The notes beneath the pieces were generated by a model, which saw only the letters and a program-made list of their open reading frames with translations, did no database searches and had not been told where the DNA came from. From assembly GCA_037383845.1 (NCBI GenBank), contig JARRON010000012.1:752-64751 (forward strand): a stretch of DNA of 64,000 nt. Reading direction: 5' to 3'. The position numbers and the translations under genes are program-made. Positions within the stretch are counted from its first letter, which is position 1. Each line of letters opens with the position of its first letter. Source of the stretch: Gammaproteobacteria bacterium (lineage in GTDB: Bacteria; Pseudomonadota; Gammaproteobacteria; Steroidobacterales; XN24). Of the stretch, positions 1 through 64,000 are shown in pieces.

Positions 1-173
1 GCGGTCCGGCCGCCACCGGTGAAGCCCAGGTCCGTGCCGCCCACGGTCCGGATCTCTCCCAGGCGGTCGCGGCGTTCCACCCGATCCGCCAGCCGTTCCT
101 GCAGTCGGCGGGCCTGCCTCGGGGTGAGGTTCCAGCGATGCCGCACTGGCGCCGACGACCCGGGGTGACTCAT
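1..173 (-). CDS. nfi: endonuclease V, N-terminal 57 codons only (gene runs off the left edge)
   Basis: Reverse-strand ATG at 173-171 preceded by a GGGGAGAG SD-like run. My own translation is MSHPGSSAPVRHRWNLTPRQARRLQERLADRVERRDRLGEIRTVGGTDLGF..., which fits the N-terminal pattern of endonuclease V (..Q..L...V...D.L....(A/G)G.D(V/L)(G/S)F). Only a fragment is visible. Confidence 0.55.
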   Translation of the reverse strand, partial: MSHPGSSAPVRHRWNLTPRQARRLQERLADRVERRDRLGEIRTVGGTDLGFTGGGRT

Positions 174-394
174 CCCCGGCTCTCCCCGGCCCGGTCTGGC
201 CGGACGGAACAAGTCCGCGCGGCAGGCTTCCAGGTCACTGAAAAATAAAGCGCCATGCAGGCAGCGTCTCGGTAAACCCCTATGCCTGTCAATCAGGTCT
301 TTCAACCATTGAAGCCCGCCCTTCCGATACTAGGTTTGGGATGTCCCGGCGGGAGGGCTCCCGTCGGGCATAGACCACATTGGAGGAATACACC

Positions 395-898
395 ATGTCG
401 ACGGTACGTGAGCTGACCCCGAAGACCGAGGGCGCGCGCACGAAAGGCGTCGGCCGGACGAACAGGCCCTTCCTGGCCATCGAGGACTTCTTCGAGAACC
501 TCCTCGGGCGGCCGTGGATGATGGAGCCGACGAGCTGGAAGCGCCCGCTTTTCAGCGAACTCGAGGACATCGGACTGAAGTTCCCCAGGATCGACCTGGT
601 CGATCATGACAAGGAACTGATCGTCCGCGCCGAGCTTCCCGGCGTGAAAAAAGAGGAAATCGAAATCGACGTCGAGGACGACTTCCTCACCCTGCGCATC
701 GATCGGGATCTGAGCGAGGAGGAGAAGACGGGGCGCTACTATCGCTCCGAACTGGCCCACGGCTCGATGGAGCGGATGATTCCGCTGCCTGTCGACGTCG
801 TCGCCAACAAGGCGAAAGCGGAACTGAAGGACGGCATCCTGGAGATCGTCGTTCCCAAGGCCGTGAAGAGCAGCCACCACAAGGTGGAAGTCCGGTAG
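395..898 (+). CDS. small heat-shock protein, Hsp20/alpha-crystallin family
   Basis: ORF 380..898. ATG at 395 lies 6 nt after GGAGGA. Alpha-crystallin domain present: PRIDLVDHDKELIVRAELPGVKKEEIEIDVEDDFLTLR ... AELKDGILEIVVPK. Confidence 0.9.
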   Translation: MSTVRELTPKTEGARTKGVGRTNRPFLAIEDFFENLLGRPWMMEPTSWKRPLFSELEDIGLKFPRIDLVDHDKELIVRAELPGVKKEEIEIDVEDDFLTLRIDRDLSEEEKTGRYYRSELAHGSMERMIPLPVDVVANKAKAELKDGILEIVVPKAVKSSHHKVEVR

Positions 899-918
899 GA
901 CGTTCTCACTTCGCTCGC

Positions 919-939
919 CACCGCGCCAGGAGCGCGGTG
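919..939. terminator. GC-rich hairpin between convergent hsp20 and GNAT genes
   Basis: CACCGCGC-cagga-GCGCGGTG (8-bp stem, 5-nt loop). No U-tract on either strand, so terminator function is uncertain. Confidence 0.3.
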
Positions 940-1001
940 CTGACCGGCCGGAGCGCGCAATGCGCCCCGGCCGAGTCTTGTCAGGCACGTCCGCGGGCTG
1001 T

Positions 1002-1841
1002 CTAGCGGGGCTTGCCGGGGTCCCGGGCGGCCTTGCGCTGCAGTTGGTGCAGCACCGCCCTGGGCACGAGGGACTCCAGCTGTCGTTCGGCAGCCTGCAG
1101 CGGCTGGAGCAGTACGCCTTCCGCGGCAAGCCGGAACATGCGGATCACCGCCGCGGCGTTGCGGGCGAGCTGGGCCATGACGGGATCATCGTGCTCGGGG
1201 ACCGGCATCTCGAAGACCAGCGCGGAGTCTTCGCGGACAACGCCCACCTCCGACAGATAGGGTTCCAGCAGCCGGCGGATGCGAAGGTTTTCCGCGTGCA
1301 TCCGCCCCACCGCCCTGGCGACGCCGCGCTCGCTCATGGCCGCCAGGAGCCGGTGCAGGAGGATCCGCCCGATGCCAAGGCCCTGCCAGGCGTCCGCGAT
1401 GGTGATGGCGATCTCGCCGGCATCCGGATCTTCGGGGACCCGGACGAAGCGTGCCATGCCGATTCCGGAAAGCTCGTTCCCATCCTCGTCGAGCTCGACG
1501 GCGACGATGGCCACGTGGTCGTCATTCTCGGGCGACAGCAGCTGGTCCAGCTCCTGGGCCGACAGGCTGCGCTTGGGATAAAGCCAGCGCTGGATCCGGG
1601 ATTCGGCGGAGAGGTTCTCGAAGCCCTGAAGAAGCCCGTCCCGGTCGCCGGGGCCGACAATGCGCAGCCGCATCCGGGTGCCGCTGGGCAGCGGCAGTTC
1701 CTCGCGATAACCCTGCCTGAAGTAACGCGGCGCGTTCACGTGGGTGATTTCCTGGGGCTGCTGCAATGCAGCATAGCACGCCCGACGGACGTCGGCTATC
1801 AGGCCGGATCGCGGAACACCCGGACCTGGTAACGTGACCAT
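1002..1841 (-). CDS. GNAT family N-acetyltransferase of the Pat (protein lysine acetyltransferase) GNAT-domain type
   Basis: 279-aa ORF with ATG at 1841. Motifs: MRLRIVGPGD..FENLSAESRIQRW ... HVAIVAVE ... GIGMARFVR ... AEIAITIADAWQGLGIGRILLHRLL (Q/RxxGxG acetyl-CoA loop). Start is uncertain because it overlaps the AMMECR1 3' end by 43 nt; an in-frame GTG at 1739 is an alternative. Confidence 0.8.
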   Translation of the reverse strand: MVTLPGPGVPRSGLIADVRRACYAALQQPQEITHVNAPRYFRQGYREELPLPSGTRMRLRIVGPGDRDGLLQGFENLSAESRIQRWLYPKRSLSAQELDQLLSPENDDHVAIVAVELDEDGNELSGIGMARFVRVPEDPDAGEIAITIADAWQGLGIGRILLHRLLAAMSERGVARAVGRMHAENLRIRRLLEPYLSEVGVVREDSALVFEMPVPEHDDPVMAQLARNAAAVIRMFRLAAEGVLLQPLQAAERQLESLVPRAVLHQLQRKAARDPGKPR

Positions 1842-2374
1842 CTGAGAGTTTCGTGCCAGAAGTCCGCAGGAAGCCCTGCTTTTCGGCGAAGTTCGCGCAA
1901 GAAATCGACAGGATCAGGAAGCGTTGCCCAGACCTGGGGGAGGAAGGTTGCGCGCCGCTCGCCAAAGCTGACCACGAGGCCGTCGATCTCCGGCCGGAGC
2001 ACCGAACGCAGCTCAGCCTCGTTCCGGGCGGCCACGGGCTCCGGTTCGCCCAGTATCGACACATCCATCGACAGGGTCGTGACTTCCGCCGCCGCCACCG
2101 GCGGAAAGCGCGGATCGCCGTAGGCGCTGGCTCTTGCTGCGCGCCACACGTCCAGGCCGAGAGGACCCGTGGGCGCCAGGTGGCCGCAACAACCCCGGAG
2201 CCGGCCTTCCTGGTAAAGGCTGACGAAGCTGGCACCGGGGACGCGAAGACGAGGTGCCAGTTCGGCGGCCGAGGGTTCCCGGACCGCGGCACCGGCACCG
2301 GCGGACAGCGCATTCCGTGCGACGGCGATGACCGGTTCCCGGAGCTCGTCTGGTACCGAACGGGCTGGATTCAT
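1799..2374 (-). CDS. AMMECR1 domain protein
   Basis: C-terminal 191 codons of the 724-aa ORF 1799..3973. ATG at 2374 follows an AGGGG SD. Motifs: FVSLYQEGRLRGCCG, LSMDVSILGEPEP, DGLVVSFGERRATFLPQVW. The upstream 530 codons are Arg/Gly/Pro junk antisense to the rhomboid and putP genes. Confidence 0.85.
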   Translation of the reverse strand: MNPARSVPDELREPVIAVARNALSAGAGAAVREPSAAELAPRLRVPGASFVSLYQEGRLRGCCGHLAPTGPLGLDVWRAARASAYGDPRFPPVAAAEVTTLSMDVSILGEPEPVAARNEAELRSVLRPEIDGLVVSFGERRATFLPQVWATLPDPVDFLRELRRKAGLPADFWHETLRWSRYQVRVFRDPA

Positions 2375-2461
2375 ACCCCTGATATGGGTGCGCCGATGCG
2401 TCATCGCAAGATCCCGGGGTCCGGGTTTGTTTCCCGGCGCCCCGCCGGCGAGGATAGGACG

Positions 2462-3355
2462 ATGGATGCCGGCCACGACCCCGTCGAGGTGGTCTTCCGC
2501 GCGACGGGGCGGAGGCGGGCGGACGAGGTTGCCCTGGTGCTGATCGCGGTCGGATTGCGGCCGGCGGTGCTGGAGCTGGGCGAGAGCTGGATTGTCGTGG
2601 TGGCCGGCCACGAGGCGTCCCGGGCGCGGGCGGAACTCGCGGCGTGGCGGTCGGAAAACCGGCCCCGGCCGGCCCGTCAGGCCCCGGTGGCGGTGTCCTC
2701 CGGCGGGCCGGGGGTTGCAGGTTACGTCATCGTCCTGCTGGTCGTGGCCCTGGCCGCGGCGAATTTCGCCCTTGGGGCGAACTGGGTTGCCGCCGGCCGG
2801 ATCGACGGGGCGGCCATGAACGCGGGGCAGTGGTGGCGGGCGGTCACGGCGCTGACCCTGCATGCTGACTTCGAGCATCTTGCCGGCAACCTGTTCTTCG
2901 GCTCCGTCTTCGGATGGTTTGCGGGGCGCTACCTGGGCTCGGGCATCGCCTGGCTGGGTACGCTGGCCGGCGGTGCGGCCGGCAACATCCTTAACGTGGC
3001 GGTCATGGGCAAGTCCCACCTGGCCGTCGGTGCCTCCACCGCCGTATTCGCGGCCCTCGGCCTGTTGGCGACATGGGTGTGGGCAGGCCGGCGGGGCAGC
3101 CGGGAACCCTGGGGTTATCGCTGGGGCCCGGTGGTGGCGGCCGTCGCGCTGCTGGCCTACACCGGCGCCGGCGGCGAAAACACCGATGTTGGGGCCCACC
3201 TCTGGGGATTCGCGTCCGGGCTCGCCATTGGTCTCGGGGCGGCCCGCCTGCCCAGGTCGGTGCTTCTGTCCCGCCCCCTCCAGGCTGCCGCCGGCGCCGT
3301 CAGCCTGCTGGTTATCACCGGCGCCTGGCTGCTGGCGCTTTCCGCCGGCAGCTAG
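2462..3355 (+). CDS. rhomboid family intramembrane serine protease
   Basis: ATG at 2462 after AGGA, inside ORF 1853..3355. Motifs: QWWRAVTALTLHADFEHLAGNLFF, catalytic GASTAVFA (GxSxxxF) and downstream AHLWGF. Six or more hydrophobic helices. Confidence 0.85.
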   Translation: MDAGHDPVEVVFRATGRRRADEVALVLIAVGLRPAVLELGESWIVVVAGHEASRARAELAAWRSENRPRPARQAPVAVSSGGPGVAGYVIVLLVVALAAANFALGANWVAAGRIDGAAMNAGQWWRAVTALTLHADFEHLAGNLFFGSVFGWFAGRYLGSGIAWLGTLAGGAAGNILNVAVMGKSHLAVGASTAVFAALGLLATWVWAGRRGSREPWGYRWGPVVAAVALLAYTGAGGENTDVGAHLWGFASGLAIGLGAARLPRSVLLSRPLQAAAGAVSLLVITGAWLLALSAGS

Positions 3356-4818
3356 ACCGACGCCCGGGATGCCGGCGGCGCGACGGCCGGTCCGAGCCGA
3401 CCGAAGGCTGCTACCGCCAGCGACGAGGCGAGCACGCCGGGCACGATCTCGTAGAGGTCGAAGATGCCACCGGACAGCTGCTTCCACAGCACGACGGTGA
3501 CGGCGCCGGCGATGATGCCGGCGTAGGCGCCCGCCCGTGACATCCGGGGCCAGTAGAGCGAGGCGATGATGGTCGGCCCGAAGGAGGCGCCGAATCCCGC
3601 CCAGGCGTAGGCCACCAGGTCCAGCACCCTGCTTCCCGGGTCCATGGCCAGGAGAAAGGCGCCGATGGCAATGGCGACCACGGCGAAGCGGCCCACCCAC
3701 AACAGCTCCCTGCGGTCGGCTGCCGGCCTGAGCCAGTCCCGGTAGAGATCCTCCGATACCGCAGAGGACGCCACCAGCAGCTGGGAGTCCGCGGTGCTCA
3801 TGACCGCCGCCAGGATGCCGGCAAGGCAGACGCCGGCTATCACCGGGTGCAGCAGTACCGTGGCCATGACGATGAAAACCTTCTCGCTGTCGGGCCCCTC
3901 CAGCTCGGCATCCAGGAACGCGGCCCCCGACAAACCCACCACCGTGGCCGCCGCCAGCGCCACGATCACCCACGCCATGGCGATGCGGCGCGAGTCGGTG
4001 AGCTGGTCGGCCGACTGCGCCGCCATGAACCGGGCCAGGATGTGCGGCTGGCCGAAGTAGCCGAGACCCCAGCCCAGCAGCGACACCACCGCGACCCAGG
4101 TCATGGGCGCGCCTGCGACGTCCGTGAAGGCGTTCAGCAGCTCCGGGTTCTGCGCCGCCAGCGCCCGGGTCATGCCGTCGAAGCCCCCGAGGCTGGCCGT
4201 CGCCATGGCGGCGACGACCACCAGGGCGACGAACATGAGCGTCCCCTGCACGGCGTCGGTCCAGCTCACCGCCAGGAACCCGCCCAGGAAGGTGTAGCCG
4301 AGCACGGCCGCAGCACCCGCGGCGACCGCCCAGGTGTAGGACAGGCCGAACACCTCCTCGAACAGCTTGCCGCCGGCGACCAGCCCGGATGCGGTATAGA
4401 AGGTGAAGAAGGCAAGGATGACGAGGGCGCTCAGAAGTCGCAGGCCTCCACTGGCATCGGCGAAGCGCCGCTGCAGGTACTCGGGCAGGGTGATGGCGTC
4501 GGCATAGGACTCCGTGGCCTCACGCAGCCGCCGTGCGGTGAACCTCCAGTTCAGCCAGGTGCCTGCCAGCAGGCCGATCACCAGCCAGATGGATTCCAGC
4601 CCGGCCAGGTAGGCGTAGCCCGGCAGCCCCAGCAGCAGCCAGCCGCTCATGTCAGAGGCCTGTGCGGAGAGGGCCGTGACAAACCGGCCCAGGCGACGTC
4701 CCCCCAGGATGTAGTCCTTCAGGTCAGCGGTCCGTCGCCAGGCGATGACGCCGATGGCCAGCACGACGACGAGATAGACGACGAACGTCAGGGTGACGGC
4801 GGGTCCTGTTTCGATCAT
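3352..4818 (-). CDS. putP: sodium/proline symporter
   Basis: SSS-family protein that appears colinear with my recollection of E. coli PutP from MIETGP (ATG 4818). Motifs: DYILGGRRLG.FVTALSAQASDMSGWLL.GLPG, GYFGQPHILARFMAA, AAVMSTADSQLLV.SSA..EDLY, AWAGFGA.FGP. Confidence 0.92.
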   Translation of the reverse strand: MIETGPAVTLTFVVYLVVVLAIGVIAWRRTADLKDYILGGRRLGRFVTALSAQASDMSGWLLLGLPGYAYLAGLESIWLVIGLLAGTWLNWRFTARRLREATESYADAITLPEYLQRRFADASGGLRLLSALVILAFFTFYTASGLVAGGKLFEEVFGLSYTWAVAAGAAAVLGYTFLGGFLAVSWTDAVQGTLMFVALVVVAAMATASLGGFDGMTRALAAQNPELLNAFTDVAGAPMTWVAVVSLLGWGLGYFGQPHILARFMAAQSADQLTDSRRIAMAWVIVALAAATVVGLSGAAFLDAELEGPDSEKVFIVMATVLLHPVIAGVCLAGILAAVMSTADSQLLVASSAVSEDLYRDWLRPAADRRELLWVGRFAVVAIAIGAFLLAMDPGSRVLDLVAYAWAGFGASFGPTIIASLYWPRMSRAGAYAGIIAGAVTVVLWKQLSGGIFDLYEIVPGVLASSLAVAAFGRLGPAVAPPASRASV

Positions 4819-4925
4819 GCCTGGACGGCTTCCTCGCGGGCCGGGGCGGGAAAGCGCCGCATGGTAGCGCAAGCCGGGCGAAGACAACTTGTCGCGCCGC
4901 ATCATGTCGCGGATCATGCGCAGCC

Positions 4926-5999
4926 ATGGCGAAACCTGCCCTGACAGTGCTGGCCGGACCGGCGGCGCTCGAGACGCTGCGGCGGGACGGCTTCGACCGG
5001 GAGGCCTTCCGCGCCATGCTCGGCGCCTCCGGCGGAGCCAAGTGGCTCGTGCTGGGAAGGCTCGACCGGGCCATCGTGGACCGCGTGGTCAGCGGGCGGC
5101 GAAACCCGCTCTTCCTGCTGGGCTCATCCATCGGCGCCTGGCGTTTCTGCTGCTATGCCCAGCGGGATCCCGTGGCCGCTCTCGCCCGGTTCGAAGAGGC
5201 CTATTTCGGCCAGTCCTACAGCGCGAAGCCCACGCCGGCGGACATCAGCGCCGTGAGCCGCGGCATCCTGGAGGAGGTCGTCGGTCCCGACGGGGCGTCC
5301 GAGGCCCTGTCACATCCCACGCTCCGCTTTTCGGTCCTGGTGGCCCGGGCCCGGGGACTGATGGCGCGGCTGCCCGGCCGCCGGGCCCAGCAGCTGGGCC
5401 TGGTCGCGGCGGCGCTGGCCAATGCGCTGTCCCGCAATCTCCTCGGCGTGTTCTTCGAGCGGGTACTCTTCCACGATCCCAGGGACCCGCCGCCGTTGCG
5501 CCTGCCCGACGGGTTTCCCGGGCGCCGGGTGCCCCTGACGCCCGCCAACCTGGTTGACGCCGTGCTGGCCTCCGGCTCCATCCCCGGGGTTCTGGAACCG
5601 GTGACGGATATCCCGGGCGCGCCTGCGGGCGTCTACCAGGACGGCGGCATCATCGACTATCACTTCGACTACCCGCCGTCGGAGGAAGGCCTGGTGCTCT
5701 ATCCCCATTTCTACCCCTTCCTCGTCCCGGGATGGTTCGACAAGGCCCTGCGCTGGCGCAGGGTTGCCGGCCGGGCCCTGGACCGGGTGGTGCTGGTGTG
5801 TCCCTCGGAGGCCTTCGTGGCGGGCCTGCCAGGGGGCCGCATCCCGGACCGTCACGACTTCGTCAATTTCGACACAGGGGAGCGGCTTCGACGCTGGCGG
5901 ACAGCCGTCGACGCCTCGGAACGCCTGGCGGACGAGTTTGCAGAGCTCGTGGACACCGGGCGATTCGCCCAGCGGGCCCGGCCTTTCCCGGAAGGCTAG
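4926..5999 (+). CDS. patatin-like phospholipase
   Basis: 357-aa ORF. GxSxG nucleophile elbow (LGSSIGAW) and DGG motif (YQDGGIIDY). Confidence 0.8.
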   Translation: MAKPALTVLAGPAALETLRRDGFDREAFRAMLGASGGAKWLVLGRLDRAIVDRVVSGRRNPLFLLGSSIGAWRFCCYAQRDPVAALARFEEAYFGQSYSAKPTPADISAVSRGILEEVVGPDGASEALSHPTLRFSVLVARARGLMARLPGRRAQQLGLVAAALANALSRNLLGVFFERVLFHDPRDPPPLRLPDGFPGRRVPLTPANLVDAVLASGSIPGVLEPVTDIPGAPAGVYQDGGIIDYHFDYPPSEEGLVLYPHFYPFLVPGWFDKALRWRRVAGRALDRVVLVCPSEAFVAGLPGGRIPDRHDFVNFDTGERLRRWRTAVDASERLADEFAELVDTGRFAQRARPFPEG

Positions 6000-6087
6000 G
6001 GCCAAACTGGACTCGTTCCAAAACTCCTCTCGCCGCCATGGCTATACTGGATGGTCCTGACAGAATCGGCCCGCCGGAGGACAACCC

Positions 6088-6564
6088 ATGAGCGTCGCAA
6101 CCACCGTCCGCTACGCACTGTCGCTGACCCGGGTTGACTACGAGATCCTGCGTCACGCCCACACGGACACGTCTGCCGAGACGGCCCGGCAGGTCCACCT
6201 GGACCCGTGCTGCCTGGCCAAGGCAGTGGTGCTGAAGGATCACATCGGCTACCTGCTGGCCGTCGTGCCCGCCAGCGAGAAACTGGACGTGGCGCGGTTG
6301 TGCAAGGCGCTGCACCGGCCGACGCTGGCCCTGGTGCCGGAGACCGAGCTGGACGAGGTCTTCTACGACTGCGAGGTGGGTTCCGTGCCGCCCCTCGGAC
6401 CGGAATACCGTATCCCTACGGTGGTGGATCCGGGCCTCCGGGGAGTGGACGATGTGTACTTCGAGGCGGGCGACCACGAGAAGCTCGTTCACGTGGACCA
6501 GACGAGTTTCCGCCAGCTCATGCGGGGCGCGGAGTACCTGGACATCACTGCGTCGGCGGCCTGA
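6088..6564 (+). CDS. YbaK/ProX-type aminoacyl-tRNA deacylase domain protein
   Basis: 158-aa ORF. LAKAVVLKD..GYLLAVVPASEKLD..RL ... EVGSVPPLG ... VYFEAGDHEKLV follows the YbaK/EbsC domain pattern. Confidence 0.75.
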   Translation: MSVATTVRYALSLTRVDYEILRHAHTDTSAETARQVHLDPCCLAKAVVLKDHIGYLLAVVPASEKLDVARLCKALHRPTLALVPETELDEVFYDCEVGSVPPLGPEYRIPTVVDPGLRGVDDVYFEAGDHEKLVHVDQTSFRQLMRGAEYLDITASAA

Positions 6565-6696
6565 GCACGCCGGGGCAAAAGAAACGGACAGAGAAGCCGA
6601 TCCGGGAGGCTGACACACGGCTGAAGCAATCCCGGAGCACAGTGAGAGCCCGGAACGCGCCGGCGAGAGCGCGTGGGCTGGGAAGAGGGGGGAGAC

Positions 6697-6897
6697 ATGA
6701 AAGAGCACATCATCAGCCGGAAGCCACTGGTGCGGGTGACCAGCGCCCTGGGCCGTCTGGCGCCCTGTGAGCGCCTGCCGCTGCACGTCTTTCGCGCGGA
6801 CGGGGGATACTCGACGCGCCAGCGCGAGGATCACCGCCGGGTTGCCGGGCACGCGCCTGCCTGGTCTGGTCGCGCCGATGCCGGAGGGGACGCCTGA
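6697..6897 (+). CDS. hypothetical small protein (66 aa), weak call
   Basis: ATG at 6697 preceded by a GAGGGGGGAG purine run. Third-position GC is high in this frame by eye. No recognisable motif. It lies in an otherwise unassigned 630-bp gap. Confidence 0.25.
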   Translation: MKEHIISRKPLVRVTSALGRLAPCERLPLHVFRADGGYSTRQREDHRRVAGHAPAWSGRADAGGDA

Positions 6898-7196
6898 ACA
6901 CGGCTGCGGGCTCCCGGGCTGACTCCCGGATCCCGGACACCAGCCTTGCCGTTCGGACCTCCCGGCGCGCCTCCTGAGGCGTGGTCCGGCCGGCGGAGAC
7001 TCCTGCCCGACGGCGGCGCCCCGGAATGATGCTGGCCGCTTGCGCCGGGTAAGCCCGGCCGGCCGTCTCACCAGGCAGCGACACCCTGCCGGAGGCGGCT
7101 GCCTGATTGCCGCTGTGTGCCCGGCCGTGCTAGAAGACGCGCTCCCGGCCCCGCAAGGCCGGAGTTTCTTCCACTGCCGGAGCCCGACGAGGACGC

Positions 7197-9026
7197 ATGC
7201 CGCCACCGCCGGACCCCCACGGTATCGCCGTGATGATTCTCGCCGTCACGGCGCTGTTCCTGTTCAGCCGTGACCGCATTCCTCTTGAGACCTCTGCGCT
7301 GGTGGTCCTGGCGGTGCTGGTGCTCGGCTTCGAGGTCTTTCCCTACGAGCGGGCCGGCGTGCGGCTCGATGCCGGCGACTTCTTCGCGGGTTTCGGCAAC
7401 GCGGCCCTGATCACCGTCATGGCGCTTCTGGTGTGCACCCGTGGCCTGGAGTCAACCGGGGCGCTGCAGCCCGTGGCGGACCGGCTGGCCGTCCTCTGGG
7501 GCCACTCTCCGAAGATCGCCTTCCTGGCGGCCCTGGTGCTTTCCGCCGTGCTGAGCATGTTCCTCAACAACACGCCGGTGGTCGCGATGCTGCTGCCTAT
7601 CCTCGTCAGCGTCTGCATCCGCACCGGACAACCGGCGTCCTCGGTGCTGATGCCAGTGGGTTACGCCACCATCGTCGGGGGCATGTGCACCACCATCGGC
7701 ACCTCGACGAACCTCCTGGTGGTGGGGGTGGCGGCCGACCTGGGCCTGCCGCCCATGGGCATGTTCCATTTCACCCACATCGCCATCATCGCCGCCACTC
7801 TCGCCATCCTTTACCTGTGGCTGCTGGCGCCGAAGTTCATCCCTGACCGGACCTCCCCCATGCCGGACACGTCTCCCCGGGTGTTCGAGGCGGTGCTCCA
7901 CGTGGAGGAGGGCAGTTTCGCCGCCGGCCGGACGGTGTCGGAGGTCCTGGCGCGTACCGAGGGACAGATGCGGCTGGAGGGGATCGAGCGTGGCGACGGG
8001 CTTTTCGTGGCCCGCCTGCCCTCCCTGCGCATCCGCGCCGGGGACCGCCTCCACCTCAAGGACACCCCCAACCGGCTGAAGCGCTTCGAGTCCCAGCTGG
8101 ATGCCACCCTGGTGGACTCGGAACACCCGGGCCGGGCGCTGGCGGAGGGCGAGGCCTCCGGCGGGGGCGATCAGCGCCTTGCCGAGATCGTTGTGACCCG
8201 GGGATCTCCCCTGCATCGCCGCAGCCTCAAAACGGTGCCTTTCTTCGCCCATTACGGCCTGCTCCCGGTGGCGGTGCATCGCCCCCGCGCGCCCCGGGCG
8301 GACACCGAGGAGCTCGGCGACGTCTTCCTTCGGGCCGGAGACGTGGTGCTGGTCCAGGGATCCGCCGAGGGGCTCGAGCAGGTCAAGAGCCTGGGCAACG
8401 TCCTGGTGGTGGACGGCTCCCTGGATCTGCCGCACACGCGGAAAGCGCCTGTGGCCGGCGGGATCATGATCGGCGTCGTGGGCCTGGCGGCCCTCGGAAT
8501 CCTGCCCATCAGCCTCGCCGCGCTGTGCGGTGTGCTGGCCATGATCGTGACCGGCTGCCTCACCTGGCCCGCTGCGCTCGGCGCCCTGGACCGGCGCCTG
8601 ATCACGGTGATCGTGACCAGTCTCGCCCTGGGCAAGGCGCTGACCTTCACCGGGGGGACACGGTACGCGGCGGACGTGTTCGTCCACCTGGCCGAGCCTT
8701 TCCCCGTGGTCGTGGCACTGGGCTGCCTGATGCTGTTGGTCATGCTGCTGACTGAGGTGGTGACCAACAATGCCGCCGCGGTCCTGGGCACCCCGGTGGC
8801 GGTATTCATCGCCCAGCGGCTCGGGGTATCCCCAGAGCCATTCGTTCTTGCGGTGCTGTTCGGCGCCAACATGAGTTACCTGACGCCCATCGGCTACCAG
8901 ACCAACCTGATGGTCTTCTCGGCAGGCGGCTACCGGTTCACGGATTTCTTCCGGGCCGGCACGCCGCTGGACCTCATCATGTGGCCGACGCTGACATTCC
9001 TGCTGGCGTTCTTCTACGACCTGTAG
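7197..9026 (+). CDS. SLC13/DASS-type permease with central tandem TrkA-C (RCK C-terminal) domains
   Basis: 609-aa ORF. Hydrophobic N- and C-terminal halves (LNNTPVVAMLLPI ..., TEVVTNNAAAVLGTPVA, ANMSYLTPIGYQTNLMV) flank a soluble region of about 180 aa with two TrkA-C-like repeats (GRTVSEV...IERGD; SPLHRRSLK...GDVVLVQGS). Confidence 0.85.
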   Translation: MPPPPDPHGIAVMILAVTALFLFSRDRIPLETSALVVLAVLVLGFEVFPYERAGVRLDAGDFFAGFGNAALITVMALLVCTRGLESTGALQPVADRLAVLWGHSPKIAFLAALVLSAVLSMFLNNTPVVAMLLPILVSVCIRTGQPASSVLMPVGYATIVGGMCTTIGTSTNLLVVGVAADLGLPPMGMFHFTHIAIIAATLAILYLWLLAPKFIPDRTSPMPDTSPRVFEAVLHVEEGSFAAGRTVSEVLARTEGQMRLEGIERGDGLFVARLPSLRIRAGDRLHLKDTPNRLKRFESQLDATLVDSEHPGRALAEGEASGGGDQRLAEIVVTRGSPLHRRSLKTVPFFAHYGLLPVAVHRPRAPRADTEELGDVFLRAGDVVLVQGSAEGLEQVKSLGNVLVVDGSLDLPHTRKAPVAGGIMIGVVGLAALGILPISLAALCGVLAMIVTGCLTWPAALGALDRRLITVIVTSLALGKALTFTGGTRYAADVFVHLAEPFPVVVALGCLMLLVMLLTEVVTNNAAAVLGTPVAVFIAQRLGVSPEPFVLAVLFGANMSYLTPIGYQTNLMVFSAGGYRFTDFFRAGTPLDLIMWPTLTFLLAFFYDL

Positions 9027-9042
9027 CGGCTTCCGGCGACCA

Positions 9043-9072
9043 AAAAAACGGGGCGCCCTCGAGGGCGCCCCG
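9043..9072 (-). terminator. Rho-independent terminator serving the reverse-strand symporter gene
   Basis: Palindrome GGGGCGCCCTCGAGGGCGCCCC (9051-9072), followed on the minus strand by TTTTTTT (complement of 9043-9049). It sits between the convergent SLC13 and symporter genes. Confidence 0.65.
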
Positions 9073-9095
9073 CGTGGCCGAAGCAGTGGAAGGAA

Positions 9096-10692
9096 TCAGT
9101 GGTCCACTGCCGCCCCGGCACCTCTCGGCACCCGGATGTCTTCGATCAGGTGCTGGATGTGCTCCGGCGGGGGCGGCGTCAGCTTCATGACGATGGTCGC
9201 GATCACGAAGTTCACGATCATGCCGATGCTGCCGATGCCCTCCGGCGAGATGCCGAACAGCCAGTTGTCCGGCGTGTTCGCGCCGGGGTTGATGAACTTG
9301 AAGTAGACGATGTAGCCGAAAGTGAAGGCCAGGCCGGTGATCATGCCGGCGATCGCCCCTTCCTTGTTCATCCGCTTGGAGAAGATGCCCATGATGATCA
9401 CGGGGAAGAACGAGGCTGCGGCGAGGCCGAAGGCGAATGCCACCACCTGTGCCACGAATCCTGGTGGATTGATGCCGAAGTAGCCGGCCACCATGACCGC
9501 GAAGGCGGCCGCGATGCGGGCGTACAACAAGACCGCCGGCGGCCACCAGGGCTGTCACCCAGTTCGGCAGACCGCCGATCTCCGGGTTGGCGAGCACCAT
9601 GATGTCCCGGTCGACGTTCAGCTCGTTGGCCATGCCGTCCGGCGCGTTGGGCCCGCGGATCTGCACCCGGCCGTCGCCGTTCTTGTCCTCGAACTTGAGC
9701 AGACCCGTCTTCTCCCAGTTCGTGAACCACTCCGGAGCCTCCGCGTACGGGCTCTCGTTGATGGTCTGGATCAGGTTCGTGCGGGCGAAGGCCGCCACGG
9801 CGGGAGCCGTGGTGTAGAGCAGGGCGATGAACAGCAGCGCCCAGCCCGCGGACCGGCGGGCATCACGGACCTTGGGCACCGTGAAGAAGCGCACGATCAC
9901 GTGGGGCAGCCCGGCGGTGCCCACCATCAGCGCGAAGGTGATGGCGAACACGTCCACCATGGCTTTTGTGCCGTCTGTATAGGGCGTAAAGCCCAGCTCC
10001 GCGGTGAGGCCGTCCAGCCTGTCAAGGAGGTACACCCCCGAGCCGTCGGCCAGGGTGCTGCCGAAACCCAGCTGCGGGATCGGATTCCCGGTCATGAGCA
10101 GGGACAGGAAAATGGCCGGCACCAGGTAGGCGAAGATCAGCACGCAGTACTGGGCCACCTGGGTGTAGGTGATGCCTTTCATCCCGCCCAGCACGGCGTA
10201 GAAGAACACGATGGCCATGCCTATGAATACGCCGGTGTTGATATCCACTTCCAGGAAGCGGGAGAAGACGATGCCCACGCCGCGCATCTGTCCCGCCACG
10301 TACGTGAACGAGACGAAGATGGCGCAGACCACGGCCACCACCCGAGCGGTGCTGGAGTAGTAGCGGTCGCCGACGAACTCCGGCACGGTGAACTTGCCGA
10401 ACTTGCGCAGGTACGGCGCCAGCAGCAATGCCAGCAGGACGTAACCGCCGGTCCATCCCATCAGGTAGACAGCGCCGTCCCGGCCGATAAAGGCGATCAG
10501 GCCGGCCATGGAGATGAACGATGCCGCCGACATCCAGTCTGCAGCGGTCGCCATGCCGTTGGCCACGGGGTGCACGCCCCGGCCTGCCACGTAGAACGCA
10601 CCCGTGGTGGCGGCCTTGGCCCAGATGGCGATGCCGATGTAGATGGCAAAGGTAATGCCGACGACGATAAAAGTAAGCGTCTGAAGATCCAT
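9096..10692 (-). pseudogene. sodium:solute symporter of the DUF4212-associated (VC_2705/ActP-like) subfamily, reading frame broken near 9529
   Basis: Frame 1 (from ATG 10692) is protein-like for 388 codons, up to ..LPNWVTALVAAGGL, then turns into Arg/His/Gly junk. A second frame resumes at 9530 with LLYARIAAAFAVMVAGYFGINPPGFVAQVVAFAFGLAAASFFPVIIMGIFSKRMNKEGA.. and runs to the stop at 9096. The helix normally lying between these blocks is missing. Confidence 0.8.
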
Positions 10693-10704
10693 GTCGTCAG
10701 CCCC

Positions 10705-10968
<264 letters not shown>

Positions 10969-11218
10969 ATGCCCCTCCCCATGTTGTTGTAACCGGCGTG
11001 AATGCCGGGAGCGCAAGTGACGAACCGAATCTATCAGAGGGCGCCGGCGGGTGGTTCCCGACTTTAGTCGCAGGGCGGGGCACATGCTGCGGCGCGCCAT
11101 GAGTGACGAAGCGCTTTATCCTGCAGGCCGCACGGGATAGCATCCGTCGGACCGCACCGGCCGCCGCCATGGAAGGCCAGGTAAACCACCAACAAAAGCC
11201 GGGCGGGGAGGATGCGAG

Positions 11219-14200
11219 ATGCTGCAGACCTGGGTTCCCCCGGTCGTTGCTCTGGGGTACGCGTGCGTGCTGTTCGGCGTCGCCTGGCTGGGCGACAAGA
11301 AGCGCGTCGCCGGTCGTTTCGTGCCGGCGCCCGTCGTGTACAGCCTCGCCCTCGGCGTCTACTGCACTTCCTGGACCTTTTTCGGAGCCGTTGGCAGGGC
11401 TGCCTCGGACGGCTGGGACTTCACGGCCATCTACCTGGGCCCCATTCTCGTCTTTGCCGTCCTCACGGCGCTGCCGGCGCGCATGATCGCCGTCAGCAAG
11501 GAACAGAGCATCACGTCCATCGCCGACTTCATCGCCTCCCGCTACGGCAAGGCCCAGGGGCTGGCGGTGCTGGCGTCTCTTATCGCGCTGATGGCCGTGC
11601 TCCCCTACATTGCGCTGCAGCTAAAGGCGGTGGCCGGCAGCTACGCGGTCATCACCGGCCGGGACGGCATGCACGTGGTGCCGGGCGTCGGCGACGACAC
11701 GGCCCTGCTCGTGGCGGGACTGCTGGCGGTGTTCAGCATTCTCTTCGGCACCCGCCACGTGGACACCACCGAGAGCCACCGTGGCATGGTCCTGGCCATC
11801 GCCTTTGAATCGGCGGTCAAGCTTGTCGCCTTCCTGGCGGTGGGCCTTTACGTCATGTTCGGCCTGTTCGACGGCCCCGGGGCGCTGGTGGACGCCGCCC
11901 GGGCCGACGCAGCCGTCGCCGAACTCTACAGCCTCGGCAGTTTCGACCAGGATTTCCTGGTCCACGCCGGACTGGCCATCCTGGCCATCCTGTGCCTGCC
12001 GCGGCAGTTCCACGTCACGGTGGTCGAGAACACCGGCCCGAGGGACCTGGCCATGGCCCGCTGGGCGTTCCCGGCCTACCTGGGGCTGTTCACGCTTTTT
12101 GTTGCGCCCATCGCCGTGGCGGGGGTGCTGACCCAGGGCGCGGGCACGAACGCGGACAGCTTCGTGCTGACACTGCCGCTGGAAAACGGGGCGCCGGGGA
12201 TCGCGCTCCTGGCCTTCCTGGGCGGGTTCTCGGCGGCCACCGGCATGGTCATCGTCGGCACCATCTCCTGTGCCACCATGCTCTGCAACGAGGTGGTGAT
12301 GCCTGCGCTGGTCAAGTTTGCCCACCAGGACGTGTCTGCCCGGCCGGACCTGGTGAGGCTCCTGAAGCGCATCCGCCGCGTCCTGATCGTACTGATCCTC
12401 GCCCTGGCCTGGCTGGTCTACCGGACCATCGGCCCCTACGGCGCGCTGGCTTCCATCGGCCTGCTTTCCTTTGTGCTGGCCGCCCAGTTCGGGCCGGCCC
12501 TCATCGGCGGGCTGTACTGGCGCCGTGCCACCCGGGCGGGTGCCCTGGCGGGACTGGCCGCCGGCTCCGTCCTCTGGACCTGGACACTGCTGATACCCGC
12601 CTTTGCGAAAACGGGCTGGCTCTCCGCCGGCCTCATGGACGCCGGCCCCTTCGGACTGACCTGGCTGGCGCCCTACGGCCTGTTCGGCCTCACCGGCATG
12701 GACCCTGTGATCCACGGGACCCTGTGGAGCCTGGGGCTGAACCTGGCTTTCTACGTGGGCGTCTCCCTGTACACCTCGCCCCGGCTGCTGGAACGGCGCC
12801 AGGCGGCGGCCTTCGTGGGCAGCAACGGCAACGGCGCCATCAGCGAACGCCTGCGGGGGTCCGCCACCGCCGGGGACCTGCTTATCCTGGCGGAGCGCTT
12901 CATCGGCCGGCAGAAGGCCGCCTCGTCTTTTCGCGCCCATCTCGCCGAGAGAGGCCTGACCCTTTCCGAGGGACTCCGCGCTGACGTCCAGCTCGTCGCC
13001 CTGACGGAGCGACTCCTTTCCGGCGCCATGGGAGCGACGGCGGCGCGCATGGTGATGGCGTCCGCGCTGAAGGGAGCCGAGCTCCAGCTGGAGGACGTGG
13101 CCAGCATCATGGGCGAGACGTCCCAGGCCTCCCGGTTCAACCGGGACCTGATCGAGAGCACCCTGGAGAACGTGGCCGAGGGGATCAGTGTGGTGGACGC
13201 CGATCTCCGGCTGGTGGCCTGGAACCGGCGCTACGCCGAGTTCTTCCGGTATCCGCCGGAGCTGCTGACCGTCGGCATGCCGCTGGCCAACCTGATACGC
13301 CACAACGCCCGGCGGGGCCTCTGCGGCCCGGGCGATCCCGAAGACCACGTGGCGAAGCGCATCGAGCACCTCCGGCGCGGCGGCTCCCACGTCTACCAGC
13401 GGGTCCGGGAAGACGGCACCGTGCTGCAGATGCGGGTCAACCCCATGCCCGGGGGCGGCTTCGTGGCCAGCTTCAGCGACATCACCGAGCTCAAGCGCAT
13501 CGAGGAGGCCCTCCGGGAGAGCGAGCGCAGCATCCGTATCTACACCGACAACGTGCCGGTGCTGATCGCCTACGTGGACCGGGAGCTGGTCTACCGCTTC
13601 GTCAACAAGGCCTACGAGCGCTCCCTCGGTCTGAGCCGTGAAGACATCTGCGGCCGGCGGGTCGATGAGGTCCTGGGACGGCAGCGCTTCCTGGAGCGGG
13701 AGAGTCACATGGAGGCCGCCCTGGAAGGGGCGCGGCAAAGCTTCGAGGTGGAGACCCGGGACGCCAACGGCGAGGTGCGGTTCGCGGAGGCGACCTACAT
13801 CCCCGAGTTCGATGATTCCGGGGCCGTGCAGGGATTCTTCGCCATCTTCCACGACATCAGCGAGCGGCGCCGCGCGGAGCAGGGGCTCAAGAAGGCGTTC
13901 GATACCCTGGAACAGCGGGTGGAGGAGCGCACCCGGGAGCTGTCCGGGCTTAACCGCCGGCTGCGCGGCGAGATCGAGCTGAGAAGCCGCATCGAGCGCG
14001 CCCTACGGGACGCGAAGGCGGAAGCCGAGGGCGCCAACCTCTCCAAGACCCGCTTCCTGGCTGCCGCCAGTCATGACCTGCTCCAGCCCCTGAACGCCGC
14101 CCGGCTGTTCACCTCGGCCCTGGGCCAGCGGGATCTCGACGAGAAGGCCGAGCGGGCGGTGGACCGCATCGACAGTTCCCTTCGGGCCGCCGAGGACCTG

Positions 14201-15142
14201 CTGACCGCTCTCCTGGACATCTCCAAGCTGGATGCAGGCGCCCTGGAGCCCCAGGTGTCGGTGGTTCGCCTCGAGGAACTGCTGGTTGGCCTGGGAACGG
14301 AATTCGGTGCCCTGGCGCGGGAGCGGGACATCCGGCTGGACACCGTGCCGTGTCGGCTCGCCGTTCACAGCGACCGCCAGTTCCTGCGCCGGATTCTGCA
14401 GAACTTCCTGTCCAACGCCCTGCGCTACACGCGGGAGGGGCGGGTGCTGCTGGGCTGCCGGCGCCGGGGCGAGTACGTCTCGATCCAGGTGCTGGATACG
14501 GGACCGGGAATCCCCGAGGAGCATCTGGAGGACGTTTTCGAGGAGTTCCGCCGCCTGCACCCGAAGGACGAGCAGGGTGCCAAGGGTCTCGGGCTGGGCC
14601 TGGCCATCGTCGAACGCATGGCCAGGGCCCTGGGCCACCGGGTCGAGGTCAAGTCGGTCCCGGGCCGGGGGTCAATGTTCTCGGTGTTGGTCCCGGTGGC
14701 CGCGGTGGAGGCGGCGGCGGGAGAGGAGCAGCCGCGCTCCCGCAGCATCTCCGTGCTGGAGGGCGCCCTGGTGCTGTGCGTGGATAACCAGCCCAGCACC
14801 CTGGAAGGCATGGCCCACCTGCTGGAGGGATGGGGCTGCCAGGTGCTGCCGGCGGCCAGCACGGCCGAGGCCATCGCGGCGGTGGACGGGGCGGACCGCA
14901 CGCCCGACCTGGTCCTTGCCGACTACCACCTCGAGGGTGGCGACACCGGCCTGGCCACGCTGGCGGCGATCCGGGAGCTCTGGGGCGACGTGCCCAGCGC
15001 GGTGATTACCGCAGACCATGGGGAAGTCGTGAGGGAGGAAGTGCGCCAGGCGGGTTGCCCGTTGCTGCGCAAGCCACTGAAGCCTGCGGCGCTGCGCGCC
15101 GTTATGAGCCAGATGGTGACGGTGAGGCGCCAGGCCAGCTAG
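11219..15142 (+). CDS. crbS: hybrid sensor histidine kinase with N-terminal SSS-transporter-like domain (CrbS/CbrA type)
   Basis: 1307 aa; ATG 6 nt after GGAGGA. About 500 aa of SSS-like membrane domain (FLGGFSAATGMVIV, AAQFGPALIGGLYW). PAS regions (EGISVVDADLRLVAWNRRY; VPVLIAYVDRELVYRFVNKAY). H-box FLAAASHDLLQPLN. HATPase (VLDTGPGIP, GLGLGLAIV). C-terminal receiver (DLVLADYHL). Confidence 0.85.
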   Translation: MLQTWVPPVVALGYACVLFGVAWLGDKKRVAGRFVPAPVVYSLALGVYCTSWTFFGAVGRAASDGWDFTAIYLGPILVFAVLTALPARMIAVSKEQSITSIADFIASRYGKAQGLAVLASLIALMAVLPYIALQLKAVAGSYAVITGRDGMHVVPGVGDDTALLVAGLLAVFSILFGTRHVDTTESHRGMVLAIAFESAVKLVAFLAVGLYVMFGLFDGPGALVDAARADAAVAELYSLGSFDQDFLVHAGLAILAILCLPRQFHVTVVENTGPRDLAMARWAFPAYLGLFTLFVAPIAVAGVLTQGAGTNADSFVLTLPLENGAPGIALLAFLGGFSAATGMVIVGTISCATMLCNEVVMPALVKFAHQDVSARPDLVRLLKRIRRVLIVLILALAWLVYRTIGPYGALASIGLLSFVLAAQFGPALIGGLYWRRATRAGALAGLAAGSVLWTWTLLIPAFAKTGWLSAGLMDAGPFGLTWLAPYGLFGLTGMDPVIHGTLWSLGLNLAFYVGVSLYTSPRLLERRQAAAFVGSNGNGAISERLRGSATAGDLLILAERFIGRQKAASSFRAHLAERGLTLSEGLRADVQLVALTERLLSGAMGATAARMVMASALKGAELQLEDVASIMGETSQASRFNRDLIESTLENVAEGISVVDADLRLVAWNRRYAEFFRYPPELLTVGMPLANLIRHNARRGLCGPGDPEDHVAKRIEHLRRGGSHVYQRVREDGTVLQMRVNPMPGGGFVASFSDITELKRIEEALRESERSIRIYTDNVPVLIAYVDRELVYRFVNKAYERSLGLSREDICGRRVDEVLGRQRFLERESHMEAALEGARQSFEVETRDANGEVRFAEATYIPEFDDSGAVQGFFAIFHDISERRRAEQGLKKAFDTLEQRVEERTRELSGLNRRLRGEIELRSRIERALRDAKAEAEGANLSKTRFLAAASHDLLQPLNAARLFTSALGQRDLDEKAERAVDRIDSSLRAAEDLLTALLDISKLDAGALEPQVSVVRLEELLVGLGTEFGALARERDIRLDTVPCRLAVHSDRQFLRRILQNFLSNALRYTREGRVLLGCRRRGEYVSIQVLDTGPGIPEEHLEDVFEEFRRLHPKDEQGAKGLGLGLAIVERMARALGHRVEVKSVPGRGSMFSVLVPVAAVEAAAGEEQPRSRSISVLEGALVLCVDNQPSTLEGMAHLLEGWGCQVLPAASTAEAIAAVDGADRTPDLVLADYHLEGGDTGLATLAAIRELWGDVPSAVITADHGEVVREEVRQAGCPLLRKPLKPAALRAVMSQMVTVRRQAS

Positions 15143-15156
15143 CGGACCTGGCCGGT

Positions 15157-15813
15157 TCAGGATTCCTGGCCGATGTCGCTGATGCGCCGGGCGGCCACGG
15201 CGGCCTGGGTCCTGCTGCGCACCCCCAGCTTGCGGAAGATGGCCGTGACGTGGGCCTTGATAGTGGCCTCGGACACGTCAAGCTCCGCGGCGATCTGCTT
15301 GTTGAGCAGCCCATCGGCGAGCATGCTGAGCACGCGGAACTGCTGGGGCGTAAGGGAAGACACCCTTCGCGCCAGGTCCTCGTCCGGAGAGGGCTCGGTG
15401 GTGTCGAGGCCCATGGCCGATTCCGGAAGCCACAGTTCGCCGTCCAGGATGGCGCCGATGGCCTCGGAGATGGCTTCCAGGGTCGAGGACTTGGGGATGA
15501 AACCCGAGGCGCCGAAATCCACTGCGCGGCGCATGACCGCCGGATCACCGGCGGCGGAGACCACGACCACCGGAAGCGCCGGATACTGGTTGCGCAGCCA
15601 GGCCAGGGCCGAAAATCCCTGCGCCCCCGGCATGTCCAGGTCCAGCAGGACGAGATCCGCATCTTCGTTGACGGCCACGGCCGACTGGAGGGTGTCGAAG
15701 GAATCCGCCTCCACGAAATTCACGCCCGGCATCATGGGCCCGAGGGCCTGCTGCAGGGCCTCGCGGAAGAGCGGGTGGTCGTCGGCGACGATGATTCTGG
15801 CAGCTGCGCCCAT
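15157..15813 (-). CDS. crbR: NarL/FixJ-type response regulator (CrbR-like)
   Basis: 218 aa. Receiver domain: IIVADDHPLFREAL ... DLVLLDLDMPG ... PVVVVSA. LuxR HTH: LTPQQFRVLSMLADGLLNKQIAAELDVSEATIKAHVTAIFRKLGV. Lies between crbS and acs. Confidence 0.85.
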   Translation of the reverse strand: MGAAARIIVADDHPLFREALQQALGPMMPGVNFVEADSFDTLQSAVAVNEDADLVLLDLDMPGAQGFSALAWLRNQYPALPVVVVSAAGDPAVMRRAVDFGASGFIPKSSTLEAISEAIGAILDGELWLPESAMGLDTTEPSPDEDLARRVSSLTPQQFRVLSMLADGLLNKQIAAELDVSEATIKAHVTAIFRKLGVRSRTQAAVAARRISDIGQES

Positions 15814-15870
15814 GGCCCCTCAGCAGAGTCGGGCGGCCGGGCTCCCGCCGGAGCCCGACCGTCGTCAGTC

Positions 15871-17817
<1,947 letters not shown>

Positions 17818-18082
17818 GTTGACTCCTCCGGATTCCTTCTTTTCCTGCCGGGGCGGATTGGAACGTCAGTCTCGAACGCACCCCGGAGCCAGACCATTAG
17901 ACCTTTGTAGGGCCGATTTTTCTGCCCGCCCTTCCATCGCCGATAGGGCCTCTGGCTGTTGCATTTCCACAACACATAGAGTCAGGAGAATTACCTATGT
18001 AGAAGCGACGTCCGAGGGTCCAAGATGGGGACTGTGAATCCTGCTGCTTCCAAGGATTTGCCGTGGACTTTGACGGTATCTT

Positions 18083-18128
18083 GGCAACAGTGGCGCGACA
18101 GGCTCTGTTGCCTCGCAGCAACGTTTTT
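18083..18128 (+). promoter_or_regulatory. two mutually exclusive hairpins, the second followed by T5 (attenuator-like or orphan terminator)
   Basis: GGCAACAG (18083-18090) pairs with CTGTTGCC (18105-18112). GTTGC (18107-18111) pairs with GCAAC (18118-18122) and is followed by G-TTTTT (18123-18128). The two stems share 18107-18112. The second stem is short (5-6 bp). Confidence 0.3.
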
Positions 18129-18476
18129 AGACTTTTGACTAATAGCCAGGCGCCGGTGCAGTCCCCATGATGCGCCGTGCGATTGGCCCTAAAAGGCACG
18201 GGGGGATGTCTCCAGTCCCAGTCAGCGTCGGCCCGGGACGTCATGTCCGGCAGGCGGCGCTGGCGAAGAACTGACGGATTTTCCCCACGGCTTGTCCGGA
18301 GCCTGGTTCGCTTCTGGCGTTCCGGGCGCGCGGCGGATACGGGAGGTTTTACTGCCGCGCGGTTTGCGCCCTGCGAGGGGCAAAGGCCTGGGCCGTGCCC
18401 GGGCGGGGCGCCGGACGAACCGCTAGTGAGTCGAAACAGCCTTCGATCAAAAGAGTGACAATCACAGGAGACAGGC

Positions 18477-19556
18477 ATGCCTAGCAAGACTCGTCATATT
18501 TTCGCGGCAGCAGCCGCTGTGTCCCTCGCCGGAATTCTGGGTATGCCATCGGCCGCCCAGGCCGCCTGGCAGATCTCCGATGAGGACAGCAGCATCAAGT
18601 TCGGGTTCCTGGCGCAAATGCGCGCCGAAAGCGTTGATGCCGGATCCGCCGGCGATTCGAACGACCTCTTCTTCCGCAGGCTCCGGCTGCTGGCCGGCGG
18701 CAAGCTGAACGACAACTGGTCGTTCTTCTTCGAGACCGACAGCCCGAACATCGGCAAGGGCTCCGGCAGCGGCAAGGGCACCAGCGACGTCTATATCCAG
18801 GACTTCGTGGTGACCTACAAGCCCGGCGGCGACAGCTTCATGCTCGACTTCGGCATGCTGCTGAACGCGCTGACGTACAACTCGAACCAGTCCGCCGTGT
18901 CCCTGATGACCACCGACTACGCGCCGGTGAGCTTTGTGTGGTCCGGTCCCCTGGACGCGAGGGTCGGCCGTGACTACGGCGTACGCGCCCGCGGCTACCT
19001 GCTGGGCGACCGCCTCGAGTACCGCGCGTCCATCCTGGGCGGCAACCGGGACACCCGCGATGCCGATTACCGCTTCATGGGCCGGCTGGCGTTCAACGTC
19101 TTCACCGCCCAGAAGGGCCTGTTCTATTCCGGAACGACCCTGGGCAAGTCGCAGATCCTGGTGTTCGGCGCCAGCTATGACACCCAGGAAGACTACGAGG
19201 CCTACAGCGTGGACGCCCACTGGGACCAGCCCATTGGCAGCGGCTCCATCACCGTGTCCGGCGCCTGGAGCCACCTGGACGGCGACGACTTCCTGACCAG
19301 CCTGCCTGAGCAGGACAACATCTGGTTCGAGGCCGGCTGGTACTTCGGCGGCCTGAAGCTCATGCCCTTCTTCCAGTACACCGAGCGCGACTTTGACAGC
19401 GAGTCCCTGGCCGACGCGGAAACCATGCAGTTCGGTCTCGGATACATGTTCCGCGGCCATAACGGCAACGTGAAGTTCTCCTGGGCCACGACGGACGTCG
19501 ACGGTGCCGACGACATCGACACGTTCTGGATCAACCTCCAGGCCTTCAAGTTCTAG
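18477..19556 (+). CDS. outer-membrane porin (OprO/OprP-like beta-barrel)
   Basis: 359 aa; GGAGA SD. Signal peptide ...GMPSAAQA/AW. Alternating beta-strand pattern, LFFRRLRLLAGGKL motif, C-terminal aromatic residue (..NLQAFKF). Confidence 0.7.
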   Translation: MPSKTRHIFAAAAAVSLAGILGMPSAAQAAWQISDEDSSIKFGFLAQMRAESVDAGSAGDSNDLFFRRLRLLAGGKLNDNWSFFFETDSPNIGKGSGSGKGTSDVYIQDFVVTYKPGGDSFMLDFGMLLNALTYNSNQSAVSLMTTDYAPVSFVWSGPLDARVGRDYGVRARGYLLGDRLEYRASILGGNRDTRDADYRFMGRLAFNVFTAQKGLFYSGTTLGKSQILVFGASYDTQEDYEAYSVDAHWDQPIGSGSITVSGAWSHLDGDDFLTSLPEQDNIWFEAGWYFGGLKLMPFFQYTERDFDSESLADAETMQFGLGYMFRGHNGNVKFSWATTDVDGADDIDTFWINLQAFKF

Positions 19557-19723
19557 CCATCGGCTGATATCTGCCTGACAGGCGCCCCCGGTCCGGACAG
19601 GGCCGGGGGCGTTTTCTTTCGCCTGCAGGTGCTCCCCGGCGCCGGTGCGTCATCGACGGTCGCGGCCGCGCCACGGAACCGGTGCTTGGCCCGGGCCGGG
19701 TACCGGTCTATCTTTTGCCTCCC

Positions 19724-21514
19724 ATGACCGGAATCCTCGACCTGGCCGCCCCGCCTTTCGATGCCCTGTCGGCGCCCGAGCGGCGGCGGCTGCGGGAAGC
19801 CATTGGCGTGGCCAGCTTTGCCGCAGGCGACCTGGTGAAGGAGCGGGACGAGCGCTGGGAGAGCCTGTTCGTCGTTCTGCGGGGGCTCATCGAGGGGCGG
19901 GACGAGGCCGGCGAGCGCATCCGGCAGTTCGGTCCCGACGAGCTGGTCAGCGCCCGGGACCTGGTCCGCGGCGACCGGACCCGCCGCTTCGTGGCGGTCG
20001 AGCCTACCTCCTGCGTGGTGATTCCCCGCCAGGTCCTGGACCCCCTGGTACGCCGTAACACGCCGTTCCGGCTCGCCCTGGCGGAAGACCAGCCGTCCAT
20101 CACCCCCATGCCCCGGGGCGCTCCCAGCGACGCCGATGCCTTCACCCTCGCCCGGGTGGGCGACGCCCTGATCCGCAAGCCGGTCATCGCCGGGCCGGAG
20201 AAGGACCTGGCTTTCGGTGTGGAAGTGGTCATGGACCGCAAGGCGGACTGCCTGCTGGTCCGGCGCGGCGACGACATCGGCATCGTCACCGGCACGGATC
20301 TCCTGGGGGCGCTGGCCGACGGCAGCGGCACGGACCGCGCCCTTGCGGAGGTCGCCAGCTGGGACCTGATCACCGTCTCGCCCGACGATTTCCTCTTCGA
20401 TGCCCTGGTGAAGATGACCCGCCACAACATCGAGCGCGTCGTGGTGAAATCCGACGACGGGGTTGAGGGCATCCTGGAACTCACGGACGTCCTGGGCCTG
20501 TTCTCCACCCAGTCCCATTCCCTGGCGATCAGGATCGAGCGGGCCGAGTCCATCGAGGAGCTGGCGGCGGCCTCGGCGGCGATGACGGACCTGACCCGGA
20601 ACCTGGTGGACCGGGGCGTGGACATCGCCCTGGTGCTGGACCTGCTGTCGGCCCTCAACGCCCGCACCATGGCCCGGCTGTACCGCATGTGCGTGCCGGA
20701 GGAGGCCATGGACCGGAGCTGCCTGGTGGTGATGGGCAGCGAAGGCCGGGGAGAGCAGATCCTCAAGACCGACCAGGACAACGCCCTGATCGTCGCTGAC
20801 GACTTCGACTGGCCGGAGGTCAACCAGGCCATGGCGAAGTTCTCGGAGGAACTGGGCAAGCTGGGCTATCCGCCCTGTCCCGGCGGCTTCATGGTGTCGA
20901 ACCCCGACTGGGTCATGACCGCGTCCCAGTGGAGGGAGAAGCTCGAGGGATGGATCCGTTCCGCGGACGGGGACGCCATGCTCAATCTCACCGTCGTGTC
21001 GGATTTCCACCCCGTGGCCGGCCGGCGGGCACTGTTCGACGACCTCCAGGCCTGGCTGCTGGAGCGATTCCACGCAGGCATCGGCTTTATCTCTACCTTC
21101 GCCCGCCCGGTCCTCCAGTTCAGCGTGCCCCTGAATTTCTTCGGCCAGATCCGTAATCCGGACGAAGGCATCGATATCAAGAAAGGCGGCATCTTCCCGC
21201 TGGTGCACGGGGTGCGAACCATGGCCCTGGACGGACGCATCACGGAGACCAACACCTTCCGCCGCATTCGTCACCTGGTTGCCCGCGGCGTGCTCGATGC
21301 CCGCACCGGGGACGAACTGGCCCATGCCCTGGAGCTATTCATGGTGGTGCGGCTCCGGCAGCAGCTGGAGGCGATCGGCGCCGGCCGTGAGCCCGGCAAC
21401 GTGGTGCGCCCGGCGGGCCTGAACCGGCGGGAGCGTGAGCAGCTGCGAAGGGCCCTGCGGGTGGTGAAGGGCTTCCAGTCGACCCTTTCCCGCCGTTATC
21501 ACCTCGAAATCTGA
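19724..21514 (+). CDS. cNMP-binding-like + tandem CBS + DUF294 nucleotidyltransferase protein (paralog 1)
   Basis: ATG at 19724 inside ORF 19682..21514. Its N-terminus (PFDALSAPERRRLREAI) parallels that of paralog 2. CBS pair: ..KPVIAGPEKDLAFGVEVVMD.., ..WDLITVSPDDFLFDALVKMTRHNIERVVV. NTase core: CLVVMGSEGRGEQILKTDQDNALI. DUF294_C-like tail: GGIFPLVHGVRTMAL. Confidence 0.85.
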   Translation: MTGILDLAAPPFDALSAPERRRLREAIGVASFAAGDLVKERDERWESLFVVLRGLIEGRDEAGERIRQFGPDELVSARDLVRGDRTRRFVAVEPTSCVVIPRQVLDPLVRRNTPFRLALAEDQPSITPMPRGAPSDADAFTLARVGDALIRKPVIAGPEKDLAFGVEVVMDRKADCLLVRRGDDIGIVTGTDLLGALADGSGTDRALAEVASWDLITVSPDDFLFDALVKMTRHNIERVVVKSDDGVEGILELTDVLGLFSTQSHSLAIRIERAESIEELAAASAAMTDLTRNLVDRGVDIALVLDLLSALNARTMARLYRMCVPEEAMDRSCLVVMGSEGRGEQILKTDQDNALIVADDFDWPEVNQAMAKFSEELGKLGYPPCPGGFMVSNPDWVMTASQWREKLEGWIRSADGDAMLNLTVVSDFHPVAGRRALFDDLQAWLLERFHAGIGFISTFARPVLQFSVPLNFFGQIRNPDEGIDIKKGGIFPLVHGVRTMALDGRITETNTFRRIRHLVARGVLDARTGDELAHALELFMVVRLRQQLEAIGAGREPGNVVRPAGLNRREREQLRRALRVVKGFQSTLSRRYHLEI

Positions 21515-21525
21515 GTGCTGCGTTT

Positions 21526-21535
21526 TTGCATTGCA
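21526..21535. promoter_or_regulatory. TTGCA-T-TGCA palindrome-like element upstream of phaB-like gene (candidate PhaR operator)
   Basis: TTGCATTGCA lies 50 nt upstream of the phaB-like ATG. A near-identical perfect palindrome occurs upstream of phaP (22862-22872). Confidence 0.3.
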
Positions 21536-21585
21536 CAAACCAGAGCGCTATGCTCCGGGCAACTTTCCTGAGCGGAGAAAGTCCC

Positions 21586-22329
21586 ATGACTGGACGCATC
21601 GCCCTGGTGACCGGGGGCACGGGCTGCATCGGCAGCGTAATCTGCGAGGAACTGGCCGGCCAGGGCTACCGGGTAGCGGCCAACTGCCATCCTTCAGACA
21701 GCGAGCGGGCCGCCGGATGGCGTGACGAAGCCGTAGAGCGCGGCCTGGACATTCGTCTGGAGCCCTTCGATGTCTCGGACTTCGAGTCCACTTCCGCGGG
21801 CGTGGAGCGGGTCGTGGAGGCGCTGGGCCCGGTGGACGTGCTGGTCAACGCCGCCGGAATTACCCGCGACGGCCGGCTGGTGAAGATGGAGCCCGCCCAG
21901 TGGCAGGCGGTGCTGCGCACAAATCTGGACAGCGTCTTCAACGCCACCAAGAACGTGATATCGGGGATGCTCTCGCGCGGCTTCGGTCGGGTCGTCAACA
22001 TCTCCTCGGTGAACGGCCAGCGCGGCCAGTTCGGCCAGGCCAACTATTCGGCCGCCAAGGCCGGCGTCCACGGATTCACCATGGCGGTGGCGCGGGAAGT
22101 GGCGCGAAAAGGCGTCACGGTCAATACCGTTTCGCCCGGCTACATCGACTCCCCGCTCATCATGCAGGTGCCGGAGGAGATCCGGGAGGGCATTCGCGAG
22201 TCCATTCCCATGGGGCGGTTCGGCAAGCCGCAGGAGATCGCCCGGGCCATCCTGTTCCTGGCCAGCGACGACGCGGGCTACATCACCGGTGCCGACCTTT
22301 CCGTGAACGGCGGCTACCACATGGACTAG
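21586..22329 (+). CDS. acetoacetyl-CoA reductase-like SDR (PhaB paralog 1)
   Basis: ATG at 21586 (GGAG 9 nt upstream). 247 aa: IALVTGGTGCIGS, NAAGITRDG, SSVNGQRGQFGQANYSAAKAG (YxxxK), VNTVSPGYI. Colinear with the canonical PhaB at 29503..30228 but clearly diverged. Confidence 0.8.
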   Translation: MTGRIALVTGGTGCIGSVICEELAGQGYRVAANCHPSDSERAAGWRDEAVERGLDIRLEPFDVSDFESTSAGVERVVEALGPVDVLVNAAGITRDGRLVKMEPAQWQAVLRTNLDSVFNATKNVISGMLSRGFGRVVNISSVNGQRGQFGQANYSAAKAGVHGFTMAVAREVARKGVTVNTVSPGYIDSPLIMQVPEEIREGIRESIPMGRFGKPQEIARAILFLASDDAGYITGADLSVNGGYHMD

Positions 22330-22338
22330 GGGACCCTC

Positions 22339-22821
22339 ATGGCAGAGCGCGTCATACGGAAATACGCCAACCGCAGGCTCTACGACCCGTCCCAGAGTCG
22401 CCATCTCACCCTGGACGAGGTTCGGCAACTTATCGTGAGCGGCGATCGGGTCCGGGTGGAGGACGCCCGGACCGGCGAGGACATCACTCGGAGCATCCTC
22501 CTGCAGATCATCGTCGAGCGGGAGGAGGCGGGCCGCCCCATGCTGTCGGCGGATCTCCTGGAGCAGCTCATACGCTTTTACGGCGGGGCCATGCAGGACT
22601 TCCTGGGCAACTACCTCGAACGCAGCGTGGATGCCTTCGTCAGCCAGCAGGAGCGGTTCCAGGACCAGCTGATGAAGCTGATGAGCGAGAATCCGCTGTC
22701 CGCCATGGCCGGCCTGGCGGAGCAGAACCTGGCCGCCTGGAAGGAGCTCCAGGAGCGGTTTCTCGGGATGGCGCCGCCGCGACCGCACAAAAAGCCCGGA
22801 AGCGAAGAAGACGATAAGTAA
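22339..22821 (+). CDS. phaR: polyhydroxyalkanoate synthesis repressor PhaR
   Basis: 160 aa. N-terminus IRKYANRRLYDPSQSRHLTLDEVRQLI..G..V.V.DARTGEDITRSILLQII is the hallmark PhaR DNA-binding region. Confidence 0.9.
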   Translation: MAERVIRKYANRRLYDPSQSRHLTLDEVRQLIVSGDRVRVEDARTGEDITRSILLQIIVEREEAGRPMLSADLLEQLIRFYGGAMQDFLGNYLERSVDAFVSQQERFQDQLMKLMSENPLSAMAGLAEQNLAAWKELQERFLGMAPPRPHKKPGSEEDDK

Positions 22822-22861
22822 TTGTTTTGTAGACGGCTATGGATTTTTCACGCGAAATATA

Positions 22862-22872
22862 TTGCAATGCAA
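22862..22872. promoter_or_regulatory. perfect palindrome TTGCA-A-TGCAA in the AT-rich phaR-phaP spacer (candidate PhaR operator)
   Basis: TTGCAATGCAA at 22862-22872, 67 nt upstream of the phaP ATG, within the most AT-rich stretch of the locus. Confidence 0.35.
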
Positions 22873-22938
22873 AAAAACCTCTGCTAAAGTTCTCCCTGGC
22901 AATGGCCGCTACATGCACCTTCAAGGGGGTTTCCCGCC

Positions 22939-23340
22939 ATGACATACGACTTTGATTCCTATATCTCCAAGGCGCGCGACGCCGCGACGCCCCTCATGGA
23001 GATGGGCGAGTACGGTTTCGACCTGTTCGAGAAAGGTTTCCAGTTCCAGGCTGAGCTTCTGGGCGACAGCATCGACTTCGTGGTCGACGAGCTGAAGATC
23101 TTTTCCACCGCCAGCGATCCCATGCAGTTCTTCCAGGCCCAGTCCAGGCTGGCCGAAGACTATGCCCTGCGCACCCAGAAGCGGGCGCAGGAACTGATGA
23201 AGGCCACCACGGAGAGCCAGCAGGCCATCACGGGCCTGGCGGAACGGAGCTTCAAGCGGGCCCAGAACGAGTTCGAGGAAGCTGTTACGACGGCGCAGGG
23301 CGCTGTGACGCCGAAGCCGGCGCGCAAGAAGGCCGCCTAG
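22939..23340 (+). CDS. phaP: phasin family protein
   Basis: 133 aa, helical and low-complexity, with Ala/Lys-rich tail (..TPKPARKKAA). Phasin-like core FQAQSRLAEDYALRTQKRAQELM. Sits between phaR and phaA. Confidence 0.75.
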   Translation: MTYDFDSYISKARDAATPLMEMGEYGFDLFEKGFQFQAELLGDSIDFVVDELKIFSTASDPMQFFQAQSRLAEDYALRTQKRAQELMKATTESQQAITGLAERSFKRAQNEFEEAVTTAQGAVTPKPARKKAA

Positions 23341-23351
23341 AACGGCATTTC

Positions 23352-23382
23352 ACGGGCGGGGCGGCAACGTCCCGCCCGTTTT
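23352..23382 (+). terminator. Rho-independent terminator after phaP
   Basis: ACGGGCGGG (23352-23360), 10-nt loop, CCCGCCCGT (23371-23379) running into TTTT (23379-23382). Confidence 0.65.
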
Positions 23383-23499
23383 CCATCCGCACCAAAAGAA
23401 ACGCGAAGACGCCCGTCGGCGGCCCGGCTGGCTTGCGGCGCTGCCAGCCGAATGGCAAGTTGAGCCACATCACGGCGGACAAGCAGCACGAGGCCAGCA

Positions 23500-24690
23500 A
23501 TGAGCAACAACAGAGAAGTCGTCGTCGTATCGGCGGTACGCACTGCTATCGGAACCTACGGGGGCAGCCTGGCAGGAGTCCCGCCCACCCGTCTCGGCGC
23601 CCTGTGCGTGTCAGAGGCGGTCAAGCGCGCCGGCATCGAGCCGAGCGACGTGGGCCACGCCGTCTTCGGCAACGTCATCCACACCGAGCCCCGGGACATG
23701 TATATGGCCCGGGTCGTCGCCGTTGACGGCGGTCTTCCCGTAGAGACACCGTCCCTGACGGTGAACCGGCTCTGCGGCAGCGGCCTGCAGGCCGTGGTGT
23801 CCGCCGCGCAGCTCATCGCCGCCGGGGACACCGACTGCGCCGTGGCCGGCGGCGCCGAGTGCATGAGCCGGGGCCAGTACTGGCTGCCCGGGATGCGTTT
23901 CGGCCAGCGTCTCGGCGACGGCAAGGTGATCGATGCCATGGTAGGTGCGCTCACCGATCCCTTTGATGACTGCCACATGGGCATTACCGCGGAGAACGTG
24001 GCCGAGCGCTGGGGCATCAGCCGGGAGGACCAGGACAAGCTCGCGCTGGAAAGCCAGCAGCGGGCCGCCAGGGCCATCGAGGAAGGGCGGTTCGCAAGCC
24101 AGATCGTGCCGGTGGAGATCAAGGTCAAGCGAGAGACCAAACACTTCGACACCGACGAGCACGTGCGGGCCGGCACCAGCCTGGAATCTCTGGCCAAGCT
24201 CAGGCCCGCCTTCAAGGGCGACGGATCGGTAACCGCGGGCAACGCCTCGGGTCTCAACGACGGCGCCGCCGCCCTGGTCCTGATGGAACGCTCAGAGGCC
24301 GAGAAGCGGGGCCTGAAGCCCATGGCCCGGCTCGTGGGATACGGATTCGCGGGTGTGGAGCCGAAGTACATGGGGATCGGCCCCGTGCCGGCGACGAAGC
24401 GCCTGTTCGAGAAGACCGGGTTGTCGGTGGACGACATCCAGGTGTTCGAGGTCAACGAGGCCTTTGCCGCCCAGGCACTGGCGGTGGTGCGGGACCTGGG
24501 CCTTCCGGAGGACCGGACCAATCCCAACGGCAGCGGCATTTCCCTGGGCCACCCCATCGGGGCCACCGGCGCCATTATCACCGTGAAGGCCCTGTACGAG
24601 CTCGAGCGGGTGGAGGGCCAGCGGGCGCTGGTAACCATGTGCATCGGCGGCGGGCAGGGGATCGCCGCCATCTTCGAGCGGGTGAGCTAA
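23500..24690 (+). CDS. phaA: acetyl-CoA acetyltransferase (beta-ketothiolase)
   Basis: 396 aa thiolase II. Motifs: VNRLCGSGLQAV (active Cys), NASGLNDGAAALVLM, GHPIGATGA, MCIGGGQG. Confidence 0.93.
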   Translation: MSNNREVVVVSAVRTAIGTYGGSLAGVPPTRLGALCVSEAVKRAGIEPSDVGHAVFGNVIHTEPRDMYMARVVAVDGGLPVETPSLTVNRLCGSGLQAVVSAAQLIAAGDTDCAVAGGAECMSRGQYWLPGMRFGQRLGDGKVIDAMVGALTDPFDDCHMGITAENVAERWGISREDQDKLALESQQRAARAIEEGRFASQIVPVEIKVKRETKHFDTDEHVRAGTSLESLAKLRPAFKGDGSVTAGNASGLNDGAAALVLMERSEAEKRGLKPMARLVGYGFAGVEPKYMGIGPVPATKRLFEKTGLSVDDIQVFEVNEAFAAQALAVVRDLGLPEDRTNPNGSGISLGHPIGATGAIITVKALYELERVEGQRALVTMCIGGGQGIAAIFERVS

Positions 24691-24712
24691 AGTGGCTGTC
24701 GCGGAGGACATC

Positions 24713-26446
24713 ATGCTGAAGAACCTGAAGCCGGCGAACATCCGGACACAGTACGAGATGGCGCGACTCATGGCGGGCCTGTCCACCGACGTGGGCAGGG
24801 CCTACGCCCAGTGGATGGCGGCCCTGGCCACCCACCCCCGCTTTCTGATGGGTCATTCCCTCGGCCTGGCGGCGGACTACCTGAGCATCAGCAGGGATCT
24901 GCTGCTCCGGTCGGCGGGCCGTCCGGTCAACGGCTCCGGCGCCAACGGCTCGACCGACCGGCGGTTTAAAGGCGAGGCCTGGGAGAAGCGGCCGGTGTTT
25001 AACGCCGTGCGCGATGCCTGGCACGCCACCACGAACACCGCCCTGTCCCTGGCGGACGAGCCGCCGGGACTGGACGCCGACACGGCCCGGAAACTGAAGT
25101 TCTTCACCTCCCAGTTCCTCGATGCCGTGGCGCCCAGCAACTTCCCGCTGAGCAATCCCGAGGTCCTCGCCGAGACCCGGTCCTCGAAGGGCGCCAATTT
25201 CCTGTCCGGTCTCCGCCACCTCTGGTCGGACCTGGATCTGCAGCACGGTCAGCTAAAGATCAGCATGTCGGACCTGGGCGCGTTCGAAGTGGGCAAGAAT
25301 CTCGCCGTCACCCCGGGCAAGGTGGTGTACGAAAACGAGGTCATGCAGCTGATCCAGTATGAGCCCACCACGCCGAAGGTTTTCCGCCGGCCGCTTCTCA
25401 TCCTGCCGCCGTGGCTTAACAAGTACTACGTGCTGGACATGCAGCCGGCCAACTCCGTCGTGCGCTGGCTGGTGGAGCAGGGGCATACCGTGTTCCTGAT
25501 TTCCTGGGTCAACCCCGATGGCCACACGCCGGACAAGACCTTCGACGAGTACCTGACCGAGGGGCCGGTGGAGGCCATGGAGGTCATCGAGGAAATCACC
25601 GGCCAGAAGGAAATCAACGCCATGGGCTACTGCCTCGGCGGCATCCTGCTGGCGACCCTGCTGGCCTGGCTGGAGGAGAAGGGCCAGCGGCCCATCAAGT
25701 CCGCCACCTTCCTGACGACCCTGATCGACTACTCCGACGTAGGCGACATCAAGGTTTTCCTGAGCGAAGACCTGGTCAAGCGCCTGGAGAGGGTCGGCGC
25801 CCAGAAGGGGTTCATACCGGGTGAGAACGTCTCATGGGGGTTCCGGATGCTGCGTGCGCCGGATCTCATCTGGTCGTTCGTCATCAATCACTATCTCCTC
25901 GGCAAGCCGCGGGTGCCCTTCGACCTGCTTTACTGGAACGAGGACGCCACCAACATGCCGGTGGCCTGCCACACCTGGTACATGCGCAACATGTACCTGA
26001 ACAACCGGCTGCGGGAACCGGGCGCCCTGACGGTGGCCGGGGAGCCCATCGACGTCACCAGCATCAAGACGCCGACCTACATCCTGGCCACCCGGGACGA
26101 CCACATCGCGCCGTGGAAGACATGCTACGAGTCCACGCAGCTCTTCGGCGGGCCGAACCGGTTCGTGCTGGGGTACTCGGGCCACATCGCCGGCGTGATC
26201 AATCCCCCCACCAAGATGAAGTACGGCTACCGGGTGGGCAAGCAGAACCCCGAGGATGCGGAGGCCTGGTTCGAGAAGGCCGAGGAGCACGAAGGCAGCT
26301 GGTGGGTTGACTGGGGCAAGTGGCTGAAGCGCTACGGCGGCGGCCAGGTGAAGGCCCGGGAGCCCGGCAGCGAGGACTACCCGCCCATCGAGGACGCGCC
26401 GGGTTCCTTCGTGAAGAAGACGTTGAAGGATACCCACAAGAGCTAG
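24713..26446 (+). CDS. phaC: class I poly(3-hydroxyalkanoate) synthase
   Basis: ORF 24692..26446. ATG at 24713 follows GGAGGA; GTG at 24692 is the alternative start. Lipase box GYCLGG. Other motifs: NKYYVLDMQP.NS, WNEDATNMP, GYSGHIAGVINPP. Confidence 0.93.
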   Translation: MLKNLKPANIRTQYEMARLMAGLSTDVGRAYAQWMAALATHPRFLMGHSLGLAADYLSISRDLLLRSAGRPVNGSGANGSTDRRFKGEAWEKRPVFNAVRDAWHATTNTALSLADEPPGLDADTARKLKFFTSQFLDAVAPSNFPLSNPEVLAETRSSKGANFLSGLRHLWSDLDLQHGQLKISMSDLGAFEVGKNLAVTPGKVVYENEVMQLIQYEPTTPKVFRRPLLILPPWLNKYYVLDMQPANSVVRWLVEQGHTVFLISWVNPDGHTPDKTFDEYLTEGPVEAMEVIEEITGQKEINAMGYCLGGILLATLLAWLEEKGQRPIKSATFLTTLIDYSDVGDIKVFLSEDLVKRLERVGAQKGFIPGENVSWGFRMLRAPDLIWSFVINHYLLGKPRVPFDLLYWNEDATNMPVACHTWYMRNMYLNNRLREPGALTVAGEPIDVTSIKTPTYILATRDDHIAPWKTCYESTQLFGGPNRFVLGYSGHIAGVINPPTKMKYGYRVGKQNPEDAEAWFEKAEEHEGSWWVDWGKWLKRYGGGQVKAREPGSEDYPPIEDAPGSFVKKTLKDTHKS

Positions 26447-26467
26447 CCTCCGCCGGGGACGCCACCA

Positions 26468-27088
26468 ATGTTCATCCGGCCGCTGCGGATTGCCACGGAT
26501 CGCTGGCGGCAGCGCAGCGGGCCGTGGGCCGGCCTGTTCGAGCCCTATCGCGGGGACGAGGTGGTCTCGCTGGACTGCGAGACCTCCGGCATGGATCCGA
26601 AGGAGGCGGACATCCTGTCCGTGGCCGCAGTGCGCGTCACCGGACGCCGCATCCTGACCAGCGAGGCCCTGGACGTGCACGTCGCCGCGCCGGAGGAGAT
26701 GGATCCGGAGTCCATCCGGGTACATCGCCTGCGCCGGGCCGACCTTGCCGGAGGGCTGCCCCTGGCCGACGCCCTGGAGCAGATCCTGAACTTTGTCGGG
26801 AACCGGCCCCTGCTCGGCTATAACGTGCGTTTCGACGGCGCGCTCCTGGACCGCGCCCTCCGGACCCACTTCGGCTTCGGGCTGCCCAACCGCCTCGTCG
26901 AGCTGTCGGAGGTGTACCTGGAACGCCTGGGTCACCACGACCACGGTGCGGAGGCCGACCTGCGGCTGGAGACCATCGCCCGCCGGCTCGACATGCCCGT
27001 TCCGCGGGGCCGGCACACGGCGCTGAACGACGCCGTTTTCACCGCCGCGCTCTGGGTGCGGCTGAGGCACGGGGGCCGGCCCCAGTGA
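26468..27088 (+). CDS. DEDDh 3'-5' exonuclease (DnaQ/RNase T fold)
   Basis: 206 aa. ExoI VVSLDCETSG, ExoII LLGYNVRFDGALL, ExoIII HTALNDAVFTA. Its stop overlaps the next gene's start. Confidence 0.8.
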   Translation: MFIRPLRIATDRWRQRSGPWAGLFEPYRGDEVVSLDCETSGMDPKEADILSVAAVRVTGRRILTSEALDVHVAAPEEMDPESIRVHRLRRADLAGGLPLADALEQILNFVGNRPLLGYNVRFDGALLDRALRTHFGFGLPNRLVELSEVYLERLGHHDHGAEADLRLETIARRLDMPVPRGRHTALNDAVFTAALWVRLRHGGRPQ

Positions 27089-27651
27089 ACCCCGCCGCCG
27101 GCTGGCGACACAGGCGGCTCGCCGACCGGCTGGAGACATTTGTTCCCGACCCGGCGCGCTACCCCGAGGATGCGCTCGGGGTGGAAGTCTGCCGGGAAGC
27201 GCTGGCTGCCCTGGCCGAGGGCAATTACGGCATCGGCGCCGTCATCGCGGACCGCGCCGGGCGCGTGGTGGTCCGTGCCCGGAACCGGGTGTTCGAGCCC
27301 CGCTTCGCCAGCGACGGCCATGCGGAGATGATGGCGGTGTCGGAGCTGGAGTCTGCCGGCCGGGGCCGGGAGGCGCCGGACCTGACCCTGGTGGCGACCC
27401 TTGAGCCCTGTCCCATGTGCTACACGCGCCTGAAGATCTCCGGGATGGGGCGGGTCCTGTATCTCGCCGACGACCCCGACGGGGGCATGGTCCACGCCGC
27501 CGACGGGCTGCCCCGGATCTGGGCGCTGCTGCGCCCTGGCCAGGAATTCCGGCGGGCCCGGGTATCACCCGAACTGGTTCGCCTGGCCCGGGCGATGTTC
27601 CGGTCCAACCTTCGGGCGCTGCGAGCGAAACTCGTGGGTGCCGCCGGCTAG
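27085..27651 (+). CDS. CDA-fold zinc nucleoside/nucleotide deaminase (TadA/guanine-deaminase-like)
   Basis: 188 aa. GTG at 27085 overlaps the exonuclease TGA (GTGA). Zinc site: DGHAEMMAV ... LEPCPMCYTRL (HAE ... PCxxC). Confidence 0.8.
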   Translation: MNPAAGWRHRRLADRLETFVPDPARYPEDALGVEVCREALAALAEGNYGIGAVIADRAGRVVVRARNRVFEPRFASDGHAEMMAVSELESAGRGREAPDLTLVATLEPCPMCYTRLKISGMGRVLYLADDPDGGMVHAADGLPRIWALLRPGQEFRRARVSPELVRLARAMFRSNLRALRAKLVGAAG

Positions 27652-29471
27652 AGCCCGTAGCGGCGCTGGAGGAAATCCCGGAAGTCCCGCACGGTCCGGA
27701 AGGCTTCCCGGAGCAGCTGGGTCTCCCCGGAGGACAGCCGCTCGGTGTGCACGATGTTCGCCGTGCCGGCCGGGATACGGCTCGCGTCCACCTCTTCGAG
27801 CCGTGCCAGCTGCTGGCCCAGGCGGATCTGGTTCAGCACCGTGAAGGCCTCGGAGAGATTCCCGGCCAGCTCCTCGTCGAGGACGGCCGCATCCCGCAGG
27901 CCCTCCAGGCGAAGAAACGTATTAGAGGCTTCCAGGCTGTGCTCCAGGGCCAGGGTCCGGGCGCCGTGGACGATGGGAAAAATGCCGTGGCGCTTCACGT
28001 CGATCTCCCGGCCCCGTCCGCCGGAGTCGTAGAACGGCGGCGGGGCGCCCGCCTCCACCGCCGGCCAGGCCAGGCGGCCGAAGAAGGCCTGGCCCCGGCT
28101 CAGGTGCTCGTACAGGTATTCCCTGAGCGGTTCGAACAGCTCGGCGTTGCCGCCCACGGGGGTGGCGTCGAGGAACGCGGACAGGCTGTAAATGGCGTCC
28201 TCGTCCCGGGGCGAGGCCCAGGCTTCCAGGCGCTGCTGCCACTGTTCCGCGGACAGGCGCCACTCCGGGTTGCTCACCAGGATCCCGCGCTCGGACGGGG
28301 GATAACCCAGCGCCTGCATGCGCAGGGTGAAAGACTCCAGGGCGGGGCCGCAATCGGGCCAGCTGTTCTCGCCCGCCAGGATGAGGGCGTGATTCTGGTC
28401 CGTGCGCATGACCTGCTCGCCCCGTCCCTCGCTCCCCAGCACCAGCAGGCAGCTTTCCTCGGCCACGCCGGCAGGCGTCGTCAGATGGAAGTGACGGCCG
28501 ATGATGCGCCGGTGGAGGACGGCGAGAAGGTCCATGATGAAGCGGATGCCCACCCGCTGGGCGAACAGGGAACGCGCCAGGTCCGGGATGGCCGCCGAGG
28601 CTTTTCGAAGGCTTTCGAAGCTGTCGGCCTGGGCAACCCGGAGCGCGATGACGTGACTGTGGCTGGAAAGAAAGCCCAGGATGTCGGCCAGCTCCACCAG
28701 GCCCGCGGGACGTCCCTCGTCCATCACCACCAGGCGCTCGATCCCGGCGCCGGTCATGCGGATCAGGGCGTCAAAGAGGAAGTCTCCCTCGTTGACAGTG
28801 ACCAGGTTCCAGCTGGCGACGTCGCCCACCGGAGCATCGAGGCCGTGGTGCTGTAGCGCGAGCGCTTCCAGCAAATCGGTCCGGGTGACGATGCCCCAGT
28901 CTCCCTCCCCCCGGCGCACCAGCAGGCTGTCCACCCGGCTGACGCGCATCTGCTCCACGGCGTCCCGCAGGTCCGTTGAATCGGGGATGACCACGGCGGA
29001 GCGCATGCACTCATCGTTCACCCGGGCCATGTTGAAGCTGACCAGGTCGCGATAGGCGCCGCTCTGGGCCACCAGCTTGGTCTTGGTGGCCAGGTCCCGG
29101 TAGAAGAATCCGCCGAACTCGGCGTTCTCGTTTACCAGGTCCAGGAAGGTCTTACGGGGTGCCAGGTGACAGAGAGTGTCCTCCATGGCGACGTAGCGGT
29201 GGCGCGCCCGGCCGCGCAGCAGGGCGAGGAAGCCGAACAGCTCCCCGGCCCGGTACCGGGCGACGGCGGAATCCCCGTCGCTGCCCGCCGGATCGGATTC
29301 CTCCACAAGACCCTTGTCCACCACGTACAGCGAACTGGTCTCGCTGCCCGGCTCGATGATGACCTCGCCGGAGGGGAAGAACTGGATGTCCATGGCCGAC
29401 AGGAGGCGCTCCCGTTCCTCCGCGCTCAGCAGGGAAAAAGGCGGCTGGCCCGTGTCGAAATCCGCGTACAT
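27648..29471 (-). CDS. cNMP-binding-like + tandem CBS + DUF294 nucleotidyltransferase protein (paralog 2)
   Basis: 607 aa. cNMP-like region: FPSGEVIIEPGSETSSLYVVDKGLVEE, ELFGFLALL. CBS pair: SAVVIPDSTDLRDAVEQMRVSRVDSLLV; WNLVTVNEGDFLFDALIRMTGAGIERLVV. NTase core: CLLVLGSEGRGEQVMRTDQNHALI. Tail: HGIFPIVHGARTLAL. Confidence 0.85.
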   Translation of the reverse strand: MYADFDTGQPPFSLLSAEERERLLSAMDIQFFPSGEVIIEPGSETSSLYVVDKGLVEESDPAGSDGDSAVARYRAGELFGFLALLRGRARHRYVAMEDTLCHLAPRKTFLDLVNENAEFGGFFYRDLATKTKLVAQSGAYRDLVSFNMARVNDECMRSAVVIPDSTDLRDAVEQMRVSRVDSLLVRRGEGDWGIVTRTDLLEALALQHHGLDAPVGDVASWNLVTVNEGDFLFDALIRMTGAGIERLVVMDEGRPAGLVELADILGFLSSHSHVIALRVAQADSFESLRKASAAIPDLARSLFAQRVGIRFIMDLLAVLHRRIIGRHFHLTTPAGVAEESCLLVLGSEGRGEQVMRTDQNHALILAGENSWPDCGPALESFTLRMQALGYPPSERGILVSNPEWRLSAEQWQQRLEAWASPRDEDAIYSLSAFLDATPVGGNAELFEPLREYLYEHLSRGQAFFGRLAWPAVEAGAPPPFYDSGGRGREIDVKRHGIFPIVHGARTLALEHSLEASNTFLRLEGLRDAAVLDEELAGNLSEAFTVLNQIRLGQQLARLEEVDASRIPAGTANIVHTERLSSGETQLLREAFRTVRDFRDFLQRRYGL

Positions 29472-29502
29472 CCGGTTGTTCCGCCGCGACGGCCGCGGCC
29501 GA

Positions 29503-30228
29503 TCAGTACATGTGCTGGCCGCCGTTGATGGAGATGGTCGAGCCGGTCATGAAATCGGCGCGGTCGGAGACGAGGAACATCACTGCCCGCACGATGTCCG
29601 AAGGCTCACCCAGGCGACCCACCGGGATGCTCTGGATGATCTTCTCCAGGACCTTCTCCGGCACCGCCTGCACCATTTCGGTGTTGACGTAGCCGGGCGC
29701 CACGGCGTTTACGGTGATGTTGCACTTCGCGCCTTCCAGCGCCAGCGCCTTGGTGAAGCCGTGCATCCCGGACTTGGCGGCCGCGTAGTTCACCTGGCCG
29801 TATTGTCCGGCCTGGCCGTTCACCGAGCCGATGTTGACGATGCGCCCGAACTTGCGTTCCCGCATGCCCTCGATGACGTGGCGGCACATGTTGAAGCAGC
29901 TGGTGAGATTGGTGCGGATGACGTCGTCCCACTGCTGGGGAGTCATCCGGTGCAGGGTACCGTCCCGGGTGATGCCGGCGTTGTTGACGAGCACATCCAC
30001 CGGCCCCAGGGCTTCCCCGATTTCTTCGACGCCTTTCTGGCTGGCCTCGAAATCGCCGACGTCGAAGCGGAACGTCCGGATGCCGGTGCGTTCCTCGAAG
30101 GCCTTGGCCTTGTCGACGCTGCCGAAGAAGTTGGCGGCCACCTTGTAGCCGGCTTCTTTGAGCGCTTCGGAGATGGCTCCGCCTATGCCCCGGGTCCCCC
30201 CCGTGACGATTGCTACCCGTCCAGTCAT
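29503..30228 (-). CDS. phaB: acetoacetyl-CoA reductase
   Basis: 241 aa canonical PhaB. Motifs: VAIVTGGTRGIGGAI, NNAGITRDG, GSVNGQAGQYGQVNYAAAKSG, VNAVAPGYV, INGGQHMY. Confidence 0.92.
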   Translation of the reverse strand: MTGRVAIVTGGTRGIGGAISEALKEAGYKVAANFFGSVDKAKAFEERTGIRTFRFDVGDFEASQKGVEEIGEALGPVDVLVNNAGITRDGTLHRMTPQQWDDVIRTNLTSCFNMCRHVIEGMRERKFGRIVNIGSVNGQAGQYGQVNYAAAKSGMHGFTKALALEGAKCNITVNAVAPGYVNTEMVQAVPEKVLEKIIQSIPVGRLGEPSDIVRAVMFLVSDRADFMTGSTISINGGQHMY

Positions 30229-30455
30229 CGCTTGATTCTCCCTGCGTTCACACCGATATGCCGGCGAACCCGGGTCCGCCGGGTGGCCTCCAACTATGGA
30301 CGCCGCTACATACCTTTACTACCCGGCGAACGTCTAAAATTCATGCTGCACCGCAGCCAGTCGAGGAGGCCGGTGTTGCTGCATCGCGGCGGCTTGCCTA
30401 ACCTGTCGCGCCAACCTGTTCTTTTCGCGGCATCCCGCCCAGGAGCTCTATCCGC

Positions 30456-31433
30456 ATGACCGATGGTCCCGTAACTGCCTTTGCCCGCCGCCACTTCCGG
30501 CATTTCAACAGCGCTGCACTTATGGATGCGGCGGACGGCTACAGCCGGCACCTGGACGACGGGGGCATCATGTTCATGACCCTGGCCGGCGCCATGAGCA
30601 CCGCCGAGCTGGGCCGGTCTCTCGCCGAGATGATTCGACGGGACAAGGTACACGCCATTTGCTGCACGGGGGCCAACCTGGAGGAGGATGTCTTCAACCT
30701 CGTGGCGCATGATCACTACGAGCGAATTCCACACTACCGGGACCTCACCGCCGCCGACGAGGAAGCGCTGCTGGCACGGCACCTGAACCGGGTGACGGAC
30801 ACCTGTATTCCCGAAGAGGAGGCCATCCGCCGCATCGAGAGGGTCGTCATCGACGAATGGACGCGGGCGGATCAGTCCGGGGAACGTTATTTCCCCCACG
30901 AGTTCCTCTACCGGATCCTGCGGGAGGGCCGGCTGGAGGAGCATTACCAGATCGATCCGGCCGACAGCTGGCTGTTGGCGGCGGCCCGGAAGAACCTCCC
31001 GCTGGTCGTGCCGGGATGGGAGGACAGCACCCTGGGCAACGTCTACGCCGCGCATTGCATCAGCGGCGACATCGCCAATGTTGGCACCATCAGAAGCGGC
31101 ATCGAGTACATGATCACGCTGGCAGACTGGTACAAGACGGAGGCGCGACAACACTCCATCGGTTTCTTTCAGATCGGCGGCGGCATCGCCGGCGACTTCC
31201 CCATCTGCGTCGTGCCCATGCTCGAGCAGGACCTGCGGATCGAGGACATTCCCCGCTGGGGCTATTTCTGCCAGATCAGCGATTCGACCACGAGCTACGG
31301 CTCCTATTCGGGTGCGGTGCCCAACGAGAAAATCACCTGGGGCAAGCTGTCCGCGGAGACCCCGAAGTTCATCATCGAATCGGACGCGACCATCGTGGCG
31401 CCCCTGATCTTCGCCCGCCTGCTGGGCTGGTAA
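30456..31433 (+). CDS. deoxyhypusine synthase-like family protein
   Basis: 325 aa. Motifs: FMTLAGAMSTAELG, AICCTGANLEEDVFN, GWEDSTLGN, FQIGGGIAGDFPI, SDSTTSYGSYSGA, all typical of the DHS fold. Confidence 0.8.
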   Translation: MTDGPVTAFARRHFRHFNSAALMDAADGYSRHLDDGGIMFMTLAGAMSTAELGRSLAEMIRRDKVHAICCTGANLEEDVFNLVAHDHYERIPHYRDLTAADEEALLARHLNRVTDTCIPEEEAIRRIERVVIDEWTRADQSGERYFPHEFLYRILREGRLEEHYQIDPADSWLLAAARKNLPLVVPGWEDSTLGNVYAAHCISGDIANVGTIRSGIEYMITLADWYKTEARQHSIGFFQIGGGIAGDFPICVVPMLEQDLRIEDIPRWGYFCQISDSTTSYGSYSGAVPNEKITWGKLSAETPKFIIESDATIVAPLIFARLLGW

Positions 31434-31440
31434 AACGGCG

Positions 31441-31830
31441 GTGGGTCTGCCGACCTCGATGGGGCTGGTGGCCCTGGGCGGCGCGGCCGGCGCCGTGCTG
31501 CGGTACCTGGCCACGCTTGCCTTCGCCGGGACGGGCATGGTGCTGCCGTGGGGCACGCTGGTGGCCAACCTGGGCGGATGTTTCGTCATCGGCGTCATCA
31601 CAGAACTGGTGGCCCGTGGGATGGTGGTCTCGCCGGAGGCCCGCCTCCTCCTGGCCACCGGCCTCTGCGGCGGCTTCACGACCATGTCATCCTTCATCTA
31701 CGAACTGGCCGGTTTCTACCGGGGCGGCGCCTGGGCGATGGCGGGCAGCTACCTGGTGGCCACCCTGGCGGGATCCGCCGCCTGCTTCATACTGGGCGTG
31801 GTAACCGTCCACTGGATCTGGAGGGCCTGA
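31441..31830 (+). CDS. crcB: fluoride ion channel CrcB/FluC
   Basis: 129 aa, GTG start 7 nt after the DHS-like stop. Motifs: GGAAGAVLRY, PWGTLVANLGGCFVIG, GLCGGFTTMSSF. Confidence 0.9.
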   Translation: MGLPTSMGLVALGGAAGAVLRYLATLAFAGTGMVLPWGTLVANLGGCFVIGVITELVARGMVVSPEARLLLATGLCGGFTTMSSFIYELAGFYRGGAWAMAGSYLVATLAGSAACFILGVVTVHWIWRA

Positions 31831-31834
31831 GGCC

Positions 31835-32188
31835 ATGGACATCAAGGGCAGAGCCCGCCGGCTGACGATTTTTCTCGGCGAGTCCGACAAGCTGCACCAT
31901 CGTCCCCTGCCGGAAGTCATCGTCCAGGAAGCCAGGGCCGCCGGCCTGGCCGGCGCCACGGCCTGGCGCGGGCAGATGGGCTTCGGCCGCACCGCCCGCA
32001 TGCGAAGTGCCGCCGTGCTCGACCTGTCCACCGACCTGCCGATGATCATCGAGGTGGTGGACACGCCCGAGAAGATCGGCCCTTTCCTCGACAAGCTCGA
32101 ATCGCTTTTCGAGGAGGCGGGCTCGGGTGGACTGGTCACCGTGGAGGACGTCGAAGTCCATCGCTACACGGGGCACTCCGACCGCTGA
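31835..32188 (+). CDS. DUF190 domain protein (common crcB neighbour)
   Basis: 117 aa; ATG 4 nt after the crcB stop. Motifs: LTIFLGESDKLHHRPL, GLAGATAWRGQMGFG, LPMIIEVVD. Confidence 0.8.
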   Translation: MDIKGRARRLTIFLGESDKLHHRPLPEVIVQEARAAGLAGATAWRGQMGFGRTARMRSAAVLDLSTDLPMIIEVVDTPEKIGPFLDKLESLFEEAGSGGLVTVEDVEVHRYTGHSDR

Positions 32189-32344
32189 TCCGCGCAGGGC
32201 CGGCCACCGCCGGGCACGGCGCGAAGGGCATCTTCCCGGGCAACTCGCAATGCCGGCGTCGCACATCCGGCCCGGGACGCGCGCCGGGTTCTTTGCGACA
32301 GACACGGTCCGCCGCCGGTCGCCGGGCGTGGCTGGCCAGCCGCC

Positions 32345-33436
32345 CTAGCGGCTCGCGCCGATGATGCCGCCTTCCCGGCCGGCGATGCTGGCCTGGATCC
32401 CGGCAATGGTGGACAGGGCAATGGGGCCGGGACCCTCGCCGCCGATGTCGAGACCCACCGGCCCGTGGAGCCGGTTCTCCAGCTGCTCCCTGGCGGCGGC
32501 AGAGACGTCGCCCAGCAGGCGGGCGCGGCGTCGGGCCGGACCCAGAACGCCGAGCCATTCCGGGTTCACGCGGGCGAGGGCCTCCAGCCATCGGGTGTCA
32601 GCAGCCAGGTTATGGGTCATGACCAGTGCGGCATCCGGCGGATCCGTGGCCAGCGTGCCGACCGCGTCCCTGGGCTCCAGGCAGATCACGTTGCAACCGG
32701 CGGGGAACCGGTCCGGCCTGGCCCAGCCTTCCCGGTGATCCGCGATGGTCACGTCCCAGCCCAGCTCCGACGCCATCTGCGCCATGGGTATCGCGTCGGG
32801 GCCGGCGCCGGCGATGAGCAGGTGCACCGGTGGCGGGAGGGGATCCACGAAGACCCCGACATCCCCGTCAGCGACTGCCACGGTCTCCATGCCCCGGGGC
32901 GCCTTGTCCCGCAATCGGGCCAGGGCGATCTCCGACAGCGCCTGGGCCGCGGTCTCGCCGGTGCTGGACACGATGCCTTCACCGGCGGCGACGACCGCCT
33001 CCCCCGCCACCAGGCTGGTTTTCCCGGGCTGAACCACCGTCACCACCAGCCCCGTCTGGCGCTTCCGGGCGAGGGCGAGGGCGCCGGCGAGGGGCTGGTA
33101 GCCGTTTTCCGGTGTCAGCCGCTGCAGCAGGATGCGAATCTTTCCCTCGCAGCCGGCGCCGAGGCCCCAGAGGGCGTCGCTTTCCCCGCGGAGGTCATAC
33201 TCCACGATCTGGGCGGGCCCGGCCAGCGCGGCCCGGGCCCGGTCCACCAGGTCTCCCTCGAAGCAGCCGCCGCCCAGCAGGCCCCACCAGTCGCCGTCCG
33301 GAGACATGAGCATGCGGGCGCCGGCCTTGCGATAGCTGGAGCCTTCCGTGGACACCAGGGTGGCCAGGACGAGGGTGCGCCGCTGGTGGCGGGCCGCCTC
33401 CAGCGGGGCGCGCAGGACTTTCAGGTCGGCGGACAC
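32345..33436 (-). CDS. XdhC/CoxI family molybdoenzyme maturation accessory protein
   Basis: 363 aa. N-terminal XdhC_CoxI pattern: LATLVSTEGSSYRKAGARMLMSPDG...GGGCFEGDL. C-terminal Rossmann-like half: LLIAGAGPDAIPMAQMA..LGWDVTIAD. Confidence 0.8.
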   Translation of the reverse strand: MSADLKVLRAPLEAARHQRRTLVLATLVSTEGSSYRKAGARMLMSPDGDWWGLLGGGCFEGDLVDRARAALAGPAQIVEYDLRGESDALWGLGAGCEGKIRILLQRLTPENGYQPLAGALALARKRQTGLVVTVVQPGKTSLVAGEAVVAAGEGIVSSTGETAAQALSEIALARLRDKAPRGMETVAVADGDVGVFVDPLPPPVHLLIAGAGPDAIPMAQMASELGWDVTIADHREGWARPDRFPAGCNVICLEPRDAVGTLATDPPDAALVMTHNLAADTRWLEALARVNPEWLGVLGPARRRARLLGDVSAAAREQLENRLHGPVGLDIGGEGPGPIALSTIAGIQASIAGREGGIIGASR

Positions 33437-33497
33437 GCCCTAAGGGTAGAACGAAATCCCGCCCCTCTGCAGCCCGTTGTCCGGGAGGCGGCGGAGG

Positions 33498-34685
33498 TCA
33501 GGCCCAGGCCCGCTCCAGGACGGCCAGGGCCTCTTCGGGACTCACTTCCACCGGGTTAAAGATGATGGCGCCGTCGTTGACCGCCATGTCGGCGATCTTC
33601 GGCAGCTGATCTTTCTGCACTTTGCCGGTTTCCGACAGCGTCCTGGGGAGACCGCACCGGCTGTGGATTTCGTCCCGCAGCCAGCGCAGGTGGGCGATGG
33701 CCTTCCCGGCCCTGTCCTCCGGCTCCGTCGCCGCGTAGACCTCGGCGCCTGCCAGCGGCAGGAGCAGCTCGCCGATGGCTTCCCGGCGGGCTTCGAGGTT
33801 GTATTCCAGCACGTAAGGCAGGAACAGGCTCATGCAGGTGCCGTGGTGCAGGTGGCACAGCGCCCCGGTGGCATGGCCCAGGGCATGCACGAGACCCACC
33901 ATGGAATTGGAAAATGCTATGCCGGCCATGGCGGCGGCCTGGGCGAGGGCAAGCCGGCCCCCGGCATGATCCGGGTTGTCCAGCACCCTGAGCAGGTTCC
34001 CGGAAATGTCCCGCACCGCCGCCGACGCGTAGGCATCGCTCATGGGATTCTTGCCGATGCAGGTGAAGGACTCGCAGGCGTGGGTCATGGCGTCCATGGC
34101 CGTGGCCGCGGTGATCTGCGGCGGCAGGGTCAGCGTCAGGCGCGGGTCAAGCACCGCGGCGTCCGGCATCAGGAACGGCGACGCGAAAGGCATCTTCACG
34201 CCCCGGGCCTCGTCCTTCACCACGGACACGAACGTCACCTCCGAGCCGGTGCCGGCGGTGGTGGGCAGCACGATCAGCGGTTTCAGCGGCCGGGGGAGGT
34301 TGCCGGAGCCGGCGAAACGCGCCAGGTCGTCGGAGCCCTCCGAGGCCAGGATGTTCGCGGCTTTTGCCGAATCGATGGGGGAGCCGCCGCCCAGGGCGAT
34401 CATGGAGTCGCAGCCCGTTTCCGCGTACCGCCGGGCGATGCTCTTCACCACGGCCACTGAGGAATCCGGCGGCACGTCGTCGAAGACGTTGGCCACTTCG
34501 ATGCCCGTGCCGGGAAATACCTCCAACAGCACGTCCAGCAGGCCTGCCCCGCGAACGCCGGCGTCTGTGATGATCATCGGCCGGGAGGCGCCCAGGGCGC
34601 CCAGCTCGAAGGGGATGTGCTCAAGGGCCTTGCTCCCGACGATGAGCTTCACGGGGCAGAAAAACTCGTAGTAGGTGTCGCTCAC
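33498..34685 (-). CDS. iron-containing (group III) alcohol dehydrogenase
   Basis: 395 aa. Motifs: ALGGGSPIDSAKA, PTTAGTGSEVT, AMDAMTHACE, GLVHALGHATGALCHLHHG. Confidence 0.9.
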   Translation of the reverse strand: MSDTYYEFFCPVKLIVGSKALEHIPFELGALGASRPMIITDAGVRGAGLLDVLLEVFPGTGIEVANVFDDVPPDSSVAVVKSIARRYAETGCDSMIALGGGSPIDSAKAANILASEGSDDLARFAGSGNLPRPLKPLIVLPTTAGTGSEVTFVSVVKDEARGVKMPFASPFLMPDAAVLDPRLTLTLPPQITAATAMDAMTHACESFTCIGKNPMSDAYASAAVRDISGNLLRVLDNPDHAGGRLALAQAAAMAGIAFSNSMVGLVHALGHATGALCHLHHGTCMSLFLPYVLEYNLEARREAIGELLLPLAGAEVYAATEPEDRAGKAIAHLRWLRDEIHSRCGLPRTLSETGKVQKDQLPKIADMAVNDGAIIFNPVEVSPEEALAVLERAWA

Positions 34686-34686
34686 C

Positions 34687-35211
34687 TCAACTCCTCGTCA
34701 CCAGGTCGGCGGCCATCCGGCCGTAGATGCGCAGGTTCATGGCCAGTTTCTTCCCCAGCGAAAGATCCGCCGGGTAGCGTTTCATGCCCCGCCGGGCAAT
34801 GAATTTCGGCAGCAGCAGGGCCTCCAGCCGGTACAGGCAGCGCACCAGGCGGATCCCGGCGCCGATGTCGCCGTCCACCACCATGCGCGCCCTTGCGAAG
34901 GCGGTAGGCGTGCTCTCGGAAAACGACAGCACGGCGAAGGCCAGGTCCAGGTGCTTGAAGCGCACCGACAGGTCCGGCCGGCGGTCGATACGGCTGCCCC
35001 GGTAGGCCAGCTTGCCGGAGGGCAGGCGCTCCAGCACCATCCCCGGCCCGTCGGGCACCACGGTCATCTCGATGAACATGCCTTCGGCAAAGCCCGCTGC
35101 CTCGGCCCGCAGCACCGGGTCCACCTGGCTCATGGCCCGCAGCCCCCAGCCGACCACGCGCATCATCACGGCGACGTAGAGAGTCTTCAGCTGGCGGGAA
35201 AGGGCGGTCAT
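34687..35211 (-). CDS. hypothetical protein, SCP2/UbiT-like fold suspected
   Basis: ATG at 35211 inside ORF 34687..35295; the stop is 1 nt from the ADH start. The pattern DLSVRFKHLDLAFAVL...ARMVVDGDIGAGIRLVRCLYRLE resembles SCP2 lipid-carrier domains. Functional call is weak. Confidence 0.45.
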   Translation of the reverse strand: MTALSRQLKTLYVAVMMRVVGWGLRAMSQVDPVLRAEAAGFAEGMFIEMTVVPDGPGMVLERLPSGKLAYRGSRIDRRPDLSVRFKHLDLAFAVLSFSESTPTAFARARMVVDGDIGAGIRLVRCLYRLEALLLPKFIARRGMKRYPADLSLGKKLAMNLRIYGRMAADLVTRS

Positions 35212-35336
35212 TGGCGAGGCTTTCGTTTCGGCCGGCTGCAGCGGGAATGCCGCAACGCAACGTAAAGTGTACCGGCACGCCCGCCCCGCCGACACCCCGC
35301 CCGGTCAGCTAGACTCACCCCCCGGAGGTGCATGCT

Positions 35337-35735
35337 ATGGGCGATGCGGAACTGGTCTGCTGGAAATGCGGGGCGTCGGTGTCCGACGAGACCCTGCCCT
35401 TCGCCAGGACAGCGGAGTGCCGGGCGTGCCGGGCGGAGCTGCATGTCTGCAGGATGTGCGAGTTCTACGACACCACCTTCGCCGGCGCCTGCCGGGAGCC
35501 CGTGGCCGAACCCCCCTCCGACAAGGAGCGGGCCAACTTCTGCGGCTATTTCCGGCCCCGGCCCGGCGCCTTTTCCCCCGCCGGCGAGGAAGCCGCCCGG
35601 GCCCGGGCGGAGCTGGACGCCCTGTTCGGCGGGGCCGCTGCTCCCGGCGCGCCGGAGCCCACGGGCCCCGATCCCGATGGCGAGTCCGACGCCAGGCGTC
35701 AGCTGGACCGGCTGTTCGGCGGTTCCGACGGCTGA
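35337..35735 (+). CDS. cysteine-rich zinc-ribbon protein, hypothetical
   Basis: ATG at 35337, 8 nt after GGAGG. Cys pairs CWKC, CRAC, CRMC, plus C..C further on. Pro/Ala-rich C-terminal half carrying a duplicated (E/Q)LD.LFGG motif. Confidence 0.55.
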   Translation: MGDAELVCWKCGASVSDETLPFARTAECRACRAELHVCRMCEFYDTTFAGACREPVAEPPSDKERANFCGYFRPRPGAFSPAGEEAARARAELDALFGGAAAPGAPEPTGPDPDGESDARRQLDRLFGGSDG

Positions 35736-36304
35736 GCGGGCCCCGGCAGGCGCCGGAACCGGAGGTCGCCTGCCAGTTCCGGTCTGCGCCCTGGCTTGTC
35801 CGCATAAAAGGACCTCAGCATGGCGAGGTCCCGCTCCGGCTCGCCGCTGAAGGTCACGTAGGTGTCGATACCGATGGTCTTGGTCCGGTAGTCGAAATAG
35901 CCCAGGCCGCAGGGCACCCCGGCGGCCAGTGCCAGCTGGTAGAAGCCCGACTTGATGTGGTCCGTGTGGGAGCGGGTGCCCTCCGGCGTCAGGGCAAGCC
36001 ACATCCATTCCCTTTGCCGGAATTCTTCGGCCAGGGCGCCGATGATGCCCCCCGCCCGGCTGCGGTCCACAGGGATGCCGCCGATGGCCTTCAGCAGGCC
36101 GCCGAAAGGCCAGCGGAACAGGGTGTGCTTGCCCATCCACTGGATCGGCAGTCCGTACCCAAAGCGGTAGAGAACGCCCCAGACGAAATCCCAGTTGGAC
36201 GTATGGGGATAGGCGACGATCACGCACCTGGGGCCGGGTGGGGGCTCCAGCACCGGCGTCCACCCGCAGACCTTCAGCAGCCACAGGCAGAAACGACCGA
36301 ACAC
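35699..36304 (-). CDS. PlsC-family lysophospholipid acyltransferase
   Basis: 201 aa. HX4D motif (YPHTSNWD), acceptor-pocket motif ALTPEGTRS, hydrophobic N-terminus. Confidence 0.8.
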   Translation of the reverse strand: MFGRFCLWLLKVCGWTPVLEPPPGPRCVIVAYPHTSNWDFVWGVLYRFGYGLPIQWMGKHTLFRWPFGGLLKAIGGIPVDRSRAGGIIGALAEEFRQREWMWLALTPEGTRSHTDHIKSGFYQLALAAGVPCGLGYFDYRTKTIGIDTYVTFSGEPERDLAMLRSFYADKPGRRPELAGDLRFRRLPGPAQPSEPPNSRSS

Positions 36305-36535
36305 CCCGGGGCGCCGGGCGAGGGGGTCTTTGGGCTGCAGCTTGGAAAACCTCGGAAAGCGCCCGGGCAGGACCGACGGGACAGTCTATCCTGTTTTGGG
36401 TGCGCAGGCGGCAGGGGCCGATGCCGGGACCCGTGGAGGATACGCATGCCCAGGGTGCCGGGAATTCGCTAGGGTCAGGACTGCGGAGGGGACACCGTGC
36501 CGCTGCTGCGGCGCCGACGGCCCGAGGAGAATCCG

Positions 36536-36760
36536 ATGCAGGTGGAAGACAAGGACACGACCGAACTCAGGGAGAGTTTTCTCTACAACGACCGCAACGG
36601 CGACGGCAAGCTGCAGTTCGACGAGTTCCGGTCGATGCTTCGGGACCTGGAGGCCGGCGTGAACGAGGCCGAGGCCCGGGTCGGCTTTGACATCATCGAT
36701 TCGGACAACGACGGCGCGATCGAGTTCGAGGAGTTCGTGGAGTGGTGGTCGGAGCGCTAG
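36536..36760 (+). CDS. small EF-hand calcium-binding protein (two EF loops)
   Basis: ATG at 36536, 5 nt after GAGGAGA. 74 aa with canonical loops DRNGDGKLQFDEF and DSDNDGAIEFEEF. Confidence 0.8.
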   Translation: MQVEDKDTTELRESFLYNDRNGDGKLQFDEFRSMLRDLEAGVNEAEARVGFDIIDSDNDGAIEFEEFVEWWSER

Positions 36761-36776
36761 CGCGGACCCGGCGGGG

Positions 36777-37095
36777 CTAGAGCTCGTCCTCGAACAGGTG
36801 GCCGATGGGCCGGCGGAAGCGCTCGATCACGTCCTCCGGAGATGCAAACCCGGCGGCCATCTCCGGCGTCACCCGGCGGCTGTAGTCGAGATCCTGTGCC
36901 ATGAAGTTCCGGCACAGCTGTTCTGCCAGCACCGGTTTCTCGAAGACCACTGCGGTCTCGCCGTTCAGGCGCTCGCTTCTCGGGTCCGGGTTGTTCGAGC
37001 CCACGGGCTGCGCCGGCCATCCACCGCCACGTTCCTGGGGGATTAGGAGGCGCGGTGGTGCACCCGGCGAGGAGCAAGACCGCGGGCAGGGGCAT
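36777..37095 (-). pseudogene. small lipoprotein gene apparently split by a +1 frameshift at a C5 run
   Basis: ATG at 37095 opens MPLPAVLLLAGC/TTAPPNP (lipobox LAGC) in one frame. After the C5 run (plus-strand GGGGG, 37037-37041), the protein-like sequence continues in the ORF 36777..37181 frame: QERGGGWPAQPVGSNNPDPRSERLNGETAVVFEKPVLAEQLCRNFMAQDLDY...HLFEDEL. Confidence 0.4.
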
Positions 37096-37308
37096 CCGGA
37101 CTGTTCGGAGTCCCGTAGCTGGCGTTGCACTGTATCGGCCTGCACAGGCGGCAGCACAGATCCGGCGAAACGGCCTGACATAACGGTGGCAGGGGCGCGG
37201 CTCCTTCATTCGCCTGCATGCGGTACGGCGGCTTGCTCTGCAACATGACCGGTGTATTGTCGGCGTCAGCCTTGTCGCCCGCCGGCGTCTTTTCGCTTTG
37301 TCCGAACG

Positions 37309-38721
37309 ATGGTTGCTGTCACATTCCGCCCGTTGAGTTTCATGCCTGCGGCCATGCTCGTGCTACTGGCACTTGTCGCCGCCGGCTGCGCGACCAGCAC
37401 GTACGTGGATGGCGAGACACTCGCCCAGGACATTCCGCTGGCCAGGGAACAGGCCCTTGAGGAGGACGGGATCCGGGCCACGGTGGAGGTGCCCACGGCC
37501 GCCAGCGCCGCCCGGGTGTTCGGTCTCCAGTTCGCTGAATACGGCATCCAGCCGATCCTTCTTCGCATCGAGAACAACTCCGACACGGATTACTGGCTGC
37601 TGCCAAACGCCATCGATCCGGATTATTTCTCGGCGGATGAAGCGGCCCTTGCCGTTGGCTCCGGCCTGCCAGCGGAGGAGTTGCACAACCTTCGACGCCT
37701 GCTGCGCGCGAACGCGCTGCCGTTCTTCCATCCCGCGGGAGGCAGTCGGCAGGGTTACGTCTACGCCTCCTATGCCCGCGGCGGTCGCTTCGTGGATGTT
37801 GTCCTTTCGGGCCACCGGTCCAGCGTCCGGTTAAGGTTCGCGGTGCTTTTGCCCACGGAGGGCTTCGACTACGAGTATTCGCAGCTGCGGGAGCGCTACG
37901 CGAAGCTGGAAGAACTCCCCGACCTGGACACCGACGAGCTCCGGGACAGGCTTGCCGCGCTTCCCTGCTGCGTAACCAACGAGGCGGGCGACGACACGGG
38001 GGATCCCCTGAACATCGTCATCATCGGGCATGCGCCGGAATTTGTATCGGCCCTGGTGGCCAGCGGCTGGCAGTTCACCGAGGCCATCACCGCAGACAGC
38101 ATCCGGCGCATGCTGGGCGCCGCGATCGCAGAGAAGGAATTCCTTACCGCGCCGGTCAGCGCGCTCTACCTGTTCGGACGCAGACAGGACGTGGCCATGC
38201 AGCGGGGCCGGTCCAACATCAACCAGCGCAACCACATGCGCCTGTGGCTGGCGCCCTTCCGGACGGAAGGCAGGCCTGTCTGGGTGGGCCAGGTGAGCCG
38301 GGACATTGGCGTCAAGTTCACCAGCAAGTCGGCGTCCCTGACCACTCACGTCATCGACCCGGTGGTGGACGAGTCCCGGGAGTACCTGCTGACCAGCCTC
38401 CTGCACGACCAGTCCGTAGAGCGATTTGCGTTCGTCCGTGGCGTGGGACGGGCGACGCCGGATGCGCCGAAGTTCAATCTCACCGACGACCCGTACTTCA
38501 CCGACGGGCTCCGCCTGGTGGTCTGGGTCTCCAGCGAGCCCGTCCCGCCGGGATTCGCGGACAACCTGGGCTGGAACGATTCCACTGATCCCGTGCTGGA
38601 GGGGCGAGGCCAGTACTCGGTCGTCCCTTACGAGCCGGACGACCCACCGGAGGCCGATACATCCGGCGAGCCTGACGCTCCCCGGGAGCCGCCGGGTCCG
38701 TCCACGGCGCCTTCCACGTAG
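37309..38721 (+). CDS. LssY C-terminal-domain lipoprotein
   Basis: ATG at 37309 (alternative 37342). Lipobox LALVAAGC. C-terminal half matches the LssY_C pattern: GDPLNIVIIGH..., PVSALYLFGRRQDVAMQR, NHMRLW, VWVGQVSRDIGV, THVIDPVVDESREYL. Pro/Asp/Glu-rich tail. Confidence 0.75.
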   Translation: MVAVTFRPLSFMPAAMLVLLALVAAGCATSTYVDGETLAQDIPLAREQALEEDGIRATVEVPTAASAARVFGLQFAEYGIQPILLRIENNSDTDYWLLPNAIDPDYFSADEAALAVGSGLPAEELHNLRRLLRANALPFFHPAGGSRQGYVYASYARGGRFVDVVLSGHRSSVRLRFAVLLPTEGFDYEYSQLRERYAKLEELPDLDTDELRDRLAALPCCVTNEAGDDTGDPLNIVIIGHAPEFVSALVASGWQFTEAITADSIRRMLGAAIAEKEFLTAPVSALYLFGRRQDVAMQRGRSNINQRNHMRLWLAPFRTEGRPVWVGQVSRDIGVKFTSKSASLTTHVIDPVVDESREYLLTSLLHDQSVERFAFVRGVGRATPDAPKFNLTDDPYFTDGLRLVVWVSSEPVPPGFADNLGWNDSTDPVLEGRGQYSVVPYEPDDPPEADTSGEPDAPREPPGPSTAPST

Positions 38722-39758
38722 CGAATAATCGCTTCCAGCAGCTGGGCCTGGGGATACTGGCGGTCATCCTGGCGCCCGGCGATGTAGGGGAGGGCGTTCT
38801 CTACCGTCAGGGTAAGTCCCCAGTGGTCGCTGTTGGCATAGCCAAGCAGGGTGGAGCCCGGCAGCATGGCCTTGCCGACGGTGACCTGGCCGTCGTTGCG
38901 CACGTCTTCGGCAGCGAGCAGGCGCCAGCCTGTCTTCAGGCCCCGGGCCATGCGGTCCCAGGTGGGAAACGCCGCCAGCGAGAAATAGCGGACGTGTTCC
39001 GGCGGCGGGTGGTCCGCGAGCCACCGGAGGCGGACTTCCGTGCGCATGCTGTCCACCATGCCGCCGTCGCCGGGATCGCAGCGGTCCGCGAAGGTGTTCG
39101 CAAGCAGGTGGTCGTGGATCCAGGCGCCCCGGTCCGCCAGGGAAGATCCGGTGATCGGACCGGACAGGCTGACCACTGCGGCGACCCGGGCTGCCAGCGC
39201 CGGCTCGTCGGCCAGCAGCTGCAGGATGTCCACCGCTCCCTTCGAATAGCCCATGACGGCCAGCCTGGCCGACGGCGCCAGCCCGGCGGCCCGGATGGCC
39301 CCGGCGATCTGGCGGGCATTGTGTTGCGTGCCCGAGCGGCCGCTGACCAGGACGGTCTCCACGGACCTGCCCTGCATCGCCAGGCGCCGGATCCCCTCCC
39401 GGAACGGCAGCGAATCTTCGCCGAAGCAGTCCCCCAGGGCGCCGGTCACGATGAACCAGCGCAATCTGCCCGGAGCTGACGCCAGCTCGATCTGCGCCGG
39501 TGCCGGCGGTTCATCGGCCAGTCGCCACAGCCATTCGGTGCAGTCGGGGTCGTCCGCCGCGGCGACGCCGTCCCGACGGGCGATGTCGCAGAACAGTCTC
39601 CGGAACTCCGCCCGTCCGTCTCGCGGGACGCCTGGCTCCCTCGCCGCCGGGAGGATCGCGGTGGTGGACTCCAGCGCCTCCCTCCCGGGCATGGTGGTGC
39701 AGCCGCTGGCGAAGGCCGCCAGCAGTACCAGGGCAGCAACCGCCGCGGTCTTATTCAT
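38628..39758 (-). CDS. alpha/beta-hydrolase (lipase-like) lipoprotein
   Basis: ATG at 39758 inside ORF 38628..39953. Lipobox AAFASGC. Nucleophile elbow GYSKG, later NDGQV and SDHWG. Gly/Ser-rich tail overlaps the LssY-like gene tail by 94 nt. Confidence 0.7.
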   Translation of the reverse strand: MNKTAAVAALVLLAAFASGCTTMPGREALESTTAILPAAREPGVPRDGRAEFRRLFCDIARRDGVAAADDPDCTEWLWRLADEPPAPAQIELASAPGRLRWFIVTGALGDCFGEDSLPFREGIRRLAMQGRSVETVLVSGRSGTQHNARQIAGAIRAAGLAPSARLAVMGYSKGAVDILQLLADEPALAARVAAVVSLSGPITGSSLADRGAWIHDHLLANTFADRCDPGDGGMVDSMRTEVRLRWLADHPPPEHVRYFSLAAFPTWDRMARGLKTGWRLLAAEDVRNDGQVTVGKAMLPGSTLLGYANSDHWGLTLTVENALPYIAGRQDDRQYPQAQLLEAIIRYVEGAVDGPGGSRGASGSPDVSASGGSSGS

Positions 39759-40497
39759 GGATGAAGTGGCCGTCCCGCAGGAAAGCGATGGTCTGTTTCG
39801 CCACGTCGTCGTCATAGCGCATGAAGGAGTGGCTGACGTCGATGGCCACGAAATCGGCCATTCCGGGCACCTTGGTGGACTCGACCGGCACGAGACCGTC
39901 GTCCGCCTCGGGTATGAAGTCCAGGCCGAAGGGGCCCACCCAGAAACCGGCAATCACCCCCACCGGATAGTCCGGTTCGGGCAGCATGTTCGGGAAGCTC
40001 TCCGGGCCGGTGCCCAGCGCGTTGGCCGCCGGGCCGGCGAGGCCCATCCACCAGGTATCCTGGTAGTCGTCCACGATAGGGGTGCCGCTGTTGGGAGAAC
40101 CGATCAGGACCACCCGGCCGCGGTTAGGGATATGGCTTTCCACCAGGTAGGCGCGGATGGCCAGCCCGCCCATGGAGTGCCCCACGAAATGCACGGGCCC
40201 GGGCCGGTCGCGGCAGCATGCATCGATCTGGGCCGCCACCTGCCGGACGATCTCTCCGGTCGTGGCTGTTAAGGAATCATAGTCGGCACGGAAGACGTCG
40301 AAACCGGCGTCTTCGAGGCGACGGGCCAGCAGCCACATGGACGACTTGCCGCGCCAGAGGCCATGGACCAGCACGACCGTTTCCCGGGCTGAGGCTGTTG
40401 GGTCCGCGGTCTCCGGCGCCCGGCTCCCGGTGGCACACGCCGTCAGCAACAGCGCCGCCGCGACAGCAGTGAGGCAGGTCAGTTGAAGAGGGTTCAC
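39751..40497 (-). CDS. alpha/beta-hydrolase (esterase/lipase) lipoprotein
   Basis: 248 aa, GTG start. Lipobox LLLTAC. Motifs: VVLVHGLWR, GHSMGG, DDGLVPV, DVSHSFM. Its stop overlaps the next hydrolase start by 8 nt (ATGAATAA). Confidence 0.85.
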   Translation of the reverse strand: MNPLQLTCLTAVAAALLLTACATGSRAPETADPTASARETVVLVHGLWRGKSSMWLLARRLEDAGFDVFRADYDSLTATTGEIVRQVAAQIDACCRDRPGPVHFVGHSMGGLAIRAYLVESHIPNRGRVVLIGSPNSGTPIVDDYQDTWWMGLAGPAANALGTGPESFPNMLPEPDYPVGVIAGFWVGPFGLDFIPEADDGLVPVESTKVPGMADFVAIDVSHSFMRYDDDVAKQTIAFLRDGHFIHE

Positions 40498-40616
40498 TTT
40501 GGGGGCCGTGCCCGTCGGTCTGCAGCCACCCGGCCATCATAGAGTATCCACGGCCGGTGGCGGGCCTTCCGCCGGTCGCGGAATCCTCCCGTTGCCGGCG
40601 GCCGAACACGATCTGC

Positions 40617-41105
40617 ATGGACACATCACCTGCCATCCGCCACCGGCGACTGGGCCGGGGCGAGTACCTTCTGGAGACCGAGACGTTCTTCGCCCTGGCA
40701 GTGGAAGATGTGTTCCCTTTCTTCACCGACGTTGAGAACCTGCAGCGGATTACGCCGCCCGAGCTGGCCTTCGAGATCGTCACGCCACGGCCGGTCCGTA
40801 TCGCCGAGGGTGCGCTGGTGGACTATCGCCTGCGGCTGTTCGGCGTGCCCTTCCGGTGGCGTTCGCGAATCTCCGTCTGGGAGCCGCCGTCCCGATTCGT
40901 CGACGAGCAGGTCGCCGGTCCCTATGGCAGGTGGGTTCACCTCCATCTTTTCGAGGCCGCAGATGGTGGCACTCGGATGACTGACCGGGTGGAGTACCGG
41001 CTCCCCGGCCACCCCTTCGCCGGGCCGGTGCTGCCGCTGGTGCGCCGGCAGCTGGACAGGATTTTCCGCTTCCGCGCCCGGACCATCCGAAACCTGGTGG
41101 GGTAG
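40617..41105 (+). CDS. SRPBCC (START/cyclase-like) superfamily protein
   Basis: ATG at 40617. Motifs: VFPFFTDVENLQRITPPELAFEIV, YRLRLFGVPFRWRSRISVWEPPSRFVDEQVAGPYGRWVHLHLF. Confidence 0.75.
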   Translation: MDTSPAIRHRRLGRGEYLLETETFFALAVEDVFPFFTDVENLQRITPPELAFEIVTPRPVRIAEGALVDYRLRLFGVPFRWRSRISVWEPPSRFVDEQVAGPYGRWVHLHLFEAADGGTRMTDRVEYRLPGHPFAGPVLPLVRRQLDRIFRFRARTIRNLVG

Positions 41106-41238
41106 CCGACTGGCCTCAGCCGCGCCGGCCCCGGGGCCTCTGGCGGGCGGTTGTCACTCCGGGGCCGGCCGGGGTTGCCCTGCCCGGCCCGCCGACGTCC
41201 CGTGCTATCGTGACCGCGGGACCAGGAGGGGGGCGGCA

Positions 41239-41685
41239 ATGGATCGACTGGACAGCCCGCGGCGTCGGGCGCCCTGGCACCTGTGGGTGGTGGGCATCTT
41301 CGCCCTGCTGTGGAGCTGCGGCGGGGCAGTGGACTACTACTTCACCCAGACCGAGAACGAGGCGTACCTCAGCAATTTCACCGAGGCGCAGCTGGATTTC
41401 TTCCTGAGTATCCCGGCGTGGGTCGTGGCGTTCTGGGCCATTGCGGTGTGGGGCGGCGTACTCGGGGCCATCCTGCTCCTGGCAAAGCGGAAGGCGGCGG
41501 TCTGGGTATTCCTGGCCTCCCTGGTGGGCCTGATCATCACCGCCTTCCACAATTACGTGCTGGCGGACGGCCTGTCGGTCATGGGGGATGCCTTCTCCCT
41601 TGGCTTCACCGCGGCGATCTTTCTGCTTTCCCTGGGATTCTTCTTCTACGCCCGCGCGATGGCGCGGCGAGGGGTGCTGGTGTAG
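41239..41685 (+). CDS. hypothetical four-helix inner-membrane protein
   Basis: 148 aa with four clear hydrophobic segments. No motif recognised. Confidence 0.55.
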   Translation: MDRLDSPRRRAPWHLWVVGIFALLWSCGGAVDYYFTQTENEAYLSNFTEAQLDFFLSIPAWVVAFWAIAVWGGVLGAILLLAKRKAAVWVFLASLVGLIITAFHNYVLADGLSVMGDAFSLGFTAAIFLLSLGFFFYARAMARRGVLV

Positions 41686-41703
41686 CCCGCGCCTGCGGGG
41701 GCC

Positions 41704-42699
41704 TCACTCGGCAGACCAGATCCGGCGCCAGACGGTTTCCAGCGCCCGCCGGGTGTCGATGTTGTCGGGCAGCAGCCGGGTTTCCATCTCCTGCCAGTGG
41801 GGGTTTCCCTTCCTGGCCACCGCGTACCTGAACACGTAGTAGGGCTCCTGGCCCATGCGCAGGTCGGCGATGAACAGCGTTTCATCCTCGACCCTGGCCC
41901 GGAGGAAGTCACGGGCGAACCAGCGCAGGCGCCGGACCGCCCACACGGTGCTGGCTTCCTCCAGGGCCTGTACATCGGAGGTGTATTGCCTGAAGCGGAT
42001 CGGGCCGTCGTCCGCCACCAGGGAATCCAGGCCCTCCAGGTAGCCGTCAGGGGTCATCACTACCACCCTCCACAGCAGGGTGTTAAAGGGCGTGGGCACC
42101 AGGAAAACCGGCGCGTTCTCCAGGCCTCTTTGCGCGAGCGCCGTGCGGGCATTGCCCTCCACCGCTGACCTGGCCGCCCATGACCAGCCGATGTAGCCGC
42201 TGCTGATCAACAGTCCTGCCATCAGCCAGGCCCCCGCCCGCGGCGCCCTCGGCTTCCCCAGCGCAACAAGCCCGCCGATCACCAGGGGCAGGGTGTACAG
42301 CGGGTCGATGATGAACAGGGTGGACCAGGACACCGGCGGAGAACCCAGTGGCCACCACAGCTGGGTGCCGTAGGCAGTGTGGGCATCCAGCAGCGGGTGG
42401 GTCACCAGCGCCACGAATATGGCCGCGAACCACCGGCCGGGAGCCGCCCGCACCGGCGCCCACCATCGCCGCAGGAGCAGCCACAGCACGACGGCAAAGG
42501 GCGCCAGGACGAACAGGGAGTGGCTGAAGCCCCGGTGGTAGGTGTAATTCTCCACCGCACCCCCGAAATCGATGAAGACGTCCAGGTCGGGCAGGGTGCC
42601 CAGGGCGGCCCCCAGCGCCATGGCCCTGCGTCGGTGACCCGCCGGAACGAAGGCGCCGGCAATGGTGGCGCCGAGGGCAATCTGGGTCACGGAGTCCAT
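41704..42699 (-). CDS. membrane-bound metal-dependent hydrolase (YdjM/YbcI, DUF457-type) with C-terminal extension
   Basis: 331 aa. Motifs: MDSVTQIALGA, LPDLDVF, HRGFSHSLF, THPLLDAHTAYGTQLWWP. Confidence 0.8.
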   Translation of the reverse strand: MDSVTQIALGATIAGAFVPAGHRRRAMALGAALGTLPDLDVFIDFGGAVENYTYHRGFSHSLFVLAPFAVVLWLLLRRWWAPVRAAPGRWFAAIFVALVTHPLLDAHTAYGTQLWWPLGSPPVSWSTLFIIDPLYTLPLVIGGLVALGKPRAPRAGAWLMAGLLISSGYIGWSWAARSAVEGNARTALAQRGLENAPVFLVPTPFNTLLWRVVVMTPDGYLEGLDSLVADDGPIRFRQYTSDVQALEEASTVWAVRRLRWFARDFLRARVEDETLFIADLRMGQEPYYVFRYAVARKGNPHWQEMETRLLPDNIDTRRALETVWRRIWSAE

Positions 42700-43026
42700 G
42701 CGGTCAGGCTACTCCAGGAGGCGCGATGGCGGAATGAGCGCGTCGTTCCCCGCGGCAGGGCGACGGGCTCCATGCTTGGCTGACCCGCGGGCACGTCGTG
42801 CAAGCCCCTTCCCCCGTCGCCGCCCCAGTGGCTCCGCGTCGGGGGGCGTCCAGGACCAGCGGATCAGACAGGCCCTGCAGAACTTTCGTCCCGGCCGGCC
42901 GAACGGATTGGGACTGGCTGTACGCGACCGCTGCGATGCCTCCGGGGACTACCCGTAACACCACTGTCACACGGCCCGGCCCGCGGGTTGGCTAATATTC
43001 CGGGGATAGCGCGCAAGGAGACAGCC

Positions 43027-45390
43027 GTGGCGAAAAAACTCTCTGACAAGGAACTGGCCGGGATCGACGCCTACTGGCGGGCATGTAACTACCTGGCCGC
43101 GGGGATGATCTACCTGCGGGAAAATCCCCTGCTGCGGGAGCCCCTTGCGGCGGAGCACATCAAGGAGCGCCTGCTGGGCCACTGGGGCTCCAGTCCAGGC
43201 CTGGCCTTCACCTACGTGCATATGAACCGGCTCATCAACAAATACGACCTGAACGCCATTTTCCTGGCGGGGCCCGGCCACGGCGCGCCGGGCGTGCTGG
43301 CGCCGGTGTACCTGGAGGGCACCTACTCGGAGATCTACCCGGAGAAGGGCGAGGACACCGAGGGCCTGCGGCGTTTCTTCAAGTCCTTCTCCTTCCCCGG
43401 CGGGATCGGCAGCCACTGTACGCCCGAGACCCCGGGCTCCATCCACGAGGGCGGCGAGCTGGGTTACTCCATCTCCCACGCGTTCGGCGCGGCCTACGAC
43501 AACCCGGACCTCATTGCCACGGTGGTGGTGGGCGACGGCGAGGCGGAAACCGGTCCCCTGGCGACCTCCTGGCACTCGAACAAGTTTCTCAATCCCGTCC
43601 GGGACGGTGCCGTGCTGCCGGTGCTGCACCTCAACGGCTACAAGATCAACAACCCGACCGTGCTGGCCCGGATCAGCCACGACGAGCTGAAGAGGCTCCT
43701 GGAAGGCTACGGCTGGAAGCCCCGCTTCGTCGAGGGCAGCGATCCCATGGAGATGCACCGGCGCATGGCCGGGGCCATGGAAGACTGCGTGCGGGAAATC
43801 CGTCGCCTGCAGGTCGCGGCCCGGGAGGCCGGGGAACCGTCCCGCCCGCGCTGGCCCATGATCGTGCTTCGTTCCCCCAAGGGCTGGACCGGCCCGGAGG
43901 AGGTCAACGGCCACCGTGTCGAGGGCTTCTGGCGGGCTCACCAGGTACCCATCACCGGCGTGCGCGGCAACCCGGAAGCGTTGCAGCAGCTGGAGGCCTG
44001 GCTCAGGAGCTACCGGCCCCATGAGCTCTTCGACGACACCGGGGCCCTGGTGCCGGAGCTGAAGGCGCTGGCACCCAGGGGGAACCGGCGGATGAGCGCC
44101 AACCCCCATGCCAACGGCGGCCTTCTGCGGAAGGCACTGCGGATGCCCGATTTCCGGGAGTACGCCGCGGAAGTGCCGGAGCCCGGCCGCGTGACCGAGG
44201 AGAACACCCGGCCCCTGGGCCGTTTCCTGCGGGACGTGATGCGGCGGAACATGCGCAACTTCCGGGTGTTCGGCCCGGACGAGAACACCTCCAACAAGCT
44301 GGACGCCATCTACGAGGTCAGCGGAAAGACCTGGATGGCGGAGATCCTCCCGGAGGACGCCGACGGCAGCCAGCTGTCGCCGGACGGCCGGGTCATGGAG
44401 ATGCTTTCGGAGCACACCCTGGAGGGCTGGCTGGAGGGTTACCTGCTCACCGGGAGGCACGGCTTCTTCTCCACCTACGAGGCCTTCGTCCACGTCATCG
44501 ATTCCATGTTCAACCAGCACGCCAAGTGGCTGCACATGTCGGGGGACATCCCCTGGCGGGCACCGGTGTCGTCGCTGAACCTGCTGATCACCTCCACGGT
44601 CTGGCGCCAGGACCACAACGGCTTCACCCACCAGGACCCGGGCTTCCTGGACGTGGTGCTCAACAAGAGTTCCGACGTCACCCGCATCTACCTGCCGCCG
44701 GACGTGAATTCCCTGCTTTGCGTAGCAGACCACTGCCTGCGCAGCACCGATTACGTCAACGTCATCGTCGCCGACAAGCAGAAGCACCTGCAGTACCTCG
44801 ACATGGACGGGGCCATCAAGCACTGCACGAAGGGCATCGGCATCTGGGACTGGGCCAGCACGGACGAAGGCAGCGAGCCGGACGTGGTGATGGCCTGCGC
44901 CGGCGACATCCCCACGAAGGAGGCCCTGGCCGCCACGGTGCTGCTGCGGGAGAGATTCCCCGAGCTGAAGATCCGCTTCGTCAACGTGGTGGATCTTTAC
45001 CGTCTCACGCCGCCCTCCGAGCATCCCCACGGACTATCAGACCGGGATTTCGACAGCCTGTTCACCCTGGACAAGCCCATCATCTTCAACTTCCACGGCT
45101 ACCCCTGGCTCATACACCGGCTGACCTACCGGCGCGCCAATCACGGCAATCTCCACGTACGGGGCTACAAGGAAAAGGGCAGCATCAATACGCCCCTGGA
45201 ACTGGCTATACAGAACGAGATCGACCGCTTCTCCCTGGCCATAGACGTCATCGACCGGATTCCGCAGCTGCAGGTCGCCGGCGCCCATGCCAAGGAGGAA
45301 CTCAGGGATATGCAGATCGAGTGCCGCCAGTACGCCTATCAGCACGGGGTCGACCTTCCGGAGGCAGACGCGTGGACCTGGCCGTTCTGA
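43027..45390 (+). CDS. xfp: xylulose-5-phosphate/fructose-6-phosphate phosphoketolase
   Basis: GTG at 43027, 6 nt after AAGGAG (the ORF opens at 42988). Motifs: [57 protein letters not shown]. Confidence 0.93.
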
Positions 45391-45567
45391 CGGGTCGTGG
45401 TGGCGGATGCACTCCGCCCGACGGAACCGGGGCGCTCTACCGTCCCCGTCCCGGCACCCCGGGCAGCGCCCGGACCGTGACCTATAATCACTCGGAGCCA
45501 GGCGTCCGGTGGTCGGATGCACTGCGGAACAAGAACGGCTAACCACGTAATTCGGGGAGAACACGCT

Positions 45568-45972
45568 ATGCGGTGGATCACCATGACGCTCCTGGCCGGC
45601 GCACTGCTGTCAGGCAGCCAGGCGTTCGCGCAGGAATCGCTGATGGACTATGTCCTGGATGCGTGTAAGGCGGATATGGAGGCGTATTGCAGCCAGGTGA
45701 CGCCCGGCGAGGGCCGTCTGCTGTATTGCGCCGCTGCGCACGAGGACAAGCTGTCCGGCGAGTGCAGCTATGCGCTGTACCAGGCTTCGTCATTGCTCGA
45801 GCAGATGGCGGCCGCCATTGTCTATGTGGCCACGGAGTGCAAGACGGACATCGAAACGCTGTGTGGTGACGTCAAGGCGGGCGAAGGAAGAATACTCACC
45901 TGCCTGAAGGACCGGCAGCCGAAGGTCAGCGAGGGCTGCAGGACAGCCCTGGAGAGCACCGTCAGCGAATAA
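45568..45972 (+). CDS. secreted cysteine-rich repeat protein
   Basis: ATG at 45568, 7 nt after GGGGAGA. Signal peptide ..SQAFA/QE. Two copies of the unit C..D.E.(Y/L)C..V..GEGR(L/I)L.C......K(L/V)S..C. Confidence 0.75.
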   Translation: MRWITMTLLAGALLSGSQAFAQESLMDYVLDACKADMEAYCSQVTPGEGRLLYCAAAHEDKLSGECSYALYQASSLLEQMAAAIVYVATECKTDIETLCGDVKAGEGRILTCLKDRQPKVSEGCRTALESTVSE

Positions 45973-46122
45973 ACGCGGCCCGCGCGGGCGGGGCGCCGTC
46001 GTCCTCCCTCGGTATTCTCGCCCTCCGCCGCATGCGGCGGAGGGCGCTGCGAATCTGCGCGGCGGCGCGGGGAGACCATGAGCGCCGGCTGCGCCGGCGG
46101 GTTTCGGCCTGCCTGCGTGCGG

Positions 46123-46884
46123 TCAGCCGGCCACCGCGAGCAGCCACAGTCCGACGACCAGCAGCACGCCGCCCAGGGGCCTGCCCAGGGATCGGCCCCA
46201 GGACAGGTTCTTCTCGACGGCCATGAGGATGCCGAGCACCATCATCCACAGCAGGCTGGCGGTGGCGACGGCGAACATCAGAAGCATCAGCGCCCAGCAG
46301 CAGCCGACGCAGAAAGCCCCGTGCTCCGCACCGATCCGGAAAGCGGCCGCCTTCCGGCTGCCATTCCCGGGCCAGCGCGCCAGGACGAAAGCCAGCGGCG
46401 TGCGGCACTGGTCCAGGCAGCGGTATTTCAGCTGCGAGAACTGGAACGCACCGGCGACCAGGAAGAGCGCACCCGCAGCGACGCCGCCCGCCACCGGCAG
46501 CTCGACCAGGCGCAGCGCCTGGCCGGCGCCGTAGACGCCGACGCCGAACACCGTCCACACGGCCAGGTATCCCGTCACCAGCAGGGCCAGCAGCGCGCCG
46601 CTGTCGGGACGCCGGCGAACCAGCCGCCGGAACACTTCCACCAGCGGGAACGTCGCCGGCAGCATCATGGCGATGACCATGAGCACCCAGCCGGCGACGA
46701 AAAACACGGCCATGAGGCCGCCGGACATGCCGTGTCCGGCGTGGGCGCCGGGCCCGCCGTGGTGGGCGTGGAACACTGCGCCCCAGGGCGTCTGTTCCAG
46801 CCACCACAGCAGCGCCCAGGCCAGCACCACCAGCCCGCCCAGGGTGACGGTGACCGAGTTACGGTAGCGGCTTCGCGCTGTCAT
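46123..46884 (-). CDS. DUF2182 metal-binding integral membrane protein
   Basis: 253 aa. His-rich loop FHAHHGGPGAHAGHG; Cys motifs KYRCLDQCRTPL and FCVGCCWALM. Confidence 0.8.
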   Translation of the reverse strand: MTARSRYRNSVTVTLGGLVVLAWALLWWLEQTPWGAVFHAHHGGPGAHAGHGMSGGLMAVFFVAGWVLMVIAMMLPATFPLVEVFRRLVRRRPDSGALLALLVTGYLAVWTVFGVGVYGAGQALRLVELPVAGGVAAGALFLVAGAFQFSQLKYRCLDQCRTPLAFVLARWPGNGSRKAAAFRIGAEHGAFCVGCCWALMLLMFAVATASLLWMMVLGILMAVEKNLSWGRSLGRPLGGVLLVVGLWLLAVAG

Positions 46885-46920
46885 GGTCCGGCCCCGCAGA
46901 CCGCGGAGCCCGGCCTGCCG

Positions 46921-47541
46921 TCATGCGGCTTTCGCTTCGTCGTAATCGAAGACGAACGGCCCCGAGATGGCGTTGTGGCCGGACAGGTCGATGTCCTGGT
47001 CGAGTTCCTTGCTGACCTGGCGGTAGCGCGTTGCCTTGCCCACGAAGGCCGGTGAGCCCGGGATGGTCGAGAAGACCGACTCCACGAGCTTCGTCGGCTC
47101 CCCCGTGGGACCCGCAAAGGGCTCCAGGTCGGCCTCGACCACGCCGCCGATCTCGAAGCGGCCCCTGCCGCCCTCTACGTCGACGGTGATGGGCGCGCGC
47201 CGCACGTCGATGACTTCGCTGACCAGCTGGGCCAGGTCGGCGATGGGCCCGCCGGCCTCTCCGTGGAACACTTTCCGGATGGCCTGCTCCTGTTCGTCCG
47301 TGGCGGACTCGTCCAGGTAGCAGATGGCCCGCCAGTTGCCCTCGAAGACGTTGCCGGGGATATGAACGACGTTGACCCAGGTGAGGCCCGAGACGTCCAC
47401 GCCGTCGATCTCGCCCTTCCGGATGTGGTAGGCCAGGGACGAGTCGCAGGTGCCGCCGTCGGGGTCTTCGCCGACCCAGCAGGGGCACAGGATGTCGCAG
47501 GTGCAAACCTCCAGGAGGTCACCTTCCAGGTGATAGGACAT
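46921..47541 (-). CDS. DUF1326 protein
   Basis: ATG at 47541 (GGAGGAGA upstream). N-terminus MSYHLEGDLLEVCTCDILCPCW ... GNWRAICYLDE.ATDEQ..AI is the DUF1326 signature. It is the usual partner of DUF2182. Confidence 0.8.
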   Translation of the reverse strand: MSYHLEGDLLEVCTCDILCPCWVGEDPDGGTCDSSLAYHIRKGEIDGVDVSGLTWVNVVHIPGNVFEGNWRAICYLDESATDEQEQAIRKVFHGEAGGPIADLAQLVSEVIDVRRAPITVDVEGGRGRFEIGGVVEADLEPFAGPTGEPTKLVESVFSTIPGSPAFVGKATRYRQVSKELDQDIDLSGHNAISGPFVFDYDEAKAA

Positions 47542-48099
47542 GGATACACACTCTCCTCCGCGCGACGCGGGGACGGGCCGGTGCCCGGGAGAAACTCCCG
47601 CAACGTCATGCGCGGTCGTTTTCAGGATGTACAAGTTAATTTAGCAGTGATCTGGTAGCAGTCAAACGCCGGACGTCTTTGATCGTCCCGGACAGGGATG
47701 CTGCGTGGTTCCCCGGTGGTTCCGGTGCGAGGCGCGAGGCCCGCGATGCGGCCGGCTGGCGAGCCCCTGTCCCCGCGCCCGGGATCTCGGACGCCAGGTA
47801 TGCTCCTGGCCTGGCCGCAGTTTTCCCCGGAAGCGTCAGCCACGGGTTCTCCCGGATCGAAATCTGTCATCCCGCTCCTCCGCCCCGGCGCAGCGCTCAC
47901 GGTCAGACACCGTGATCTGCGACGCTCGTGCCACCACGAAATGGCCCAGATCCATCCCGCCGCCGGCGCCGCAACGCACGTAGCGCAGGCGGGCGTCGGC
48001 GGCTTCGCCCGGCGGGATCGGTGTAAGGTGGTCGAAAAGCACGTGCAGTCACAGGGATACTGGCGGTAACGTCAGGCCCCGTCCGGGTGAGCGAATGTC

Positions 48100-48936
48100 A
48101 TGAATGACGACAAGAAACCATCCTCGCCGGCGCTCAGCCGCCGGGAACAATCGGTGGTCGATGAACACACCAAGATGCGTTCGCCGGTCATCTACGAGGT
48201 CATCCGGACAGAGGGCGAGATCGAGCTGCAGCGCCCGGCGGCGTCGCTGTGGTGGTCCGGTGTGGCCGCCGGCGTATGTATCTCCGTGTCGCCGCTGGCC
48301 GAAGGCGCGCTTCACCACTACCTGCCGGACGTTCCGTGGCAGCACGTGGTGACGAGCTTCGGCTACTGCTTCGGCTTCCTGATCGTCATCCTCGGCCGGC
48401 TGCAGCTTTTCACCGAGACCACCATTACGGCCGTCCTGCCGCTGCTGGCCCACTGGTCCACGTCCACGGTCAAGAGAACTGCACGGCTTTGGGGGATCGT
48501 CCTGGCGGCCAACCTCGCCGGAACGTTCGCCACCGCGGTGCTCATGACCCAGGTCGGCCTGATGCCCGAGGCCCATCTTGCCGCGGCGCTGGAAGTCGCC
48601 GGGGGGCTTCTGCACCTGGACTGGCTGCAGGCCGCCCTGTACGGCATTCCTGCCGGTTTCCTGGTCGCCGCCATCACCTGGATGCTGCCCAAATCGGAGG
48701 GCAGCGAGTTCTGGGTGATCGTCACGTTGACCTATCTGATCGGCGTCGGCGGGTTCACTCACGTGATCGCCGGGTCCACGGAAATCTTCATGCTGATAAT
48801 GGCTGGTGAGCTTGGACTGGGCCGGGCCCTGGGCGGCCTGCTTCTGCCCATCCTCGTGGGCAACGTCATCGGCGGCACCGGCCTGTTTGCGCTCCTTGCC
48901 TACGGCCAGGTGCGGGAGGAAATCGAGGAAGAATGA
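48100..48936 (+). CDS. formate/nitrite transporter (FNT) family channel, YfdC-like
   Basis: 278 aa, six TM helices. Motifs: LQLFTETT, FTHVIAGSTE, VGNVIGG. Confidence 0.8.
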   Translation: MNDDKKPSSPALSRREQSVVDEHTKMRSPVIYEVIRTEGEIELQRPAASLWWSGVAAGVCISVSPLAEGALHHYLPDVPWQHVVTSFGYCFGFLIVILGRLQLFTETTITAVLPLLAHWSTSTVKRTARLWGIVLAANLAGTFATAVLMTQVGLMPEAHLAAALEVAGGLLHLDWLQAALYGIPAGFLVAAITWMLPKSEGSEFWVIVTLTYLIGVGGFTHVIAGSTEIFMLIMAGELGLGRALGGLLLPILVGNVIGGTGLFALLAYGQVREEIEEE

Positions 48937-49014
48937 GGCCGGGCTCTTCCGGCTGTCCCCGTGGGCGCTCACGGACGTGACGGGGACCGGTGCGGCGAAT
49001 ACAGGAGAAGACAC

Positions 49015-49656
49015 ATGAATCCCCGGAGTCCATCGTTCGACGTCCCGGCAAGAACTGCCATGCCCCGGGGCGCGTGCCTTTGCCGGCACAAGCGTCGCGG
49101 AGGGGTCGCTCATGTCGGGGTGACCGCGGCCCTGGCGCTGTGGGTTGCCGCCGGGCTCGTCTTCTCCGTGGCGCGTGCCGAAGGGCTGTCCCCCGGCCCG
49201 GTCATCACGGATTTCGGCCCCGCCGCCGACATGCCGGAATCGGCCTTCAACCTGGTGCCGGGAACCCCCTATCGACTCCTGTTCGACGTGGCCTCCGGAG
49301 ACAGGGACAGGCATGAGCTGAATCGCCGCCTCGAGTCCGCGGCACGTTTCCTCAACATGCACGCCCGGGCCGGCATCAATCCCGCCGATCTTCATATCGA
49401 GATCGTGACCCACGGCGGCACCACCTGGGACGTGCTGTCCGACGCTGCCTACCGCGAGCGCTTCGGCCGCGACAACCCGAACACGGGGCTGCTGAAGGCC
49501 CTGGGCGAGGCCGGCGTGAGCATCCGCCAGTGCGGGCAGAGCCTCGCGTTTCACGGACTGTCGCCGGAGGACCTGGCGCCCCAGGTCAGTGTGGCCGTGT
49601 CCGCGATGACCGTCGTCGTGCGCCGGCAGGCAGAAGGCTGGACGCTGCTGCCGTGA
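49015..49656 (+). CDS. secreted DsrE/DsrF-like (COG1416-type) sulfur-relay-fold protein
   Basis: ATG at 49015 after AGGAGAAG. Hydrophobic signal ..LALWVAAGLVFSVARA/EG. Core: YRLLFDVASGD...HIEIVTHGGTTWDVL...GVSIRQCGQSL...VSAMTVVVRRQAEGWTLL. Confidence 0.65.
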   Translation: MNPRSPSFDVPARTAMPRGACLCRHKRRGGVAHVGVTAALALWVAAGLVFSVARAEGLSPGPVITDFGPAADMPESAFNLVPGTPYRLLFDVASGDRDRHELNRRLESAARFLNMHARAGINPADLHIEIVTHGGTTWDVLSDAAYRERFGRDNPNTGLLKALGEAGVSIRQCGQSLAFHGLSPEDLAPQVSVAVSAMTVVVRRQAEGWTLLP

Positions 49657-49870
49657 GGCCCTAGCCGCGCCCGGCGCCGGTGCGGGACATCGCCGTCTGC
49701 TGCGGGACGGCCTGCCTGCGCCGGCTGCGCGCCTGAGACTCCCGAAGCCAACCCTTGCCGGCCACGAAGGGCGATCGAGCCGCTCCGGTAGTGGAATACC
49801 GAAACGTTTATGCCTATCAATAAAAAGCCAGCAAGAAGATAATTCGCGGAATAACAAGGGAGGACCGCAC

Positions 49871-51232
49871 ATGAAGATTGGGGTGCCAAGGGAGTCCTAC
49901 GCGGGCGAAAAGCGGGTCGCAACGACGCCGGAGGTTGCTGCCCAGCTGATGAAGCTCGGCTACGAAGTCGTCGTGCAAAGCGGCGCCGGTGCCGAAGCCA
50001 GTTTTTCGGACGATGCCTATCGCGAGGCCGGCTGCGAAATCGCCTCGTCCGCCAGGGACATCTACGACACCTGCGACATCGTGATGAAGGTCCGGGCGCC
50101 CGAGGGCGACGAGCTGGACATGCTGCGTTCCGGACAGGCCCTGATCAGCTTCGTCTGGCCGGGCCAGAATCCTGAGCTTCTCGAGACACTGACCGAGAAG
50201 GGCGTGACGGCCCTGGCCATGGACAGCGTGCCGCGAATCTCTCGGGCCCAGAAGATGGACGCGCTGAGTTCAATGGCCAACATCGCGGGCTACCGTGCCG
50301 TGGTCGAGGCCGCTCAGCACTTCGGCCGGTTCTTCACCGGCCAGATCACCGCGGCCGGCAAGATTCCGCCGGCCAAGGTGCTCGTCATCGGCGCCGGCGT
50401 GGCGGGGCTTGCGGCCATCGGCGCGGCCAAGAGCATGGGCGCCATCGTGCGGGCTTTCGACACCCGACCGGAGGTCAAGGAACAGGTCGAGAGCATGGAC
50501 GCCGATTTCCTGATGCTCGACTTCGAAGACGAGGACGGCTCGGGCGAGGGCGGCTACGCCAAGGTGATGAGCGACGAGTTCATCAAGGCGGAGATGGAGC
50601 TGTTCGCGGAACAGGCGAAGGACGTGGACATCATCATCACCACGGCCCTGATCCCCGGCAAGCCCGCGCCGCGCCTGATCACCGCCGAGATGGTGGAGTC
50701 CATGAAGGACGGCAGCGTCATCGTGGACCTGGCCGCGGAGCAGGGCGGCAACTGCGAGCTGACCGAGCCGGGCAAGGTGGTGGAGAAGGAGGGCGTGACC
50801 CTTATTGGTTACACGGACCTGCCGAGCCGCCTGGCCACCCAGTCGAGCCAGCTGTACGCGACGAACCTGCGCCACCTGCTCACGGACATGACGCCGGAAA
50901 AGGACGGCAAGCTGGTCGTGGACATGGAGGACGAGGTCATCCGGGGCGCCACGATCTGCAAGGACGGGGAGACCACCTGGCCTCCACCGGCTCCCAAGAT
51001 CTCCGCGGCGCCCAAGGCCGCCGGGCCGGCGGCGCCTCATCCGGAGCCGGAGGAACAGAAAAAGTCGGTTGTGGGTCCCCTGGTCGCCATGGCCGTCGCG
51101 GGCCTGGCGCTTCTGGGCTCCACCAACGGCCTGATCATGTGGATAGCAGCATTCACGGTCCTGATTACGAGCATCAACATCGCCGGCGGCTTTGCCGTCA
51201 CGCGTCGCATGCTCGAAATGTTCCGGAAGTGA
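49871..51232 (+). CDS. pntA: NAD(P) transhydrogenase subunit alpha, unusually short membrane tail
   Basis: 453 aa. Motifs: [55 protein letters not shown], and C-terminal [19 protein letters not shown]. Only two hydrophobic helices follow the Pro/Ala linker. Confidence 0.88.
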
Positions 51233-51239
51233 GGTCGCC

Positions 51240-52634
<1,395 letters not shown>

Positions 52635-52663
52635 CCCGTCCCCGCAGGGGTGTCGTGAGAAAG

Positions 52664-52688
52664 AAAACCCGGCTGCGTGCCGGGTTTT
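52664..52688 (+). terminator. Rho-independent terminator after pntB
   Basis: AAAACCCGGC-tgcgt-GCCGGGTTTT; the T-run forms the 3' arm and tail. Confidence 0.7.
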
Positions 52689-52878
52689 CGCCTTCAGGGG
52701 GGGCCGCCGACCCCGGCGTCAGCCGCCCTCGGTGGCTGCCCGCGGCAGCCAACCTGCCGGAAAGGGACAGGGACGGGAAAGGCTCCTCGCCGGGTGGCAT
52801 AGTCCCGACGGCGGCCGGTGCTGCGCCCATCCCCCGGTCCGCGCGACTCGCTGTGCCGCCCCCGGGCCTTCGGACCGG

Positions 52879-52908
52879 TAAAAAATGAACCCGGCCGAAG
52901 CCGGGTTC
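52879..52908 (-). terminator. Rho-independent terminator after katG
   Basis: GAACCCGGC-cgaa-GCCGGGTTC (52887-52908), followed on the minus strand by ATTTTT (complement of 52881-52886). Confidence 0.65.
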
Positions 52909-52933
52909 TCCCGGTTGGAATGGTCAGGATCAA

Positions 52934-55261
<2,328 letters not shown>

Positions 55262-55807
55262 TTAGAATCAGTCTAGATTGAAAAATATCGATCGACCCGA
55301 TCGCCAAAGCCTGCCGGCGCGCTGTCTCCGGCAGGTCTGGCGCAGGATCGATTCCGCTCACGGCGCCGTTTTGTGTGGCCTGTGAGGAAGCAGGACGCGC
55401 GGCAGGTAACGGTCCGCGTTCGACAATCAACGTCGAGGCCGGATCGGACCCTGCGAATCTGAAGCCGGTTCCGACGGGCTGGCGCCGCGAGATGCAGCGA
55501 AGCGAGCGCCTCGCGTCGGCGTCGAAGCACTCCTGGTTTCAGTTCTGCCGACTTCGACCCCGGACAACAGCCTCCCTGTCCCGCGCAGAAAACGCGTATG
55601 CGCGTCTTTCCGGCACCGCGCCGGATACGCCGTGCGCAAGCGCTCCCAGTCACCGCCAGCCCCCGCCAGCAGCGCGTCTCAGCCGATCGTTTGCATCTCG
55701 TCCGATGTCGGATGGCCGGCGCGAAGGCGGTGGTCCCGGCAATGCCCGTACAGCATGTTTATACTGGTTTTGAAAGGAAAAATTCGAGAAAAGCGCTCGG
55801 GGAAACC

Positions 55808-57481
55808 ATGTCCGACACCAACGATTCGAAGGTAGAAGAGTCGACCAAAGGCTGGCTCGAACTCGACGTTCATCCATACGTATTCTTCATCTCGGCGGCC
55901 ATCATCGTCCTGTTCGTGGCTTTGACCATCTTCTTCGAACAGAACGTGGACGACCTCTTCAACAAGGTTCAGGGGGGCGTGTCTCACTACGCCGGCTGGT
56001 TCTTCGTGGCCACCATGAACATTGTCCTGATCTTCGTCATTTCCCTTCTGCTGGGCCGCTTCGGCGATGTCCGGCTGGGGGGTGAGGGTGCCAAGCCGGA
56101 GTTTTCCACGCTCGCCTGGTTTTCGATGCTGTTCAGCGCCGGGATGGGCATCGGCCTGCTGTTCTACGGCGTCGCCGAGCCGATGTTTCACTTCGTGGCT
56201 TCGCCGCTGGCCGAGCCCGGCACGGCGAATGCCGCCCGTACCGCGATGGACTTCACCTTCCTGCACTGGGGCCTTCACCCGTGGGCGATTTACGCGCTGG
56301 TAGGGCTGTCGCTGGGCTTTTTCGCCTTCAACAAGAACCTGCCCCTGTCCATCCGCTCCGTGTTCTACCCGATTCTGGGCGAGCGCATCTATGGTCCGAT
56401 CGGCAACATCATCGACATCATGGCCACCGTGGCCACGATGTTCGGCGTCGCCACGTCCCTGGGCCTCGGGGTGCAGCAGGTGAATGCCGGGCTGCACCAC
56501 CTGTTCGACGTGCCCCAGGCCACCTGGATGCAGCTGGTCCTCATCGCGGGCATCACGGCTATCGCCACCTGGTCGGTGGTCAGGGGCCTGGATGCGGGCA
56601 TCAAGCGCCTCAGCCAGCTGAACGTCATCGCGGCCGCCGCGCTGATGCTGTTCGTGCTGATCGTGGGCCCGACCCTGTTCATCGTGAACGCCTTCGTCGA
56701 GAACACCGGTTATTACCTGCAGAAATTCTTCCAGCTGAGCACCTGGAACGAGACCTACGAGAACACCGAGTGGCAGAACGGTTGGACAGTTTTCTACTGG
56801 GGCTGGTGGATCGCCTGGTCGCCCTTCGTCGGGATGTTCATCGCCCGGGTGTCCTACGGGCGCACCGTCCGCGAGTTCATCAAGGGCGTGCTGTTCATTC
56901 CCACGCTGGTGACGTTCCTTTGGGTCACCACGTTCGGAAACAGCGCGCTTGAGATCGAAATGTTCGGCGACGGCGGAATCGCCAAGGCGGTGCAGGAGAA
57001 CATCCCCGTGTCGCTGTTCGTTCTGCTTGAGAACTTTCCCCTGGACATGGTGACGTCCCTGCTGGCGGTGATCGTGGTCGTCACCTTCTTCGTGACCTCG
57101 TCGGACTCGGGCTCGCTGGTGATCGACATCATCACCGCCGGCGGGAACACCGAGCCGCCGAAGGTCCAGCGCATCTTCTGGGCCGTCATGGAGGGCGCGG
57201 TCGCGGCGGCGCTTCTCCTCGGAGGCGGCCTCGTCGCCCTGCAGACCGCAGCCATCACCACGGGCCTGCCGTTCGCCATCATCCTGCTGGGCATGTGCTA
57301 TGCGCTGCACAAGGGACTGGCCGAGTACAAGAGCGGCCAGACCTTCAAGATCGAGATGGAGAACTACCAGGGGCCCGAGTTCCGCACCGGCTACACCCGC
57401 AGGATGCCGACGTTCGGCCGCAAGAAGTTCTGGGTCGCCGGACCGGAACGCCGCGGCCGGAGGAGTGACAGCAATGCGTAA
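55808..57481 (+). CDS. BCCT family (betaine/carnitine/choline) transporter
   Basis: ATG at 55808 inside ORF 55598..57481. Motifs: WFSMLFSAGMGIGLLFYGVAEP and the Trp-rich helix WTVFYWGWWIAWSPFVGMFIARVS. Confidence 0.9.
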   Translation: MSDTNDSKVEESTKGWLELDVHPYVFFISAAIIVLFVALTIFFEQNVDDLFNKVQGGVSHYAGWFFVATMNIVLIFVISLLLGRFGDVRLGGEGAKPEFSTLAWFSMLFSAGMGIGLLFYGVAEPMFHFVASPLAEPGTANAARTAMDFTFLHWGLHPWAIYALVGLSLGFFAFNKNLPLSIRSVFYPILGERIYGPIGNIIDIMATVATMFGVATSLGLGVQQVNAGLHHLFDVPQATWMQLVLIAGITAIATWSVVRGLDAGIKRLSQLNVIAAAALMLFVLIVGPTLFIVNAFVENTGYYLQKFFQLSTWNETYENTEWQNGWTVFYWGWWIAWSPFVGMFIARVSYGRTVREFIKGVLFIPTLVTFLWVTTFGNSALEIEMFGDGGIAKAVQENIPVSLFVLLENFPLDMVTSLLAVIVVVTFFVTSSDSGSLVIDIITAGGNTEPPKVQRIFWAVMEGAVAAALLLGGGLVALQTAAITTGLPFAIILLGMCYALHKGLAEYKSGQTFKIEMENYQGPEFRTGYTRRMPTFGRKKFWVAGPERRGRRSDSNA

Positions 57482-58394
57482 CTGGTTGACCTCTGCCGTA
57501 TCGCTGGTGCTGGGTGCCTTCCTGGCAGCGGTTTCCCTGCCCACAGCCGCCCAGCAGGCGCCCCTGCGCGTGGCCTACGTGAACTGGTCGAGTTCGGTGG
57601 CCAGCGCCAATCTCGTCTGCGCCATGCTCAACGAGGAACTCGGCAGGTCATGTGAGCTCATCGAGGTGACTGCCGAGGGCATGTGGAAGGCCGTCGCCTC
57701 CGGCGAGGCGGACGTCATGCTGTCGGCCTGGCTGCCCGATACCCATGGTGCGTATCTCGAGGAGTACGGCGACCGCATGGTGGACCTCGGTCCAAACCTG
57801 GAAGGCACACGAACCGGCCTGGTGGTGCCGGCGGTACGCGCGGGACGCCAGACGCGGGCATCCGGCGTGCGTAATCCGGCCTACGTCGGGGCGGAATCCA
57901 TCGCCGACCTGCGCGACATGGCGGACCGATTCGGGCGACGCATCATCGGCATCGACCCTGGGGCGGGCGTCATGCAGGCGGCGCGCCGGGCCATGGACGC
58001 CTACGACCTGGACACGTACCGGCTCATCGAGGGGTCGGAGCTGTCAATGACCGGTGCGCTGTCGGAGGCCATAGCCCGCCAGGAGCCCATCGTGGTCACC
58101 GGCTGGGTGCCCCACTGGATGTTCGACCGATGGTCCCTGCGCTTCCTCGATGATCCGGAGAACGTGTTCGGAGGCACTGGCCGTATCCACACCATGGTGA
58201 GGAAGGGCCTGGCAGCGGACATGCCCAGGCTGCACGGCATTCTCGACCGGTTCTACTGGAACCCGGAGGACATGAACCGGCTGCTGATATGGAACCGGGC
58301 CGACGAGGGGCTCGATCCCTATGGCAACGCCTCCCGCTGGCTGCGCGCCCATCCCGGCTATGTCGCAGCGTGGCTCGGCCAGGAGGAGAACTGA
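57474..58394 (+). CDS. OpuAC/ProX-type glycine-betaine/choline substrate-binding protein (secreted)
   Basis: ATG at 57474, 8 nt after GGAGGAG, overlapping the BCCT stop by 8 nt (ATGCGTAA). Signal ..SLPTAAQQ/AP. Motifs: VNWSSSVASANL, SAWLPDTH, GIDPGAGVM, VVTGWVPHWMF. Confidence 0.85.
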   Translation: MRNWLTSAVSLVLGAFLAAVSLPTAAQQAPLRVAYVNWSSSVASANLVCAMLNEELGRSCELIEVTAEGMWKAVASGEADVMLSAWLPDTHGAYLEEYGDRMVDLGPNLEGTRTGLVVPAVRAGRQTRASGVRNPAYVGAESIADLRDMADRFGRRIIGIDPGAGVMQAARRAMDAYDLDTYRLIEGSELSMTGALSEAIARQEPIVVTGWVPHWMFDRWSLRFLDDPENVFGGTGRIHTMVRKGLAADMPRLHGILDRFYWNPEDMNRLLIWNRADEGLDPYGNASRWLRAHPGYVAAWLGQEEN

Positions 58395-59077
58395 TGCTAC
58401 AGAACGCCAGCCGCAAATTCCGCGGTGCCTGCATGATGCTGATGCGGGAGGGAGAAGATCAGCTGAGTTTTCTCGGCACGGCCTTTCTCGTCCATCCGTC
58501 CGGCTACCTGCTCACCGCTGCCCACCTGGTCTCCAACACCCAGGGTCTCAGGATCGTGCCGACGGCATTCTCGGATGACTTTATTCCCATGACCTTCGAC
58601 CGTGTGGCCGCCATGTCGGTGTCCGTGGTCAGCAAGAACACCAACGCCGACGTCGCCCTGCTGAAGCTGGAGCAGGAGCTGGCTATCGAGGTGCCGGACG
58701 ACTTCGTCGGCGCAACGCAGAACGTGCGTCCAGGCGCCAGCATCATGACGGTCGGCTATTCCTTTGGTCATGAGCAGCTGCACACTACGCTGAACTTCAA
58801 CGGCGTGGTGGCCGCAAAGATCCAGTCGCCGAACGGAACGCGGCTCATCCTCTTCGACAAGATGGTCAACGACGGTGACGTGGGCGGGCCCCTGGTTCAT
58901 GTCCACGACGGACACATCGTGGGTGTCATCAGCGGCCGGTTCGAGCCGGCGGAAACCGTTCGCGGCAGCGACCAGTGGGACCGGAGTCCGCCGAGGGACA
59001 CCACCGTGGCGTTTGCCGTGGCCATCGAGTATGGCCTGGAACTGATGGCCGCCGAGGGCCTGCACGGCAACTACTGA
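58394..59077 (+). CDS. trypsin-fold (S1/Trypsin_2-like) protein lacking the catalytic serine
   Basis: ATG at 58394 shares its A with the binding-protein TGA (TGATG) and is preceded by AGGAGGAGA. Motifs: GTAFLVHPSGYLLTAAHLV (His), NADVALLKL (Asp), and NDGDVGGPLV where GDSGGP is expected (GTG codon at 58880-58882). No signal peptide. Confidence 0.75.
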   Translation: MLQNASRKFRGACMMLMREGEDQLSFLGTAFLVHPSGYLLTAAHLVSNTQGLRIVPTAFSDDFIPMTFDRVAAMSVSVVSKNTNADVALLKLEQELAIEVPDDFVGATQNVRPGASIMTVGYSFGHEQLHTTLNFNGVVAAKIQSPNGTRLILFDKMVNDGDVGGPLVHVHDGHIVGVISGRFEPAETVRGSDQWDRSPPRDTTVAFAVAIEYGLELMAAEGLHGNY

Positions 59078-59216
59078 AGCAGTATGCCGAACGGCGCGGA
59101 GCCCCGGCCCACGGGTGCGCGGCGCCTGTGGCTGGCTGCCATGGCATTGCGTGTCGGACACTTCCCCGGCAGCCGGCGATGCTCCGGTGCTCGGGCGGAA
59201 GGACCCCGGGGGCCCG

Positions 59217-60698
59217 TCAGTCCCCGAGAGCCTCGGCCCGGCGGGCGATTTCCTTCACGGCGCTGCGGACCAGCGGTCCGTAGAGGGGAAGGTGGGCATA
59301 CCAGTACACCAGACCCCAGAAGCCGGCGGGATGCCAGTAGGCGCAGAGCTCAACGACCCGCCCGCCGTTCCGGTCCCGGATGGTGAACTCCTGGAGGCCG
59401 GAGCCGGGAGCCCGCATCAGCATCGAATAGGTGATTCGCTTGTCGGGCTCCATTCCCAGCACGCGCCACCCGTCCACGACGTCCCCCATGCGTACCGCCT
59501 CGGAATCCCGGCGGCCGGTGCGGAAGCTGGGTCCGCCGATCAGCCAGTCGAAGGCGCGACGGAGCCACCACAACGGGCGATAGGAGAAGAAGTCACCCCT
59601 GGCGCCGAAGGTCTGCAGTACCCTGAAGAGGGCGCCCGCCGACGCCGTGGTCTCGGCCTCGCCGCACCACGACTTGGCGTAAAACGAGTGCTTCGGGTTC
59701 CAGTCCCGGCAGGCGATGGAGCCTTCCACCCAGCGGGCGGGCACCTCGTGGCGCTTCTCCGCTTCCAGGGTGGCGGCCACGGACTCCCGGAAGGTGAGCA
59801 GCCGCTGCGGGACAAGCTGCCGGATTTCCCTGTCTTCGCCGACATAGTCGTGGGCGAGCCCCTCCACCAGGGACATGGCCGTGGTCGGCGGCACGGAGGT
59901 CACCAGGTACAGCCAGTAGCTGGACAGGGTGGGCGTCAGGACGGGCACGGGAATGACGAGCGGTTTCCTGCCCACGAATTCCCCGTAGATGTCCATGATT
60001 TCCTGGTAGGTCAGCACCTCCGGGCCCGCCAGCTCGAGAACCCGGTTGCCTTCCAGGGGCAGGTCCGCGGCGGCGATGGTGTAGTTCAGCACGTTCTCCA
60101 GCGCGATGGGCGTGGAGCGCCGCCGCACCCATTTCGGCGTGATCATGAGCGGCAGGTGATTGACCAGGTCGCGGATGACCTCGAAGGCCGCTGAGCCCGG
60201 CCCGACGATCATGGCCGCCTGCAGCTCGATGACCTGGACAGCGCCCTCCCGGAGGGTCTCGCCCACCGCCATGCGGCCTTCCATGTGACGGGAGCGTTTG
60301 TCCTTCGGCATGATGCCGCCGAGGTAAACGATGCGCCGGACGCCGGCGGCCTCGCAGGCCCGGCGCACGTTCTCCGCAGCCCTCCGCTCCACCGGCACGA
60401 AGTCCTTGCCACTCCACATCATGTGCACGAGGTAATAGACGACGTCCGCACCCTCGAGCACGGCGGGCAGCGTTTCCGGCTGAAGCACGTCGGCCGACAC
60501 GCATTCCACCCCCTGCCATTCCCGGGCCTCGAGCACCGCCGCGTTCCGGGCCACGGCCCGCACGTCCCAGCCGTGGGCGGCCAGGGCCGGCGTGAGGTTG
60601 GAGCCCATGTAGCCGCTGGCGCCCAGCACGACGGCCACCCGGCCTTTGCCGTCGGGCAGCCCGGGGGAAGGGAAATCCGGATGGGAGTCTGTCGCCAT
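59217..60698 (-). CDS. NAD(P)-binding atypical SDR fused to a DUF2867-type C-terminal domain
   Basis: ATG at 60698 inside ORF 59217..60809. Rossmann motif VAVVLGASGYMGSNL. The Trp-rich C-terminal half (FFSYRPLWWLRRAFDWLIGG, WHPAGFWGLVYWY) fits DUF2867. Confidence 0.75.
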   Translation of the reverse strand: MATDSHPDFPSPGLPDGKGRVAVVLGASGYMGSNLTPALAAHGWDVRAVARNAAVLEAREWQGVECVSADVLQPETLPAVLEGADVVYYLVHMMWSGKDFVPVERRAAENVRRACEAAGVRRIVYLGGIMPKDKRSRHMEGRMAVGETLREGAVQVIELQAAMIVGPGSAAFEVIRDLVNHLPLMITPKWVRRRSTPIALENVLNYTIAAADLPLEGNRVLELAGPEVLTYQEIMDIYGEFVGRKPLVIPVPVLTPTLSSYWLYLVTSVPPTTAMSLVEGLAHDYVGEDREIRQLVPQRLLTFRESVAATLEAEKRHEVPARWVEGSIACRDWNPKHSFYAKSWCGEAETTASAGALFRVLQTFGARGDFFSYRPLWWLRRAFDWLIGGPSFRTGRRDSEAVRMGDVVDGWRVLGMEPDKRITYSMLMRAPGSGLQEFTIRDRNGGRVVELCAYWHPAGFWGLVYWYAHLPLYGPLVRSAVKEIARRAEALGD

Positions 60699-60979
60699 GC
60701 CGCTCACCGACTGTTGTTTCGGGAGACGCTCTCCCGGATGCGCGGGCAGCGGCCGCCGGTCGACCGTGCGCGCTCCTTGTCCCCGGTGGTCTCCGGGCGA
60801 TCCCGCCATGGCCTTCCGCCCGGCTTCGCGGCGCGCATCCCGTCGACATCCGCCGCGTTGGACAGGTCCCGGTGGCCCCGCGATCCCGCTCGCTGCCCGC
60901 CGGAGGACGACGCAGGCTCGGCACCTCCGGCCCGGACGTCATACACTGCGGTTTCGGGCCGGTTCACCCGGCGGGGGGA

Positions 60980-63079
60980 ATGATGGTACCTGAAGAGACC
61001 GGGCCGTCGGCGAAGCCAGCCACGGCCTCGTCGCGAAAATACAGGGCTTTTATCAGCTACAGCCACACCGACCGGAGCTGGGGCGAGTGGCTCCACCGGG
61101 CACTGGAGACCTACCGGGTGCCGAAGCGGCTGGTCGGGCGCGCCACGAACATGGGTACGGTGCCGCGGCGCATCGCGCCGGTGTTCCGGGACCGGGAGGA
61201 ACTGCCTACCGCCACCAGCCTGGGGGCGGTCATTAACGAGGCCCTTCAGGACTCCGCCACGCTGGTGGTCATCTGTTCTCCCGCCGCGGCCCGTTCCCGG
61301 TGGGTCAACGAGGAAATTCTCACCTACAAGCGCCTTGGCCGCGGGGACCGGATTCTCGCGCTCATCGTCGCCGGCGAGCCCAACTCGTCGGACAAGGCCG
61401 ACGACGGAACGGAGGAGTGTTTCCCGGAGGCGCTGCGGTACAGGACCGGCCCGGACGGCGAGCTGACCTCGGCGCGGGAGGAGCCGGTGGCGGCAGACCT
61501 GCGCCCGGGGGGCGACGGCAAGGCCGCGGCCAAGCTCAAGCTGGTGGCAGGCATCCTGGGCGTGGGCTACGACGAGCTGCGGCAGCGGGAGCAGCAGCGC
61601 CGATTCCGCCGGCTGGTCGCCGTCACGGCTGCCTCCGTGGCCGGCGTGCTGATTGCCGCGGCGCTGACGGTGGACGCAATGCTGGCCCGCCAGGAAGCGG
61701 AAGCCGAGCGCGCCCGGGCCGAGGCCGCCCTGGACGAGTCCGAGGCGGTCACGGACTTCCTCACCTCCATGCTGGGGGCCGCCAGCCCGGCGGAGCAGGG
61801 CCGGGATGTGACCGTGCGGGAGGTTCTGGACCAGGCGGCCAATCGCCTCGAGGTGCAGTTCGCAGAGCAGCCCCTGCTGGAAGCACGCATGCTGCATACC
61901 CTGGCCAGCACCTACGGCGCCCTGGGGTACTTTGACGTCGCAAAGGACCAGTTCGAAAAGGCCTACGGCATCCGGTCCGAGCGCCTGGGTCCCGTCGATC
62001 CCGAGACCCTGGAGTCGAGACGGGATCTCGCCTCGACGCTGGTTGAGCTGGAGCAACGGGATGCTGCCACCGCGGAGTTGAGAGAGATGCTGGCGCTGGA
62101 GCGGCAGGTCTTCGGGCCGGATCATCCCGGTACGCTGAAGACCCAGGCCAGCCTGGGCGTGGCCCTCGTGCGCGCGGACGAGCTGGTGGAGGCCGAAGCG
62201 CTGCTGCAGGACGGCCTCGAGCGGGCCGAAACCGCGCTCGGCCCGGATTCGCCAGAGACCCTCATGTTGATGAACGGCCTTTCCAGTATCCACTGGCAGC
62301 GGCGCGAGCTCGAGCCGATGATGGCCCTGAACACGCGGATCCTGGAAGCGACCCGCGGGCGCTACGGCGATCTCCATCCGGATACGGTGAGCGCCATCCA
62401 CAATCTTGCCACCGCCTATTTCCTGGCCAGCGACCGGCTGATGTATTCCGGCGAAGCCATAGGCAACACGCCGGCGCTGCAGCGTGCCGCCGAGCTGTAT
62501 GCGGAGGCGTCCGCGAAGGGGAAGGCCCTCTACGGCGAGGATCATCCTTCGCCCTACATCAGCCAGTTCATGTACGGCGTCTGCCGGCTGAATATCGGTG
62601 AGTACGACGCCGCGGAACAGGCGTTCCATGAGGTGGTCCGTGCCCGGGAGCGGCTGTCAGGTCCCGACTCGCAGGGCGTTTTCTCCCCCAAGGGCCAGCT
62701 GGCGCGCCTGTACATCCGCCAGAAACGCTTCGAGGAGGCGCGGGACCTGATGGCCGGGGTCGTCGAGGGGGCGGTCCGGGTCCTCGGCGAGGAGCACACG
62801 GCTACCCAGGTCTACCGGTATCGGCTCGGCATCGCGCTGATGCACCTGGAAGCCTATGAGGAAGCCGAGTCCGTCCTTCTCAACGCCCACGGGCATCTGC
62901 TCGAAGCCCGGGGTGCGGATCACGACTGGACCCAGTGGTCCGCCAAGGTGCTCAGCGAGCTCTACGAACGCCTGGACCGGCCCGAGGAAGCGCGCCAGTG
63001 GATGGACCGCGTGGACCCGGAGTGGAACGCGGCCATGGAAGAGGTCCGCGCCCAGAACACGGCGCCGTTCTACGACTGA
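60980..63079 (+). CDS. TIR domain - single TM helix - TPR repeat protein
   Basis: ATG at 60980 inside ORF 60872..63079. TIR region: YRAFISYSHTDRSWGEWLHRALE..., LVVICSPAAARSRWVNEEI. Arg-rich stop-transfer RQREQQRRFRRL, then TM helix VAVTAASVAGVLIAAALTV. After that, about 430 aa of TPR_10/12-like repeats (LHTLASTYGALGYFDVA, GPDHPGTLKTQASLG, GPDSPETL, HPDTVSAIHNLA...). Confidence 0.85.
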   Translation: MMVPEETGPSAKPATASSRKYRAFISYSHTDRSWGEWLHRALETYRVPKRLVGRATNMGTVPRRIAPVFRDREELPTATSLGAVINEALQDSATLVVICSPAAARSRWVNEEILTYKRLGRGDRILALIVAGEPNSSDKADDGTEECFPEALRYRTGPDGELTSAREEPVAADLRPGGDGKAAAKLKLVAGILGVGYDELRQREQQRRFRRLVAVTAASVAGVLIAAALTVDAMLARQEAEAERARAEAALDESEAVTDFLTSMLGAASPAEQGRDVTVREVLDQAANRLEVQFAEQPLLEARMLHTLASTYGALGYFDVAKDQFEKAYGIRSERLGPVDPETLESRRDLASTLVELEQRDAATAELREMLALERQVFGPDHPGTLKTQASLGVALVRADELVEAEALLQDGLERAETALGPDSPETLMLMNGLSSIHWQRRELEPMMALNTRILEATRGRYGDLHPDTVSAIHNLATAYFLASDRLMYSGEAIGNTPALQRAAELYAEASAKGKALYGEDHPSPYISQFMYGVCRLNIGEYDAAEQAFHEVVRARERLSGPDSQGVFSPKGQLARLYIRQKRFEEARDLMAGVVEGAVRVLGEEHTATQVYRYRLGIALMHLEAYEEAESVLLNAHGHLLEARGADHDWTQWSAKVLSELYERLDRPEEARQWMDRVDPEWNAAMEEVRAQNTAPFYD

Positions 63080-63200
63080 GCGCGGGCCCGGCACGGGATG
63101 GTTCCCCGATCCTGTAAACTGAAGCGGACGGTCTGTCCCGGCAGCCGGGAAGAGACCTTTCGCCGACAACGAGCTAAGAACTCGCAGAAGGAAGATTCCG

Positions 63201-64000
63201 ATGAACAAAACGTTCGGATCCGGCGCCTGGCAGCAGGTGCTGCCGGTCGCTATGTGCCTGCTCACGATCCCGCTTCTGCAGGCCCAGGCGGACGAGCCCG
63301 GCCAGAGCCAGGCGGACATCGCCAAGAAGCTGGCCAACCCCATCGCGTCTCTTGTCAGCGTGCCGTTCCAGGCCAATTACGACGACAACTTCGGCCCGCG
63401 TGACGAAGGGTCGCTCTGGAGACTCAACATCCAGCCCGTCATCCCGTTCTCCATCGGCGAAGACTGGAACCTGATTTCCCGAACCATTCTGCCGGTCGTC
63501 GACCAGGACGGGTTCCCAACCCCGGGCTACCACGAATTCGGACTGAGCGACACGGTGCAGAGCGTGTTCTTCTCGCCGAAGGCGGAGACCGACAGCGGGT
63601 GGATCTGGGGTGCGGGGCCGGTGTTCCTGATCCCGACTGCCACCGATGAGTTCCTCGGCACCGAGAAGTGGGGCATCGGGCCCACGGCGGTGGCGCTCAA
63701 GCAGTCCGGCCCCTGGACCTACGGCGGGCTGGCCAACCACATCGAGTCCTTCGCCGGCGCAGGTGACAGGGCGGACGTGAGCGCAACCTTCCTGCAGCCC
63801 TTCCTGACGTACATTCTTCCCAGCCAGACCACCATCGCACTGAACACCGAGTCCACCTATGACTGGGAAGCCGAGCAGTGGTCGATTCCCCTCAACCTGA
63901 CGGCACTGCAGATGGTGAATCTGGGTGGCCAGCTCGCCCAGGTAGGCGCCGGTGTCCGCTACTGGGCCGATTCGCCTGACTCGGGCCCCGAGGGCTGGGG
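63201..64000 (+). CDS. outer-membrane beta-barrel protein (MetA-pathway/'transporter' OMP family), 5' part only
   Basis: Absent from the ORF track because it runs off the right edge. ATG at 63201 after GAAGGAAG. My translation is MNKTFGSGAWQQVLPVAMCLLTIPLLQAQA/DEP...LANPIASLVSVPFQANYD...LNIQPVIPF...GLSDTVQSVFFSP...GAGPVFLIPTAT...FLQPFLTY. Confidence 0.7.
   Translation, partial: MNKTFGSGAWQQVLPVAMCLLTIPLLQAQADEPGQSQADIAKKLANPIASLVSVPFQANYDDNFGPRDEGSLWRLNIQPVIPFSIGEDWNLISRTILPVVDQDGFPTPGYHEFGLSDTVQSVFFSPKAETDSGWIWGAGPVFLIPTATDEFLGTEKWGIGPTAVALKQSGPWTYGGLANHIESFAGAGDRADVSATFLQPFLTYILPSQTTIALNTESTYDWEAEQWSIPLNLTALQMVNLGGQLAQVGAGVRYWADSPDSGPEGW

Follow-up and report, generated by a model that had tools for sequence, protein, structure and literature searches.

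A 64-kb stretch of DNA (the window) from an uncultured gammaproteobacterium was analysed, in which genes for a DEDDh exonuclease (exo), a TadA-like zinc deaminase and two DUF294 proteins lie among crbS/crbR/acs-type and pha genes (Table 1). The open reading frames of exo, the deaminase and the second DUF294 protein (DUF294_2) are exactly where the first-pass annotation of this DNA had placed them. The sensor kinase combines an SSF-like membrane domain with PAS, HisKA, HATPase and REC domains (Pfam). The reading frame of the other DUF294 protein (DUF294_1; 19682-21514) opens at a GTG at 19682, but the ATG at 19724 is the more probable start; the start of phaB1 is uncertain, as its reading frame opens at 21526. 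Only 21 nt separate phaC from exo, and a terminator scan of the phaA-phaC-exo-deaminase stretch found no terminator-like site between the genes. Since phaB2 lies on the same strand 31 nt upstream of DUF294_2, these two genes are probably co-transcribed.

Table 1. Genes and elements of the locus, with positions in the 64-kb window.
Feature	Position	Strand	Evidence
SSF-family permease (ActP-like acetate/solute symporter)	8977..10692	-	Pfam SSF, E 2e-35
DUF4212 small membrane protein, SSF permease partner	10705..11100	-	Pfam DUF4212, E 3e-35
CrbS/MxtR-type hybrid sensor kinase, 1307 aa	11219..15142	+	Pfam domains
CrbR/ErdR-type response regulator (REC + GerE/LuxR helix-turn-helix)	15157..15813	-	Pfam
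Acetyl-CoA synthetase (Acs)	15871..17817	-	Pfam ACAS_N, AMP-binding, AMP-binding_C
CrbR-like box 1, TTAGACCTTTGTA, 80 nt upstream of acs start	17897..17909	+	
CrbR-like box 2, TTAGACTTTTGACTAATAG, upstream of porin > DUF294_1 transcription unit	18127..18145	+	
Porin (Porin_O_P-like)	18477..19556	+	Pfam
Terminator-like hairpin 3' of porin	19592-19607		Terminator scan
DUF294_1, 610 aa	19724..21514	+	Pfam DUF294 139 bits, DUF294_C 159 bits
phaB1, acetoacetyl-CoA reductase-type SDR	21586..22329	+	Pfam adh_short/adh_short_C2
phaR, PHA synthesis regulator	22339..22821	+	Pfam PHB_acc_N, PHB_acc
Phasin	22939..23340	+	Pfam Phasin_2
Terminator-like hairpin 3' of phasin	23359-23377		Terminator scan
phaA, beta-ketothiolase	23500..24690	+	Pfam Thiolase_N, Thiolase_C
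phaC, PHA synthase	24692..26446	+	Pfam PhaC_N
exo, DEDDh 3'-5' exonuclease, PRK09145 family	26468..27088	+	NF006601
TadA-like CDA-fold zinc deaminase, 188 aa	27085..27651	+	Pfam dCMP_cyt_deam_1
DUF294_2, divergent DUF294 paralogue, 607 aa	27648..29471	-	Pfam
phaB2, second acetoacetyl-CoA reductase-type SDR	29503..30228	-	Pfam
CrbR-like box 3, TTAGACGTTCGCC(GGGTAG), upstream of phaB2 > DUF294_2	30325..30337	-	

Exo (206 aa) contains the motifs DCETSG, YNVRFD and HTALNDA that had been noted before, and matches Pfam RNase_T (E 4e-16) as well as the NCBIfam equivalog NF006601/PRK09145 (227 bits; cutoff 189). Nucleic acids are the substrates of the nearest characterised relatives of this DEDDh enzyme. 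Both overlaps described in the first-pass annotation are evident from the sequence itself: the exo stop and the deaminase start share GTGA (27085-27088), and the stop codons of the deaminase and of the convergent DUF294_2 gene lie within one CTAG (27648-27651). In related loci, all of which are metagenome or MAG contigs, a 4-nt exo/deaminase overlap (ATGA, GTGA or TTGA) is present wherever exo, deaminase and DUF294_2 occur together (17 of 17, spanning 53-100% sequence identity), while two basal exo-deaminase loci are without it. Sharing of the CTAG is not conserved, the relatives having either a 16-nt convergent overlap or a 36-nt gap.

The deaminase carries the zinc motifs HAE and PCPMC, as reported earlier, along with a family signature, GNYG[VI]GA, and matches Pfam dCMP_cyt_deam_1 (E 3e-13). 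The protein is not TadA itself: it reaches 28.6 bits with the TadA equivalog model, whose cutoff is 150. Compared with TadA, the AF2 model (pLDDT 93) has one additional helix at the N terminus and another at the C terminus. In a Foldseek search of the PDB this model is best matched by TadA structures (TMt 0.72-0.84), including the TadA-RNA complex 2b3j, and the alignment with E. coli TadA covers almost the entire length, basic C-terminal helix included; the next-best structural matches are enzymes of the CDA fold that act on free guanine and guanosine. The protein of the window has a pI of 9.6 (its C-terminal 40 aa, 12), and its homologues are similarly basic (pI 9.6-11.2, with C-terminal helices of pI about 12). 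The closeness to tRNA deaminases, together with the strongly basic pair of C-terminal helices, points to a polynucleotide rather than a protein-bound substrate.

DUF294_1 consists of a cNMP-like domain, CBS, the DUF294 nucleotidyltransferase domain and DUF294_C, with Pfam scores above those of DUF294_2. Its motif G-S-x10-D-Q-D is intact (TDQD), it falls among DQD proteins in the DUF294 tree, and it is the canonical, ancestral partner of exo. The domain reading of the 607-aa DUF294_2 given in the first-pass annotation holds, with Pfam matches to cNMP_binding, CBS (two stretches), DUF294 and DUF294_C, but the motif quoted there (GSEGRGEQ..TDQD) does not: the full nucleotidyltransferase motif reads GSEGRGEQVMRTDQNH, with GSEGRGEQVMRTDQN in place of TDQD, so that the second Asp of DxD is replaced by Asn (TDQN). 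All 22 clusters of DUF294_2 orthologues have Dx[S/N/T], whereas DQD is found in 96 of the 97 other DUF294 hits. Further otherwise invariant positions are altered as well (e.g. DIKKGG to D[VI]K[RHQ][HFY]G). DUF294_2 proteins form a monophyletic clade; the motif change arose once, and the protein is otherwise conserved. Lacking DxD, DUF294_2 is probably not the transferase in the 'transfer/removal switch' that had been proposed from the sequence.

The AF2 model of DUF294_2 has a pLDDT of 84.6. Among PDB folds, the DUF294 model is best matched by both domains of GlnE and by the AMPylation domain of DrrA (E 1.2e-8, TMt 0.66, 345 columns); on the basis of the predicted fold, the catalytic half would resemble these two protein AMPylators. 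No homologue in the PDB was found with a sequence profile of this half. The cNMP-like domains, as read from the sequence, are without the canonical Glu of the phosphate-binding cassette, and therefore their ligand may not be a cyclic nucleotide.

Gene order in the relatives indicates that the unit comprises four genes (DUF294_1 > exo > deaminase < DUF294_2) rather than the three recognised in the first-pass annotation, which had missed DUF294_1 upstream of the pha operon. When 126 related loci were mapped by tblastn, ten contiguous DUF294_1-exo-deaminase-DUF294_2 loci without pha genes were recovered, in addition to the window type and two exo-deaminase loci; one locus (L109) is without DUF294_2. 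Gene calling added five further four-gene examples (L207, L208, L210, L211 and L215), and in these as well as in ten metagenome loci DUF294_1 lies immediately upstream of exo. When orthologues of DUF294_2 were looked up independently of the deaminase, the deaminase was adjacent in four of four cases, to which 13 loci from the scan can be added. In the lineage of the window, about 4.9 kb of pha genes (the operon phaB-phaR-phasin-phaA-phaC) separate DUF294_1 from exo. This places exo and the deaminase 3' of phaC, with no detectable terminator, and DUF294_2 behind the second phaB. Most relatives carry the module without pha genes, and it is not intrinsic to the PHA locus, contrary to its earlier description as lying inside that locus.

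The neighbourhood named in the first-pass annotation, DUF294-exonuclease pairs beside acs/actP-type genes, was borne out: crbS/crbR/acs and acetate-permease genes flank the DUF294-exo units in every locus examined, and such units are also described in the literature (PMC9927547, PMC8402216, PMC9765439). The pair of SSF permease and DUF4212 protein recurs in L212, L213 and L215, where the permease adjoins crbS, and kinases of the same architecture (1309-1313 aa) flank the module in L207, L208 and L215. Related loci encode copies of the CrbR/ErdR-type regulator (75-80% identity), Acs (75-86%) and exo (54-82% to that of the window), and a porin occupies the equivalent position in L001, L003, L005, L207 and L208. 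PhaB1 is 77-86% identical in the C1 and C2 loci, and phaB2, which in C2 directly follows the deaminase in convergent orientation, is 83-85% identical. Neptunomonas-like and Halomonas loci are in the canonical two-gene state, with no deaminase. The four-gene unit is a lineage-specific extension of the known CrbS/CrbR-regulated DUF294-exonuclease pair.

Trees were built by neighbour joining and carry no support values. Every exo-, pha- or acs-linked deaminase falls into one clade except that of L101, which branches outside, and exo-deaminase adjacency is ancestral within this clade. The L101 homologue (38% identical) lies directly upstream of acs and adjoins an SSF-type kinase, without exo or DUF294. 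The wider family comprises about 227 clusters at 50% identity, and about 95 of its soil loci have no conserved neighbours. In the C2 sub-lineage, which is derived and is represented by four non-redundant lineages, DUF294_1, exo and DUF294_2 have all been deleted while the deaminase stays after phaC, with a relic of the exo 3' end persisting ahead of its start. The joint loss of the three genes suggests that they form one functional unit. The deaminase, alone both here and in L101, therefore has no strict need for them; it stands beside exo across the clade and is not TadA, but it is separable.

TTAGAC occurs at only three sites in the window, all of them within the two promoter regions of the locus. 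Box 1 is kept as cATTAGACnnnnGTC in the acs-proximal intergenic region of L001, L003, L005, L207 and L210 (degenerate in L208), and agrees with the published ErdR site GACNNNNGTC / TTAGACGATTGTC (bioRxiv 10.64898/2026.09.07.749794). Box 2 is kept as TTAGACnnnnGaCTAATA in all six of these loci, in L210 directly upstream of DUF294_1. Box 3 is kept upstream of phaB2 as cTTAGACnnnCGnnGGGTGGC in L003, L005, L138 and L191; in these loci of 10-21 kb (L191 scanned in part) TTAGAC is almost confined to such promoter regions, with a single additional copy in L138, 15 nt away from the box. In the contiguous four-gene loci DUF294_2 is without a TTAGAC box. We infer that the conserved TTAGAC-N4-GNC boxes are CrbR-type sites, which backs the tie to acetate and PHA that formed the other part of the proposed switch.

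The explanation we favour, to which we give about an even chance, is a CrbR-linked four-gene unit for gated nucleotidylyl transfer and removal. CrbR~P would bind the TTAGAC-N4-GNC boxes when acetate-type substrates are present and switch on acs, the porin/DUF294_1(-pha-exo-deaminase) unit and phaB2/DUF294_2. DUF294_1 would be a ligand-gated, GlnE/DrrA-like nucleotidyltransferase, with the cNMP-like domain and an adenylate-sensing CBS pair as its gate, and could add an NMP, probably AMP, to a target that is most likely a protein of acetyl-CoA metabolism. The DEDDh enzyme would be the eraser, hydrolysing this phosphodiester with the target hydroxyl standing in for the 3'-OH leaving group; we know of no precedent for a DEDDh enzyme as a de-NMPylase. 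The conserved 4-nt overlap might fix the ratio of deaminase to exo, and the deaminase might deaminate the base of the nucleotide once this has been transferred or released. DUF294_2, having lost the metal-binding Asp but kept the sensor domains and the remaining fold, could be a sensor, either non-catalytic or with altered chemistry, through which the exo-deaminase side is modulated.

A module directed at RNA is a rather unlikely alternative, although the enzyme classes all have archetypes in tRNA processing (CCA-adding enzyme, RNase T and TadA). DUF294_1 would then tail, and the DEDDh enzyme trim, a tRNA or small RNA whose end or loop is edited by the TadA-like enzyme, so as to tune translation or RNA stability at the switch to acetate-type substrates. 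Membership of exo in the RNase_T/DnaQ family fits such a role. So does the deaminase, which in sequence and fold is best matched by tRNA adenosine deaminases and has basic C-terminal helices like the tRNA-binding helix of TadA. However, the DUF294 half is best matched by DrrA and GlnE and not by CCA-adding enzymes or poly(A) polymerases, the deaminase differs from TadA in model score and N-terminal helix, and a search with Rfam gave neither RNA genes nor structured RNAs within the window. With a similarly low probability, the deaminase is an independent metabolic enzyme for a free nucleotide, nucleoside or base (purine or pyrimidine), for example removing the AMP that Acs makes per acetate activated; it would ride on the exo or phaC transcript and have no substrate in common with DUF294 and exo. 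Its retention directly after phaC in C2, the L101 arrangement beside acs, the acs/pha neighbourhood as common denominator of all clade contexts, the structural matches to free guanine and guanosine enzymes, and a large family whose soil loci look like those of a housekeeping-type enzyme are all consistent with this. Against it stand the invariable overlap with exo and the adjacency to DUF294_2 in every case looked up; moreover, we are aware of no deaminase of the CDA fold that acts on free AMP or adenosine.

The breakdown of short signalling oligonucleotides is a known activity of the DEDD family, and a nucleotidyltransferase fold with cNMP-like and CBS sensor domains would suit a second-messenger system in which DUF294 makes a signalling nucleotide, exo degrades it and the deaminase inactivates it. 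We regard this as very improbable, given that the fold matches are GlnE and DrrA instead of cGAS/CD-NTase-type synthases, that the PADLOC models for nucleotide-signalling defence match neither the deaminase nor either DUF294 protein, and that no conserved effector gene lies nearby. It is hardly credible that the genes lie together by chance, or that they are a mobile anti-phage defence island which entered the PHA locus. Some defence systems do contain deaminases, exo gives a generic match to the PADLOC model of a CRISPR-associated DEDDh enzyme, and the NCBIfam anti-phage dCTP deaminase model reaches E 0.0013, far below its cutoff. PADLOC nevertheless matches neither the deaminase nor the DUF294 proteins, and no mobility genes flank the unit. 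Gene order, 4-nt overlap and promoter boxes are kept in many lineages at a fixed position by crbS-crbR-acs, and this conservation already contradicts such a reading. The first-pass annotation had allowed for a fortuitous arrangement, if the deaminase were an ordinary tadA or guanine deaminase without conserved linkage or if acs/pha neighbourhoods showed no enrichment; neither was found, and its description of a conserved, uncharacterised module stands.

With TadA, the tRNA adenosine-34 deaminase of bacteria, the deaminase has in common the CDA fold, the HAE and PCxxC zinc ligands and the basic C-terminal helix; unlike TadA, it has the two additional helices and the GNYG[VI]GA signature and is a non-housekeeping, locus-specific enzyme. 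The DUF294 + DUF294_C half is predicted to fold like GlnE (glutamine synthetase adenylyltransferase) and the AMPylation domain of Legionella DrrA (SidM), and the motif G-S-x10-D-x-D is found in DUF294_1. However, DUF294 proteins bear N-terminal cNMP-like and CBS sensor domains, and searches for sequence-level similarity to solved structures gave nothing. GlnE contains two paralogous nucleotidyltransferase modules with opposite roles, and both of its domains retain DxD. In contrast, the two modules here are separate proteins, one of them without the catalytic Asp, and the presumed eraser is a DEDDh hydrolase. GlnD/PII offers a conceptual model of metabolite-gated, reversible nucleotidylylation, but GlnD performs the removal itself, through an HD domain, and has ACT domains as sensors, and no PII-like target gene is linked to the locus.

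The closest known counterparts are PP_0354/PP_0353 of Pseudomonas putida KT2440, which, like PA3233/PA3232, are direct targets of the acetate/short-chain-fatty-acid two-component system CrbS/CrbR (MxtR/ErdR). It has been reported that PP_0354/PP_0353 are bound by ErdR and induced by acetate, that deletion of PP_0353 or PP_0354 causes only mild phenotypes, and that PA3232-3235 of P. aeruginosa are induced 16-fold on propionate. A 2026 preprint invokes a GlnD/PII-type switch for PP_0354 and raises RNase T-like RNA roles for PP_0353, the latter in line with the RNA-directed alternative (bioRxiv 10.64898/2026.09.07.749794). The P. putida pair has the same DUF294_1 architecture (cNMP-like, 2x CBS, DUF294, DUF294_C), the same exo family (NF006601), the neighbourhood of crbS, crbR, acs and an acetate-type permease, and ErdR-type boxes upstream; CrbR regulation of the locus described here is deduced from sequence only. 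Unlike in P. putida, DUF294_1 and exo of the window lineage are about 4.9 kb apart with pha genes between them, and the pair is joined by an overlapping, probably translationally coupled TadA-like deaminase and a convergent, DxD-less DUF294 paralogue. This extension by a tRNA-deaminase-like enzyme and a sensor paralogue without the catalytic residue offers new handles on the role of the pair.

Gene calling in the window (GC3-based, with Pfam) places three open reading frames exactly where the first-pass annotation had put them, and profile searches bear out each of its domain calls, for the DEDDh exonuclease (exo), the CDA-fold deaminase and the 607-aa DUF294 protein (DUF294_2). Exo also scores above the cutoff of the NCBIfam equivalog NF006601/PRK09145 (227 bits, cutoff 189). 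The GTGA joining exo to the deaminase (27085-27088) and the CTAG shared by the ends of the deaminase and DUF294_2 (27648-27651) are legible in the sequence. However, the same annotation had recorded a single DUF294 gene and read TDQD in the 607-aa protein. The real reading there is GSEGRGEQVMRTDQNH, and TDQD belongs to a second, higher-scoring DUF294 gene (DUF294_1). All four Pfam families (cNMP-like, CBS pair, DUF294 and DUF294_C) are matched by both proteins.

Genes and candidate CrbR-type boxes of the locus (window positions)
Feature	Position	Strand	Evidence or location
SSF permease + DUF4212	8977-11100	-	Pfam
CrbS/MxtR-type SSF-PAS-HisKA-REC kinase, 1307 aa	11219-15142		Pfam
CrbR/ErdR-type REC-GerE regulator	15157-15813	-	Pfam
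acs	15871-17817	-	Pfam
Boxes 1 and 2 (TTAGAC)	17897 and 18127		acs-porin intergenic region
Porin	18477-19556		Pfam; between acs and DUF294_1
DUF294_1	19682/19724-21514	+	TDQD; higher DUF294 score than DUF294_2
phaB, phaR, phasin, phaA, phaC	21586-26446		Pfam; between DUF294_1 and exo
exo	26468-27088	+	ORF; RNase_T; NF006601/PRK09145
Deaminase	27085-27651	+	ORF; dCMP_cyt_deam_1
DUF294_2, 607 aa	27648-29471	-	cNMP_binding, two CBS stretches, DUF294, DUF294_C
phaB2 (second phaB)	29503-30228	that of DUF294_2	ahead of DUF294_2
Box 3 (TTAGAC)	30332	-	upstream of phaB2 > DUF294_2

Five pha genes separate DUF294_1 from exo in the window, whereas the two are directly adjacent in relatives. A terminator scan finds terminator-like hairpins 3' of porin and 3' of phasin but none within the stretch phaA-phaC-exo-deaminase. 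Since exo and the deaminase follow phaC without such a site, the system appears to be tied to carbon storage in the window lineage. Terminator-like sites show no enrichment in the scan, a sigma-70 promoter scan of the window gave no match, and Rfam returned no RNA family for the window, fluoride riboswitch included. A hairpin with a 13-bp stem and a T-rich tail (19678-19709) overlaps the first GTG (19682) of the DUF294_1 reading frame, and the true start is therefore probably the ATG at 19724. Together with another hairpin at 19592, it may reduce transcriptional read-through out of the porin gene.

Just past phaB2 is a deoxyhypusine-synthase-like gene (30456-31433), which is kept in two metagenomic relatives, L003 (11457-13563) and L005 (11446-14312), where a PAD_porph (agmatine deiminase-type) gene goes with it; this suggests that a polyamine-related unit adjoins the PHA locus. 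Seven nucleotides further on lie a CrcB-like ORF and then a 117-aa ORF (31441-32188), assigned by eye. A 135-aa ORF with several CxxC pairs (zinc-ribbon-like; 35328-35735) has as neighbours a 202-aa ORF and a homologue (56% identity) of an L005 gene matching Pfam Acyltransferase. A phosphoketolase gene (XFP_N, XFP, XFP_C; 42988-45390), 13 kb downstream, gives the region a further enzyme that yields acetyl phosphate or acetyl units.

Homologue searches with the deaminase returned about 66 clusters of 191-aa proteins of at least 47% identity, from metagenomes and gammaproteobacterial MAGs only, below which there is an abrupt fall to TadA-like proteins. A metagenome scan with a DNA pattern of the family signature (NYG[VI]GA, 26 residues, HAEM) gave 120 loci; the family-specific pattern was AAYTAYGGNRTNGGNGC-N79-CAYGCNGARATG. 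These loci and six from an exact look-up were annotated by tblastn with the window proteins, and all relatives of the unit are metagenomic (metagenome or MAG contigs). In the arrangement that we call C1 (the window and two loci) the order is acs-porin-DUF294_1-phaBRPAC-exo-deaminase-<DUF294_2-<phaB2. In C3, seen in ten loci that represent nine lineages at 90% identity, a contiguous DUF294_1-exo-deaminase-<DUF294_2 is located beside acs, crbR and crbS, with pha genes absent. C2 (six loci, four lineages, L003 and L005 among them) reads acs-porin-phaBRPAC-deaminase-<phaB2, with exo and both DUF294 genes absent, and C4 (two loci) reads (phaC-)exo-deaminase. Independent gene calls confirm C3 in L207 (a 1.77-Mb contig), L208, L210, L211 and L215, and the upstream order of L215, SSF-DUF4212-crbS-crbR-acs, is that of the window. 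The first-pass annotation had described an uncharacterised three-gene module inside the PHA locus; a conserved unit it is, but one of four genes, and free of pha genes in C3.

Neighbour clustering around about 95 soil-metagenome homologues (34-48% identity to the window deaminase) found no conserved partner gene. Neptunomonas-like and Halomonas contigs with a canonical DUF294 carry DUF294-exo only, beside crbS and the permease. Scanning genome contigs with the deaminase alignment (LEPCPMC and HAEM patterns) gave generic TadA-like proteins only, with no family member and a best identity of 37% among the matches listed. At 50% identity, an exhaustive representative search reduces the whole exo-linked clade to one or two clusters and the wider full-length family to about 227 (E up to 1e-10). 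Members of this wider family (L087-L206; e.g. L096, L104 and L157) are 190-240 aa long and share the signature GNYG[VI]GA...HAEM...LEPCPMC..R. One further homologue, 38% identical, is located immediately upstream of acs in L101 (SPJJ01033551.1, 151-7155), where exo and DUF294 are absent; the acs of this locus is 75% identical to that of the window, and the homologue also adjoins a porin, an SSF-type sensor kinase of 882 aa and a response regulator.

In a neighbour-joining tree without support values, every deaminase linked to exo, pha or acs genes falls into one clade, with the exception of that of L101, which branches outside. Within the clade C4 is basal and C3 paraphyletic, while C1 and C2 are sisters nested inside. 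On this topology the exo-deaminase adjacency is ancestral and C2 is derived, which the nucleotide sequences confirm. The ATG of the L003 deaminase is preceded by GCGCACGCGATGAGCCCC, the same string as at the C3 junction of exo stop and deaminase start (CGCACGCGATGAGCCCGT in L207), and L005 retains GATGTGAGCC ahead of its deaminase. These remnants of the exo junction indicate that C2 lost DUF294_1, exo and DUF294_2 together while keeping the deaminase. We read this as a sign that DUF294_1, exo and DUF294_2 behave as a single functional unit and that the deaminase is of value without them. The exo stop and deaminase start overlap by 4 nt (ATGA, GTGA or TTGA) in all 17 C1 and C3 loci, which cover 53-100% deaminase identity; the gaps in the two C4 loci are 8 and 18 nt. 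The convergent ends of the deaminase and DUF294_2, as read from gene calls, are always close-packed, although to differing degrees: they overlap by 4 nt in the window and by 16 nt in five relatives, and in L208 they stand 36 nt apart. The four DUF294_2 orthologues that were looked up independently of the deaminase all adjoin one.

DUF294_2 itself is an altered paralogue. Its orthologues form 22 clusters of 56-100% identity, and a clear break sets them apart from all remaining DUF294 proteins, whose identity does not exceed 42%. The signature G-S-x10-D-x-D binds metal in the pol-beta nucleotidyltransferase superfamily and defines Pfam DUF294. Every one of the 22 clusters has D-Q-[S/N/T] in this motif, whereas D-Q-D is present in 96 of 97 other hits and in every DUF294_1; one catalytic Asp is lost in DUF294_2. 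The subfamily also departs from the canonical proteins at further positions that do not vary in them (G306R/K, N320H, C393S, G395R and R584L), and DIKKGG has become D[VI]K[RHQ][HFY]G, while the sensor domains, GSEGRGEQ, D358 and D435 are invariant in the subfamily. In a tree without support values the Dx[S/N/T] proteins group in a single clade, and this looks more like neofunctionalisation than like decay.

A distant Asp-less DUF294 (P0143, DQN, 49% identical to DUF294_2) is found in another metagenomic locus, L209 (1248-9266; GCA_029976255.1, JARPNU010008783.1), in the operon order SDR, response regulator, 710-aa PAS-RNase_T fusion, small ORF, 911-aa histidine kinase, DUF294. Through the PAS-RNase_T fusion of this operon, Asp-less DUF294 is again linked to an RNase_T domain, here in a different architecture that has a separate two-component system.

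In published work the ErdR/CrbR site is given as GACNNNNGTC, with TTAGACGATTGTC as one instance (bioRxiv 10.64898/2026.09.07.749794). A strict CrbR motif, [GT]ACNNNNGT[CA], has 25 matches across the window and none before DUF294_1; extended TTAGAC boxes emerged only from cross-locus comparison. The 64-kb window contains just three copies of TTAGAC. Boxes 1 and 2 are kept in the matching regions of L001, L003, L005, L207, L208 and L210, with two TTAGAC sites at corresponding positions in L126, and box 3 is kept upstream of phaB2 in L003, L005, L138 and L191. Seven larger loci, scanned in full, have TTAGAC at the box positions only. There is no TTAGAC box at DUF294_2 in C3 loci. In its place a conserved TGG[AC]ATTGACA precedes the DUF294_2 start by about 25 nt (L207 9812-10000, L208 9796-10000, L210 5707-6000 and L211 131-269); this element is unlike the TTAGAC boxes and may mark a separate promoter. 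The unit is associated with crbS, crbR and acs and, in the window lineage, with pha genes, and its CrbR-type boxes are conserved. From its motifs and gene order the locus looks like an island under CrbS/R control that takes acetate to acetyl-CoA and on to PHB, and into which the module is wired.

Among PDB structures, the model of the deaminase (pLDDT 93) comes closest to those of TadA (2nx8, 7cph and 2b3j, a complex with RNA; TMt 0.72-0.84), with plant guanosine deaminase next, and its sequence profile aligns with E. coli TadA across positions 26-185. The CDA fold and the zinc and catalytic residues are shared with TadA, H79-A-E81 and P108-C-P-M-C112 being invariant in the family. However, with the TadA equivalog model NF008113 (cutoff 150) the deaminase reaches only 28.6 bits. 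An additional helix is present at its N-terminus, the protein is basic, the pI of its pair of C-terminal helices is ~12, and NCBI names its cluster members 'deaminase' or 'nucleoside deaminase' only. That it might be the ordinary tadA or a guanine deaminase, either of which, without conserved linkage to the other two genes, the first-pass annotation had named as fatal to its proposal, is inconsistent with the conservation and the model scores, and both identities were rejected.

For the DUF294_2 AF2 model (pLDDT 84.6) the best Foldseek match is the DrrA AMPylation domain (6yx5_B; E 1.2e-8, TMt 0.66, 345 columns), and both GlnE domains come next (3k7d, 1v4a). The nucleotidyltransferase fold and the helical substrate-binding domain of GlnE/DrrA are superposable on the model. 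The catalytic G-x(9-13)-D-x-D of these enzymes is present in DUF294_1 (TDQD) and absent from DUF294_2 (TDQN) and all 22 orthologue clusters. No homologue of the DUF294 catalytic half was found in PDB sequence and profile searches, in which the DUF294_2 query matched cNMP and CBS domains only. On this model DUF294 is best described as a sensor-gated GlnE/DrrA-like nucleotidyltransferase. Inspection of the sequences shows that the canonical Glu of the phosphate-binding cassette is absent from the cNMP-like domains, so that their ligand may not be a cyclic nucleotide.

In the reading that we favour, DUF294_1 would, under the control of a ligand, put on a nucleotidyl mark that the DEDDh enzyme would take off again; the deaminase would act on the base of the same nucleotide, and DUF294_2 would sense or gate. 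In the specific form that we considered, the GlnE/DrrA-like DUF294 adenylylates a protein or RNA end of acetyl-CoA/PHA metabolism, the exonuclease erases the mark, the deaminase turns the attached adenylate to inosinate and the Asp-less paralogue reads or gates. We regard this form as improbable; if true, it would bring two new enzyme activities, a DEDDh de-AMPylase and a CDA-fold editor of a non-polynucleotide adenylate. One main rival is a tailing, trimming and editing module directed at RNA (tRNA), which the TadA-like deaminase with its basic surface favours and against which the predicted DrrA/GlnE-like fold of DUF294 speaks. In the other, the deaminase is metabolically independent of the remaining genes, as its C2 and L101 contexts would suggest; however, the overlap in 17 of 17 loci and the strict co-occurrence with DUF294_2 argue against it. 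There is no support for a defence system or for a chance juxtaposition: PADLOC-DB 2.0 has no match for the deaminase or either DUF294 and only generic DEDDh matches for exo, and gene order and the 4-nt overlap are conserved. Both candidates, at odds with the conservation and the model scores, were rejected. The earlier proposal of a transfer/removal switch tied to acetyl-CoA and PHA status is, as an overall reading, partly supported.

The four-gene variant places three testable constraints on an acknowledged unknown of bacterial acetate metabolism. One is the predicted fold of the DUF294 catalytic half, which resembles that of protein AMPylators. Next, the exonuclease can, as the overlapping frames suggest, be obligatorily co-translated with a TadA-like deaminase, which implies that a shared substrate bears a deaminable base, probably adenine. 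The paralogue that keeps the sensors but lacks one catalytic Asp is a natural separation-of-function allele. Reversible nucleotidylylation, if true, would be a new post-translational layer of control on acetate assimilation and PHA synthesis, and an RNA-directed unit, if true, a carbon-source-regulated system of RNA editing and trimming.

It has been reported that PP_0354/PP_0353 of P. putida KT2440, a DUF294 and RNase_T-type exonuclease pair, has a promoter bound by ErdR, is induced by acetate and is among the strongest MxtR/ErdR-dependent genes; its deletions cause only mild propionate and pyruvate defects, and the authors called its function unknown, suggesting that it modifies proteins or acts in the manner of RNase T (PMC8402216, PMC9927547, bioRxiv 10.64898/2026.09.07.749794). 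P. aeruginosa PA3232-PA3235 is up ~16-fold on propionate (PMC9765439). This literature bears out the first-pass statement that DUF294 and DnaQ-like exonuclease pairs recur beside acs/actP-type genes, and the pair is kept beside acs or actP in many gammaproteobacteria. The literature found on the pair makes no mention of a deaminase partner, and in the literature searched there is no description of the deaminase and Asp-less paralogue as conserved additions or of a pha operon inside a DUF294-exo unit. The pair itself is already known. The four-gene unit is conserved, as is its exo-deaminase coupling, and it is descended from the known two-gene unit. With the DUF294-exo unit of the CrbS/CrbR regulon it shares the neighbourhood of crbS, crbR, acs and acetate permease, both in the window (8977-17817) and in L207, L208, L210, L212, L213 and L215. 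Exo matches the PRK09145 family to which the exonuclease of that unit belongs; a position directly downstream of DUF294 is seen in L207, L208, L210, L211 and L215, but in the window five pha genes come between. The imperfect inverted repeat of the ErdR/CrbR type GACNNNNGTC found at the known unit also appears to have its counterpart in the putative boxes at the DUF294_1 and DUF294_2 units.

Follow-up and report, generated by a model that had tools for sequence, protein, structure and literature searches.

Characterized bacterial TIR systems (Thoeris, SPARTA, TIR-STING, the CBASS/Pycsar TIR effectors, Avs and NLR-like proteins) all sense, to our knowledge, cytoplasmic cues. Thoeris VII couples a TIR protein to the SLATT effector ThsH through cADPR and Thoeris VIII pairs a TIR protein with the TPR-bearing ThsI; in these two types, the effectors that respond to cADPR are the SLATT and the TPR-bearing proteins (bioRxiv 10.64898/2025.12.03.692087). 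Cytoplasmic defence systems that combine TIR and TPR have also been described, such as BcTir/BcTpr of B. cereus (bioRxiv 10.1101/2023.05.26.542521). According to a survey from 2024, TM and LRR features seem to be absent in bacterial TIR systems (PMC11350192). Set against that survey, the protein described here would stand apart, as a catalytic-type TIR domain is predicted to be tied, via one TM helix, to a large external repeat sensor.

The gene was found in a stretch of 64,000 nucleotides (the window) and encodes a 699-aa TIR-TM-TPR protein (Table 1). Its translation is 100% identical to the NCBI-annotated protein P0001 and runs from the ATG at 60980, with the purine-rich GGCGGGGGGA directly 5' of it, to a stop codon that ends at 63079, which is where the initial annotation had placed the open reading frame. 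The start that gives 699 aa is consistent with P0001 and with the lengths of homologs. All motifs quoted at that time could be located in the translation (FISYSHTD at aa 24-31, SRWVNEEI at aa 106-113 and RQREQQRRFRRL at aa 200-211) and, in line with the reported lack of a signal peptide, the 699-aa protein has no N-terminal hydrophobic signal segment. Promoter-like sites were not detected at the gene, and the sole terminator-like match falls inside it. An antisense open reading frame (60704-62629) was rejected as a gene, as it is without support and the public record annotates no gene there.

Table 1. Positions in the window of the TIR-TM-TPR gene and of the features of its product.
Feature	Position	Strand	Basis
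Putative ribosome-binding site, purine-rich GGCGGGGGGA	60970..60979	+	read from sequence; weak evidence
Whole gene, 699-aa TIR-TM-TPR protein	60980..63079	+	ORF translation; stop codon included
Predicted cytoplasmic TIR domain, aa 20-193	61037..61558	+	Pfam, AF2/Foldseek, homolog identity
Candidate catalytic Glu112, motif W108-V-N-E-E112-I	61313..61315	+	HMMER alignment, invariance
Juxtamembrane Arg-rich helix start, aa 197-211 (YDELRQREQQRRFRR)	61568..61612	+	charge count, conservation, AF2
Single predicted transmembrane helix, aa 212-235	61613..61684	+	Kyte-Doolittle; position shared with relatives
Predicted periplasmic stalk helix and juxtamembrane motif, aa 236-293 (..TDFLTSMLGAASPAEQGRDVTVREVLDQAANRL..)	61685..61858	+	AF2; alignment with kinase P0010
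Predicted extracytoplasmic TPR solenoid, aa 298-692	61871..63055	+	Pfam, AF2, identity to kinase

Pfam profiles matched TIR_2 (aa 24-132, E=1.6e-11, 45.2 bits vs a cutoff of 28) and ThsB_TIR (E=1.4e-7, 32.3 bits vs a cutoff of 21.2), and also TPR_12 and TPR_10, so that both the TIR_2 and the TPR families anticipated by the initial annotation were recovered. The same domain-profile searches of the 699-aa protein found no kinase, NB-ARC, SIR2, SAVED or CBASS domain, and Pfam gave no match to an NTPase module (NB-ARC/AAA). Beyond the TIR_2 core, a conserved beta-hairpin and an alphaE helix carry the domain to aa 193. The AF2 model of the TIR region has a pLDDT of 86.4, and in a Foldseek search against the PDB every match among the top 50 listed was a TIR-domain structure (23 with E<=1e-3), including SPARTA TIR-APAZ, RPP1, RUN1 (PDB 7s2z, the NAD-bound E100A mutant), L6, AbTir, MyD88 and TLR1. 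With the gathering scores exceeded and a TIR fold predicted, the protein can be assigned to the TIR domain superfamily.

The Glu that the initial annotation had put forward as catalytic, Glu112, aligns (HMMER) to the catalytic Glu of RUN1 (in WCLDEL) and L6 (in WCLMEL); the PDB sequence search with the TIR region gave marginal matches (E about 1.5), which were used solely for this residue alignment. Glu112 is invariant in all homolog alignments made, and the W-x-x-E-E motif with its catalytic-type Glu is invariant across thousands of relatives. By alignment, the residue appears to occupy the alphaC W-x-x-x-E position of enzymatic TIR domains. A conserved Glu is by itself no proof of catalysis, and we infer from the sequence that this TIR domain may have NAD+ cleavage or cyclase activity.

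C-terminal to the TIR domain, Kyte-Doolittle analysis gave one peak only above 1.6 (aa 212-235, value 2.27), in agreement with the single hydrophobic helix noted earlier, and an equivalent segment is present in 106 of 122 representative relatives. The 15 residues ahead of it contain 6 Arg, with R203, R207 and R211 invariant among aligned homologs, and the C-terminal 465 aa have a net charge of -32; the positive-inside reasoning applied in the initial annotation holds for this Arg-rich N-flank and acidic C-terminal part. AF2 models contain one unbroken helix (aa 197-266) that comprises the Arg-rich segment, the TM helix and the stalk, though the confidence of the full-length model is low across the TM helix. 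As a single helix would span the membrane, the TIR and TPR parts would lie on opposite sides of it. In kinase relatives, a single TM helix preceded by basic residues occupies the same position, from which it follows that their ATP-dependent head is cytoplasmic and their TPR part outside. Hydropathy, the charge rule and this analogy suggest an N-in/C-out (type-II) topology, with a cytoplasmic TIR domain and a periplasmic TPR array.

The part that follows the TM helix is 464 aa long and its solenoid about 395 aa, near enough to the array of roughly 430 aa originally described. The solenoid consists of about 18 helices in roughly 9 TPR_10/TPR_12-type repeats (TPR_12: E=1.4e-40, 8 stretches; TPR_10: E=8e-35, 6 stretches), and most of its 10-residue blocks have a mean pLDDT of about 85-97 in the AF2 full-length model. 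The stalk helix in front of it reaches aa 266 in the AF2 model. From aa 230 to aa 699 the protein is 69% identical, over 470 aa and gap-free, to the post-TM part of P0010, a Ser/Thr kinase of Lentisalinibacter salinarum that comes from the same bacterial family (Woeseiaceae). The juxtamembrane motif (TDFLTSMLGAASPAEQGRDVTVREVLDQAANRL) is nearly identical in P0010, and the main TIR-TM-TPR family conserves a related motif. Homology to P0010 begins at aa 230, inside the TM helix, and the recombination junction with the kinase lineage appears to lie in this helix (aa 212-235). Beyond its own subfamily, the closest ectodomain relatives are kinases; among 63 more distant ectodomain relatives Pkinase is present in about 18 and TIR in only 1. 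Cytoplasmic NB-ARC proteins, too, contain related TPR_10/12 arrays, and NCBIfam FxSxx_TPR gave a partial match to the TPR part only (aa 220-484, 143 bits vs a cutoff of 300).

Hanks-type kinase-TM-TPR receptors (P0010, P0270 and others) thus share with the window protein a homologous post-TM module, including the juxtamembrane motif, and a single TM helix, equivalently placed and basic on its cytoplasmic side. They differ in their cytoplasmic head: the window protein lacks Pkinase (Pfam) and has a TIR domain from the TIR-TM-TPR/WD40 family in its place, and the P0010 kinase head has no BLASTP match anywhere in the window. The kinase genes also overlap an upstream HisKA-HATPase-REC-AraC gene, whereas no such gene is found at the window locus. 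Sequence comparison strongly supports a domain swap, i.e., a kinase-type receptor with TIR in place of the kinase, as had been proposed in the initial annotation.

The TIR module itself belongs to an unnamed TIR-TM-repeat family, which we define here as a TIR domain and linker of ~200 aa, with one TM helix and then a repeat array C-terminal to it (module signature Y-R-A-F-I-S-Y-S-H ... S-R-W-V-N-E-E-I ... E-P-x-A-A-D-x-R); judging from its sequence, the window protein is a member of this TPR/WD40 family. The TIR module is matched by 13,693 representative clusters, and at least 583 species-representative genomes encode the TIR-TM module joined to a TPR or WD40 array, so many loci and clusters that the sporadic fusion considered earlier as a possibility is contradicted. 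WD40 propellers are attached to the same TIR-TM module in about 30 of 50 sampled representatives. The N-terminal module is 58-80% identical, over 200 aa, to the best 150 representatives. For 80 genomic homologs, the median identity to the window protein is 63% in the TIR module and 25% in the ectodomain, a pattern expected of a fixed output and a variable sensor. The family is largely annotated no further than 'TIR domain-containing protein'. SLATT and TPR-S were reportedly defined by Burroughs et al. 2015 (NAR). In the literature we found no description of a bacterial TIR-TM-TPR/WD40 receptor, and an earlier mention in that paper is possible.

The subfamily of the window protein has seven members from different samples. 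Six are full-length and intact (681-698 aa), and the seventh, P0008, comes from a 1.9-kb contig and has 591 aa and no TIR match in Pfam. Compared with the syntenic 78% ortholog (locus L002), dN/dS is 0.18 for the whole gene, 0.12 for the TIR part and 0.17 for the ectodomain, at a dS of about 0.75. These low values are similar to those of neighbouring housekeeping genes and show purifying selection on both halves of the protein; selection has thus preserved the gene from the divergence of the two genomes onwards. It is carried by neither phages nor plasmids; on viral contigs there were 39 pattern matches and 0 relatives, and plasmids gave only 9 distant matches, the best one without annotation.

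The called neighbours in the window (KatG, BCCT, OpuAC, a trypsin-like protease, SDR, an unknown 261-aa protein and MFS) make up a context of stress and osmoprotection genes, not of defence genes, and do not form a defence island. Downstream, after a gap of 121 nt, a gene in the same orientation begins at 63201; its product has a signal peptide. This is the putative outer-membrane barrel gene of the initial annotation, which was right about its distance and strand; it is not a conserved neighbour, and we rejected it as a functional partner since it is missing beside both the 78% ortholog and P0007 (L084) and has no Pfam match. No effector-type partner was found in the 61 kb upstream, the 4.6 kb downstream, or beside the L002 ortholog and P0007, and there is no second TIR gene nearby. 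PADLOC gave weak TIR matches only and assigned no system, and NCBIfam Thoeris ThcB4 scored 18.8 bits vs a cutoff of 220. In Thoeris the TIR gene adjoins a cognate effector (SIR2-SLOG, Macro, SLATT, TPR-hydrolase or others), and none adjoins it at the window locus. Neighbour calls, tblastn and HMMs thereby bear out the initial statement that the gene adjoins no ThsA-, CBASS- or STAND-type partner.

A different picture emerges for the wider family, in which neighbours recur at 48 of the 58 loci whose flanks extend for 3 kb or more on each side, so that the lack of any conserved context that had been envisaged does not apply, though these partners are absent at the window locus. Six neighbours recur: a SLOG/SLATT-like protein of roughly 600 aa (22 of the well-flanked loci), a TPR-S protein (9 loci, E=2.4e-11), TrkA-RyR, a large secreted Big_2 protein, an 800-aa secreted protein and a PEP-CTERM protein; among relatives, signal-peptide or PEP-CTERM proteins are thus found next to the TIR gene. 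Locus L013, of a Steroidobacteraceae relative, is an example, with a three-gene module that encodes the secreted 800-aa protein, SLOG-SLATT and TIR-TM-TPR. For the six partners tblastn detected no homolog in the window, L001, L002 or L003, and profile HMMs, run for all but PEP-CTERM, found nothing there at E<=1. The SLOG/SLATT-like partner matched SLATT_3 in 10, DUF4231 in 7 and YAcAr SLOG in 3 of 20 members, the SLATT and SLOG matches being below the Pfam gathering scores, and its profile retrieved nothing meaningful from the PDB. The TPR-S neighbour can be read as having a cyclase-like C-terminus and a SLOG-like middle, neither of which is reported by Pfam. By sequence, the SLOG/SLATT-like and TPR-S partners point to nucleotide signalling, and by analogy the neighbourhoods of the wider family resemble the logic of Thoeris VII/VIII.

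With Thoeris ThsB, the window protein shares TIR_2 and ThsB_TIR matches above the Pfam cutoffs and a conserved catalytic-type Glu; the likeness to Thoeris VII/VIII, a TIR gene adjoining SLOG/SLATT-like or TPR-S genes, is confined to the wider family. In contrast to the described ThsB proteins, which are soluble and cytoplasmic and respond to intracellular phage cues, the TIR domain of the window protein is probably carried on a TM helix with an external TPR array, and its gene has no linked effector and lies outside any defence island. E. coli TIR-II, BcTir/BcTpr and the TIR-NB-ARC-TPR proteins (STAND/FxSxx-type) likewise combine TIR with TPR_10/12-type repeats, but they are soluble and often have an ATPase, whereas the window protein lacks NB-ARC/AAA, has a TM helix that divides TIR from TPR, and scores far under the cutoff for FxSxx_TPR proteins. 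In outline, animal Toll-like and IL-1 receptors are also similar, in that a single TM helix links an external repeat or solenoid sensor to a TIR domain on the cytoplasmic side, next to the membrane, and the fold matched the TIR domains of TLR1/2/15 (Foldseek). However, the TIR of the window protein is N-terminal in a predicted type-II arrangement, whereas Toll-like receptors are type-I with a C-terminal TIR; the sensor is TPR instead of LRR or Ig (Pfam found no LRR in the window protein); and TLR TIR domains are scaffolds, while this one keeps the Glu typical of NADase TIRs. The resemblance therefore appears to be one of design only, with no evidence of common descent of the architecture.

With modest confidence, we read the protein as an outside-in TIR enzymatic receptor, a type-II single-pass protein of the inner membrane. 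The acidic TPR solenoid of roughly 460 aa would act as sensor in the periplasm, and the continuous helix (aa 197-266) would cross the membrane and hold the TIR domain against its inner face. An extracytoplasmic ligand or a perturbation of the envelope could alter the oligomeric state of the ectodomain or stalk and bring TIR domains together, leading to NAD+ cleavage. The cleavage would either yield an ADPR-derived second messenger that acts on an effector whose gene lies elsewhere, or deplete NAD+ and so arrest growth. We infer oligomerization as the mode of activation, and likewise the ligand and the biological role, which may be anti-phage or other envelope surveillance. The TIR domain might instead be a non-enzymatic platform as in TLR/MyD88, which recruits a cytoplasmic partner upon engagement of the ectodomain. 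Foldseek scored matches to the non-catalytic MyD88, MAL and TLR1/2 about as highly, genes for a nucleotide-responsive effector are missing nearby, and a conserved binding partner would also fit a TIR surface that is extremely conserved throughout. We nevertheless regard such a scaffold as unlikely: the catalytic-type Glu and the W-x-x-E-E motif are invariant across thousands of relatives, the neighbours in the wider family are of nucleotide-sensor/effector types (SLOG/SLATT-like, TPR-S) rather than TIR adaptors, and a second TIR gene is missing nearby.

Another reading concerns the membrane segment, which might merely anchor the protein, or the topology might not be N-in/C-out, leaving the TPR array to sense an intracellular cue at the membrane, like the TPR sensors of STAND/Avs-like proteins. 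The similar TPR_10/12 arrays of cytoplasmic NB-ARC/STAND proteins, the partial FxSxx_TPR match and the low AF2 confidence over the helix in the full-length model would fit. Against this, a 24-residue segment at a Kyte-Doolittle value of 2.27 is a standard spanning helix, flanked by basic residues on its N-side and an acidic domain on its C-side, and it recurs at the same position in most relatives (106/122) and in the kinases that share the ectodomain; the signal-peptide or PEP-CTERM secreted products of adjacent genes in the wider family would suit an external binding partner, and we consider a cytoplasmic sensor improbable. Periplasmic TPR proteins are commonly assembly scaffolds, and the array might serve envelope or exopolysaccharide assembly, modulated by the TIR domain depending on the NAD+ or nucleotide status of the cytoplasm. 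PEP-CTERM and large Big_2 surface proteins next to relatives, as well as the local stress and osmoprotection genes, are compatible with such an inside-out role, but the same ectodomain is found on a Ser/Thr kinase whose gene overlaps one for a hybrid histidine-kinase/response-regulator/AraC protein, i.e., in a signalling context, and the SLOG/SLATT-like and TPR-S proteins that recur as partners suggest that TIR generates a signal, so that this role, too, has little probability in our view. Least credible is a functionless remnant of a Thoeris-like module that lost its effector: every partner of the wider family is indeed absent at the window locus, but a dN/dS of 0.12-0.17 over both domains at a dS of about 0.75, as in housekeeping neighbours, and the intact state of all six full-length members of a subfamily recovered from different samples make this very improbable.

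The protein might be one of a very large class of bacterial 'Toll-like' receptors that has so far escaped description, a proposal that we make tentatively and whose parts, taken jointly, we consider possible rather than probable. A surface or periplasmic cue, for which phage adsorption or ejection, envelope damage and a kin or competitor signal are candidates, would activate a juxtamembrane TIR enzyme and yield an NAD+-derived messenger; this messenger might be read by SLOG-SLATT pore proteins or TPR-S where these are linked, and the subfamily of the window protein would show that recombination inside the TM helix swaps sensors between TIR and Ser/Thr-kinase outputs. If true, this would be the first TIR immunity or signalling triggered outside the bacterial cytoplasm. 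The occurrence of a 69%-identical sensor on a TIR domain and on a kinase is a natural experiment with the same input and two outputs, which makes the activation of the abundant but likewise uncharacterized kinase-TM-TPR receptors and of their TIR counterparts testable. Should outside-to-inside NAD+-derived signalling be confirmed, the parallel between bacterial and animal innate immunity would extend to receptor topology.

The open reading frame under study translates to a protein identical to the NCBI record P0001 ([quoted passage not shown]). Apart from the TIR and TPR matches (see table), Pfam identifies no kinase, NTPase, SIR2, SAVED or other effector domain in the protein. The sole match to the NCBIfam model FxSxx_TPR is partial and sub-threshold (143 bits vs 300), and PADLOC returned only TIR matches, which were weak. 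In a Kyte-Doolittle scan, residues 212-235 are the single membrane-grade segment (2.27), preceded by a basic flank with six arginines within 15 residues, and no signal-like segment is found at the N-terminus. The 465-aa C-terminal part behind the membrane segment carries a net charge of -32. Translation, Pfam and hydropathy agree with the initial annotation on the reading frame, the TIR/TM/TPR layout and the lack of a signal peptide. The high G+C content (67-70%; 0.685 for the gene itself) explains the long ORFs overlapping the gene (60704-62629 on the minus strand, 61300-61935 on the plus strand, and others) as artefacts; they have no homolog or gene-call support.

Genes at the locus, in order, and domains of the TIR-TM-TPR protein (window positions for genes, residues for domains)
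Feature	Position	Strand	Detail
KatG	52934-55189	-	first in gene order toward the TIR gene
BCCT	after KatG	+	
OpuAC	after BCCT	+	
Trypsin-like protease	after OpuAC	+	
SDR/DUF2867	directly upstream of TIR-TM-TPR	-	
TIR-TM-TPR	60980-63079	+	ATG to end of stop codon; 699 aa
Signal-peptide protein	63201-64000, continuing in L001 (near-identical MAG contig) to 13058	+	261-278 aa; no Pfam match
MFS	after signal-peptide protein gene	-	
TPR protein	after MFS	-	
TIR_2 (domain)	aa 24-132		Pfam E=1.6e-11, above gathering score
ThsB_TIR (domain)	TIR region		Pfam, above gathering score
TPR_12 (domain)	eight stretches		Pfam E=1.4e-40
TPR_10 (domain)	six stretches		Pfam E=8e-35

For aa 1-245, an AlphaFold2 model based on a 15-sequence alignment (mean pLDDT 86.4) predicts that aa 20-193 adopt the beta-alpha TIR fold and that a single unbroken helix starts at aa 197. 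In the full-length model (pLDDT 83.1, with low confidence limited to the TM segment and the termini) this helix is predicted to run through and past the membrane segment up to aa 266, after which a TPR solenoid of 18 helices ends at aa 692. All matches listed in a Foldseek comparison with the PDB (top 50; 23 with E<=1e-3) are TIR-domain structures, including SPARTA TIR-APAZ, RPP1, RUN1 (with its E100A-NAD structure), L6, AbTir, MyD88, TLR1/2/15 and ThsB. HMMER pairs ARSRWVNEEIL with ARSRWCLDELV of RUN1 and ADSKWCLMELA of L6. In this pairing Glu112, already proposed as a candidate catalytic residue, coincides with the catalytic glutamate of these NADase TIRs. HMM, fold and glutamate all place the domain in the TIR superfamily.

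The ectodomain, the part after the TM helix, has a different affiliation from the TIR head. Residues 230-699 match aa 348-817 of P0010, a Ser/Thr kinase from the Woeseiaceae member Lentisalinibacter salinarum, without a single gap (69% identity, 82% positives). This match starts where the TM helix ends and takes in the juxtamembrane motif, for which a likeness to the juxtamembrane-plus-TPR part of Ser/Thr kinases had been noted; a second kinase, P0009, behaves in the same way. The median identity of the ectodomain to those of 67 ordinary TIR-TM-TPR loci is 25%, and that of the TIR head to all 80 genomic loci is 63%. When the ectodomain alone was used as query, the seven members of its subfamily came first, at 72-79%, six of them TIR-headed (the exception, P0008, is a shorter record without a TIR match). 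The next best were Pkinase proteins, such as P0270 (33% identity over 95% of the query). Pkinase is present in approximately 18 of 63 further ectodomain relatives, and TIR in only one other. In the kinase relatives, just one TM helix, basic on its N-terminal side, links the kinase domain to the TPR part. Most simply, a kinase-TM-TPR receptor would have exchanged its kinase head for a TIR head of the TIR-TM-repeat family at a junction located within the TM helix. The gapless match to P0010, and the rank of kinases as the best ectodomain relatives outside the subfamily, support the initial proposal of a receptor whose kinase was replaced by TIR. Such a history in turn supports a modular view, in which the TPR array is an exchangeable input and the TIR domain an output.

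Both ectodomain-sharing kinase genes overlap an upstream gene of ~550 aa by 8 nt (gene pairs at L003 8356-12454 and L085 2-4106), which suggests a kinase/two-component hybrid circuit. The upstream gene encodes a HisKA-HATPase-REC-HTH_AraC protein in L003 and is an unannotated, partial 552-aa gene in L085; the HisKA-HATPase-REC-AraC gene is absent at the TIR-TM-TPR locus. The L. salinarum kinase locus adjoins integrase, transposase and RelE/antitoxin genes. A KatG catalase-peroxidase gene lies ~6 kb from the TIR gene in the window, and another (L003 18291-20567) ~6 kb from the homologous kinase gene of L. salinarum, with different intervening genes; this may be residual synteny or coincidence.

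The end of the window is 99.9% identical to L001, a 27.9-kb MAG contig that adds 4.6 kb downstream. The signal-peptide gene, initially annotated as an outer-membrane protein, starts 121 nt downstream of the TIR gene (signal peptide MNKTFGSGAWQQVLPVAMCLLTIPLLQAQA/DEP, motif LANPIASLVSVPFQ). Synteny with the locus of a 78% ortholog (L002) holds for the upstream genes; downstream, L002 has a different gene, DUF6982, on the opposite strand. Another subfamily member, P0007, is encoded between a DUF1499-like fragment and SBF/ArsR genes. Therefore no neighbour, including the putative outer-membrane protein, is conserved within the subfamily. Compared with L002, the whole gene has a dN/dS of 0.18, with 0.12 in the TIR part and 0.17 in the ectodomain (dS ~0.75), close to what the housekeeping genes on either side show (0.08-0.15). 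These values mark the gene as a long-standing resident kept by selection, as opposed to a recent insertion or a decaying remnant.

A search with the full-length protein yielded 2,897 relatives. The top 120 are TIR_2+TPR proteins except for two kinases and one shorter partial record; these TIR_2+TPR relatives, mostly ~730 aa long and 35-46% identical, come from MAGs of Woeseiaceae and other Gammaproteobacteria. When 25 sequences were aligned, the TIR domain and linker (aa 20-211) proved nearly frozen, with dozens of invariant columns (including W108, N110, E112, an EP-AAD-R motif and the Arg-rich motif), and the ectodomain differed in sequence as well as in the number of repeats. Searched by itself, the 200-aa TIR module matched 13,693 representative clusters (50% identity), 3,841 with E<=1e-30; the best 150 of the 13,693 share 57-80% identity along the entire module, in proteins of 208-1,373 aa. 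TIR_2 was found in all 50 sampled representatives, of which ~30 continue as WD40 propellers and the remainder as TPRs, and a hydrophobic helix directly follows the module in 106 of 122 representatives checked. The WD40-fused proteins with the same TIR-TM head (P0125-P0268; ~1,000-1,370 aa, ~60% of sampled representatives) are a second, still larger class sharing this design. Scanning one genome per GTDB species gave at least 583 loci, in Woeseiaceae, Steroidobacteraceae, Halieaceae, Rhodanobacteraceae, Microbulbifer, Kineobactrum, Thioalkalivibrio, Phenylobacterium and Sphingomonadales. Such numbers, and the conserved TIR-TM module, argue against a sporadic fusion, a possibility raised initially. 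No viral relatives were found in IMG/VR contigs, and the nine plasmid relatives are all distant. Some genomes carry tandem or multiple paralogs (L023, L075, L076, L077, L082, L083); Rhodanobacteraceae have two copies separated by 0.6-5 kb, and at least three occur in one MAG.

Six-frame ORFs of the 80 genomic loci were clustered, and context was counted on the 58 that extend 3 kb or more to either side; 48 of these have at least one recurring neighbour. The gene for a ~600-aa SLOG/SLATT-like protein (22/58 well-flanked loci, 28/80 overall) is mostly immediately upstream on the same strand, at times divergent or downstream. The N-terminus of this protein forms a conserved GHR...AEGAD...WDG...GGT domain, and the sequence also contains two 2-TM regions; its members match SLATT_3 (10/20, best 1.7e-5), DUF4231 (7/20, best 2.8e-7) and YAcAr (SLOG; 3/20), all under gathering scores. 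A ~800-aa secreted protein occurs at 14 loci. In L006, L013, L014, L020, L028 and L057 (~5.2-12.2 kb) it is followed by the SLOG/SLATT-like and TIR-TM-TPR genes on one strand, probably as an operon, given the overlaps or very short gaps between the genes. At 20 loci (including L018, L025, L030, L033, L035, L038, L039, L045, L048, L050-L052, L054, L058 and L062) a secreted Big_2 protein of ~1,000 aa (750-1,560 aa) is encoded 40-240 nt downstream of the TIR-TM-TPR gene; this Ig-like protein is a possible extracellular ligand or co-receptor. In Phenylobacterium and other Alphaproteobacteria, the gene for a PEP-CTERM-sorted ~380-aa protein ends 7-16 nt before the TIR gene (L065, L067, L068, L069, L081), and a TPR-S protein of ~600-700 aa is encoded nearby (Pfam TPR-S E=2.4e-11), with a nucleotide-cyclase-like C-terminus seen by eye without Pfam support. 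In Halieaceae, Microbulbifer and Kineobactrum a ~620-aa TrkA_N-RyR membrane protein takes the place of the SLATT-like neighbour; its gene ends 7-8 nt before, or overlaps, the TIR gene (L011, L027, L040), and in L034 a copy is found on the opposite strand, ~3.3 kb upstream.

In the recently described Thoeris types VII and VIII, the effectors that answer TIR-made cADPR are SLATT and TPR-bearing proteins (bioRxiv 10.64898/2025.12.03.692087). By analogy, the SLATT/TPR-S linkage is the strongest indirect evidence that the TIR head of the family generates a nucleotide signal. No homologs of these family-level partners were detectable by tblastn or profile HMMs (E<=1) in the window, L001, L002 or L003, in line with the initial annotation, which saw no ThsA-, CBASS- or STAND-type partner gene beside the TIR gene.

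With a confidence slightly better than even, which covers the mechanism as a whole, we favour an enzymatic receptor that signals from outside to inside. In the periplasm, the TPR solenoid would sense a cue, and the continuous stalk-TM-juxtamembrane helix would pass on a change in oligomeric state. The TIR domains at the inner membrane face would then self-associate and cleave NAD+; in the subfamily of the window gene the product could act on an unlinked effector, or the outcome could be plain NAD+ depletion. Architecture, fold, the catalytic-type residue, selection, the modular sensor and the effector linkage across the family were observed directly in the analysis; topology, catalysis, the mode of activation, the ligand and the biological role are inferred. 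In rival readings, the TIR domain might be a non-enzymatic scaffold, the protein might be a cytoplasmic sensor tethered to the membrane, or its role might be inside-out or structural. An orphaned remnant is disfavoured by the dN/dS against L002.

The proposed receptor can be likened to a Thoeris ThsB joined to a receptor-kinase ectodomain, and its overall design resembles that of a Toll-like receptor with reversed polarity. It falls outside Thoeris as defined, because no effector gene is adjacent, and it is neither a Hanks kinase, a STAND/FxSxx protein nor a TLR. One survey remarks that bacterial TIR systems seem to lack such TLR-like features (PMC11350192). We found no description of bacterial TIR-TM-TPR/WD40 receptors in the literature searched, though an earlier in-silico mention in the founding SLATT/TPR-S work is possible. 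The TIR-TM-repeat family is large and unexplored, and a sensor common to kinase and TIR outputs offers a clean, testable handle on it.
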